Both the position numbers and the translations under genes were made by a program. The notes under the pieces were generated by a model. It was not told the DNA's origin, did no database searches, and worked only from the letters and a program-made list of their open reading frames with translations. From Laetmonice hystrix (taxonomy: Eukaryota): a stretch of DNA of 64,000 bases. Below, piece after piece: positions 1 through 64,000 of the stretch (its first letter is position 1; the number at the start of each line of letters is the position of its first letter). The stretch is taken from NCBI GenBank assembly GCA_965235115.1, contig OZ249436.1, forward strand, positions 30,444,001 to 30,508,000, given 5' to 3'.

Positions 1-240
1 TACACCGAGTTGTACTACAGAAATCCAAGACCACTGACAAATGGCCCAAGTAACTGGCCAAGTTATGTGGACATGCTCATCAGGTACTGTCCTTTTGGGG
101 CAGAAGCGTTTCCCTTGGATAGTATGGGATTGGAAAAAGAAGAAAAACAAAACATTCTGATGCGCATAAGGGGTTCACCGACAGGATTTGATGATGACCT
201 CAATGCTATTCTAGCAGCCGAAAATGTTAATCAGACCTAA
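1..240 (+). CDS. 3' end of an uncharacterised protein (upstream paralogous copy of the 2157-3152 segment), truncated by the window edge
   Basis: Open frame from base 1 to TAA at 238-240. YYRNPRPLTNGPSNWPSYVDMLIRYCPFGAEAFPLDSMGLE is near-identical in DNA and protein to 2884-3010; the two diverge afterwards. Confidence 0.6.
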   Translation, partial: YTELYYRNPRPLTNGPSNWPSYVDMLIRYCPFGAEAFPLDSMGLEKEEKQNILMRIRGSPTGFDDDLNAILAAENVNQT

Positions 241-654
241 TACTAATAGAAGCCGTAAATCTATTAAGCACGCAGGACAATGCCTCGCAGACCCCACAAC
301 TGTTCTGAAAAGACACAACTGTAGAAGGCTGAAAAAAAAAACACTTTCCAAGAGAGAGAGAGCTAGGAGAAAACAATCAATAATGTCTGGAGTGAAAAGA
401 ATTCCAATAAAAGAGGCTCTACGACCAGAATTGTAGCCATCACTCAAGGATTACGTTTCCTCAGCTGCGACCCTTTTGACAAATTTTATCAAGAGTTATG
501 CCCGCCACACACTATACGATTCCCTGTCGGCGGCAAATCACACAGCCCCACACACTATATGACTCGAGTCATAAGCCCCCCCGCACACTTTAAGATCCGA
601 CTGTGATCCGATTCAAAATTCGAATCGGCTGTCTGGGGCCTTGCGACCCTTCAG

Positions 655-828
655 GGGGGTGCGTTTCTGTAAGGAAAGATGTCTTTGCGCAAAGAGTCTT
701 TCAAAAGAGTCTTTTCGAAACCAGTGTTAAAGAATAGAGTGTTATAGAAACACCACGTCGCCGCAAAGACTCTTTGGGTTCAGCGAGGGTCTCAAAGAGT
801 CTTTTGGGCTTTATAGAAACGCACCCCC
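655..828. mobile_element. Short MITE
   Basis: TIRs gggggtgcgtttctgtaa (655-672) / ttatagaaacgcaccccc (811-828), 17 of 18 matching; internal aaagagtcttt repeats. No clear TSD. Confidence 0.65.
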
Positions 829-2156
829 GCGAGTTGTATGCCAGTCATAAGCAAATCATAAGCCGTAAGCCCTGAATGGGATCGGATGATAAGAAAATCG
901 TATAGTGTGCAGTGGGCATTAGGCCTATTGGATACAAGAAGACTTCAGAGGTTTCAACTGTCAAGAAAGTTGCACCATAACATTGTGCATCAAAAATTAT
1001 CTTTCCTATGTATTTTGATCTGGGCAGATCGAAATAAAACAGCACACTCATTCCAACATGTTTCTCCCACTCAGTGAGGTATTCGTGGCTTTCATACACT
1101 TACAATTGTCGCTGCTTTTTGCCAAACTTTTTGGTATCAACTTTTGCATGAGAACCAGTTGGGAAGGTATCAGTGAGAAGATAGTAGGTCTCTGCTGAAT
1201 GTATTTAAACATTTGTAGAATTATCATTGGTCCTGTGGACAAGAGACTTCCCATACGTCACTATGTTTTTGCAATAGTCTTAATTTTGCACTTTTGTATG
1301 GCTATAGGTTGGTTAATTGGATCTCTTTAATATCATATTCGAGTTCTCCTCCCAACAGTTATTTTGTGCATGAATCAGACCTTAAGTTCTGGAATACCTC
1401 CTGATGTAGCTAAACATGCCACCACAGCAGCCTTGTCTATTAGGACAGGAGGTCAAGTTATGTTTTATTGTCAAATGGTCAGGTGAATCACAAGTAAATG
1501 GTTAAACAAGTAATTTATTCTACATATGTATTTGACTGAGGAGCAGGTTTTACTATTTAATACAATAAACCAGTTGTAAAACATTCATGGAGGCGTTCTT
1601 GTACTGATATTCTGTTACTGGGTTACTAAGTTGTCCTATTCCTTTAACTTAATTATAGATGTTCTATATTGCTTCAATTTGCAGCTGATGTAGAATTTGT
1701 ACAGAAGTACATGTAATTGAAAAGTGTACTTTCCAGAACAAAACTTTATAAGATCCAGAGTTGGAGGTTTTTAATTCCTATAACTAGCCCTTCTCTTACC
1801 ATGGGAATTATGATATTTTAATTACCAATTACCAGTACTATACTCTGAAAACTTAGAAACAGACTACAATTGTCAAAACCTCTTACGTTATTTGTTTCTT
1901 GACTCCTGGTTTGTTAATTTTATGCATGCATTTATGCAATAATCCAAACAATACGTTGCACTAAAAATTCGGTATTGCACTATATTACACTAGGCCTGTT
2001 ATGGTAAGAGTGTAAGTGTTCTTACCATTTACTCTCACTTCTGATCTACTAACAGGCTACATCAGAATACCATCATACAATGTATTTTCTTTCTCTCCTC
2101 TGAACAAAAGATATACCAGTATAAACACTGCCAAATTTGATCTGTTGTCTCCACAG

Positions 2157-3152
2157 GTAGCCACCAAGCTGAATCCACAGGAGAAGCTGAATTACATACC
2201 AGTGGTAATGGACGACACCGAGAGGCTGGTGCCGCAGGAGAAGCTGAATGACATACCAGTTTTAATGGATGACACCGAGAGGCTGGCGCCGCAGAAGCTG
2301 AATGACATACCAGTTTTAATGGATGACACCGAGAGGCTGGCGCCACAGGAGAAGCTGAATGACATACCAGTTTTAATGGATGACACCGAGAGGCTGGCGC
2401 CACAGGAGAAGCTGAATTACATACCAGTTTTAATGGATGACACCGAGAGGCTGGCGCCGCAGGAGAAGCTGAATGACATACCAGTTTTAATGGATGACAC
2501 TGAGAGGCTGGCGCCGCAGCAGAAGCTGAATTACATACCAGTGGTAATGGATGACACCGAGAGGATGGCGCCACAGGAGAAGCTGAATTACATACCAGTG
2601 GTAATGGATGACACCAAGAAAATTGAGCTGCAGCGGGCCATCCTGGAGATGGATGGCTGCATCGTGGTTGCCCGAACCATATGCCGCAAGAAGAGGGCCA
2701 GGATCAGCGAGGTAATCTACTGCATGCAGGACATGACTGTCTCGCAGGACGAGCAGGCCCAGTTTGTCGGCAGTTACTTGGAAGTCACCAGGGCTGTGCA
2801 TGTCTTCTATAAATGTCCTGCTGACAGGATCAACACGGCGGCACTCGAGAAATATGGCATTTCAGTAGAGACCTATATAGAGTTGTACTACAGAAATCCA
2901 AGACCACTGACAAATGGTCCAAGAAACTGGCCTAATTATGTGAACATGCTCATCAGGTACTGTCCTTTTGGGCCAGAAGCGTTTCCCTTGGATAGTATGG
3001 GATTGGAAGCAGAAGAAATACAAATGATTTGGATGTGCTTGCAGGAGATTCAACTGAGAGAGAGTGAAAAAGACAGGCTAGTGCAAGCTATGTCAGGGTC
3101 GAAAATATTACCAATAAACATGACAATATCTAAAGTTGAGAAATGTGAATAA
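2157..3152 (+). CDS. Probable terminal coding exon of an uncharacterised protein: 21-aa tandem repeat followed by a globular domain
   Basis: Acceptor tctgttgtctccacag ends at 2156; frame open to TAA at 3152; paralogous to 1-240. Upstream exons were not identified. Confidence 0.6.
   Translation, partial: VATKLNPQEKLNYIPVVMDDTERLVPQEKLNDIPVLMDDTERLAPQKLNDIPVLMDDTERLAPQEKLNDIPVLMDDTERLAPQEKLNYIPVLMDDTERLAPQEKLNDIPVLMDDTERLAPQQKLNYIPVVMDDTERMAPQEKLNYIPVVMDDTKKIELQRAILEMDGCIVVARTICRKKRARISEVIYCMQDMTVSQDEQAQFVGSYLEVTRAVHVFYKCPADRINTAALEKYGISVETYIELYYRNPRPLTNGPRNWPNYVNMLIRYCPFGPEAFPLDSMGLEAEEIQMIWMCLQEIQLRESEKDRLVQAMSGSKILPINMTISKVEKCE
2166..2616 (+). repeat. Coding minisatellite, about 7 x 63 bp (one 60-bp unit), encoding PQEKLN[DY]IPV[LV]MDDTERLA
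   Basis: Directly visible. The only length variant is a 3-bp deletion, so the frame is preserved. Confidence 0.95.
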
Positions 3153-6100
3153 GTTTTTCAACCAGACTCATTGCAACCTTCATTCAGGAATTACAATTTC
3201 TTATGTATGACCCTTTTAACCAATCAGAGTTAGAAACCAGAGTTAGACCTTTGGGATACGCCAGGTACATTTGTACACCATCGTCAATGACTTGCACTGT
3301 ACCAGTTTGAGTTCAAAAGCAATCCAGGGATTATTCTTGGCTATCGTACTCCCCCCCCCCCCCAATTTTTTTTTATCAACTTCAGTCCAGACTACAATAT
3401 AGTACCGTAGCTGATTTGAAGAAAGAATTGGGAGCCAAGTGCTCAGCTCTCTGCTGTCAGTGACCAAATGACAGCACACTGAAATATGAAATATACTGAG
3501 GGCTTACTCACAGAAATTCAAAGAGCCCCCTCCCCCCTTAATCACTATTATTTTTCTCTATTGATCTGCACTTATCTCAAGGAAGACCAAATCATAATGA
3601 ATAAATGGGAATTCCACCGATTGTATAAACATTGTCATGCCTGGTAGGATTATGTTTAGCGGATGAGTGCACAGCTGGCTTCATGGCCCCAGGACAACAC
3701 AACACAACAAAATTCATCAATAGAATGTAGATGCATACGTATATAATATACATATATCTGCAAACTTTTATTTACCGTACCTAGAAAGCACACAGTGAAA
3801 CAGGACAGCAGTCTACAACAAGTAACATAACATTTCTGCCCTGAAACAGGCTTTTGAATAGGAAAAAACCTGTCAGCTAGACTTTCGGGCTGACTTGGTT
3901 TGAACTCTGAACCACAGCGCTACAGACATGGAACAGTGGCTATCACGTGCGCTGAAGGGTAATTCCATATATATGTAGATGTACATAAATTATGATAACG
4001 GAGGTAAAAGATGCGAGCGTCCTGTCTCTAACACAATTACTCTGGAGTCTTTGGATGAGAAACCACTGAGCAAAGCTCACTGAAACATGAACAAATGGCA
4101 GGGGGGGACGTCAACGTTACACCGGGTAAGCCAGACATGCCATATGTAACAGAAATACAATAATTATCTTGCAATGTGTCTTTGATTCCTTTGGTCTTAC
4201 ATACCATGAAAAATTCACAACCACTGGACCCCCTATTTGCATCCCCTACAGTGTCTAACTTGAGAAGAGTTACTGGTATATTTGGAACATGCCAATCATT
4301 CTCACGGGTACAAACTTTCACCAACAGATGGTCTTGAAACCATTGATTTTGAAGCAGACTTTTTAAATCTGGAGTGACTGTCACCATGAAGGTAAGCCAG
4401 TACGTTCATGGAAACGGAATGCAGCGACATGATATAAAATAAACTAAATTCTCGTGCACCCTAGTGTCACAATAATTACATCTGTCAATAAACAAATCCA
4501 GACAAGCGTCATATTATATCGATGAATTGGAGGGAAAAGTATGAATTTCAGCATGTGTATGTTCGACTATTAGAACCATGTAACTCTTCTTTCAAAGTGG
4601 TGTATCCAAAACACACACTGCTTCAATTCCACACATAAGATCATCTTATCAGAAATCTTTAGAGAAAATTATTAAAGAATTGGTTTGGGTCATAGCCATT
4701 CATACTGGTAAGATGCTTGTCAATGCCAAGCTTAAGCACTGGTAGTATGGCAATACATGTACACTGGAATCTCATTGACATTATAGTCACAACAAATTGT
4801 AAAAACAATCTAGTCAGTTCTTAGAGGTAAATACAAAGATGTGGAACAGCTGTCAGACCTGAAATGTATTAATTTTCACGTCCAAGACTTTGGTCCCTAT
4901 AAAGCCTACTTATAAATGTACCTCGGTTTGTTGTCCCTCTGACATACGTCACCTGCATAACTTCTATTCTCTGGGTGACGATCTACATCATAGATTAGAA
5001 TCGAGTGTGGTACAGATTCAAGAAAATCTTAGCTGGGGAAGACGTTTAAAACGGTCATTGGTGGAAGATGGTTTGTAACAAATGTCCTCATGGTTTGGAC
5101 GATGCACGCAAAGAAAATACTTCGACCATTATTATGGTTTTGTTGTGTACGTATGCCATTTCTGTATTACAGCCCCAAAGTATTCCTCAGCCTAGTACTG
5201 TCTTAACTTTAACTTGAGATTCCTCACACTATGGCACGTTTAAAAGTACACATATAAACCTATAAAAGTATGGCTGACTGGAGTGAAGAGTAATTTAAAA
5301 CGATTGATTACATAATCGTTATTCCAAAAAGGAAAGATTCGGGGTGGACTATGCAGCACAAAATGTGTAACAGGCCTGGACAAAGAAATTTGTATGCCTA
5401 TTCAATAAAGGTGCAGTATAACAAAGTGTCATTTTTTTTCATTAACGACTCTAACATTTGCAGTACAATATACCGGGGTAGCTGATGTTTCAAAGTTTAA
5501 ATCTTTGAAAATCGTTTGAAATATGATTAAGTGAAGTTTATGCAAGCATGACATGTTTGAGTGCCAATATTGAGATTATTGCATTATTATGTCATGTTAT
5601 GACCGTTCAACCACACATGTAGACCAGTGATATGGCCTACATAATGGCATGACATGATGACAGCTAGACATCAATAAAGTAACTGTTAATGATGGCACTT
5701 TTGTGAACATGCCTGAATAAAAAGTCCTTCGGAAAAAAAGAGAAAGCACCAGGCAAAAAGAAAGCACCTAACATCAAGCAACTACCAATAACAAGCATAA
5801 TGTTTAAAAAATAATTCTCAGGTCATTTTGTGCTTTACATTCATGTACCGGTACCTGTACTAGGTGCACGCCTAACACTTGGAGATTACAGGACACACGT
5901 ATCCTTTTAACACTATTATACTGTCGTATGCATCAGTACTAAACAAACTAGAAACAAATACTGATGTATTACTGAACTGCAAACCACATCTTGCATTACA
6001 ATTTTGCAAACTGTAATAAATCCAAAGTAGTTATCATATGAAAGGAACCTATACAGGTAACCCTTTTACCTTGTGATGTGTATTTGATAGTGTTCTGACC

Positions 6101-7570
6101 AAAAAAAGGGGTCTGGGCTGTCAGACCTTGGATTTACCGTATATATATTTGATTTCCACAATTTGTGAAACAGTTAACCATGCTTTAGTTCTAAAGGAAG
6201 AAAGTGAAAAAACTATACAAGCATCACATCTGTAGGCCTAGTGACTTTTAAGGATTGTTCTCAATTTCACTACATGTCCCCTGTTTGGGAAATGGGATCT
6301 TTGCTTTTACTTAAATTGCGAATTACCCAAAGACACAGATTTTTTTTCCGATCCAAATATCTCTCTTCTTCTACTTTGGTATTCTAACATCAATTTCTCT
6401 TCTGAAATAGTAAATCCAAATGGAGTAATGCTAATAGAATTCACCTTTCAGAAAACACTGATTAAACAAGCATTTTTTTCATGGGTTAATAAGTACATGT
6501 ACATTGCCATTCTCATGGATTAAGTACATAGTTTTCATAAATGTTTTAAATGAAACCACTATTTATATCTGTATTTAGTGATGCTCTTCTATGGTGATAT
6601 ACAGCAAGCATTTCGTATTCCATAGGTCTACCAGCTTTTTCCTTTCTGGCGCGAGTACCCTACTATTTTCTACTAACTGTATCTAAGAGTGCAATATCTT
6701 CAAGTATTACACCCTTGACTCACTGATGCATCGCATATGCTTCAATAAACCCATATTTTGTCACACATTTGAATCACGATGGACTTACTACCATTACAAA
6801 TAGCAGCAAACTTCTTAATGTCACACTGTAAGTCTCTTAACACACACACTGGTACTTTTCAGACAGCACTACAAGGACTGCACACTTCAGCAAAACGGTA
6901 CAATGTATGCCTCTAATCTACAAGCATGGTCCCATATGTGTCAATCACTGGAAAATATGACTAGTGAAAAAAAAAAGTATCCTGGTTGTCTTCCTAAACT
7001 GTAAAACCCCAAGAACTGATTACTGATTTACAGAAAGAAGACAGGACGAGTCGTATCGTCCCACTGAATTTTGATAGTACATATATTGTGTCCTTCAAGA
7101 CACATCCACTGATCAGATCTCATGGATTCCCGCTTTGTTTGTGAATACTTTGGTTCCATCCATGAATACTCCTCCTTGCAATATGTGATAATGTACTGCA
7201 CCTTAACAAGTAGGGATGACTGAACCACACAACTCAACTTTAATTACCTGTAGTCACGTTCAGAATTTTCAATAAATATACAAAATTAACTCAACTCGAG
7301 GTAGTCTTGTGACACAGACTACAGATGCCGCATTCCACCAACGTTTCTGCTGAACTCTTTGAGTAAACATGAAAATCTTTGGGTAAACCCTTTAAATAAA
7401 GTTGGCTATTACCGGGTAATGCCTTCACAGTTTCTTTGATAAAGATTCAATCTCTGCAAGCTGACAACCAATATACCCTGGCTTAACATGCACGTGCAGA
7501 TGTAAGAGTGCTTGGATATTGCACTCTGAGAACACTGTTACACTAAGCTATCTACCATTGAACCACTCTG

Positions 7571-9743
7571 TCAGCGAGGCATGGCAGGGGATGTTTCTAA
7601 AGGTATGTTTGCTATGGCTGAATGTCTAGTTACAGTATCGTGTGCAGTACTAGCGTGAGGACTGACCATTGAAATAGGGCGCTGAGACAGGTTGGGAGCT
7701 ACCTGGGACAGCGAGGACGCAGGGACGGTGGTGGTAGTGGATTGTGTAACTGAAACTGTACGCTGCTGTTGTCGTTGAGCTCCAAGACCAATGGGGTTGG
7801 CTACTGGAACAGTTGAGACTTGTTGCAGTTGAGAAACAACGCCTTGATTTTGTTCTTGTGGTGGCTGAGGCTGTTGCTGTTGTTGTTGTTGCTGCTGTTG
7901 CTGCTGTGCCGGTGGTTGTGGTTGTGGCGGCGGCTGCTGCTGTGGTTGCTGTGGTTGTTGATGTTGCTGTTGTTGCTGTTGTTGCTGTTGTTGTTGTTGT
8001 TGCTGCTGCTGCTGCTGCTGTTGCTGCTGCTGTTGCTGCTGCTGCTGCAAGTCCTCAACTGTGAGTGTTCCCGTTCCTGGCACGCCCAGACTTCCCCCTG
8101 GCATTCCCACCTGTAGATTCCCTTGTAACAATTGATGCATTTCTCGGACCTGTAACAATTGGGAATTCTCCATGGCCACATGTAAAAAGTCTGGGCTGAC
8201 AATCTTCTGCCCTGATGCTGCGTCTGAGGTCAGCACGGCCTGAGGTGTTGTCACTGTTGCCCGGGAAACATAAGGATAGCAAGCTAGACTTCGCATCCTC
8301 AGTCTACGTCTGCGCTCTTGTTCTGCATGTTTCCGATTCATTTCTGCATATTTTTCAGGGTTTTCAATTCGAAGGCGCTCACGATAACGCCGCATCCCTT
8401 CACGCTGACGTCGCTTCCTCTCCTCATATTCTGTGTAGTTGGTGGTGCGTAGCTGTTGACGATAGTGCCTCATATGGTCCCGTGATTTCCGTCTCTGGTC
8501 CTCTAGTTGTACTGATAAGCGCATGCTCTCCCTCATGAACCAGTCCTGCAGAGATCATTTTGCATGTATTATTCTATCTGTGCCGAAAGAGAGCACAACA
8601 TCAAATATCACTCGGATCTCAACAAAAGGAGAAATACAGAGTTTCATGTTCAAACTTTTAAATTCGATACTGGATTTGTATTTTATCTACAATTGTTTTC
8701 AGTTTTAATCCAGTACTCAAAACTGTATGAGTACATCTACATTTTTGTACTTGTTTGAAAACTAGCAATATAACAGCTCTTACACTATAAAATCATACAT
8801 ATTTTTATTAAGTTTACTGGAAAAGCATAGCTAAAACAAGTTGAATAGCTTATGCTGGGATGAGACAGAGGGATTGTTATAAAGAGCAGAAAACTGTCCA
8901 TTAGTCCCTGACGGAGGAAAAAACATTGCTTGGTAGCACAAAAAATGGCAGATATTTGCCAATCGGTGGAACAACCTCATCCCTGCTTGTCTCAAAGATA
9001 TGGGGCTAAGAAGTTCACATAGCAGAGCCATGGGATGTGAAATGAGACATTACCTGAGTAGGTTGTGCAATGCCAGTCATCTGGCTCATGGAGGCTGCCA
9101 GCAGAGGGGTTGATACGACAGCAGCCTGTGACATGCTCAGGTTGCTTGATGCTAGTGCCTGATCCCAGCCGGCACCAGCTGTCATCACTTCATTGGACAG
9201 TAACTGTTGGGTACCACTGGGACCTTCACTGACGGCCATAGTCAGGTTGCCAACCCCAACATTCGTGTCTCGCTGACTGTGGGGATGAGGCACCCGATCA
9301 TAGTTTGAATCCTCACCAGAGTCTGACTCTTCCTTTACTCGCGACCTGTGGTGGTCATTTCTCTTGTCTCCATCTTCTTTAGCTGAGCCGTTCTCTTGCT
9401 GGCTCCAGCGACGTTTCCTTTTGGTATCGGCCATGCTTCCCATCATTCCTTCCAGAGTAGATGAGAATGTGAGATGCTCCGAGTCTGAGCCATAATCAGC
9501 AGACATCACAACATCATCCGAGTCCTGAGAATCTCCCTTTCCATCCTGCCTCGACTTTCTGTGCAGCTCCCGCTGAACAGTTTCTTTAATATTGATGAGG
9601 AAGATGTCTTGCTTGTCTAACGTAACGCCTAACAGCCCTTCGATGCTGAACTCTGCTTGGTAGGCCAAGCCATTTTTGCAGAGGACAGTGATGGCCTCTG
9701 TCAGCAGGGCAGTGATGCGAGCTTGATCTGCCTTGTTCACCAT
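7571..9743 (-). CDS. Two-coding-exon gene: N-terminal LLTEAITVLCKNGL...EFSIEGLLGVTLD domain, acidic/Ser linker, basic coiled-coil and polyQ tail; probable nuclear/regulatory protein
   Basis: Exon 9743-9054 (ATG in ccaccATGG context; CAG|gtaatg donor, phase 0) joins exon 8545-7571 (ctctgcag|GAC TGG TTC ATG, phase 0). 5' acceptor ttttctttcag at 9779-9781 and an upstream non-coding donor AAG|gtaagg at 12071. Candidate AATAAA (minus) at 3767-3772. Confidence 0.75.
7858..8048 (-). repeat. CAG/CAA trinucleotide tract encoding polyQ/QP
   Basis: Mixed CAG and CAA codons in frame within the 7571-8545 exon. Confidence 0.95.
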
Positions 9744-11210
9744 GGTGGATGACCTTACAATGGCATCTTTCTCCAGCTCTGAAAGAAAATAGTTTTATTT
9801 ATTAAAGAAGTATTGTACAGAAATTGTTTATTTGTTGACTTTGAAATTCAGCTATGGTGCATGCAAGATTCTGATGGTGCATGCACCTTTTTTGGCTGCA
9901 TGCACCATGGGCATGTACCCTAAACGAAGTATTTCGGCGCCTGTGCCCATTTTGAGTGTTCCTCAAGGGACCAGGTAGGAGGGTATCAAGTCAGGTCCGC
10001 CCCTTGCCATGTCCGCCCCCTCACCATGTATGTCCGGCCTGCTGCCCATGCTCCCCCTTCAGCTCAGCTGAATGAGTCGGTAGAATGGGAGCTTGACTCA
10101 GACAGCGGTAGTCAGCCCTCGACAGTAAGCATTTTGATGTACTGGCCAGTAGAAAATGAAAGTTACTGGCCCGGGTAATTGGTCCACTGGCCCGGGTATG
10201 GGGGTCTATACATGCTGCTGGATGCATTAAAAGTACTACTACAGGTGCACAGGACTAATGGCGGTACATTCCAAGGGCATATTGCTCTAAAATAATATAG
10301 TTTCTCTAGTTAGTTGCCAGCAATGGCATCTGTACTGTAGATGACCCCCAGCATCCGGCTCCACAACCTAGAAACCAATCCAGTTATTTTAAAAACCAAA
10401 CTCGTTCTCTACAATGTTTGCTACTGAGTCACCCAACCTAGTAACAACACCAATCTCAAAATCTTACAAACATTACTCCAAGTTTTATACTAATGTGTTA
10501 AAATTTTATTGATGGCTGCCAGATCTTGGAGATTACCTACATCAGTCAATTGTATCATAGTAAGTACGACCTCAGTGAAAATGGCCGCAGCAGAGAAGGT
10601 ACTGGTACTACCGCTAAAGATCGCGATTGTGAGAGTATCTGGTGAATATTTGGAGCATTTGGAGAGTATTTGATCGTGAGAGAGATTTACAAAAGTCACT
10701 GGCCTGGTCAGGCCAGTGATTTACAAAAATTACTGGCCCGGACTGGCCCGGCACATGAAAAAATGGGCCGGGCCAGTGATTTAGTGCTTAATGTCGAGGG
10801 CTGCGTAGTGTTTAGGGCATTGTGCCATCCTTCTTCATTGTTGCTGGTCCGGATTGACCAGCCGGTATTAGACCAGGCAGAGGTTGACCAGCCGCCGCTG
10901 ATCCACTGGTTGGAAATGTATTTCATGAAAGGAATGATGGTACTTGGGGTTCGTGCCTTTAAAAGCTGGTCGAAGGCCGATGAAATGTGTTCTGCAGGGA
11001 GGTAGGGAAGGGAGAGGATATTTCATTTGGATAGTGTCAGGGAGAAGCAGCAGGATGCACCAGACTGTCACTTTGGCGCCACATTGAAGGCTTTTCCCCG
11101 GAGCATGGGCAGCAGGGCAGGCGTGCATGCCGAGGGGCAGACATGACTGGGCAAACATGGCGAGGGGCGGTATCGAGGTCCGTTTTCTCCGCCGGTCTGC
11201 AATCTCCAGG

Positions 11211-11523
11211 TGCATGGTTTCCTATTGTTTAACGGCCGAACCTGACTAAGTGAACACGCGCGTGTCGCAGTTTGGGCTCACACCTCCGGTCGTCTGATAG
11301 CTGATGGGCGGTGGACTTTTCCTCCAAGCACTAACAGTAATAAACGACAGCCTGGATAGGCAAATTGTGGACCAAAACTGACGGAGGAGAAAAGGGTTAC
11401 GCGAGACTCAATCCAGACCTGATATTTCGGATAGTTTATCGAGAATGATACAAATACACACGACTCTGCAGCCACCCTCCCGGAGATTTCAGACTGCTGA
11501 GAAAACAGACCGCGACACCGGAC
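11211..11523. repeat. Dispersed repeat, second copy at about 14767-15052
   Basis: Shared collinear blocks gcatggtttcctattgttta, gggctcacacctccggtcgtctg, cctgatatttcggatag, ctcccggagat, gacaccgg. Confidence 0.8.
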
Positions 11524-13267
11524 ATATCAGGCATTTGGTAAGAGTATAAGTTGTAATTACTTATAGTTATACAACAGTATGCTATAACACTGTACATACA
11601 GCACTACTTCAGGGTCTACCTGTCCTGACAGTAACTTTCTGTTCCATGACCCTGAGCCTGACTGAGTGTGTCACTATGAGTATGACGTACATTTGACAAT
11701 TTTGAGCTTGACTGACACGTTATATTCAATTTAATACTGGATATTATATGCTTTGAAGTTTGTGAAATAGTGCTGATATACTGTTGTGGCCTGCTTAATC
11801 CTTAACCTCTAACTATTTATATAAAGGGTAATCCTGTCTATTCTGACAATCGATCGTCCGGAATCGATTGCAATTGAAAACATATGGAGATTCCTCTATT
11901 ATCGCCCACACTACCTAACACGATCAGTGGCACTGGACAGACAACTATCATGAATATGCTCGTGTGAAAACCCACCTTTCATTCGAAAAACCGCGAAGAC
12001 ATATACAAAAGTACCAAACAAGAGTGAAAGATCAAGTCGTTATCTTCTTTTACTGCACAGGGTTCCTTACCTTCCCCGCTCTGTTTAACCCTACGACAGG
12101 TGCCCGTATGTTCAAACTATGAGGATCCAGGCGCACAAGGCCGATCATTTGGCCCAATTAGCCCAAGCCGTCGAGTAGAGCATGCAATTACGGCCCGGGG
12201 AAATAAATATTTTAAAAACATTCCTGCAGTAGGATTAACGTGTATTTGATTGGAATGGATAAGGCAAAAAGTCAGGGGGGCAAAGTGGGTGGAAACAGAA
12301 AAGAGGGGGGGGGGGGTGGCAAAGTGCCAAAGAGATATATGTCATTCACTATGTGTATGTCGATTCATGATCTTTATTATAGCCCATTTTTAAACGGGGG
12401 GGGGGGGGCAAACAGCTAGGGGGCAAACTTTCTGGGAGGAGGGGGGGGGCATTTGCCCCCTAGCGCCGCCACAGAATATAAACTTGATCAAACCTACCCT
12501 CATTCCCCAAATTTGATAAATCCCCACCAAATGCCGACTTAATAGGCCTAACAGAATAACAGGATTAACCATGCAATTAGGTATATAGTAGGCTATAAAT
12601 AGTTATAGGTAAAGCAGGGCATGCATGTCCAGATTTGATAAATCCCCGCCTGGCGAACAGAGCGATACCTTCCAAATCAAATGCAACTATCCTATAGAAA
12701 CGCTATAGAAATTAATTAAGACAAAGACTGGCCCTGATCATATTTATCATAGGGCCTATAATTTTTTAGGACTGGGCCTATAATAATATGTTTTTGCCCG
12801 ATGGTTCCCCCCCTAACAAAATTTACTGGATCCGCCCATGAACTTTGGGGCAGAGCATCTGGTATGTAAGTGGGGGGGGGGGGGGTGTAATTTCACTACA
12901 TGCTAACTTCTTTTCTTCATTTGTAAAAGCAAACAAGAATTTTTACAGGGTGGATTTTAATATTATGCGATTTTATCATTTGAACAAACGTTAAAAGAAA
13001 GAAGGGGGAAGCTCCCGCTTATCCAATCCCCCCCCCCCCCCCCCAATTTAAGTAGGGGACTACTGTCGTTTATAATAACCCCCCATTAATTTATTGTAGG
13101 CCTAGAATAAAGATCGGTGGATAGAAGCTGTATCCCTGCGTTCACAATTTTATGCAGGAATCTTTATTTAAACCATCAAAGGCCTACAAAATATCAATCC
13201 CAATGTAGGCCTAGATTATTTGCGTCAAATCTATTTTTAACTTTTGTTAAGCAATCTGCTAAAACAC

Positions 13268-13283
13268 CAGCGCCACCTAGAGG
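13268..13283 (-). promoter_or_regulatory. CTCF-like core motif between the divergent promoters
   Basis: Minus strand reads CCTCTAGGTGGCGCTG, one mismatch to the CCASYAGRKGGCRS core. Confidence 0.45.
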
Positions 13284-13355
13284 AATTTACTGAAACCAGT
13301 AAATCGCTCTTTCGGTAAAGAGACGCAAAACGTTATATCCGGTCACTTCGGACGA

Positions 13356-13540
13356 TGACGTCACAATCATATGCACTTTGTTTTTCTTAATGAAGGATCA
13401 ATTTACCTTAGTAATCCCTACAATATATTTATTTTCATTATATACTCAGTGAAGTACACCGTGAATTTTAGGGATATTCCATCAAACTATAAATCTCACT
13501 TTCGGAATATCCCGACATGCGAGTTCGGATTATGACGTCA
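13356..13540 (+). promoter_or_regulatory. ARIH1 proximal promoter with two palindromic CRE/ATF sites
   Basis: TGACGTCA at 13356-13363 and 13533-13540, about 130-310 bp upstream of the ATG; YY1-like AAAATGGCG at 13957-13965. Confidence 0.5.
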
Positions 13541-13666
13541 TAGACATAAACACGAACTTTCATGAAGTCGTCAGTTGTGAACAGTGGTCAAATGTGAAGA
13601 AAAGACTGTGCTTGAAAAGTGAAGTGTTCGCTCACCTCGAAACCGATAGAGCTGATTTATCGGACA

Positions 13667-16600
13667 ATGGAATCTGAAGATGACCTCCTATACGATGAAG
13701 AATCGGGCCACGAAATGGACGACGATGACGATGACTTCGTCGATATGGATCCTGAACCAGGTTCCACTCAAGAGAAACATGACGTTGAAGAATTTCCGTA
13801 TGAGGTCCTCACGACCGAACAAATTGTCAAACACATGGTTGACTGCATCAAGGAAGTCAACGCAGTTGTTGAGGTAAATGATCCTAATACATTACAAAAA
13901 GAGAATTAATGGTTGAATAAGTTTAAATAGGTTGTCCAGGTATGATGTTTTAATCAAAAATGGCGACCCCCAATCGACCTTGCCCTCACTTCGAGTTCGT
14001 GCGGTCAATGTCCCACTCCCAGACAGTCCATTCCCAGTCCAATTTCTCATTTTTCTACCCCTCTCAATCTGATTAGCTCACGCTTTTGTTTTGTTGTACC
14101 TTTCACACAGCTAATTGATAAATCCAAACATCTGAGGCCACAACATTGTATTAATGAGTCGCTCCATTTTCAAAAGAAACCACTGCACTATTCCTTCACT
14201 CCCGGCCGTAACGTGTTAGTGACAACGTCAACGACAACGGTGACAGACTTGTCACTGTCACTAGTGTCAGTCTCACTTGACTTGTCTCCTGTCAGTCTCA
14301 CTCAGTCACTCAGTTCCGAACACAAAAATACAATATACACCAGTGCAATGCCAAGACAGCAGGCCTGATGTTAAGGGAAACTTGCGTAACCCATTTTTCG
14401 TTCGCCTGTTTTTTATTTTAGATAACCGACAGGCGAACGAAACGACCGTTTGCCCGTTAATCTCAGGCTTGCAAAATTTGCAAGTGAACGGATTTTCGTT
14501 CTCGGCCTTTCAATTTTAGGTGAACGACACGCGAACGAAACGATAGTTCGCATCTTAAAATCTGGCCTGCAAGACAGCTAATTTACCAGTTTTCTCATAC
14601 AAGGGACAGGCTAAAGTACGGGCTAGTCTAATCCAAGTTGCACAAAAGTTGCATAAATTTGTGGGTTTTTTTTTTATAAGATAGTAGTCAGGGATGTGCC
14701 CATGCCAGGCAGCCCGCCCAGAATCGTGCACTCAGATAGATCTCCATTGGTCTCAGAACTCTGGGGGCATGGTTTCCTATTGTTTAGATGCTGAATCTGA
14801 CTAGTCAGTCTGTGTGGGCTCACACCTCCGGTCGTCTGCTACCTGATGGGCGGTGGAGTTTTCTTTCAAACAAGAATAAAGGACAGTCTGGATAGGCAAA
14901 TTGTAGACCAAATATCGCAGGGGAGATATATAGTTATTACGTGTGACTGAACTGAGACCTGATATTTCGGATAGAACTTTAGAAGAACACACTGCTATGC
15001 AGCTAACCTCCCGGAGATCTGAGACCACAGGGATCTGAGACCGTGACACCGGCACCGATTTTAGCCACCCGGCACAAAAACTAAAAAGGTTCAAGTGCCG
15101 CCCAGCATGAATTTTTATTGTATCATCTTAACATATTATCTTTACATGTGCTTGTACAGGAATATCACAGTAATCACGCTATTGTCTTGTCAGTAATGAG
15201 GCGTCACGCTATTTATGGGTCACCATCAACTAAACTGGTTACCTGGGGAATGGAATGTTGCGTAACAACATGTGGTTAACCACCAGGGGTCAGTCGGGAG
15301 TTAGCCGGCAGTTAGTCTGGGGGGTTAGCCGGGGGGTCAGTCTGGGGTAAACCGGGGGTCAGTCTGGTTAGCCAGGGGTCAGTCTGAATCCATAACAATA
15401 CCAAGGCTCTAACCAAATGCAGGGCTGGAATTTCAAATTTTAGGCTACTTGCCCGTCGGGCAAGTAGCCTGAAAAAGTTACTTGCCCAGATCAGAAGTTA
15501 CTTGCCCAGATTTCAGAGAGAATTTAAGATAATAGGCATGGTCTATGAGTATTACGCTTTAATTAAACAGTCGTAATTTACCAGCCAGAGGTCAAGTTAT
15601 TTGCAATCACATACTCTGTCATACATAAAAACGTTCAATAAACTTGAGCATACCGTATATGTCCTATTTGCCGCGCACCTCCTATTTGCCGCGCACCCCA
15701 GCATTTTTTAAAACCCAATGTGTTTGTCAGGGGTGGAAATTTGGGAAAACTCATATTGGGGACTCATATTGGGGACCTATTTGGAAAGAAAATGCCCCCT
15801 TAACGTTAAAATAATTCATTTGCCGCGCACCCCCCTTCTGCACACGCGCATGCGCGGCAAATAGGACATATACGGTATATGGGCTTCATGGACCACTGGA
15901 TGCTTTTCAGATTTGCGCTTCAGTTAATCAGGACAGCAAATTGAATCACATGTCAAAGTCCCTCTCAAGGTTTTCCAAAAAAGTCGCTATTTGTCTCCAC
16001 CAGAGAAGAACAGGGGTTGTTTTCAGGACTTTGACGTGGGCCATAAGGTCTTGTGTCTCGCCTCCTGCGGCCATGCTGATTCCATGGCGTCCCTGTCATG
16101 TCTTTTTTCATCATTCAATCGGCACTTTGGGGGCGATGCTGGTTGGTGGGGTGTGGGGGGGAGGCCCGTGTTTCCAGTTGCGATGTATGTCGGCAGATTA
16201 CCTGGCTCAGAGATAAGTGTAGCTGGGCCACGCTGATGCTGCGACAGCCACCCAGGACACACACTGAACAAACGACAACACATGAACAAAAGGAGCACTC
16301 TGGCGGCACACAGGTGGCCAGTTGAAACACACGGGCCGGGATTAGCTGAGCCAGCCAAATGACCCCCGCTGTTGTTACTGCACTGGAGAAAGATTGAGCC
16401 GCCAAAAGGTCACCCCCTTTAAACAACAGTAACCAAAATAGTTACTCGGCCGGCGGACGAGATACTGGGCTAGACTTACTCGTCCGGACCGAAACTTACT
16501 CGTCTCGGGCGGCCGGACGAGTGGGAAATTCCAGCCCTGAAATGGCACCCACCCACACCCCTTGCCAACTGAAAACCTTGCGCCGTCGGTGCTAGCGCAA

Positions 16601-19600
16601 AACTACCAGTACCACCTGGCACTCAATTTTTTCTGGGCACGTCCCTGTCTAGTGCAGGCCTCGAATTACATGACGGCAATTGCCATTGTGCCCGTTCCAT
16701 TTGCCATGGTGCCCTCTTATTTTTGGCCTCGTCAACGGCAGTCCAGTGCCGTGATGCCCTTTTCCCTTGCTGTCGTGTACCCTCTGTGGACGCGGGCCAG
16801 ATGACATCCCACTGTCTAACAATCTTAATAACCCGACTTTCTAAAAGCTTAAAACCTTAACAAAACTTAGATATTCTATATTCAACATCGTTAAATTCCT
16901 CTAGCTATTCTTCAGGATCACTTTCCAAGACATTGACATTTGCATATATTTAGATCTAATTGTGAATACCTTGGTGCCCCTCCTTGGAGAAGTAAATTTG
17001 CCATGGTGCCCTTCCAAACTTGTTGAAAATGCTGTGGTGCCCTCCTTTTAACAAGGCCCTCGACAGCAATTTTTGCCGTGCCCCTTTGAACTTCTCATTC
17101 GCGGCCTGCTAGTGTATATCATGCCTATTCATCCGGCAAAAAAATCCTGACTGATTATGCACAGTAACCACAGGGTTACTGTGCATAAAAATCCTGACTG
17201 GCAAAAAAATCCTGACTGATTATGCACAGTAACCACAGGGTTGGACAAATTATTTTATGAGTCACTGGTCCAGGACCAGTAATATTTACTGGTCCTGCTC
17301 TTGGGTCCACTGGTCCAAAACTCCACAATTTCATGGAGTGTTTAATTTATGGAAATGTTAAGATTGCCATCATCATTGCCATTACAAGCCACAGACCTCC
17401 AGCATCCTTGGAGGATGGAGGTTTGTGACCTGCTACATGCCTGGCACCAGGTCCTGACAGATACCACCTGTCAATGACAGTACTTAGGTTTAACCAAGAC
17501 TGGGCAACAGTCCGTCAGACTACCAATGATATATTTTCACAAGTCTGAAGCAATAATAGGCAGGTCCCGGACCTCGGGCTAGTGGATTTGTCCAACCCTG
17601 AACCAGAGATGAGATTTTCCCACAGATGAGATCGGCAGAATTTCTTCTTTTTCTCGACCAAATGTATCATAGATCTCTGACTGATGTACAGTTCGGGTGT
17701 ACATGTATAAAGTTTTTCCTCTTTTTTTTTTTCATTATTGGCGTGTCACATCCCTGAGTAACATTCAATCAACTTCCACTTTCGGTGGGAGGTGTAAAGC
17801 AGGGCTTCCGCTAGGCAAAAAAATCCTTTAGCCACTGTGGCTAAGCCACTCTGGATTTCTTTAGCCACATGTGAGATGCTTTAGCCACTGTGGCGAACCA
17901 GATTCTAATTTTTCTAGCCACACTCTCTAAGTCTAACTAGCCAATTAGCCACAAAAGTAATTAGTGAACGCAATATGGCAAAACAGAGGCCAGTCAGTGA
18001 CTGCATGGGGGATTGTGGCTCCTGGGTCCGGTTTTTTGGTTTACTTTTCCACCGTGAGCAAGGGTGAGCTGAGCTGAGCAAGGGTGAACATGAGCTAATT
18101 CTCACCGTTTTCATGCTTTTTTGGTTGCTTTTTTTCCATGAAGCGTGCTCATGGCAAGCAAGCTCGCGGAAAAACACCCCAAAAAAACGAAAACGGTGAG
18201 CAAAACGGTGAGCATGAGCTTCTACTCACCCTTGCTCAGTCAGCTCACGCTTGCTCACGGTGGAAAAGTAAACAAAAAAACTGGGCCCAGAAGTTGCACC
18301 TGAGTTGGAGAGCGTCGGCTGCCAATCCATCAGCCTTTTCAGTTGCCTGTCCTGAGGAGACAGCTGGGGCCATAGTCTGAGAAGACCGACAGCCGGCGCT
18401 CTGCAGCCGACGGCGCTCTGCAACCGACGCATGCTCGCGCAAGGGGTCAGTCACTGCAGGTGGTTGATGATCATGACAGTTAGGAGTTCTCGGCTGTGGT
18501 CTCGGATTATTTTCACCGAAATCGGTTGTTATATTATCGCCACAGATGTCAAAGCTGTTTTTTTGCCTTTCGCCAGAGTGGCGAGGGTTTTGGTATGTAA
18601 CAAGCACCACAAGCAACTTTGATTCGCCATGGCGAACGTGGCGATCGGCTAGCGGAAGCCCTGGTAAAGACCCACCAATGAGGGCTAAGGAGAAGGCTCG
18701 GTATAGCATGAGTATGGTCAAATGACACAAGCACAGGAGAAGCCATTGCCGGCTGGTATAGTCATACCGTATCGCTGGTTCATATCGCCCAAGGCCAAGG
18801 GCAAGATTATTGCATGGTCGGGCTAGTCCAACACACCAAAGACAATAGCTGGATGGCTAGTGCTCTGACCCAACATAGACAACAAGTACACATTGTACAT
18901 GATTGTATACGAGGGGGATAGCTCTAGGGCATGTGGATGTCAGAGCTGGACAAGTGGAATTTTTGTAGTCCACTTGTCCTGTGGCAAGTGATCAAAAATA
19001 ACAATCATAGCTGATTTTCGTCACAAGGTGTATCAGACTGGGTCACGGTGTCATGCCTTGGCCACAACACTGCCCGGCCCCTCCTCAAACACCAGCCAGT
19101 CAAAACCCCCATGATTTCTCTTTTGGGCTAGCATGAGGTTGGATTGTTTTGAGCAAAGAGTCTATGGAAGCAAATAATTGTACCCGAGGCTGCTTATAAA
19201 AGTTATGTCATGCCTTCACGGAAGCAGTGTTTGGTCGATCAGGCATGAATTAGCGCCCAGCACCCGATAATTTCAACCCCTGGATACATGTGGGCGATAA
19301 TGAAGTGTCACTGCAACCTCGCGCATGTGCAAGAATTCGGCTGCTAATTCAGGGCGTGTTTGTTTCACGCACTGGTTCCGTGAACTTGACCGCGATCGCT
19401 GATCTGGCCGTTTGTTTTCGTCGGTTCACTGATCAGGATCCGGGACCCGCTGATCCTGCTGGCGAGGTGGGTCAGCCCGGGATCCAAAATGGCGGACGAT
19501 CAGTTCAAAAGGAAACTAATCGCGATCACTGACCTGCCCGTTTCTTTTCGCCGGTTCACTGAGAGTGAACCAGGTTGGGTGCAGTAGCGTTTGTTTGCGC

Positions 19601-22600
19601 GTGTAAATTAGGTCAGTGATCGCGATTCGGAACCTGCGTGTGAAACAAACACGCCCATAGTAATACAAGTCCTAATGGTCACATAGGCTTCCAACAATTG
19701 AGTCAACATCAGGGCAGATATTACCTGTCAGCTATGCCTTCCTTACCATACATCATTCCTTTTTATTCTTTTCAATACCAGATTCCAGCAACAACTACAA
19801 GAATATTGTTGAACCACTTCAAGTGGGACAAGGAGAAGCTTATGGAAATGTGAGTATTTTATAGTCAGATCTAGCAGAGAAATGATTTCTTGCAGTTCTT
19901 GCTATATTCAAGGTTCTTGCTGCCATTTGCCATTATTGTCAACCAAAAAGTTCGTTAAATCAGAATGAATTTGGCTGTTATATCCTGGTCATCTGGTGAC
20001 AAAACAATGGCATAAATTTAAAATGTATAATTTAGTGATGTCAGTGGTCAGTCCCTGGCTGTGACCACTTGGGATCAGTTACTATAGTCTATGATTTAGA
20101 AACCAATCCATTCCAAGCTGAAATGAATCGCAACTTCTCCAAAAACCAACTTGATCACGTGTCAATCTTCTTTTACTGCATACACAGTGAAAAGACACAG
20201 AGGCCCATTTACTAAGCCGGTGACGTCGCCAAATGAGACGTCGCCGCCCTATTATATAAGGTCAAATTTCGGCCATCCTGGCGATATCACCCATTGCTTT
20301 AATGTTGGCTGCACTGGGCGACACTTATGACAGGCGACATCGCCGGCTTAGTGAAACCTGCCCCTGATGTCACCAGCAAGATTTTAGGGTCACTTTGCAG
20401 TGTCAGATAGGAGAAAAGCCAATCTGTGCGAGCTCCATGAAGTGTGCCTTTATATAACAAATATTTGTGCCTTGGATTAGTTGGAAGGTTTGCAAAGAAA
20501 CAGTGTACTTTGGAGTTGATAACAAACGGCTTGGAAGTTATAGTGTATCTAAGTTTAACTTTAACCATTTCATATTTCCATATGTAGATACTATGATGGT
20601 GATCAAGACAAACTCTTCTCAGAAGCACATGTTATTAGCCCTTTCAAGAAAGCACTCACCAGAAAGGTTTGTACAGTAGAATCATTTACTTTTTCTGACA
20701 GTTTGCAAGTTTGGCAAGTTAGAAATTCTTGCCAGGGCTGTATATTGTAGCAGAGTATTTTTGCAGCTCTGGGGTAGTTTGAAGAAAGGACATGATGTGT
20801 AACTGCAGCCCCAAGATCTAGCCGAAAAGATGTTAAACACAGACTGGCAAGAAACGTGTCTTGTTTTTTTTGAAGATAGTAACTAAAAGTGGAAATCGCT
20901 CCGTGAATGCTTATATAATAATATCATTTAACACAGTAAAGGTAGATTTACAATATTCTTGTGAAAGTTTCTTACTGTCAAGGTATGTTTGACTTTCAGA
21001 GAAGTACACGTTTGGCTGCAGCATCTGGCTCAGCAGAAGTGTTTTGCGAGATCTGCTATATGCAACTTCCACAGTCGGTATGCACTCTCTCATTTATTCA
21101 AAAATGTTTGTCACACACATGTTTTAGATTCATAATTATGATTCACTTTAATTGTAAACCATTAAAATAACTCGCCTAGAGTTAGTGGTCCTTTTGGGAA
21201 CCCTGCAAATGTCTGTAGGCCGAGCTCTGCAGGAACGATATCAAACTCTGTGGCATCAAGCAGATTTGTTTTCAAATTGATTTAGGAAAAAATAAAGCAA
21301 AAGTTGTGGTAAACTCAAACACTTATAAAAATTGTCCTAGATGATGACGGGTCTGGAGTGCAACCATCGCTTCTGTACTCGATGCTGGACAGAGTACCTC
21401 ACAACTAAGATTATGGATGAGGGAATGGGGCAGGTGAGTAAATACTTGAAGTTTAAAAATAGTAATAGGCTTGGTTGGATGAACATGAAAAAAAAAATTA
21501 TTACCCAGGGTAGACGTTTTTCTGAGGCTCCAGCTGCATGAAGTGACCAAAATTGACTGGAGGGGGGACTTTTTTTCAAAATCTAATTTTACATGTACAC
21601 AAGGTCCACAGAATTGTTAAACCAATGGTCTGTTGATCCAGGTAAATGATTTATAAATAATATCAATTGGAATTTTTTTATATTACAGACAATATCCTGT
21701 GCTGCACATGGTTGTGATATTCTGGTAGATGATGCAACAGTTATGTAAGTAGAAACAGGTACTTCGATGAAGGCAAGATAAAAAATTCTCTGACTTTATA
21801 TTAAAATTAGTGTACTAATCTCAAGCCCTGAGTTCATGGTTCAGGAGAATTCTGTTGTGTGTGAACAACAGTTTTGTTGTTGAAAGGCACCAAATGGATA
21901 ACAAGTCTGTACACAAATTCTGTTATAGGTCTGATATATGCTTGGGGATTTTTGGAGTTAAGTTGAATGTAGTATTCAGCAAAAGGTAACTTACAGTGAT
22001 CATTTTCTCTGGGTTTGTTTCAGGAAATTAGTGACAGATCCTAGGGTGAAATTAAAGTATCAACATCTAATAACCAATAGTTTTGTAGAGGTAAGTAAAC
22101 TACAGCTGTTATCCCTAGTACTATTCTAAAGCTTACAAATTGAATGGAATAACATGTGCGATGAGTAAATATTGTGATTAGCTAAAACCTAAATATATAT
22201 GTGTCCCTGGAAGGCACCTCTTGTTTTCTCAAGTGGTGAATTTGACCAGTTTATCTAGTACATAAGACATTCTTGGATTTATTAAAGAAGATTTGAATTA
22301 TACTATGACTGTTTTTTTAATCTTTGCAGTGTAATCGTTTATTACGTTGGTGTCCAATGCCAGATTGTGGCCATGCCATCAAAGTAAACTACCATGATGC
22401 TAGGCCTGTTGCTTGTGCCTGTGGCCACATATTTTGGTAAGAAACCTTTCTGTTATTGTAAAACCTTAGTTTAATGTCTTTACTTTTTATGTGAATATTA
22501 AACTCTGATATCCTGTCCCGGGGGGAGGTTGAGGGGGGAGAGAGAAATAGCGGAGAGGGAGAAAGTGACAGAGCAGAGACAATTTCATCTCAATTTTGTT

Positions 22601-25600
22601 ATCCATTCCTTTTTTCCACTTTTGGTTACAGTTTTTCTTGTGGAGAAAACTGGCATGATCCAGTAAAGTGCAAGTGGCTCAAGAAATGGATCAAGAAATG
22701 TGATGATGACAGTGAAACCTCAAACTGGATCGCTGCCAATACAAAGGTAAAACAGTCTGTAATCTGGAGGAGTTCTCCAGAATGTGGGACTCGAGAAAGT
22801 CAGGACTGAGTGTCGTTCCTAGACAGGAATTCAAAATTCCTTACACAGACAACAACACCCCTCCCCCCCCCCCCCTAAAAAAACCCAACTTTCTGCCCAT
22901 GATGCAGGAATCCCGCACCTGATAGTACTGACTAGCTGTCAACCTATCTGATGACTAAGATATACCCGGTAATTAGGCACGAAAATGGGAAATTTATGTT
23001 ATGTTATGTATGGTGGAAAGCTAACCTCGAAAATCTATGCTCATTAATTTTGATTCCTGGATATATAAGTTTAACCTAAATTTAATACTACAGTCATTTT
23101 GCATAAAACTTGTGAAAGTTAAAAAGATCCTCGTTAGGTAATCTACAGGTATTACTATTAGTTACAACAGCTTTTTCGGTGTACAGTATACTAAAGTGTC
23201 CAGATGGATGGGGACTAAATCCTATCAAAAGGGACAGTCACTAGTTTTAATTTTGATTGCAAAATTATACAAGTGTTGCCAGTTAGACCTGTTAAATTAC
23301 TGAGGAAATATTGCCTCTACTGTACAAAGTTTGCAAGGGTTTTCTCTCCATGAATTACCTCATACAGGGATTTCCCCGTGTAATTTGGTCATACCAGATG
23401 ATACTGTTGCTTCTAAAAAATACAACAGAGAAATCCAGAAATCAATGTTGGAAGTTTTTCAGTTTTTCTCACGTAATAAATGTGATTCAGGAATGTCCGA
23501 AGTGTCAGGTGACGATTGAAAAAGATGGTGGCTGTAACCATATGGTCTGTAAGAGCCAAACGTGTAAGGCGGACTTCTGCTGGGTTTGCCTTGGGCCGTG
23601 GGAGCCCCATGGTACCTCATGGTAAGTGGCGTTGGTGTGAGCCTGGTGGGCAACCCAGTCAATTCCATGCAATCAGCCATCACATAAATGGTGTGAAACA
23701 CTGTGACCAACTAAATTAGGTCAGGTTTGAAGTGTGGTGGTTGATTGGAAAGTAGCAGCCAATTATATGCAATGCTTCCATCAAATTTGTGATTGAAATT
23801 GAATAGAGCGAAAAAACGACACCCAAGTTCTTTGAGAGTGGACACACATAGACCTGTATTATTTTAAGTGATGGTTTCTCAGGGGTATTAATATCAAGCA
23901 GTCACTCTTGCTAAGGTCATTGCTAGCAGTGAATGGTGGACCACAGATGGAAAACATTTTCTGTTGTTAGCCAGGACCAGGACTGCCTCTGCATTTAATG
24001 ATGCAAGTTTAAATAAAAAGCAGCTTAATAAGAATAGCCGCAAGTGGTCAGTTATTATTAAACTTGTTTAGACAAACCCAGAATATGGACAGAGGATTCT
24101 ACAATGCCAGATACGAAGGTGAGTCAATGTTTCAAAATATCGCAGCAGTCTGTACCAAAAGCAGTTCACGGGATGCTGACAGCAAGAGGTAAGGAAATGG
24201 CTACATTTAGAAATTGTTTTACCATTCTTTTAAGCTAAAACAATTCTTTGCAGCTAAAACAATAGAGCTAACTGCATGTCTCATTTTTGATGACAGTTTC
24301 ATTTCATGGTGCCAGAGCATGTGAATGATGGCATGCTGCATGTCATTGATATAAAACAGGTTTGATTTTAGCAGTGACCTTTAAAATTGATATGGGAGTA
24401 AGAGCAAAATAATGTTGACAAAACTGAAAATTTAGAAAGTAAGCATGTACTAGATTTGATCGTTTTAATCAAAGCCATTGGCATTGCACACTAGGATTTT
24501 TTTTTCAATGACAAGTGAAACGTTCATTTCGATAAAGTTACATGTTTGATTATGTTATTTCTTCTGTACAAAGTTATTAAGATGGGTGTTTCGTTTTCAC
24601 TAAATTTTAGTGTAGACTGTTTTAGGTGTATAGAGCAGCCACCATATATCAATGTCTACTGACTCACTATGCTGCCATCATCAGTATGGAATTTGAGCCT
24701 TATTTAATAGACTGATTTCTTCACTGATGTGAAGACCTTCTGGCGTTTTGAGTTGTAGTGCAGGTCAGCCACACACTGCAAGGTTGCTCAGGGCGCCAAA
24801 TTTCTGACCCATAGTCTACAGATATCCTGACATTAAAATAAAACCAAGCTGCAAGTTGATTCACTAATTAGTGCTTCGATACACATGTTAGAAGGGTACA
24901 TGGTTATACGTATACTTTTTGTTCTCTTAGTGATTTCACTCATCAAAATTATCTATTCATGGACAAATGGCTCTTTGTGATGAAAATAAATGATTTTAAT
25001 TACTGTTTTTTAATACCAGTTTTGTAACAAAGTTGTAAGTTTGGGTTTCGGTAGTGGAATGCATGCACCAAAACGCCTCCTGTTCTATAAACCCTGACGT
25101 TCTCCACTCCTTGTGACTTGACACAAAGTCACCACTTTGATCCTAGTTTTTGTTAACAGTGTTTCCATCCTACCAATTTTCACTGAATGCTAATAACCTG
25201 TGTACCCCAAGACATGGTGCGTACTTTGGGCTGGGATAGTTGATCTGGTGTGGCTGAGCTGACACGCAGTCTGGTGTGCGTGTGTTGACAGGAATGCCCA
25301 AAGTGCCGAGCGACCATTGAAAAAGATGGGGGGTGCAATCACATGGTGTGTAAGAAGTGCAGGTTTGACTTCTGCTGGGTGTGCCTCGGGCCATGGGAGC
25401 CCCATGGATCATCATGGTATGTATCACTATGACACTCTTGGCCGCAAGAACAAATTTTGCTGGCTGAAAACCTATTTATTGTGTTCTTCACATTGTTGCA
25501 AAGCTTTTTATCAGGTGCTTTTACTGACGTTTTTGTCCAAATTTATAAAGAGGCTTTGTTAACTTGAAAATGAACAAGGTGATAACGGCAGTCATTTAGT

Positions 25601-28283
25601 TAGCAATAGATTATTATTGGATACACTCAGAATTTGTGACCGCAGGGAAGTTTAAGAGAGATTTATTGGCTAAAGATGATGTGGCTTTTCATTTATTAAA
25701 CATGGAGCATTGCATATAGTGGTTTGCGGGTCCCCACTGTACGTTTTTGTGCATTTTTTGCTTTGTACGCTACTCCTCATTGTACTTTGTCCATACAATT
25801 TATATTTACCATATTTAGACTAAAGACTGAAATTCAGTGCTGTGTTAGGATTACCCAACTTTTCTTAAAAAGTATCTTTCATTAGCTGAAAGTTTGCATT
25901 CGTATGACTTAGGAATGATGTTGATTGCAAAACCACTTCGTCATTTTACACAAGTATATTTTTATGTTTAAAAAAAATATTGATACAATGATAGAGGTAA
26001 AAAAAACAGTTTTAACAACTGCATATCTTACTGTTAAAGGGTGTCATTCTTTCTCATAGGTATAACTGTAATAGATATGATGAAGATGACGCAAAGAAGG
26101 CACGGGATGCTCAAGAGGTAAGTTCGGTAAGCATATCGGCATTATCTTGAAGCATTCCTAGGTATTAAGGCAAAAAATATTCTCCAATTTATTGCACTGC
26201 CATGTACAATGCTGCTAAGTTGTTCAGTCAAAACAGTAATGGAATAGCAAAAAAAGTGAACCGTTAAAGTTAATGAACGTTGTCTTTCTGTATTGTTTCC
26301 ATTAACAATTATGAAATTTGGACCATGAGTATTCCTTTGGGGCAAGTATGATTCCAACTTCCCTGCAGAGAATCTTGGCTTTCAGTAGCATTGTGGCTCA
26401 CACGGCACTGCAATAGACTGGGGGACTGTAACTGACAGTTACTTAAAGGGACATTTTTAATGTTGGGTAACCGTAACGGCCTTCCCCTTATCCTTGGATG
26501 ATACCTTGTAGAGTTTATTTTGTGATGTAGTTATAACACATAGGCAGTCGCTTCCTTTTACATGTTCCAATCTTATTTTGTCAAGTTAATTGTTGTAGAG
26601 CCATGTAAGGTTGGATTAATTTCCCCACCAATATATTGGGAGAGAAGATCTTGTGGCCATAGGTTGTGCGTTTGTGCAAGTAAAGCTGCTTAGTTTATCA
26701 AAAGATTTTGTGTATTTAAAAAAAAATTCTTTAAAGTTTTGTTTCTTTTATTCTTTTCAGTAGTGTCCACCAATTAAAGTTGTGAATAGTGGTCCAGTAA
26801 AGATTTTAAAGATTTGTTTTAGCCATGATTCCTGGTTTCTTTGAGCAATTATTCCGTTAATTGGGTTGACGTTTGTTTCAGCGTTCTCGAGCAGCATTAC
26901 AACGTTACCTGTTCTACTGCAATCGCTACATGAACCACATGCAGAGTCTCAAGTTTGAACACAAGGTAAGGAACAACAAATAGCTGTGCAAATTATTATT
27001 ATTATTATTATATTATTATTATTTTCAGTAAAAAAATATTCTACAACACCCATTTCTACATAAACCTTTGGACCGTAAAGAAAGTAATAATTAATGCTGT
27101 TTGCACTTTAGCAAGATCTGTATTGATCTGTATTTTTTTCAGTTATATGCCAGTGTCAAGCTAAAAATGGAGGAGATGCAGCAACACAACATGTCGTGGA
27201 TCGAGGTTCAGTTTCTGAAAAAGGCGGTTGATGTCCTCTGCCAGTGTCGCCAGACTCTGATGTACACCTATGTCTTTGCCTTTTATCTTAAAAAGAATAA
27301 TCAGTCCATCATCTTTGAGGTACGTAAAGCTGTGATAATGAACCAATGTTTTGTATGAAAGAATTGCTCAGAATGGAAGTAAAGCCTCCAGCATCTTTAA
27401 GTTCAGAGATATGTGCATCTATAATTCATGCAAAACCTTTAGTCTTGGAACGTAATATGTACGTATATATTTGAACCTGATGTATGGTAAATAAAAAATA
27501 GTGCGGTCGAATTCTCTTTACAGGAAAATCAGAAAGATGTTGAAAATGCCACTGAGCAGTTGTCCGAGTATCTAGAGCGTGATATCACCTCTGACATGCT
27601 AGTTGACATCAAGCAGAAGGTTCAGGACAAGTACAGGTAAGGCACACACAGTTCAGGTATTTGGTCTCGCTGTACTACAAAGGACAGTTTGCCTCTGTCA
27701 GTTGTAGTACTAGTATGGTGCCACAGGGAGGAAAACTAAAAAAACTAACTTGTTTGTCATGATAAATTGTGCTATTTTTTCAAACAGTTATTGTGCTTTG
27801 TAGAATACTTGAAAGATAACTTTAGGCCCAATCCTTTTTCATGAAATAATGTTCTACAGTAAGCACTTCGAAGGTTGCACCACTGTTGCTCGAGTCACTG
27901 TCCTTTAATAGCGAAGTAAGCTTTGGTAGATCAACGAAGTGGAATTGGAAAACATTCACACTACTTTTGAATTAAAGATATGTTAACTAACTTGATTACG
28001 TTTACTTTTGCATGCAGTTTCCTTTAAATATTTATGTTAGTCAAGGGTGAACTGTTCCGTTCAAAAAGTGGAGGTAACTTTTAAACGTTTGTTAACACCT
28101 TCCGATGCTGCCAAGGAGACGAATTGTTGATGAAGCTTTGTTCCGATGCTGCCAAGGAGACGAATTGTTAACGAAGCTTTGTTCACGTGTTACAGATACT
28201 GTGAGAGCAGACGTAAGGTCCTACTTGATCATGTCCATGAAGGTTATGACAAGGAGCTGTGGGACTACCAGGACCTGCTGTAG
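13667..28283 (+). CDS. ARIH1: Ariadne-1 RBR E3 ubiquitin ligase (acidic N-terminus, UBA-like, RING1, IBR, RING2, Ariadne domain), about 506 or 504 aa depending on RING2 exon
   Basis: Exons, all GT-AG and phase-consistent: 13667-13873, 19782-19849, 20588-20666, 21000-21077, 21341-21433, 21689-21744, 22024-22090, 22330-22436, 22632-22746, [23491-23621 or 25292-25416], 26060-26117, 26882-26965, 27143-27319, 27524-27636, 28196-28283. Diagnostic peptides [82 protein letters not shown]. Candidate AATAAA at 30467-30472. Confidence 0.96.
14360..14569. mobile_element. Non-autonomous hAT-type element with 8-bp TSD
   Basis: Ends caggcctgatgttaag / cttaaaatctggcctg; caagacag duplicated at 14352-14359 and 14570-14577. 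Confidence 0.85.
15420..16539. mobile_element. Non-autonomous CAGGG-ended TIR element with 5-bp TSD, nested
   Basis: TIR cagggctggaatttc / gaaattccagccctg; aaatg on both flanks; subterminal tacttgccc/tactcgtcc repeats. Confidence 0.85.
15653..15875. mobile_element. Tc1/mariner-like MITE with TA TSD, nested in 15420-16539
   Basis: Perfect TIR ccgtatatgtcctatttgccgcgca / tgcgcggcaaataggacatatacgg flanked by TA. Confidence 0.85.
16655..17108. mobile_element. Non-autonomous CAGG-ended TIR element with 6-bp TSD
   Basis: Ends caggcctcgaat / attcgcggcctg; ctagtg at 16649-16654 and 17109-17114; internal gtgccc repeats. Confidence 0.8.
17236..17600. mobile_element. Non-autonomous CAGGG-ended TIR element with 5-bp TSD
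   Basis: TIR cagggttggacaaat / atttgtccaaccctg; aacca on both flanks. Confidence 0.85.
17800..18663. mobile_element. Non-autonomous CAGGG-ended TIR element with 6-bp TSD, containing an internal foldback MITE (18024-18288)
   Basis: TIR cagggcttccgctag / ctagcggaagccctg; gtaaag on both flanks; internal long inverted repeat tttacttttccaccgtgagcaag / cttgctcacggtggaaaagtaaa. Confidence 0.85.
19352..19656. mobile_element. MITE
   Basis: Perfect 17-bp TIR gggcgtgtttgtttcac / gtgaaacaaacacgccc; CpG-rich interior with internal repeats. Confidence 0.75.
23491..23621 (+). CDS. ARIH1: ARIH1 RING2 exon, variant A ([44 protein letters not shown])
   Basis: ttcag|GAA ... TG|gtaagt; 131 nt, phase 0 to phase 2. 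Confidence 0.92.
25292..25416 (+). CDS. ARIH1: ARIH1 RING2 exon, variant B ([42 protein letters not shown])
   Basis: gacag|GAA ... TG|gtatgt; 125 nt, phase 0 to phase 2; all Zn ligands and the catalytic Cys retained. Confidence 0.9.
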
Positions 28284-31200
28284 AGCCACAGCTACACAAC
28301 TTAAGCGACCAACAAGACTTGAATGTGATCAGGCACTTCATGTGACTAACAACAACATTGTACAGACAAATCAACACTTGCTGCAACATACCAAACTTTG
28401 TTATAAATTCATGAGATTAACTGATTCCAAGGGCTGCAGCATTGCAAGATCAGTGACATGAAGAAAAGCTGTGCATAATCAGTAATTAAGAATTAATTAA
28501 GAGGGTATTTAAATGAAAACGATAGAAAATATAAATGAAGCCATGGAGTGTGTTGTGGTGCTGTGAGAAAGGACAAAATTTTTACTCTCAGGGTGATTAG
28601 GTGAGAGTGAACTGTTAAGTTAAAAAAAAACAAAAGGTAATGCAGTACATGAACAGATAGAGTCGCCGCTGTCTGGCATGCAGTTAACAAGGCATCCTTT
28701 GCCAGAGATCTTACGAAACGAAAATACATGCTATTTGTGATGTGCATCCTAAACTGTTGTCCTCGACTCTGATCCTGTTTCATGAAGACATGCTGTAGTC
28801 AATAGGAAGATACAAAAACTGGCCGGCAATTTCTATCAGATATTTACACCCAACACATGTTTAGCATTGAAAATGTTAAACATTTTTCATTTGATCTACA
28901 AGATTTTGTGTAAATCAAAGAGAAATCATCAAATAATAGCTCGATTAATTCACTGGAATTGAAATGGGAGGAAAGGGGCGGCGGTGGTAATGACACAAAG
29001 TGCAGTTGTTGTATTTATCTGATCGTAACCCTCTTCAAGATGTTGCGTTAGAGCCTAATGATCACATGGCAAGGTCTGCAGGATGACATTGTGAGCCAAG
29101 TGTGGTATTTTACAAAGATCAACGTGTCTACGGTCAGAAGTTAGGTCCCGAGTCTGTTGACGACGAACCCTATTTATTTACTATGGAAAAAAATATAGCT
29201 CGGATTTGAAGAAAATATATTCTTACATTTTGAGCAACCAAATATCGGATATACCCGTTGTACTGCTCCAATAATGTGAAAGCACTCAGTGTTTATTTCC
29301 GTCAAGCATGTCACTCAGCTCTTGAGCATATGAAAGCAGGTATTCATTTTTCATTCTCAACAACTGAACCTATTTAGGGGTCCCGCACTGTCTGAATCGT
29401 TTGGTGTGGAAGGTAAAGGCTGCAACCAATCGATGCTTTGTGCCTTGGTGATGAAATTGAACCGGGCGTCCGCTTATATTGGTATTTGATTTGACCAAAA
29501 AAAAGTTTTTCTATTTTATTGTAATTATTAAATCCACAAGTACTGCATATAATCAGTGGTTGTCATATAATTATGTTGATGGACTGTTGTCAAGTGATAC
29601 TACAGCCTCATGCCATGATAGCAGTTTACTGCCGGACTGCCCATTTATGCGAGTTTGTATTGGCCGTCATGTTGGTACTAATGAAGGATGGTCACGTTGT
29701 AATTAAAATTGAATGAAAGCAAGCGCTGTTGTAAATAGCACTGTTTGTATGAAAATACCGGTAACCATTATTAATGTCATGAAAATGAGGAGGTGTAACG
29801 TGAAATAGTTGGGAGCTATCACCATACCACAATCTTGAGTTGAAACCCTTGGTATTGATGCCCACCCAGTCAGTAGAATCTCCAATACCAAGCATTTAGT
29901 TCCATTTTGACGTGCCTCTTGTTTATGTTGCTCCGGGTACAGACTGCCCTCGCCGTGCAGTTTCGTCCACCTTTAAACACAACTCCTTTTTCTGCATGTG
30001 ACGTGTTGTTTCGTGCTCGCGATGGTGAGAGATCACGAGGAATCTTATGTCAGTCACCAATCTCCGCTAGTCTCCCATTTACCCCTAATTTGTTATGGAA
30101 AAAATGTTTTCACACCAAAAACGGCCTGTTTGTATTCACTGCTCACACTTATTGAAAATAAGCCTTTTTTAAGTAATTATGGAAATGGGAATTTGTAAAC
30201 AAGTATGAAAATGATTTTAAAAAGGTTGCTTTTTTAAAATGTTACTTCCTAAACTATCCAGAACAAGGTATATCTTCTTTATCATGCGCCATTAGAAGTA
30301 TGTTGCGGATACTTAATATATATCTCAAGGTAAATTATTGGGTAGACTAATCTATTTCTGATTAGTACACTTCTTTTTGGAGGTTATCTTTTTTTGTTAT
30401 ATTTTTTCTTCCTCGTGTATCTAAGCAAGGGGACGCTTTGTTTCTTGTTTCAGTTTAGATAATAACAATAAATGTGTATGAATTTCAGTACTTCAGAGTA
30501 TACACCAAAGTAGTCCATGCTTGTGGCTCATAAAGGATTCAGACAAACGGTAATACGCTGTTATAAGGATTTAGTGCAGATGGTACATGTATGTGAATAA
30601 TTCCTCCTCAGAATCCATGTTTATAAACGTGTTTACGTTGTCTGAATGACCGCGAAGGATGAGAGAGTTCATCCGAATGTCATTACGTAGAACCAGAACC
30701 AAAGGTTTAATTATTCCAGACAATAATTTCATGAGATGAAGCATTTTCGAAACTGTATGCAACAATTGACCGGCAATTACTTTGACAGTAGTAGGAGCAG
30801 CCTCGCCACAACCATAGCACCAGTTGTAACCTATTTATTAACTGTTACCGGCGTTTGGTAGTAACACCAGGTAGCAGGCCCCCCTCATGTCCATCCCCTA
30901 CCTCTGTCCTGTCGCGGTACGCGGCCGCATGCCACGGTCACACGCCTGCTGCCGTGTTACAAGCTGGTCAAACTGTGTACTATTTCCTTCCGCATTCTGG
31001 CCGCTCAGCAGCCAGCGTGGGCCTCGAGTGTCTGTCAGAACCACACGGATGTAGATAACCATTGGATTACTTAAAATAAACTATTAGAAAATACAATTTA
31101 CGTCTGGGTTTTTTGGTTCTGTTATCTAGGCACACTCAGCCACTAGTCTATGTCTTGCAGTTCCTTCCGAAGTTGTCAGCATGGGCGGCACCTAAACCAT

Positions 31201-32391
31201 CGACACTACAAAATGTCAGTCCGAGGTCGTTTGGTTGTGTGGGTGTCTAGTAACCCCCCTTGGGTCCAGCCTTACAAAAGATTATAGACTTTTTCTTTAA
31301 ATATAACCTTTATTGGAGCCACACAAAGGGTGCTGATACCCCCCAGGCCACTTGGCAGGATACGGCCCTGACATTGACAGTAATTCTGAAATCCGGCCCC
31401 ACATTCACACAGACAAAGATGTTGCTGAACGTGGTCGATCTTCCCGCCTCCCGACATCGTTTGTGTGCCAATTCGAGACTGCGTCATCTGTAAGCGTGAA
31501 CAAAATAGTCAATAGGGGCTGTTCCTTTTGATGTGTATACATTTTTGCCAGAGAACTCGCTTTTTTCCGTGGTCGTGGTCGGGGTAGAAAGTCAACTCGC
31601 GCTGGCTTGGTTAGATCTACTTTGAAGTGACATGTGTCCCGCCACCTTGTGATTGTTGACTGAATTAGAAAATTATATCTATATCTTCCGACAGCTCTAT
31701 AGCTGATTCATGTGGCTCAAGCCAAATTCCACCGACACCATGAATTCTGATATTGACATGTGCTGCACGCATCCACACGCGCTAACTTTACAGAGGCGGG
31801 CGAACAGGAAATCGTCCTTGGTGTGCCCAATGATGAGAACGCCACCTGGTGTGAGCCGATTGCACGAGACGAACATGTATACGCGGGGGTCTGGGGGTCT
31901 CCTATAGATATAATTTTTGAATTTAGAATGCAAACCCCCCCGCTATTTCCCGGCATCTGGAGATAGAAATTGTGAAGTTTCTCAATTAAAAGGCCTATAT
32001 AGCCTACCAATATTTGTTGTCACTTCTTCAGAAAGGGCGGGGGGGGGGGGGGGGCTTCGCGCGCCCCTTGGATCGGCGCCTGGTATGGGTGTTTTTTTTC
32101 TTGTGTTTGGGTGTGTGTATGTGGTTACGCCACTGATTCTTAAGAAGCAAAATGGCGCAACATGAAAAATGCAAACCTTCAGAACACAACTGTTATATAG
32201 GCCTATAGAAGTGTAGAATTACGGACTGTCAATTGTGCAAACTGTGCGCAACAAAGGCTCGATCGTCTGATGCTTGGAAACCCTGTCGTATAGATAGCAC
32301 ACCATGTCGAACAGAGTCCAAGGGCATGTGTAAGTACGTGAGTGATGAGAATGCCAAAGTAGGTAATTCATGGTGAGAGTAGGTCCTACAT

Positions 32392-34348
32392 CGCGTTATG
32401 AGCCTTGCCCACGCATGCAGAGACAACAGGATAACGCGTTATGAGCCTTGCCCACGCATGCAGAGACAACAGGATAACGCGTTATGAGCCTTGCCCACGC
32501 ATGCAGAGACAACAGGATAACGCGTTATGAGCCTTGCCCACGCATGCAGAGACAACAGGACAACGCGTTATGAGCCTTGCCCACGCAGAGACAACAGGAC
32601 AACGCGTTATGAGCCTTGCCCACGCAGAGACAACAGGACAACGCGTTATGAGCCTTGCCCACGCAGAGACAACAGGACAACGCGTTATGAGCCTTGCCCA
32701 CGCAGAGACAACAGGACAACGCGTTATGAGCCTTGCCCACGCAGAGACAACAGGACAACGCGTTATGAGCCTTGCCCACGCATGCAGAGACAACAGGATA
32801 ACGCGTTATGAGCCTTGCCCACGCATGCAGAGACAACAGGGCAACGCGTTATGAGCCTTGCCCACGCAGAGACAACAGGACAACGCGTTATGAGCCTTGC
32901 CCACGCAGAGACAACAGGACAACGCGTTATGAGCCTTGCCCACGCAGAGACAACAGGACAACGCGTTATGAGCCTTGCCCACGCAGAGACAACAGGACAA
33001 CGCGTTATGAGCCTTGCCCACGCAGAGACAACAGGACAACGCGTTATGAGCCTTGCCCACGCAGAGACAACAGGACAACGCGTTATGAGCCTTGCCCACG
33101 CAGGGACAACAGGATAACGCGTTATGAGCCTTGCCCACGCAGAGACAACAGGACAACGCGTTATGAGCCTTGCCCACGCAGAGACAACAGGACAACGCGT
33201 TATGAGCCTTGCCCACGCAGAGACAACAGGACAACGCGTTATGAGCCTTGCCCACGCAGAGACAACAGGACAACGCGTTATGAGCCTTGCCCACGCAGAG
33301 ACAACAGGACAACGCGTTATGAGCCTTGCCCACGCAGAGACAACAGGACAACGCGTTATGAGCCTTGCCCACGCATGCAGAGACAACAGGATAACGCGTT
33401 ATGAGCCTTGCCCACGCAGAGACAACAGGATAACGCGTTATGAGCCTTGCCCACGCATGCAGAGACAACAGGATAACGCGTTATGAGCCTTGCCCACGCA
33501 TACAGAGACAACAGGATAACGCGTTATGAGCCTTGCCCACGCAGAGACAACAGGACAACGCGTTATGAGCCTTGCCCACGCAGAGACAACAGGACAACGC
33601 GTTATGAGCCTTGCCCACGCATGCAGAGACAACAGGGTAACGCGTTATGAGCCTTGCCCACGCATGCAGAGACAACAGGATAACGCGTTATGAGCCTTGC
33701 CCACGCATGCAGAGACAACAGGATAACGCGTTATGAGCCTTGCCCACGCATGCAGAGACAACAGGATAACGCGTTATGAGCCTTGCCCACGCATGCAGAG
33801 ACAACAGGATAACGCGTTATGAGCCTTGCCCACGCATGCAGAGACAACAGGATAACGCGTTATGAGCCTTGCCCACGCATGCAGAGACAACAGGATAACG
33901 CGTTATGAGCCTTGCCCACGCATGCAGAGACAACAGGATAACGCGTTATGAGCCTTGCCCACGCATGCAGAGACAACAGGATAACGCGTTATGAGCCTTG
34001 CCCACGCATGCAGAGACAACAGGATAACGCGTTATGAGCCTTGCCCACGCATGCAGAGACAACAGGATAACGCGTTATGAGCCTTGCCCACGCAGATACA
34101 ACAGGACAACGCGTTATGAGCCTTGCCCACGCAGAGACAACAGGGCAACGCGTTATGAGCCTTGCCCACGCAGAGACAACAGGATAACGCGTTATGAGCC
34201 TTGCCCACGCAGAGACAACAGGATAACGCGTTATGAGCCTTGCCCACGCAGAGACAACAGGATAACGCGTTATGAGCCTTGCCCACGCAGAGACAACAGG
34301 ATAACGCGTTATGAGCCTTGCCCACGCAGAGCTAGACAACAGGATAAC
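32392..34348. repeat. Minisatellite with 39/43-bp units (cgcgttatgagccttgcccacgc[atgc]agagacaacaggayaa), roughly 48 copies
   Basis: Directly visible tandem array; the two unit lengths differ by a 4-bp atgc insertion. Confidence 0.98.
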
Positions 34349-34550
34349 CCAGTCAAGAGCCCCAAGATATTATTCCCCATAAGGCTGGCTATAGGCCTAT
34401 CCAGTGATATGCCCATTTATTATATGCCTTTGTAAATTTCAAAAGGCTGCTTTCATCCAATATGATATTGCAAGTTTGACATATAGAGCTTCTTGTTTTA
34501 AGTTTGTTCAGCGGATGGCGCCAAAAGAGTTTATTCGCAGTCCACATGTA

Positions 34551-35164
34551 GGAAAGTAGTGTAATATGGACCACCTAAGGAAAATTGAGAATTATGAAAA
34601 AATGTAAAAGTGTATCAATTATATCCAGGTATATTTTATTTAAACACGAATCAAGTGACCTAGCTTCTCAAACAGAGAAAACCTTTAAAAAAAATTAAAA
34701 TTGGAAGATATTTGGCAACAAAATTTCTTACAATTATGGTCCATATTACACAGCATGTGTGTAATATGGACCGTCCAAAATTGTAATAATATAACCCCCA
34801 CGAAATTTGGTCAAAAAAGGGCACCGTGACCTAACATTTAACATGCGTTGAGGCCGAAAGCCCATCTCATCATTGTATGCACAACTTATCGCATTGCATG
34901 AATTATCACCAAACTAGATCCAGCAGTGGTAGCCTTTGGAAGCTCTTAATGTTTATGACATTGGAAAATTACACCCAACTGCCATATTTTAGACTTTAGG
35001 GTAGGGCTTTAGTGTAACTGTGTTTATTCAGTAACTTGCCACGTTGTAGTAGTTATTATGGCCGTGTGTTCCATGACGTACGATTTGGTGCTGCTATCTA
35101 TAGGCGAAATGCTGTAACTATGCATGGTCCATATTACCTGAGGGTCCATATTACACTACTTTCC
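34551..35164. mobile_element. Non-autonomous TIR element
   Basis: TIR ggaaagtagtgtaatatggacc / ggtccatattacactactttcc; internal copies of ggtccatattac. Confidence 0.75.
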
Positions 35165-36379
35165 CTACGAAAATAAAAAAAAGCACAATGAATTCATTAT
35201 TAAAGAAAAGAAAAGAAAAACATATAAAATGTTCCGCCCCTAATGCATTCCTATGAGCAGATGATAGAGTGGGCAATTTCTGTGAGCATGAAATCGTTAT
35301 ACGAATGCTCAGGTGTGTCCTCGTATGTTTACTTAGGGAAATTGATGCCTCTTCGAACACACACACGAGATGCAGCGCCACTCAACTGTATACTACACCG
35401 GTTTCTTTTACTGTGTGCACACCCATACTTATTGATTACAAGTCTAAAGATGTATCGGAAATGAAATGGCTGAAAGGTAGTTCTCATGTTGTTGGAGTTT
35501 ACTTGAAAAGAACAAAACCAACCTTCAGCTATTCGGGTCCTAAAAAGAGAATGTAATCAAAGCTATGGCATCCCTAGAATATAAGGTATAAAAAAAAACT
35601 ATAAATTATTATTCTATAATAGCCAGCCGTGATAGCCATACATCAAGTCGGGAAATTTGCAAATTATGTTGGCCTATAATAAAGTAGAGTTTGTGTTAGG
35701 GTGATAAAAGCAACATGCGATGATACAGTCCTGGCGATTACAATGTTGTTCAGTAGTAGTGTAGGGGGCAGTAGGCCTATAGTTAGCCCCGTTCAATCTA
35801 AAGTTTTCACGCCATATGTCGATGATGGAATGATGTGAGATGAGATGCATCATGATTTCATCACCCAATAATAACACGTCATAACGGGATGAGGGTTCTT
35901 CACTGGAGAAAAGTATGGAACGAGATGCCTCGCGCATGAATACGGCACGACATCGAAGGTAGAATGCCGTATTCATGCGCCGGGCATCGAGTGGCATATT
36001 ATTATTCCTAGGTCTGTTTTTGTATCTATGAACCATGTTCCGTGCTCTACCTCAAGCAACCCCCCCCCCCCCCCCCCAATATATTATCTGTTCCGCCGCA
36101 TTATCTGTTCTACTGTGAGGAGAGTTCAGAGTCTGTATCATACAAGAAGCCTGTAACTGCTGGTGCATTCCATTATTTATCTGACTCCGTACATGGAGCT
36201 ACATAGGTGAATAGAAAAATACTCCTGTGATACATAATGAATGAGTTCTTTTGTGCATCCTTGAACAGAAGTGCTGGCCCGAGTTGGCCAAACCGTGATA
36301 CCGTGATAGCAAACTGTCCACTGAACAGGTCCCCGATCGACACAGGTGGAGGCAGTTCGCAAACATCGTTCCGATGGTC

Positions 36380-39300
36380 ACTCGGTAACACCTACTGTGA
36401 AGGCAGCGGCTGGGAGCGTCATACTAATTATAATGGTACCGTAACTCGGTAATTACTGTGAAGGCAGCGGCTGGGAGCGTCATACTAATTATAATGGTAC
36501 CGTAACTCGGTAACACCTACTGTGAAGGCAGCGGCTGGGAGCGTCATACTAATTATAATAATACCGTAACTCGGTAACACCTACTGTGAAGGCAGCGGCT
36601 GGGAGCGTCATACTAATTATAATGGTACCGTAACTCGGTAACACCTACTGTGAAGGCAGCGGCTGGGAGCGTCATACTAATTATAATGGTACCGTAACTC
36701 AGTAGTTACTGTGAAGGCAGCGGCTGGGAGCAACATACTAATTAATGGTAACTCGGTAGTTACTGTGAAGAGAGCGACTGGGAGTATCATGAATGCAATG
36801 GTAACTCGGTTAACTGTTATGTTGATGGGAACATACGGGAGCATCATACCGCAATGGTAACTCGGTATAACTGTTATCTTGATGGGAGCGGACGGAAGCA
36901 TCATACCAATGATAACTCGGTAACTTATAGGCCCTACCGTATAGGCCTAGATAACGACTGGGAGCATCATGTCAATGGTAACTCGGTAACTTATACCGTA
37001 ACGACTGGGAGCATCATACCAATGGTAACTCGGTAACTTATACCGTATAGATAACGACTGGGAGCATCATGCCAATGGTAACTCGGTAACTTATACCGTA
37101 ACGACTGGGATCATCATGCCAATGGTAACTCGGTAACTTATACCGTATAGATAACGACTGGGATCATCATGCCAATGGTAACTCGGTAACTTATACCGTA
37201 TAGATAACGACTGGGATCATCATGCCAATGGTAACTCGGTAACTTATACCGTATAGATAACGACTGGGAGCATCATGCCAATGGTAACTCGGTAACTTAT
37301 ACCGTAACGACTGGGAGCATCATGCCAATGGTAACTCGGTAACTTATACCGTATAGATAACGACTGGGAGCATCATGCCAATGATAACTCGGTAACTTAT
37401 ACCGTAACGACTGGGAGCATCATGCCAATGGTAACTCGGTAACTTATATACCGTATAGATAACGACTGGGAGCATCATACCAATGGTAACTCGGTAACTT
37501 ATACCGTATAGATAACGACTGGGAGCATCATGCCAATGGTAACTCGGTAACTTATACCGTATAGATAACGACTGAGAGCATCATGCCAATGGTAACTCGG
37601 TAACTTATACCGTATATATAACGACTGGGAGCATCATGCCAATGGTAACTCGGTAACTTATACCGTATAGATAACGACTGAGAGCATCATGCCAATAGTA
37701 ACTCGGTAACTTATACCGTAACGACTGGGAGCATCATGCCAATGGTAACTCGGTAACTTATACCGTATATATAACGACTGGGAGCATCATGCCAATGGTA
37801 ACTCGGTAACTTATACCGTATAGATAACGTCTGGGATCATCATGCCAATGGTAACTCGGTAACTTATACCGTATAGATAACGACTGGGATCATCATGCCA
37901 ATGGTAACTCGGTAACTTATACCGTAACGACTGGGAGCATCATGCCAATGGTAACTCGGTAACTTATACCGTATAGATAACGACTGGGAGCATCATGCCA
38001 ATGGTAACTCGGTAACTTATACCGTATAGATAACGACTGGGAGCATCATGCCAATGGTAACTCGGTAACTTATACCGTAACGACTGGGATCATCATGCCA
38101 TTGGTAACTCGGTAACTTATATACCGTATAGATAACGACTGGGAGCATCATGCCAATGGTAACTCGGTAACTTATACCGTATAGATAACGACTGGGAGCA
38201 TCATACCAATGGTAACTCGGTAACTTATACCGTATAGATAACAACTGGGAGCATCATACCAATGGTAACTCGGTAACTTATACCGTATAGATAACGAATG
38301 GGATCATCATGCCAATGGTAACTCGGTAACTTATACCGTATAGATAACGACTGGGAGCATCATACCAATGGTAACTCGGTAACTTATACCGTATAGATAA
38401 CGACTGGGAGCATCATGCCAATGGTAACTCGGTAACTTATACCGTATAGATAACGACTGGGATCATCATGCCAATGGTAACTCGGTAACTTATACCGTAT
38501 AGATAACAACTGGGAGCATCATACCAATGGTAACTCGGTAACTTATACCGTAACGACTGGGAGCATCATGCCAATGGTAACTCGGTAACTTATACCGTAA
38601 CGACTGGGAGCATCATACCAATGGTAACTCGGTAACTTATACCGTATATATAACGACTGGGAGCATCATGCCAATTGTAACTCGGTAACTTATACCGTAA
38701 CGACTGGGAGCATCGTGCCAATGGTAACTCGGTAACTTATACCGTATAGATAACGACTGGGAGCATCATGCCAATGGTAACTCGGTAACTTATACCGTAT
38801 AGATAACAACTGGGAGCATCATACCAATGGTAACTCGGTAACTTATACCGTATAGATAACGACTGGGAGCATCATGCCAATGGTAACTCGGTAACTTATA
38901 CCGTAACGACTGGGAGCATCATGCCAATGGTAACTCGGTAACTTATACCGTAACGACTGGGAGCATCATGCCAATGGTAACTCGGTAACTTATACCGTAT
39001 AGATAACGACTGAGAGCATCATGCCAATGGTAACTCGGTAACTTATACCGTATAGATAACGACTGGGAGCATCATGCCAATGGTAACTCGGTAACTTATA
39101 CCGTAACGACTGGGAGCATCATGCCAATGGTAACTCGGTAACTTATACCGTAACGACTGGGAGCATCATACCAATGGTAACTCGGTAACTTATACCGTAT
39201 AGATAACGACTGAGAGCATCATGCCAATGGTAACTCGGTAACTTATACTGTATAGATAACGACTGGGAGCATCATGCCAATGGTAACTCGGTAACTTATA

Positions 39301-39843
39301 CCGTAACGACTGGGAGCATCATACCAATGGTAACTCGGTAACTTATACCGTATAGATAACGACTGGGAGCATCATGCCAATGGTAACTCGGTAACTTATA
39401 CCGTATAGATAACGACTGGGAGTATCATGCCAATGGTAACTCGGTAACTTATACCGTAACGACTGGGAGCATCATGCCAATGGTAACTCGGTAACTTATA
39501 CCGTATAGATAACGACTGGGATCATCATACCAATGGTAACTCGGTAACTTATACCGTAACGACTGGGAGCATCGTGCCAATGGTAACTCGGTAACTTATA
39601 CCGTAACGACTGGGAGCATCGTGCCAATGGTAACTCGGTAACTTATACCGTAACGACTGGGAGCATCATGCCAATGGTAACTCGGTAACTTATACCGTAT
39701 AGATAACGACTGGGAGCATCATGCCAATGGTAACTCGGTAACTTATACCGTATAGATAACGACTGGGAGCATCATGCCAATGGTAACTCGGTAACTTATA
39801 CCGTATAGATAACGACTGGGAGCATACCAATGATAACTCGGTA
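36380..39843. repeat. Compound minisatellite: 64-bp units grading into 53/47-bp units (ggtaactcggtaacttataccgta[tagata]acgactgggagcatcatgccaat)
   Basis: Directly visible; periods measured as 64 bp (36380-36700) and 53/47 bp (37021 onward). Confidence 0.98.
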
Positions 39844-40140
39844 CCTAACTCCTATCTAGAAGGGAGCCGACTGCGGCCTCATATAGACCACAGGAGAAAG
39901 AATACCGGTAAGTCTGTATAACTACTTTCTAAAATACACGAAAGATTTTTGTTGGCGGTCGGTCGATACACAGTTGGGCGCGCCTGCCAAATCGCTGCCA
40001 TTTTGGCTCAAACTCCCAGTTTATCATCAAATATGTCCCTGAGTAGGCCTATACGCAGTTCGAGGGTCGTCCTATCAAAGTCTGGAGCTGTGCTTGTCAT
40101 GCAACCGTCGTCTGGCATCTCAACCGTGGTCTCTCACACA

Positions 40141-43100
40141 ATGACCTTCGATGTGGTGATGATGATGGCGCTAGGCCTACTTCTTCCCGGAATCGCCCAT
40201 TTAGGAGCATCTCCATACCAAGGCAAGTTGTATTGGTGTCTCTCTCTCTGATATCATCAAACATAGGCCTATACACAGATTAAATTGGGCGAGTAATAAT
40301 ATTACTGACTTATCAAGTCGCCTTGCTCATTTTTATGATCAGTCATGATGATCTTGTATCAAAATGTATCTGAATGACGTCAGAGGGCCCTGTAGGTGAT
40401 AATGGACAGGAGCGTGCCGTGCTGCACCCCGCTTCGTTAGATGTTGCGTTTCAGCTGGCCAAATACAACAAATGGACAAGAGCGATTATAATCAGTGACG
40501 GTGAGTTGGCACAATCCGACATTATTATGCATGGTTAAAAATCAAAACAAGAATGATTTCTATCAGGAAGTTAATTTCAATTCATTCCAATTCGGTAGAG
40601 ATAGTTTCAAAGAAAAGCATGACAAGGACATGGAACGTGATACTGTTCTCAATTTCTAGAGATAATAATAAACACTGCTGAAGAATCGTTTGGATTGACC
40701 GTGTCATATTGCGGTTGTGAATGTCCCAACCTTGACGACCATCTCGAACAGTTTGAGGAAGTCATAAACGTAATACTATGGTGCAACACGTCTGGCGTGA
40801 TGAGATTCATGAAAAAGGTCGGTATTTACATCCCGTATATTTTAATTTAGGCCTACGTCATAATGATCATAGTCGCCGCATCTTTGGAATAGAAACCTAC
40901 CGCGAGAACTTACAACCTTTCAGGGGCGCCGCTGCCTATTTCAAAGTGGGGGGGACAATCTTGGTGTGATTGACCTTTTCCCCCCTATTTATGTACCATA
41001 GGAATTGCAAAATAACAGTGTATCCCCCCCCCCCGGGGGGCGGAGCCAGGTTTTTTTTTTTGCCGGGGGGGGGGGGGTTCAGAAGGTGCCCGCGCCGAGA
41101 GGAGGGGGGCTCTGACTGAAAATGTTTGGGAATATAAAAGGCCATAGATGCTATTTCCCGGCTTCTCAGCATCAAACTCAAGAGCTTTCGGTGCCGACCT
41201 TTTGCTCAAAATTAATGTATTAATCAGTGAGGGATTCAGGGGGCTTGCCCTCCTTAGATCTTCCTTTTTTGTATGAAGATGTATTACTATTAGTACAGTT
41301 AGGCCTACGATGAAATCATGCCGAGCGTAGCGAGGCTAACATCTTTTTTTAGGTAGGCCCCACCTGGCCCTTGACATCACAAGAAACAGTATCAAGCAAT
41401 ATTTATCAGAAGCAAAAACATTTGACGATTAAGCCTAAAACACACTTTTACCAAATAAAATAGAGACCGTCCCCATTCTACTTGCCACTCTCTATTCTAC
41501 CACACTATAGGCCTAGTAAAAAAAATTGGTAAACCTCACCCATTAATAATAAATGAATACATTAACGCTTGAGGTCTTTTTCTTCAAAATCAAATAGGAA
41601 GGCCCAACATGGGGGTGAAAAATGTTGACGGCCGCAGACCTAACGCTGTTAGACAATAATTAAAGCGTAGCCTAGATTTCCTAGAGCTAAACATAGACCT
41701 GAATATTCAGGTCTATATGAGCTATAAGCAAGAGACGGTACGGATCCAGCTTTTTCAAGTAGGGGGGTCCAACGTTTTTAGGGGGCGCAACCGGAGTGAC
41801 TGTACGAGCACCGAAGGCACAAAGCCTTGCTAAGGGGTCCGGGGGCATGCCCCCCCCCGGAAAATTTTCAAATTCAAGGTGTAGATCTAATTTAGTGAAA
41901 TCTGATGCATTTTGGAGCACAAAATAAGCTATTTAAAGACCAATGATGTCAAAAGTCTTATGTAGCCCTACAATGCCGTGAGGCGCCATTAACGGCAGGA
42001 GGGGCGCCATGAAACTTTAGGGGGGGGGGTCCAGACCCTATGTGACCCCCTCCCCTGGATCCGCCAGTGTGGTAGGACTGAGGTACACAGGGAAGCTGCA
42101 GGGGGCCTAGGCCGCGGTTAGGCCCATATTAGTCTCATATTGGCATATATTAAGTATAGAAGAGCAAAGCATAGACTTATCTCCTAAACACATAGGCCTA
42201 GGCCTATATATAGGCGAAAGCCAAGATTAAAAATGATCAAAATCTATCTTAAATTTGCGTCCCATATGGGCCATTGACCTTAAAAAGCAGGCATATAGGG
42301 AGTATAAGAAGACCTGTAGATCTATTAGTATTAGGCCTAACTTCAACTTCAAGGAGCCTTTGACCTTTTTAGGTCGCCAGCAAAAGTGGGGGGGACATGT
42401 CCCCCCCGTCCCCCCCGGCAGCGGCGCCCCTGCCTTTATTTCATCTATAGGAGAGTCACAGAGAGAGATTTGTCTGAAACGTTCGTTACTCTCCCAGCTA
42501 GGACATTATAATGTCGTCTGCAGACTGCATGAGCTTACCTATATCTCTGGGCCTTGTTTCACAATCAGACGAACTGTGACCCGGGAGACCGCTGCGCCTT
42601 GTTTCGCCCACTCTTTAATTGGTGCCTTGTCGTCCCCGACACGTCCATCTCTATCCCACGGCTGACCCACGTCCTCAAAGTTGTCGAGCCTAGTGACAGG
42701 CTTGCCGTCATCCTCCGCCCTCCACAGGTATATATTATAAATATAGCTCGAGCGATTTATGGATTTAATGACAATCGTGCAAGTAGAAAAATTTAGCTAT
42801 AGGCTTACTTATATAATTATCAATGCTAAGTCGACCAGGTAGGTCTATTTTTTGTTGTAAACATAGAATTCAATATATACCAGTAAACTCCGCCTAAGTC
42901 ACCAGGGTGTAAGCCGACAAATCACCTAAGTCGACACAATTCCCAAAGTCCCGATTTGGTCTAATGTTAATTCTAATAGAATACATCGTTAAAGCCGACA
43001 CTTGTAAGTCGCCACTTGGCCTAAACCGACGCACCGAGTCTGGCCCCAAGTAACGTTTAGATCTATACATATAAATTTCTACCTCTAAGTCGACACGGAG

Positions 43101-46100
43101 AATCCCGAGCTATAACGTTACTGGCCGCCCAGTGAGTAGTACTGGAAAATGAACCTTTTATGCATGCGGGCATCTGTTTCTCACCGTGTTCTAATCATGG
43201 CGAGAATATTAAGGTGCTGGTAGATTATGAGGCTCGGAACGTCACAAATGTGACGTCCTACTACCTATGCCATAGATTTTTTTCGTTTCTCTTGATTTGA
43301 TTGAATTTCTTTGAGTAGTATTATCTACAATGCATGTATAATATTTAGCCGTCAGTGTTATTATAATTTGTGCTGACAGTGCATGTAGACTACAGTGTAT
43401 CGACATACACACAAGCCGTCCATAATGTCATCTTATGCATAAATCGACATAATATAGTGACTTATGTGTCTCTCGTCATTTCTCTAAGCCGACACAAAAA
43501 CGCGGGTCCCAAAAGTGTCGACTTAGGCGGAGTTTACTTATTATACAGGTGCCTCTCGCCTGCCCGTTTCTAAAGTGATCAATATGGCTAAGTCCGAGAT
43601 CTATAGGTTTGGCCAATTACGGGCGGTTGGGGGTGTCACTTTTGTGTGAACCTTTTAAGCAGGGAAAAAGAAAACTTACTTCGTACCTTGGGGGTTTCAA
43701 TCCCAGTACACCCCCCCCCCCTTAAATCTGCCACTTATATGGGGGGAGGGGAGAAAGTTTTACACACACTTCCCCTGCCCCCTTGTTTCGACCCCTTATG
43801 CCGCACATCGACACCAGGGGGCCGTTTCACTAAGCGAGGACATCCCCAAGTAGGGATAGATCTATCCACGATTCAGAGACACGCCGTTTCACTAAAATGT
43901 CCTTGAAATTAACATTGCCCGACTTGGGGATGTCCCCAGGAAGGAATATTTTAGTGGAACACTTTGAGTGCATGGATGTCCCCAAATCGGGGATGTCGCG
44001 GGGATGTCACCGTTAGTGACCCCCCCCCCCCCGGGATCCAATTACATGTATTCAGGGACAGGATGCCATAGGATAGAAGACAACCCGAGTTCTGCCCCTG
44101 CCTCATGCAGTGTCGTATCGGCGCACATGTACACAAACCACTGCATTTTAATCTGCATTGTTCAAACGAATATCGGGGTATGTCCGATTGCCTCATAAAA
44201 CTTTCAGGCTACTGCTCTGAACATTGTGGACATAGTGGAATGCCAGGCTGTGTGCAAACGGGAGGTCAACTGGAAATGGGTTGGCCGGGTCCAAAATGGC
44301 TCCCTAACAAAAGGCTGTTGGCCGTACTTGCCGGGTTACTTTGTCAACTTCAATGGTCGCCATGTCGTCGTTGTCAGTACACATGTAAGTATACATTGTA
44401 TAGGGCATTCAGATTATTTATCTTATATTGAGTAACCTACAAGTAGTTCTATACTAACTTGCAATTGTGTCACAACAGTTAATAAATTTCTGTATCTCAG
44501 TCTCGACCATATCAGTTCCATGAAGAGTTAAATGGCAACCCACATTTCTGGGGTACAACGCCGAATATGGTCCAGCTGTTGGCTTCCTTCCTGAACTTTA
44601 CGTAAGTGTCGTATAATATTGGCTATCATGATCAGTCTATGAAACAGAACGTCATCCTTTCATTATTGTTGCTGGAGAAATGGGATTTTGAAATTGTTCG
44701 AGTTGAGATGTGACTCAACTGTAGGTCTATAGAGGAGGTCTACTACACCGTTCAGTATAGGTCTATTGTTTGGCTATACGATATTTTTCATACAACTTTA
44801 AGTGTCTACGGCCCTGTTCTGCTGTAATGTTCTTCCATAACACCGACCTGATAACTTTGAGAAAACGTTCTCATTCTCAGCTAAACTTTAATATACAAAA
44901 CGTTTTATTTGTAGTTATACGTATGTGAAATCGGTGGACAACTCGTACGGTTCCATAGATAAGGCTGGCAGATGGCATGGTATGATCGGTATGGTCGTTC
45001 GCCGGGTTCGTGTCCATTCTTCATTTCAATCACGGCAATAGTTAGGCATATGTTTTATTATCAATATTCAGGCAGGGTTTCCGCCAAAATCGTTGGGTAA
45101 CCATTTTTCCATGACGTGATAAAAACAGGCATAAGAATGGAAAATTGGAAAAAAACGGAAAATCTAAATCCCCCTTGAGGAAGCCCAGTACAGGTTGAAA
45201 TCATCCCCTTTCACACTAAGAGTTCTTCTGGCCCCTGAATCATATCGAGTCTGTATAGCCTATGTGTCACTCGAAATAGCGCCAAATTCAATCAAAGGGA
45301 ACTTTTATAACTGTGATGTCATCATGGGCAAGAGAGCACAATGTGGCTGGTTTTATCTATATAACGCCACATAATATCACTAGCCTTTAGGTAACAAAAA
45401 GTTAGTCCTTTTAGCACACAATCCTTCCGCCTGTTCCACTTGGAGTGAATATGAGATTTATCAGTAACATGCCGAACTGGACGGTCTGACTGCAGAAAGC
45501 CGACCTAATCGCTGCCGACCTCAGCATCACCAAACAGCGGGAACAGGCCATCGACTTTACCCACCCTTTCCTTGAGACCAGCTCGGGCGTCCTTCTCCGG
45601 ATCACTGCCAACACGTACGGCTACTTTCTGGAGCCGTTTGCCACCTCCACGTGGCTGGGCTACGGGGCGGCCGTCTTGCTCGCCGGGGTGGTGCTGGGCG
45701 CCATCTACAGGACGAAGGACGACCATCGTCTGGAGACCAGTGCCACCCGAGAGCCGGTTTACCGACAAAGGCTGACGCGACTGATCTTTGGTTTGGGCTA
45801 TACATTTCCAGCCGTTCTCTCCCAGGGTAGGAGCGTCTGCGTAGCCCGTATATATTCTGCATGTCTAGAGACTCCAGTTTTGTTTGGCCTTAATTATACG
45901 TGTATCTTGAAAATTATCTAACTTTATAAGCCTTATATATACGGGCATATGGATTGAGCAATTTGGTCATGTGTCTGGAAGCTTAACTAAAGATAGTAAC
46001 ATAGTTTGGGAAAGGTTATTAGGGCAGACTGGGAAATTCCTATGTTGCACCTGTATATAGACCGTAGCATAGACAAAAACAAAAACCATTGTTTATAGGG

Positions 46101-47595
46101 AGCCCAGTTCGAGTGACTACATGGCCGTCTCGTCTCCTGGTCGCCATGTTTTGGTTGGGTGTTGTCATCATGATCAGTACCTACACTAGTAATCTGGTCG
46201 CTGCACTGTCCACCAAGTCCCTGCCATTCCCGTTCACCACACTCGACCAAATGGCTGCTCAGGACACCTACGCACCGCTTCTGGTTCGGGGAGGACTCAC
46301 ACATCTCTTACTCAGTGTGAGTATATATGCCGAAATCACACGAGAATTCACAACACAACTGTCCTCAGATGCGATAGGTTTACACACTCGTAATTGTGAG
46401 AAAATTTAAAAGTGTCTTTCTAATGTTTGCTGAGGTATTTAGATCTAATCAAAGATCGACTGGTCATACTTTTTCTTAATTTCTAGCAAATATACTGGCT
46501 AAAAAGTATGAATTTTACTGTTAGTGCTTAATGGTGCAAAATGCAAAACAAAACAAAAAGCAAATGTGAATAGATAGACCTTTACTCAAGTTTTGGAACA
46601 GAGGTTTGCTTTCTTAATACCAGAAACATATATTGTTTCAAAGTGAATTTCCATCCAATCCATCCTGGGGACACCAATGTCTGCATTATTTCTGTCTGAA
46701 CCTGCAGACCGCTTCCAAAGGTCCACTGCACGAAGTATGGAAGAAGGTGACCAACGACACTCTCGTGTCCAGTAATAAAGTGGCCATCCCCAAAATGTTG
46801 GACGGTCGGCACGCCCTGATGGGCAGCACACGTGCCAAGCTGTCCGAGGCCAGGGCACAGGGACACTGTGACGTCGTGCACATTGTCGGCGCCAACTACT
46901 TCTCGACAGGACTTGGGTTTGCACTGCCGCAAGGCTCGCCATTCACCAAACATCTGTCTAAAATGTAAGATTTCACCTGCCGCCCCATACAGAACAGGTC
47001 AAGTCATTTAGGCCTACTATTATGATAGCCTGGAACGATTTACCCTTGGGTGAACTAAATTTGAAATCTAGCCCCAATTCGACATCTAGATTTGCAGACA
47101 AGGTAGGACATCGAATAGGTCCTAATGGTTTTGGCTTAAATACGGGCGCCAAATTTAGTTTACTTCCATGCTATTTTAAGATTTTTACTATTATATCTAA
47201 GGTCGGCCTACCCATAGATTTAAATGCTTCTAGAATCACCACATCCCCGTTTTATCCTCTATTAACCTGTTGGACTGTTTAGTACACAGAGCTCGCACAC
47301 CTATAAATGGCTGTCTGTTTCGTCCCTCAGTATAATCAGGATGAAGGGAGGTAACCTGATAGAGAGATGGTACAAACAGTACGGTCCACCAGACACCTGT
47401 CAATCACTCCAGCGTCCTCAGGCCGACTCGACCGTCGTCACCTTGTCCAACGTCTTCTACGTTCTTCTCATTCTCATCTTTGGACTGGGCGTTTCTCTGC
47501 TCATCTTTCTGGTGGAGGTGGCCTCGGCGTGTCGGCGCAGACCAATTAGAAATGTGCTACATGGACATCGAACTAACAAAGGAATGAATACTTGA
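40141..47595 (+). CDS. Divergent ionotropic receptor (IR / iGluR superfamily), about 651 aa
   Basis: Predicted exons 40141-40222 (signal peptide, GC donor), 40384-40500, 40660-40817, 42569-42727, 44208-44384, 44501-44601, 44915-45005, 45496-45826, 46099-46316, 46708-46964, 47331-47595; phases consistent. Motifs WHGMIGMV, ADLIAADLSITKQREQAIDFTHPF (S1), LSQG (pore loop), STYTSNLVAAL (M3), GFALPQGSPF, final TM. AATAAA at 47653-47658. The first four exons are less certain. Confidence 0.88.
42881..43539. mobile_element. Tc1/mariner-like non-autonomous element in an IR intron
   Basis: TIR cagtaaactccgcctaagtcg / cgacttaggcggagtttact; many aagtcgac/aagccgac subterminal repeats; second copy at about 49700-50186. 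Confidence 0.8.
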
Positions 47596-48234
47596 TACAC
47601 GTTGTGTATTTTTTTAAACCTACTTAAGGGCCTTTAACAGTGTCGTGACGTGAATAAACGTTTATCAACATTTACCGTTAACTACTCACTTATTCTGCTA
47701 AAACTCTGTTGGGTGTGCAGCTCGCTCCTCAGCATTTTCCTTTCTTTGGGTGTAATACTAAACCTGTCATCTTGGGGTTTCTGTGGTTTAAATCGGTACT
47801 TCAAATGATCTAGATTTTGAGTTCGAGCTGGTGAAAGACTCCACAGACAGAACCCCACGTTTGAGTGGAACATGGAACATTTAGACAGAAACTGCCAGGC
47901 ACGGCAACTGTTATTACATATTGGAGGCAAACTTTAATCTCCCTCTTTATAATACAAATGAAACAAAGATTCTTGAAAAGCTTCTTTGAGACTGTCGTCA
48001 GGTAGTTGAAAACTTATTGATTTACGAGGAAATATATTCTCGAATCCGGAAATTGTTAGGATTCAATGCTACAACATATCTTGTCATTTGAAAAGGAAAT
48101 CACCGGAAGGCGAGTTGTGCACTCATTCGAACTAATTTTATATTTAACAGCAAGTTGTAACATGAAGAGAACATGTAAGTTGCCTCCTGAACGTTTTAAA
48201 TTTCAACGAGCTCCTCCCATCTTCACGGGTACGT

Positions 48235-51200
48235 TCAGGAGATAGGGATTGGAGTCCACAGCGTTTCATCCTGCCGAGAACTGGCCTGGTACTCCTCCGC
48301 CTTCCCTACGCCGGTGGCGTCCTCCGCAGCTTCAGAATCGGCCATCAAACCTGCTGCCTCCTCCTGTGTGGCCACCGTTATCTCAGAACCCTCAGAGTCC
48401 GATGCCAGGAGGATTGTTACCTGCTGGGGTTCCTCCTGGTGTTCCATCATACAGTTGTCCTGGAGGATTTCTCCCTCCACCTGCTCTGTGTGCTCCACCG
48501 CCATGTGATCCTGGATGGTTTCAATCAGTGGTTGGGTGAAGTCACAGAAAGCACACTTGTACATGTAGTTCTCTACTGCTCGTTCCGACTCGTCACCGAC
48601 TTGAGCACTTCGGCTACTCTTTACAGATCTTTTAGTGTGCAGTCTTACATGGCGCTCAAAGAGACTCGAGTCATTGGAACGATAACCACACATGTCACAA
48701 ACCAGGTGTTTTTTCTCATTGTGGACAGTGTTCATGTGATGGTCCAGCGATCGCTGGTAGATGGTTTCAAAGTTGCAATCCAACTCTTCACACTGGTACC
48801 ATTCCCCTGCGAAAAATAGACATTTAACAAAAAATAAACTGAATGATACCTTTGAAATAACGATAGAATTCTGTGTAATTTATTAATGTAAAATCTATGC
48901 CAGGGATAAAATTGTCTCCAAACATTGCATTAACGACAGAGGTTATCTAAAGAGAAATGTATATCAAAATGCTGCCAGCTGAATGGCCAAGGAATACTGC
49001 ATGCTCCTGAGGAGGCGTTGCATGACATGCCATGTGATTATTCTTGGAATATTGTTGGCACCTGGTGCCTGGTATATGTGGTGAGGATAATATGTTCGGG
49101 ACTTGATACATGTGCAGGGCCAGCAAGTTGAGGCCACTGCTGGCGCCACCTAACGTTACAGTAAACACTAGACACCCCTACCGGCAGTCATACAAACTAC
49201 TCCATTCATCATCAGTCCATGTCAGCGTTATTTATTTAATATTTTGGAGCCAGTAACCAGCTTGCTTGCAAGACAAAAGGTTGAATGTCAAAATGAAGGA
49301 AATAAAGAATAAAAGAGTAATACTGCACATGGCTGCTAATCTTTCATAACCTGAATAGCTCACCAGTATGCTTGCGCATATGTTCCCTCTGCGAGTTTGA
49401 GTAGTGACAGGTGTATTCACACGATGAACAGGAGAACATCTTCACGTCCCCTGTGCCCAACAAAAAACATGATACATGTACATGCCACAAACATTAGCAC
49501 TAGTATACCCCAGTATAAATGTAAAGTTTCTAGAGAATATTTTCAAATTCATTCTACTGCTATTGTTACAGTGAAAATGATAAATAATTACGATTGATTC
49601 ATGCACAATACAACAGCTCAGCGTCAATGGCTACTTTGTTTCCTGCACTGATTAGTCGGTTCTTGGTCACGTGGTACGAATCATAGCCTACACCGTCAGC
49701 ACAAATTATGATAACACTGACGGCTACATATACATGTATACACGTAGATCTGCATTGTTTATCATGTTACTCAAAGAAATTCAATCAAATCAAGAGAAAT
49801 GAAAAAAAACTATGGTATAGCAGGACGTCACATTTGTGACGTTCCGAGGCTCATAATCTACCAGCACCTTCTCGCCATGATTAGAACACGGTGAGAAACA
49901 GACGCCCCCGTCAAAGGTTCATTTTCCAGTACTACTCACTGGGCGACCAGGCTTACGTTATAGCTCGGGATTCCCCTCAACTTAGAGCTAGAAATTTATA
50001 TGTATAAACGCTACTTGGGGCCAGACTCGGTGCGTCGGTTTAGGCCAAGTAGCGACTTACAAGTGTTGGCTTTGACGATGTATTCTACATAGATTAACAT
50101 TAGACCAAATCAGGACTTTGGGAATTGCGTTGACTTTGTCGGTGATTTGTCGGCTTACACGCTGGCGACTTAGGCACAGTTTACTGTATATGAAAGAGAA
50201 ATTCAGATCTAGGAGTAGATAGGAGTGGCATCACAGTGAGTGTGGCATCACAGTGAGTGACGTCTAATTAATGTAGGTCACACTCACAGGCAGAGAACTA
50301 AAAATAACACACCCAGTCGCCGCGGATCGCTATGTTTACAAATGTACTTTTGAATGAAATGCATGTAGGTATGGCGTGTTATAAAACACATGTTGACTGC
50401 CTTATTCGGGCAACAGCATAAGACTGTTCCCCCCTCGGGCCATTTTGATCACCCCAAAATCAATCTATTCCCCTTGGGCAATGCCCTCAGGAAACAGATC
50501 GATTCTGGGGTGATCAACATGTCCCTCGGGGGGAACAGACGTATGCTGTTGCCCTCTTGACCAGTCAACATGTGTATACTATCCAATATGCGAATTTTGC
50601 ATGAACATACCATCTGGAGCATGAAAGCGAGCATGCCTGTCCCGGTCATAGGGCCTTGCAAAAGTTTTGCCACACTCTTGACAACTGAATCTCTTGTGTC
50701 GTCCCACATATTGGTTGAAAGGACGTCTGTAGACGAACCCTGCTCTACATTCCTGTATAAAATATGTCCAATAATATAATTATGTCCGTCTACAAGTAAA
50801 TAATGTTACGTTTCCACATGTACCAATAATATAAATTCATATCAAGTACTTTAAAATGTACCTTTACTAACAGTACACAATTAGATTTATTGATTTTTTT
50901 TATTTAAAAAAGATGTATTGATTTCATAACTGTGAAGCATTCTATAGAGTAATAACTCATCCCAGCCCGGGAATTTTGACAAATATATCAAATAAAATAA
51001 ATCAGCTTATGTATGGGAAAGTTTCCTAATAAAAAAAATGTGCCTCAATGCTATTTCTATGGAATGTATAAAAAATTATATAGACCTTGAAATTATTCAT
51101 ATACTATTCAGAAAGTGACTATTCATAAAACATTGAAAGAAACCAATTATTATTTCCTACAGGAGGATATACTCACTTGACTAACACATTTTTTGCTATA

Positions 51201-54200
51201 GTTACGGCCCCCAGTGTGGTGGTAACCCTGGTGATCCGGCAGACTCACAGGCATAATGATCTTTTTCTTTATTTCCTTGTATGTAGATGTTTCTGGAAAA
51301 ACAACCCTGATGGTTTGTTGCTGCTTGGAGCGCAGCACCGGCCTCATTGTTGTGGTCCCAGGTGAGTCTTCTGTCGTGCTTTCAGCCTCATCTCTGAGTC
51401 TTCCTTCAGGCCAGGTGTTGGCATCTGTGATTTCATCTGTTTCCATCATTGTATCCAGGTCAGCAGCATAAGATGGTGGCTCATCTGCATCAAGCACAAC
51501 TGGGCTGGAGTTTGGCTCATCTGAGTTTTCCAGATCTCTCCTGATGTTGCAGCCCGAAGGTTTGGGATTCTTTCCGGGGCTAGATGTAGGCTTACCATAA
51601 GACTGAGCAAGAGAGTAGCCTTCCAGAGCCTTCTGCATGCTGAGTATGCAGTCTTGGAGTGCCTTCACAGCTCCTTCGCGAAAGTTATCCCTGTCAAAAC
51701 AAGATCTCAGATTGTCAGGGTATGAACTGCACACCTTGGCGGGGCAAATCTCGCAGCCATAGAATTTTATTGTTTATTGATCTAGCTTATTGTTTCAATG
51801 ATTTTCCTTATCTCAACTTTTAACTTAAAGGAAGGTGTTTTATTTCAGAAATTCTCTTATAATCAAACCACCCAAGAAAAATTAATCCATATCAGAATCA
51901 GAATCTGTGTTAAAGAAATTCCAGGTCAACTTCTCATCAGGAAAGGATGCAGCTCACAAATAAACATCAGTAAGATCAGTAAAAAAATCTCGAAAGTTAC
52001 CTTCTTGAAAAATCAAGGGTTGTTCTTGCTGGAACAGATGGTTGCGCCAAATCTGCAGTAGTTTGTGTTCCAGATATCACTGGAAGGATAAACTTCAAGA
52101 ATAAAGTCTTATCACATGCCACCATCTCACAGTTGGCCTCTTCTATGTTTCCACTGCAACGAGACTTGTGTTGGTTGAATGTAAAACTGGCGGCGAAGAG
52201 TCCATTGCACTTGTCACAACAAAAATAACGGCATTCTGATGAACCTGTAAAACAGCAGAAAAACAATATCAGCAGTCTGACCACTGGCCAGAGAAACAAT
52301 CTTGTCTCGTTAGCCTAGCTGCATTAGTTTTTTCTATTTATTACTGATTGTAGATTTTTAAAATGTATGTAACGGTATTCAGTTGTGCGAGGCATGAGGC
52401 ATGCCTCTTGTGGTGGTGATGACGAGATGATATTGGAGAAACCCGCACACTGAACCAAGGTTCTACTCTAATTGATAAGTGGCAAGGGTTCATTATCATG
52501 CAATGTGCTGAGGGCATAGGCACGACTATATAAACGTTCATCCTACCTTTCAATGAACTGATGCCTGATGTTTCGAAAGTCCTCTTTCGTGTAGTACCAG
52601 GTGTCTTCTTCTCTTGGGGTGTGCTTTTAGAAGTTTTTGGCGTATGTTTGGCTTCTATATGGGTTTCTGTGTTTCCCTTCCTTGCAAGGATGTGTCCACA
52701 GAGGCAGTGATAGTGTCCCCGGCTTGACGTGTCACCCTCACGACAGTCCCAGTAACAGGGCACTATTTTGGTACCTGGAAGAGACGGTAACTTTATACGT
52801 TTATGGTGTAACTGGAAAGATTTAGTTATCACATGAAATTCATAATATGTGACACCACACATGATTTCCAGCCTATTCTGTCAAAAAATCAATTTTGATT
52901 TGACAATCATGACCTGACATTCCAAAAACTGTTTACAAAATTGTAATCCATTGAGTATAACCAGAGATGTAGAAGATTTAGTAGTTCGAGGGGTTTTCGA
53001 GCAAACCCCTTTCATGACACATTTTAGGATATTACTTTATTGGATTTCATCTTGGAATCCAAGCATAGGCTGGTGGATTGGAAACCTGCTTTGGAGCATG
53101 TGGGTGGGTTGAGCCAGCTGCAGGTCAGTTTCATTACGCTAAGGCCAGTTTCAATAAATTTGCTCAGTTTTGGTGTTTAGTTGACAGAAATTTTGCATGG
53201 CTGCATGAGAGCGTAAGATGGATGCAGAATGCGTGAATCTCACACTCAAATGCATGAGACTGGGTAGGTCTGCTATAACTGGTTATATTTTTGAGAAACA
53301 AAAACAATTCACACTCACACAGGATGTGACGTCACAGCCTATCAAAGTATCAAATTCAGTAATCATCACTTCACTAGTTTTTGTTTAACATGGCCATTGG
53401 TAATCTGTAAAACTTCTATTGAGAAGTATACAAATATAACATAATTAGCTAATTAGCTATAGATAGAACATAACAGTGCTGATGAAAAGTGCCGGACTGC
53501 CGGACATTGCCGGCAATTTTTACTGATGTCCGATGTGAGGCATAATAACATCTGACAGATTGTCCGGTGTTATCAGATGGTCATGATGTTGGTAACCAGT
53601 ACTCAAGGTCCATGAGAAAGGTGGCAGCCTCACAGTCGGTGGCCCTGGCCCGGCGTTATGTAAGGGTAGCTGGATTCGGGTAGCTGATGGTGACTTCCCC
53701 ATCCCTCCCAGTCAGGGTTGGTTTGGAGGATCCTTGTGCTCAGAACTAGCTACTTGAACTAGCTGGGCCTTGTATAACTGTCTACTACATATATTTTCTT
53801 GAATCTTCTATTGGAGGAGAGCGGAATAAAACAATACTCTGATTATAGGTTGGCCAGCTGCCCTTGGTTTAGTGAGCCAGCAGGTTGGCGTTGATAGCAT
53901 TCATACCCATTGGCATTGTCTTTGTATGACACTGGGATGGGAAGGAGCTGCTTGATGTACGTGTGTTGTTAAAATGCTAGGAAAGGAGAGTAATACTCCA
54001 TGAGGAGTATCATAGTTTGCAATGACAAAGGGCAACTTACTGAATTCATAGTTTGATATATTTATTCTTGTTTGAAAAAGTCCAGAATTTGAAAATGTGC
54101 CCCACCTAACATTATGGGCTGGCTAAGGGCCCGTAACTCCCTCATCAAGCACACACCCTATAGGAATTATTATTAAAGTTGAAAAATTGGGCAATAAATT

Positions 54201-55403
54201 GAAAAATAAATTAAGGGCCTGATCAAACCTGTAAGGGCCTGCTAAAAGTGTCTAAGGGCCTGCTAAAACCTTTTTGACGGCCTGTTCAGATTTTGGCTAA
54301 CTTCGTGTCCTAAGGTTCCATGTATTGCAAATGTGTTCCAGAGTACACAATGTATATTTCAATGTTTTTTCATCAATAAATCTGTCACTATTACTTTGAT
54401 TATTTCAACAGAGCTACTTTCCTGAAGAAATATATCAGAAAAATGTGACTGATGGATATATCGTAACGCGTAATTTGACTGATACACAGGCCAACCGTCT
54501 GTAAACATGTCTGGTTCCTTTTTGTATTTTTAACTCCAGTACTTAGTACGGATCTGAAATTGGATATCAAACGCAGAGAAAGAACCACAAAAGAGGAACG
54601 TTTTAAAAATGAAAGTCTAATAAGGCTATATTTGTATTAAAAAACAACAATATATTTGTTTATTGTCTGCGAAATGAAAAAATGTCAGGTGTTAAAGCCA
54701 TTTAACATCTGACAAAAATGTCTGATGTAAAACAAAAATGTCAGATGTAACGCTCTTTTACATCTGACACTTTGTCAGATGTAGAAAAAAACTTTTTATC
54801 ACCACTGCATAAGCCATACAAATACACATAGGCCTATACGGGGGATAATCCATGCCTGCAGTAGGCAGGCCCGGGCTGGGGGGGGGGGGGGGGGGGGGGT
54901 TCTAGCCCTCCCCCAGAATTCTTTTTTTCAAGAATGCCAGAGACGCGGGCATCTCAGAGCAAAAATCTATTACAAATCTATCAATGAAATTCCATCATTT
55001 TTATGCGTGATACATAGAAAATCGGTCTACATATTACCCTTCTAAAAATTGGTATTTAAAAAAAGGGTTGATATGCTGCACACAACCGAGCTCTGAAAAG
55101 TGAGGGGGGAGGCAAACCATAAAATGCCCCTCTCCCGTTGGAAATGGAGGGACTACCCCCCCCCCCCCATCGTCCCCCTACTTTTCCGGAACAGACCAGC
55201 CACATACCTTCCACAGTAACGGCTAACTTGACGTGTCCTGCCATTAGATGTGAACGCAAACGTGATTTGTTTGCCGGTTTGAACTTGCTGGTGGGACACA
55301 GTGGACAGAACATATTTCCTGCTACATTGGTTTGACAGGAACTTAAAGTTGAACAAATCCAGTCATTAGGATCTTCCGGAATATGATGTAGAACTGAATC
55401 CAT
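48235..55403 (-). CDS. C2H2 zinc-finger protein, paralog B (about 660 aa), with an N-terminal TRMT1L-like zinc module
   Basis: Exons 55403-55208, 52774-52547, 52244-52001, 51690-51177, 50752-50611, 49450-49364, 48806-48235; GT-AG and phase-consistent. The last five exons are homologous to paralog A. Confidence 0.8.
49700..50186. mobile_element. Inverted partial copy of the 42881-43539 element
   Basis: Reverse-complement blocks such as ttggggccagactcggtgcgtcggtttaggccaagt; terminus gacttaggcacagtttactg followed by ta. Confidence 0.8.
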
Positions 55404-58322
55404 ATTGCCTGCCTTCAATAATTTCTTTGCACGCGTGTCGATATAATAAAAATAAAACTGTTTTTAGGTCGACGAACAAGGAGACGTCTCTGCGCCCAGT
55501 GTTCGAGATTTAGGTCAGGGAATCCCCCCTGACTGGTCCCCTGCTCAACTCCTATCGAGAGGAGGGAGGAGTGAGCAGGGGACCAGTCAGGGAATCCCCC
55601 GTGTGGGCTATTGTAAAATACAGATTATGTTTCAGCGCATCCGAAACGACATGCTTCCATCACCGATCTAAACTCCCTCAGTAGACATAGAAATCATTTT
55701 AGACTTCGGGAAATGGCAGGCTTACTTACCCAAAACCAACTAATATTGGTTCCGAGTTATTATTGGTTAAAAACAACCAATATATTATAGGCTCAACCAA
55801 TGAGATTGGTACTTTTTCAACCATTCTGTTTTAGAGTAGCCTAGCCTACACAATTCTTAGCATTGTTTTTGTCTTTATACTTTCTCTTTTTATATTGCTC
55901 TGAAATACAGGGTGTTGTCCTAAGATGAATATAATATTATGTAAAATTTGGAAGAATGTTATCTGAAGTAGTTCAGCGGAAGTAAAAACGTCCCAGAAGG
56001 TCTATATATCCCCATTAAATCCTATGTTAAATTGATCAATCTTTACCCGTCATTTTCCCGAAAATTGGCACGGTGACCTATTATTTTTAATGCTTTATTT
56101 TGAAGCTTATACTATGACTATGCTATACACAAAAAATTAGAACTTTGGTATTGCTTTTAATTTTTGGCCTATGACACCGGTTTATCTTTAATTCATTAAA
56201 ATCGTCAAGCAAATCAAAAGTTATGCCGTTTTTGGTGGAGCGAAGTATTTGTCTCTTTTTACAGCGGCCAGTAATTCTAACTGTCAGATAATGAGATATG
56301 GCTAATGAACTAGGGTTTGACTTTGCTGCACTAAAAATGGCACAAATTCGCTTGACTGAATTTGATGAAATAAAGACTGTTTTTCATGTAAGAAGATTCC
56401 CCATCATTAGGATTCGGGGAACATACATGTATATTTTTAGGTTGTCTGGTTTGGCGTGGACTTTTTTTTTTTGGGGGGGGGGGGGGGGGGGGCGGGGGGC
56501 ACACCCTGTATAGAAGAACGGGGATCGTCCCCTTTTGGGGATCACGAGGGTATAAGTTCCTCAGCCCATGTAGCCCCCCCCCCCCTCAGGATCAGACGCA
56601 TATATAGGCCTGTGTCTAAGCAAAGGAAATGTTTCAGTAGAAAATTCTGAGGGTATAGGCCTAGTATGAATCTATACAAAAATTGGCACTTTCTTTTTCT
56701 TTTTGCAATTGACTCCGAAGTGAAGACGGTATTGCTATAGCGTACGGGTATTTATTTCTATATAACCTTAATTTTTGAATAACACAAGCAACCTATCTGT
56801 CCTTATATTCCGTTTGAAGAGGAATACACAACACGTATAGAGACCCCCCCCCGCTCTCGGCAATTTTATAACGACAGCTAGGTGATCATTTTCATTTAGC
56901 GTCTATGGCCCTTTATCTCCCTCCCTCCCCCCCCCCTCCCGCCCATCGAAAAGATACGACAAACATTCTGATGTTTAATACATGTACTATACATGCACAT
57001 TCATTGCCTTGCGGGTTTCTGTGCCTTTAAAGGGGCATATTAGGAGGAAACGTGAAAAATCGGTATTTCAAAGAACTTTTGCTGTTTTCATAAAGAGATC
57101 CTTCATTAATATTGCTTGGTAAACAAAGACAGACTTATCAGTTTCATTTTGTGTGAGAAATCGAAGTTTATGAAGCTCCCTTGCGCGCTTTTCTGCTGAT
57201 TTCGTAAAATATTTTTTTGGGTGGCATTCTGATGCCAGACGATCGAGTGCAACTGCTGAATTGTTTACAACTAAGCGAAGCTGTGTGACACAGTATGCAA
57301 TTACACGGGTTGATGGGAGGTTGTCTATAGCAAATTATGGCGGGAGATGTGCTATCACTGAGAGAAATCTATAGGTTTGGTCGTATAGAATCTACTTGTG
57401 CTGCATACGCAGCGAAATCACGTCGGAGGACAAAATGCTGTGGTAGGATTATTTACTTGGATCCCTAGTACACGGTCATGTTGGATAATTGCCGGAAATC
57501 CTCCAAAACGTGTTCCATAGCATGCCCCTTTAATCGGGGCTCCACACGATCTGTACTCCCGTTTAGAATACTGATGTATAACAACAATTCTTGAAAAGTT
57601 TCTCAAAGACCTCTCTCAGGTGGTTTAAAGGTTTTATTGATTTACTTTTTTTAATTTTTACTTTTTATTAACATAACTTTGCTCCAGTATAAAGGGACTC
57701 GGGAGTCGGATAGAGTATCCGGTCTTCCGTCCCTTCTGCTCTGGACTCAAATGAAATATTTAAGTTCCTTACAATAAATACGTTACATAAGATATGGTGG
57801 CGAAGGTGTGGTAGGCACATACTTTGAAAAGTCCCCTAAAGGTCTGACAAAAATTATGCCCATTATCCAATAATATAACACGTTATGTCATTTGGAAATT
57901 GATGTGATATTCATTTATGCGTTCTTTATAATCACTGGGTTTAACAGAGCGTTGATTATAACAAAGTTTATTTTAAAATATTTCATTGAAGCGTTTCAGG
58001 GACTGATTTTTTTCCCGCTGATATCAAGAGTACAGAGAACATCAGTCTTGACAGTCGTTTTGTAAGGAAAACAGTATGATCTTAGTAAGCGACTTTTCAA
58101 ACTGTAATCTTACAGTGATGGAGCACCTCTTCAACTCAACATGAAAAACATGGGTCAATAATTTCATTATAAATTCCCAAAACAAACATTAATATGGAAC
58201 AATTCACTTCGAAGTTCTTCCGTTGAAAAAGAACACAGTTGTTTCAGAGTATCATCTCTGAAGTATACATCTATCTGAGTTTTCACCCAGGACTACTGCA
58301 GAACTCCTGAACGTTTTACGTT

Positions 58323-61300
58323 TCAAGAAGGTGCTCCGTCCTTCACGGGTATATGCTGGAGATGGAGAATGGATTCCACTGCAGTCGATACAGCATCATC
58401 CTGCAAAGAACTAGCCTGGAGCACCTCGGTCCTCACTATACCAGTGGCGTCCTCCACAGTAGTCTCCACAGATCCAGAATCGGCCATCAAATCTGCTGCC
58501 TCCTCCTGTGTGGCCACCGTTATCTCAGCGTCTTCAGTGAGGGTGTCCGATGCCAAGAGGATTGTCACCTGCTGGGGTTCCTCCTGGTCCTCCTCCTCTC
58601 CATGTGGTTCCAGCATACACGAGTCCTGGAGGATTTCTCCGGCCACCTGCTCCGTGTGCTCCACCGCCATGTGATCCTGGATGGTTTCAATCAGCGGTTG
58701 GGTGAAGTCACAGAAGGCACACTTGTACAGGCAGTTCTCTTCTCCTTCCAACTGGTCGTCGCCGGCACTCTCCACCGTTTCGTTCACCACCACCTCCTGG
58801 CCCACCATGTTGGAGACGAGAGCACTGTCCGTTGGATCCACCACAGTCTCAATGACCAGATACTTGGGTTTGCAACTGGCCTGCTCCTCTGACTTGTTGA
58901 TGCGGAAGGCTGCCGTGTCAAACTTGACGCACACATTCCGCCTCTTTGGTGTACCTTTCCCACCGTGTCGCATGTCGATATGCCGCTGGACTTTCTGCTT
59001 TGTAGTACTGGAGTAGACGCATAGAGGGCACTGCCATGGCTTCACCCCTACGTGCTTCATGAGGTGGAGCCTCAGCCCAGTCGGCCGGGAGGTTTTGTAG
59101 GCGCACTGGTCACACTCGTAGAGTTTCTCCCCTGTGTGTGTCAGGCTATGGGCTTTTATGTAGGCCAAGCTTGTAGCTGTGTAGTCACACTGACTACACT
59201 TGAGAGATTTATTAGTGTGGAGTCTTACATGGCGACCAAAGAGACTTGAGTCATTGGAACGATAACCACACATGTCACAAACCAGGTGTTTTTTCTCGTT
59301 GTGGACAGTGTTCATGTGATGGTTCAGTGCTCGCTGGTAGATGGTTTTAAAGTTGCAATCCAACTCTTCACACTGGTACCGTTCCCCTGCAGAAATTACG
59401 GGCAGAGACATTCAACAAAAGAATTATGGGTATTTTTTAAAGATAAAATATATAACCCATAAATGCCGTTTCACATGGCATACTTGAGAAAACTAATTTC
59501 TTCTGTGTTGTTATAGTACGAATCTGCATGACACAAGTGAAACTCTCGCACATATCGACCACTGCTGGCGCCACCCAACGTTCCCGTAAACATACACCCC
59601 TATTGGCTGACATATAAACTAGGCCTAGTTATTTATACTGCTTTTGTAGCAATCAATCATCCCGTGGGACAAAAGTTGGATGTCATAATTAAGGAAAAAA
59701 GAAAGACTTATGTTGTGGTGCTGCTGGTCTTTTATAACAGTAAAAGCTCACCAGTATGCTTGCGCATATGTTCCCTCAGCAGATTTGGGTAATGACAGGT
59801 GTATTCACACGATGAACAGGAGAACATCTTCATGTGGCCTGCAACAAATATTCAAACCGTGGTATGTAGAGACATTTAGAAAACAATAATAGTTTCATTA
59901 TGCTGTAAATATAGGTGTGAATTTACAAACAAAAAGAGTTATGTTCAGGATGATTAATGGACTAGAGAACAGTTTATCATTTTATTGATCCCAACATTTG
60001 CTTTGGTCATCTTGTAACATAATGAACATACCCTCTCCATTATGAATGCGGGCATGCCTGTCCCGGTCATGGGGTCTTGTAAAAGTTTTGCCACACTCCC
60101 GACAACTGAATCCTTGGTGTCGTCCCAAGTGTTGGTTGAAATGACGTCTGTACACAAACTCTGCTCCACATTCCTGTATAAAACATGGCTAATAAAAAAC
60201 ATGTTTTCCTATGCTTAAAGTTACAGATCCATTACATATCCCCAGCCTAGGAATTAGGAAATAAGATTTCATGGACTGGTAATCAGATAACATAAAGTGA
60301 TGTGCCCCCACCGGGCAGTGCCGGACGGGCCCACCCGGCACGGATTTTAGCCGCCCGGCACAAAACTAAAAAGGATCAACTGCTGCCTGGCAGGAATTTT
60401 TATTCGGCCTATCATCTGATAAATGTGTGTATATTAATTTTTCAGACTGTCTCATGTTCATTCAACCAAACTTGCTAACCAAAGGCCCCACCCGCACCCC
60501 TTGCCAAATGAAAACCTTGTGTCTTCTGTGCTAGCGCAAAACTACCACCAGACACTCAATTCTTTCTTGGCACATCCCTGAATACAAGACAGGTTCCTCA
60601 TAAAATCTTGTACACCAGTTTTAGAAACTGACAGTGTATTTATTATTAATCAAAAGATGATGTACTCGCCTGACAAACATATTTTTGGCCGTCATTATGA
60701 GCAGACATGTGGCGTCGGAACATTCCCTCTTGCCGAGACACGTATGTACAAAGACTGCAGTGGTAGTAACCCTGGTCATCTGGTGGACTCACAGGGGCGC
60801 TGCCCTTCTCTTTTCTTTTCTTGTAAGCTGATTTTCCAGAAAAAGTAACCCTGAAGGCTTGTCGCCGCTTTGAGCGGAGGACTGGCCTTGTTTCAGTCTC
60901 AGTCGAGTCTCCTGTAATGCCTTCAGACTCACTTGTTGGTTTTTCTTGCGGTAATGTGTTTACATCGGTATCTGTGATTGCATCTATATCCATTGCTCTA
61001 TCCCGGTCCTCCATCTGAACTCCTCCGTCAGAATTTATAACCTCCACTGTGACTGTGCTGACACTGTATGATTCTTCATGTTTAGTATTTTCTTGGTGAT
61101 TTTTGCTGCTGTCAAAAGTTTCCTCTAAGCCATCTGGCACTAAAGTCTGTATTTCTTTGTCTGTATTGTTCGCATCATCCTCACCTTTACTGCTGTCCTT
61201 GTCTGCATCGTCCACACTTCCTTGGGACATTCCAGAACTCTCTTTTTGTATGGAGGTATTTTCTTCATTCTCCTGTAACGTTACAGTTTCAGATAGGCTG

Positions 61301-62255
61301 ACGGTCTTTCTAGGCCTACCCCTCTTTCTTTTTATGGTCACTGATGAGGAAGTCTCTGCTGCAACTGAAGGTTGAGAATCTTCAATACTGGACTTATGTT
61401 GTTGCCTCCTTGCAGAGATCTCACTTTCTTTGGAGGGTTTAGGCTCATCTGAATTCTCCTGATTTCCTGATCTCTGAGATGACACCCGAGTTTCAGAATC
61501 TGACTTGTGATCAGAAGGTTTGGGATCCATTTCAGGGCTAGATGTACTATATGACTGTACAGGGGAGCGCCCTCCCAGCAATTTTTGCATGCTGAATATA
61601 CGGTCATGGAGAGCTTTTGCAGCCCCTTCACGAAGACTATATCTGAAAAAAAAACCCAAGATCTCTGTCATAATATCAGGGTAAATCACAAAGCAGAGTT
61701 AGCACATCTTGACCTGCCAAAAATTAAGAAACTTTCAGTAAATTTAAGTCTTCTTTAAAAATATGCATGGAAATTCCATTCTTAATAGATCAGAATCTGC
61801 TATTTATATAGAAATTTTCAGGCTGCATCTCATTAGGAAATGATACAGCTCATTAAAAATCGTTACCAAGAGTCATAACATCAGTTAAAAATTGGTCCTC
61901 CAAAGTTACCTTCTTGGAGAATCAACAGTAGCTCTCGCTGGAGCATCTGAGTTTGAAACAGACTTTGTGCTCTTCCTTGGACGACCTCGTTTACGAGGAG
62001 TTGGTGTACCACTCGGATCATCATTCTCTGATGGATGGGGCCTATCAGAATCGGCAGGAGTTTCCGTCACCGCTGATGAGGCTGACACCGTTGGAAGAAT
62101 AAACTGCACGAATAGAGTCTTCTCACACGCCACCATTTCGCAGTCAGCCTCCTTTATGTCACCATGACAATGAGGCTTGTGTTGAGTGAATGTAGAATTC
62201 ACAGAGAAGAGTCCTTTGCACTTGTCACAACAATAATAACAGAAGTCCAAGGAAC
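58323..62255 (-). CDS. C2H2 zinc-finger protein, paralog A (10 C2H2 fingers, 2 AT-hook-like motifs), 5' end not in the window
   Basis: Exons 62255-61910, 61642-60670 (GC donor), 60173-60032, 59838-59752, 59386-58323; HTGE linkers; RGRPRK twice; AATAAA (minus) at 57967-57972. Confidence 0.88.
60296..60580. mobile_element. Uninterrupted relative of the 14689-16647 TIR element
   Basis: Ends agtgatgtgcc / ggcacatccctg; shares gattttagcc..ccggcacaaaactaaaaagg and gtgctagcgcaaaactacca. Confidence 0.75.
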
Positions 62256-62555
62256 CTGTAAAACAGCAGAAAAACAATGTCAGCAGGCAGACTGAATAAA
62301 AATTATTTAAATATGACTCAATCACACAGAAACTAGGGGGATAAGGGTATCAACTGATTCAATGCATATGTGGACTCCATGACACGACATTTATGATACT
62401 TCACAAAATCCAAACGGGATGTCTGTGAGATTTTGTACAGAAAATGTAACAGATTTCAATTTGTTAAATATATTTTTTTATTGTCATAAGTACTTTCCCA
62501 TATACTGGCTAGATCCCACTGCTGGTCAAGGAATAAAGTAATAAAGGAATAAATA

Positions 62556-62873
62556 TGTTATGTTGGGGTAGCTGTTCGGTTGAAGACTTGAAGACGCGTT
62601 GTTGGGATTCCAATATACTTTATTGTGGTGAGGATTTCCTCTCCACTCTGGACACTCTTCTCTACAATACTGCCGATTCCCCTTGCGTCTCCTACTATAT
62701 AGGCCCTTCTCTCGGGCATGCAGGTGCGCGTCTATAGGGCCATAAAGGTATAACTCTTTTGTAACCGTGGGGGCAATTACGCTAACTCATGTATATGTAA
62801 TCCCTTAATGGGAGTGACCAACAATAAGGTTGTAAAACTGTATGTGTGGGCAAGGTGAAACCTGACCATAACA
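62556..62873 (-). mobile_element. 3' LTR (318 bp) of an LTR retrotransposon that extends beyond the window
   Basis: Termini TGTTATG...CATAACA. On the minus strand it is preceded by a PPT-like GGGGGGTAA (62874-62882) and contains TATATA (about 62696-62701) followed by AATAAA (62618-62623). Confidence 0.75.
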
Positions 62874-63656
62874 TTACCCCCCGACACGATAAAAAGTGGC
62901 AGTCCCTTGCCACAGATAGGCCGATAAACGTGTATAAAAAGTTTTACACAACCTTGGCTTCTATAGAACTTTCACTTGGGTAAACCTGCCATAGATTTGT
63001 AAAATAATTATATGTTACACTGGATGTACATATTGCTTATCGCATTGCTCGACACATTAAATCATCAAAGTCCATGTCAACTTAAAAATACATACATAAA
63101 AGTGACAGTGTGATAACATACTAAAATATACACGAAGGACAAATATACGCACTTATACTTCACAACAATCTCGCAGGTGTATCAACGAGTTAGACAAAAG
63201 CTTTCTGGTTATCCAAAATTTGGTTCTTACACAGTTGATTAGGGACTTCCCCAAAGTTATCGCATGGCTTGTAAGTTGTCTGTAAACAACGACACTGTCA
63301 CGATAACCTACTGATATGTGTATGCATCCTTTGATGCGAGTAATTACAAAAACTGTGAAAATAATATGAGACTTACAAACCTTACTTATATGTGCAAATG
63401 CGGCTATGTGAATTAACCAAATATCCAAATGTTACAAAGCTTTAGAGGCTAGAAAAAGTATAGGGGGGAAACCCAATATACCTAAGGTAATATGCATGAA
63501 AGCAACAAGCAGTTAACTGATACAATGATACGCAACAATGAAATAATGTCATACTCAGTATCACTAAAGCTATATAATTTTCGCAACAGAAATATAGATT
63601 TTATACACCTCAAAAGTACCAAAATTGAGAATTCATAAAATTGACTTAATGTACTG

Positions 63657-63998
63657 TTAATGGTAATAACCATAAGGTGATGAAAAATGTGTAGGATGGC
63701 TGTACATAGGTTGTGGTACATATGGTCCATACACAGGTTGTGGACATGTTGGGTATGGTCCAGTATCGTATTCTTCATAAGAGTCCTCACCGTGGGAATC
63801 ATAATCTTCCGTGCTGTGATCGAAGTCACAATCACAGAAGAAAACGTTGTGGTGATCGTGAAGAACCATGGTCACCTTAAGTTCCTCCTCGAATATAAAA
63901 GGTGGTAAGGTCCCAAGAGGAACTTTGTCCATAAGACGATAATGACAACCATTGAATTTAACCAGGAATGTTGATTGGATGTCGCTGTTTTCACAATA
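63657..63998 (-). CDS. C-terminal part of an ORF in the LTR element internal region; product unknown
   Basis: Frame is open from the window edge (YCENSDIQSTFLVKFNGCHYRL-MDKVPLG...) to TAA at 63657; acidic then Tyr/Pro-rich tail. Confidence 0.45.
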   Translation of the reverse strand, partial: YCENSDIQSTFLVKFNGCHYRLMDKVPLGTLPPFIFEEELKVTMVLHDHHNVFFCDCDFDHSTEDYDSHGEDSYEEYDTGPYPTCPQPVYGPYVPQPMYSHPTHFSSPYGYYH

Positions 63999-64000
63999 CC

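What the first reader, a model, noticed from the sequence alone, without database searches (positions are those of the whole stretch)
23491..25416. ARIH1 has two intact copies of its catalytic RING2 exon: a candidate mutually exclusive splicing switch at the E3 active site
Seen: two exons (131 and 125 nt) lie 1.67 kb apart, both phase 0 to 2 with canonical splice sites. Both keep every Zn ligand and GGCNHM. Many nucleotide differences are synonymous and the flanking introns are unrelated, which suggests an old duplication under purifying selection. Amino-acid differences cluster at QV vs RA and at [10 protein letters not shown] vs CKKCRFDF (C-x4-C vs C-x2-C). Including both exons or neither shifts the frame. 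Established: in Ariadne RBR ligases the Cys in GGCNH forms the ubiquitin thioester and is autoinhibited by the Ariadne domain; from memory, ARIH1 has the longer loop and ARIH2 the short C-x2-C loop. Inference: one gene makes two ligases with interchangeable catalytic modules that may differ in autoinhibition, CRL partner or acceptor specificity. I know of no description of this, but could not search the literature.
Basis: partly seen in the sequence, partly recalled or inferred. Interest (0 to 1): 0.9.

Follow-up and report, generated by a model that had tools for sequence, protein, structure and literature searches.

The report
Annelid ARIH1 twin catalytic exons
This worm's ARIH1 ubiquitin ligase gene carries two old copies of the exon holding its catalytic cysteine and splices in one or the other, keeping both the ancestral version and a shorter version that the other annelid genes examined use alone, although the differences lie on a surface loop rather than on the catalytic residues.

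Summary
Exon A (23491-23621, C-x4-C loop) and exon B (25292-25416, C-x2-C) are intact tandem copies of the RING2 exon of a single-copy annelid ARIH1 gene. Spliced contigs of one run show all four mutually exclusive junctions (depth 47.9 for A, 24.3 for B) and list no A+B or skipping joint; three DNA runs of that sample carry both exons in tandem. A is the ancestral bilaterian form. B is the form in 6 of 7 named annelids, and 24 of 24 distinct genomic loci that span both flanking exons hold B alone. So the duplication predates the split from the B-bearing annelids, and this lineage kept a pair that others resolved to B. The 'active-site switch' reading is weakened: the differing residues map to human ARIH1 positions scored as wild type in published alanine scans (one, T/S at 384, lies in a mild triple mutant), and the autoinhibition and cullin contacts lie in shared exons. 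Best reading: two active ligases differing in a surface zinc knuckle. No description was found in six paper searches. The pair was not found in a second species; tissue regulation and biochemistry are untested.

The parts
23491..23621 (+). Alternative RING2/Rcat exon A (ancestral long loop, C-x4-C), holds the catalytic Cys equivalent to human C357
   Evidence: junctions 22746>23491 and 23621>26060 at depth 47.9 in run X4
25292..25416 (+). Alternative RING2/Rcat exon B (annelid-derived short loop, C-x2-C)
   Evidence: junctions 22746>25292 and 25416>26060 at depth 24.3 in run X4
22632..22746 (+). Shared upstream exon (end of IBR and linker, the Ub-guided helix of human ARIH1)
   Evidence: joint 22436>22632 in X4
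26060..26117 (+). Shared downstream exon (last Zn ligand and the N390/R391/Y392 equivalents that contact the Ariadne domain)
   Evidence: positions
23622..25291 (+). 1670-nt intron between the twins; too long for steric exclusion; ordinary GT-AG ends; three TGCATG words (about one expected)
13667..28283 (+). Whole ARIH1 coding span: 16 exons, 15 per isoform, 506 aa (A) or 504 aa (B); single copy in the genome

Best explanation
The RING2 exon of ARIH1 was duplicated in tandem early in annelid history. One copy (A) kept the bilaterian loop; the other (B) lost two residues and gained basic and aromatic ones. In this species the upstream donor 22746 is joined to either acceptor, and each exon's donor to 26060, so one gene yields two full-length RBR ligases (shown, one sample). 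Messages with both or neither exon carry an early stop and are most likely removed by nonsense-mediated decay; exon choice is probably set by competition of two weak acceptors (inferred). Both isoforms are most likely active and autoinhibited in the same way, since catalytic, ubiquitin-gripping, latch and cullin-binding residues are identical or shared. What is exchanged is a surface patch around the first zinc site of RING2, more basic in B, which at most tunes rate, stability or a partner outside the core cullin reaction (inferred). Other annelid lineages lost A, which completed an exon replacement; this lineage kept both under purifying selection.
For: Four junctions, GT..AG, only in the spliced run; A plus B depth 72.2 against 68.5 for the shared upstream contig; no A>B or skip joint listed. 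Premature stops for both and neither. Near-saturated synonymous sites with 35 of 41 residues identical. Short loop in 6 of 7 named annelids, long loop in Owenia and 11 of 11 named non-annelid bilaterians. With the exon cut out, the window protein groups with short-loop rows (sister P0005, support 98; 12-row clade with Lamellibrachia, Capitella, Paralvinella, support 91). 24 of 24 distinct intron-bearing loci with both flanking exons have B only. A shares three ancestral characters with outgroups (V349, four-residue loop with Q, KAD), so it was not re-derived from B. Alanine-scan data. Both acceptors have 10 pyrimidines in 20 positions against 16 and 12 for the flanking exons.
Against: RNA evidence is contigs of one run of one sample whose kind is not on record; contigs drop rare forms, so absence of A+B or skip joints is not proof, and depth is a poor measure of level. 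No second species with both exons was found. The loci come from a scan for the short exon and are mostly one type of host; the annelid backbone of the tree is unresolved. The published mutants are alanine swaps in the human protein in a cullin assay, not the two-residue deletion. Decay and splice-site competition were not tested.
Confidence: 0.7

Rival explanations
1. Regulated functional switch: the two RING2 modules differ in acceptor or partner specificity and are chosen by tissue or stage, as with COQ-2 exons 6a/6e.
For: Both exons kept intact since an early annelid split; each loop type is conserved across its own range; changes cluster in two segments and alter loop length and charge; small Ser-acceptor defects for H348A/V349A/T350A (1.55-fold) and K368A/E370A (1.34-fold) in my recomputation of published values.
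Against: The same positions are wild type in the cullin assay table; loop mutants R363A and N364A/Q365A/N366A are 1.0-1.2-fold; autoinhibition and cullin residues are in shared exons; other annelids do with B alone and other bilaterians with A alone.
Confidence: 0.2
2. Pure redundancy held by split expression: the proteins are equivalent, and each exon is kept only because some cells splice mainly that one.
For: Either form alone suffices in other animals; differing positions tolerate alanine. This overlaps with the best explanation at its weak end.
Against: An ancient pair with stable, clustered differences is more often tuned than neutral (general claim of PMC9741552, passages); B fixed three linked changes that are conserved across annelids.
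Confidence: 0.25
3. One exon is a decaying relic or the pair is an assembly artefact (alleles or a retrocopy).
For: Partial, decayed copies of this exon's start occur in other annelid loci (L008, L026), so the exon does duplicate without function.
Against: Both exons are full length, spliced at both ends, near-saturated at silent sites yet 35 of 41 residues identical; DNA contigs span both; no other ARIH1 copy among the genome matches.
Confidence: 0.03

Closest known systems
Human ARIH1/HHARI (Ariadne RBR E3 ligase; PDB 4KBL, 7B5L)
   Same: Same domain order and near-identical RING2; exon A aligns without gaps to residues 343-384; vertebrate-type fragments among the hits begin and end at the same exon borders.
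   Different: ARIH is not mentioned in the main text of the human tandem-exon paper PMC9741552 (its supplements not searched); B is two residues shorter.
Tandem exon duplication-derived mutually exclusive exons (PMC9741552, PMC8373072)
   Same: Homologous tandem exons, same phases, one included at a time, old, core function kept in both.
   Different: New gene and enzyme class in my searches; exons of unequal length (131/125); the pair is a retained intermediate, since related lineages kept only the derived copy.
coq-2 exons 6a/6e of helminths, molluscs and annelids (PMC7434440)
   Same: Mutually exclusive homologous exons inside an enzyme's catalytic domain, present in annelids (passages).
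   Different: There the exon remodels the enzyme core and the switch is shown by deletion; here the changes map to positions neutral in human scans and no switch is shown.
ARIH2/TRIAD1
   Same: Short C-x2-C loop.
   Different: B scores higher against ARIH1 (70.5 bits) than ARIH2 (57.9). The genome has its own ARIH2-like gene on contig C13 whose RING2 is cut by different introns, so B is neither copied from it nor a replacement; the short loop is convergent.

Membership tests
ARIH1 (Ariadne RBR ligase) | UBA-like, RING1, IBR, RING2 and Ariadne domains in one chain | tested here: met
   Gene model; Pfam on the 91% identical P0005 gives UBA_ARI1, IBR, IBR_1, Ariadne
ARIH1 (Ariadne RBR ligase) | Catalytic Cys and His (C357, H359) with RING2 zinc ligands in both exons | tested here: met
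ARIH1 (Ariadne RBR ligase) | Closer to ARIH1 than to ARIH2 | tested here: met
   separate ARIH2-like gene
ARIH1 (Ariadne RBR ligase) | Thioester formation, autoinhibition, activation by neddylated cullin | not testable with these tools
   Needs biochemistry
Tandem-duplicated mutually exclusive exons | Homologous adjacent exons with the same phases and intact splice sites | tested here: met
Tandem-duplicated mutually exclusive exons | Each exon spliced to both shared flanks | tested here: met
   4 of 4 junctions in run X4, one sample
Tandem-duplicated mutually exclusive exons | No stable message with both or neither | tested here: inconclusive
   No such joint listed, but contigs drop rare forms; both forms carry early stops
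Tandem-duplicated mutually exclusive exons | Pair conserved in other species | tested here: not met
   0 of 24 distinct spanning genomic loci hold A; no close relative's genome was available
Tandem-duplicated mutually exclusive exons | Tissue- or stage-specific choice | not testable with these tools
   One spliced run only
Docker/selector RNA-structure MXE clusters (Dscam, Mhc type) | Competing long-range intronic pairings | tested here: inconclusive
   Best helix matched by 24 of 60 shuffles; no conservation data

The most novel reading that the evidence does not exclude
An E3 ligase whose catalytic domain is swapped by regulated splicing: since early annelid history this lineage has kept an ancestral and an ARIH2-like short, basic zinc knuckle because they serve different partners or acceptors (for example cullin-independent substrates or non-lysine acceptors) in different tissues. 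It would be a natural two-allele experiment on a RING2 surface to which human mutagenesis has assigned no role.
Probability: 0.25. Interest if true: 0.8.

Novelty: new member of a known kind. Interest (0 to 1): 0.55.

Why it matters
ARIH1 primes substrates of many cullin ligases and is essential in human cells (PMC7904520, passages), and its RING2 barely varies across bilaterians. A spliced choice between two RING2 exons was not found in print. The locus also explains how annelids came by a different catalytic-domain loop: duplication, divergence of the spare copy under alternative splicing, then loss of the old copy. A species that still holds both makes that route, and the role of the loop, directly testable by an exon swap.

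Tried and rejected
No RNA holder listed: none of the 4 runs found is on record as RNA; X4 was judged by its laid joints. Long-range RNA pairing: a 23746-23778 / 25704-25736 duplex that would loop out B, and a 24756-24779 / 25243-25266 duplex over B's likely branch point, looked strong in a region chosen after seeing them (0 of 40 shuffles), but in a whole-region scan 24 of 60 shuffles reached the best helix, 8 of 60 the second, and 13 of 17 other window tiles had stronger helices; rejected as evidence. Nei-Gojobori dS saturates, so no dN/dS is given. AlphaFold of exon A alone had mean pLDDT 56.6 and was not used. Cluster look-ups of 20 proteins gave no isoform pair differing in RING2; the one long-loop member of a short-loop cluster (P0128) falls with bivalves. 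Mytilus X1/X2 differ in the last exon, not RING2. B as an ARIH2 conversion or stand-in: rejected. Steric or minor-spliceosome exclusion: rejected by intron length and ordinary GT-AG ends. L025 (another RBR) and L091 (intronless, altered motif) were dropped from the 98 loci; L094 (intronless) was dropped from the genomic count; P0259 and P0263 were dropped from the tree. Three look-ups in earlier scan findings returned nothing. The numbering of RING2 zinc ligands was not found in PMC3940038 and is recalled.

Full report
Observation. Both match Pfam IBR_1 and the RING2 of human ARIH1, residues 343-384. A model of 15 coding exons per isoform from 13667 to 28283, all with GT-AG ends, gives open proteins of 506 aa (A) and 504 aa (B). 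A search of the 627-Mb genome finds this exon at high identity only twice and no second ARIH1 gene among its matches (candidates scored are a lower bound). 35 of 41 aligned residues are identical; 15 of 32 identical degenerate codons differ silently, against 18.0 expected at saturation.

Splicing. Four runs of one sample hold the stretch; none is on record as RNA. Laid on 21300-30300, run X4 shows 12 joints, all GT..AG at modelled borders, and no depth in most intron bins, while X1-X3 cover all 30 bins and show none of these joints. I therefore read X4 as RNA. It has 22746>23491 and 23621>26060 at depth 47.9, and 22746>25292 and 25416>26060 at depth 24.3; their sum, 72.2, is close to the 68.5 of the shared upstream contig. 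No A>B joint and no skipping joint is listed. These are contigs: they show presence, not absence or level. Single DNA contigs of X1, X2 and X3 span both exons, which excludes tandem assembly of alleles. Including both exons stops the frame 322 nt before the last junction, skipping both 426 nt before it; by established rules both are decay targets, which is inference here. The intron between the twins is 1670 nt, and both acceptors are pyrimidine-poor (10 of 20, against 16 and 12). A docker/selector structure did not survive a fair test.

Origin. Searching with B ranks annelid proteins first among the full-length hits. Among named proteins the short loop is in 6 of 7 annelids (Lamellibrachia, Ridgeia, Paralvinella, Capitella, Dimorphilus, Helobdella); Owenia and 11 of 11 named non-annelid bilaterians have the long loop; a sponge protein has a short loop with other residues. 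In a 93-row tree built with the exon cut out, the window protein is sister to short-loop P0005 (support 98) within a 12-row group whose other 11 rows are short-loop (support 91); the backbone is unresolved and the method was the quick one. A metagenome scan for the short exon gave 98 loci; 96 carry a recognisable ARIH1 exon, in 64 distinct DNA sequences; 25 distinct sequences (32 loci) have both flanking exons, one of them intronless, and none of the other 24 (31 loci) holds a second whole exon by pattern, tblastn or DNA alignment. In L017 the flanking introns are about 115 and 163 nt, too short to hide one. Most of these loci carry residues like those of the rows that group with Helobdella, so the sample is narrow. 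A agrees with the outgroups in three independent characters (V at 349, four-residue loop with Q, KAD), so it is a retained ancestral copy. Because B is shared with distant annelids, the duplication is older than their split from this lineage (several hundred million years by recalled dates). The genome has its own ARIH2-like gene on C13 with other intron positions, so B's short loop is convergent. I found no second species with both exons; named annelids are known here from one annotated protein each, and their genomes were not available.

Function. The differences map to human positions 348-349, 363-369 and 384. In the mutant table of PMC7904520 (supplementary file 1, part 2 read) H348A/V349A/T350A, R363A, N364A/Q365A/N366A and K368A/E370A are all 'WT activity'; the first is at the periphery of the ubiquitin interface, the rest outside the E3-E3 interface; G383D/S384D/A385D is mild, and T/S is conservative. 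The severe positions inside this exon (E343, I351, E352, C357, M360, W373, P378/W379, W386) are identical in A and B; the hyperactive latch positions (N390, R391, Y392, Ariadne domain) and cullin contacts are in shared exons. Recomputing product fractions from PMC10657180 (supplementary file 2, part 1 of 3; row meaning inferred by me) gives fold defects of 1.0-1.2 on Lys and 1.0-1.55 on Ser for these four mutants, against 4.7 and 6.2 for I351A/E352A. Both variable segments flank Cys ligands that, from recall, form the first RING2 zinc site, and B makes that patch shorter and more basic. Hence: two active, equally autoinhibited ligases with different surface knuckles (0.7 for the whole account); a true specificity switch is possible but has no direct support (0.2-0.25). 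Alanine swaps do not test a two-residue deletion, and cullin-independent roles were not assayed in those tables.

Literature. Searches for ARIH1 with 'mutually exclusive exons', ARIH1 with alternative splicing, isoform and annelid, and E3 ligase with mutually exclusive exons, catalytic and tandem exon duplication gave 0 papers; some searches listed only general RBR, MXE or plant papers (listings and abstract starts seen; 20 of 50 and 10 of 37 shown). Passages only were seen of PMC5548887, PMC7904520, PMC10657180, 10.1101/2022.10.11.511834, PMC9741552, PMC7434440 and PMC3940038. The library lacks most subscription papers, and supplementary MXE lists and annelid gene annotations that I did not see could already contain this pair.

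Verdict. A real, expressed, old mutually exclusive pair covering the catalytic cysteine of ARIH1: a new member of a known kind, with an unusual evolutionary standing as a retained intermediate of an exon replacement, and an unproven functional switch. Interest 0.55.

Noticed in passing
P0135-P0143 (Mytilus ARIH1): Mytilus isoforms X1/X2 differ only in the last 20 residues, and one model (P0138) holds two near-copies of that segment in tandem: a separate duplicated terminal exon in mussel ARIH1. The window has no second last exon.
   Followed up: partly
L008 (also L050, L055) and L026, about 100-130 nt upstream of the RING2 exon: Partial decayed copies (about 60 and 38 nt) of the start of the locus's own short exon.
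   Followed up: partly
L001-L098: At least three residue types of the short exon (GSW, TAW with V or I, TPW) occur among these loci, which suggests several ARIH1 paralogues in those hosts.
   Followed up: no
L091, L094: Intronless ARIH1 stretches with the short loop (transcripts or retrocopies); L094 matches P0006 at 213 of 213 residues; L091 has D in place of the second G before the catalytic Cys.
   Followed up: partly
P0013: Labelled by its source as Siedleckia nematoides but groups with annelid ARIH1; probably host contamination, as this is a parasite of polychaetes (recalled).
   Followed up: no
window 28100-28184: 41-nt tandem repeat just before the acceptor of the last ARIH1 exon; a 38-nt deletion allele at 27964-28003 in the DNA runs.
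   Followed up: no
window 32392-34331, 36380-39843, 2178-2619: Minisatellite arrays of period 39, 53-64 and 57 nt.
   Followed up: no
window 45490-45918 (+); 48238-48879 and 58326-59411 (-): An ionotropic glutamate receptor-like exon and two similar C2H2 zinc-finger open frames.
   Followed up: no
window 28283-30300: Long 3' untranslated region covered continuously in run X4, depth rising towards 30300.
   Followed up: no
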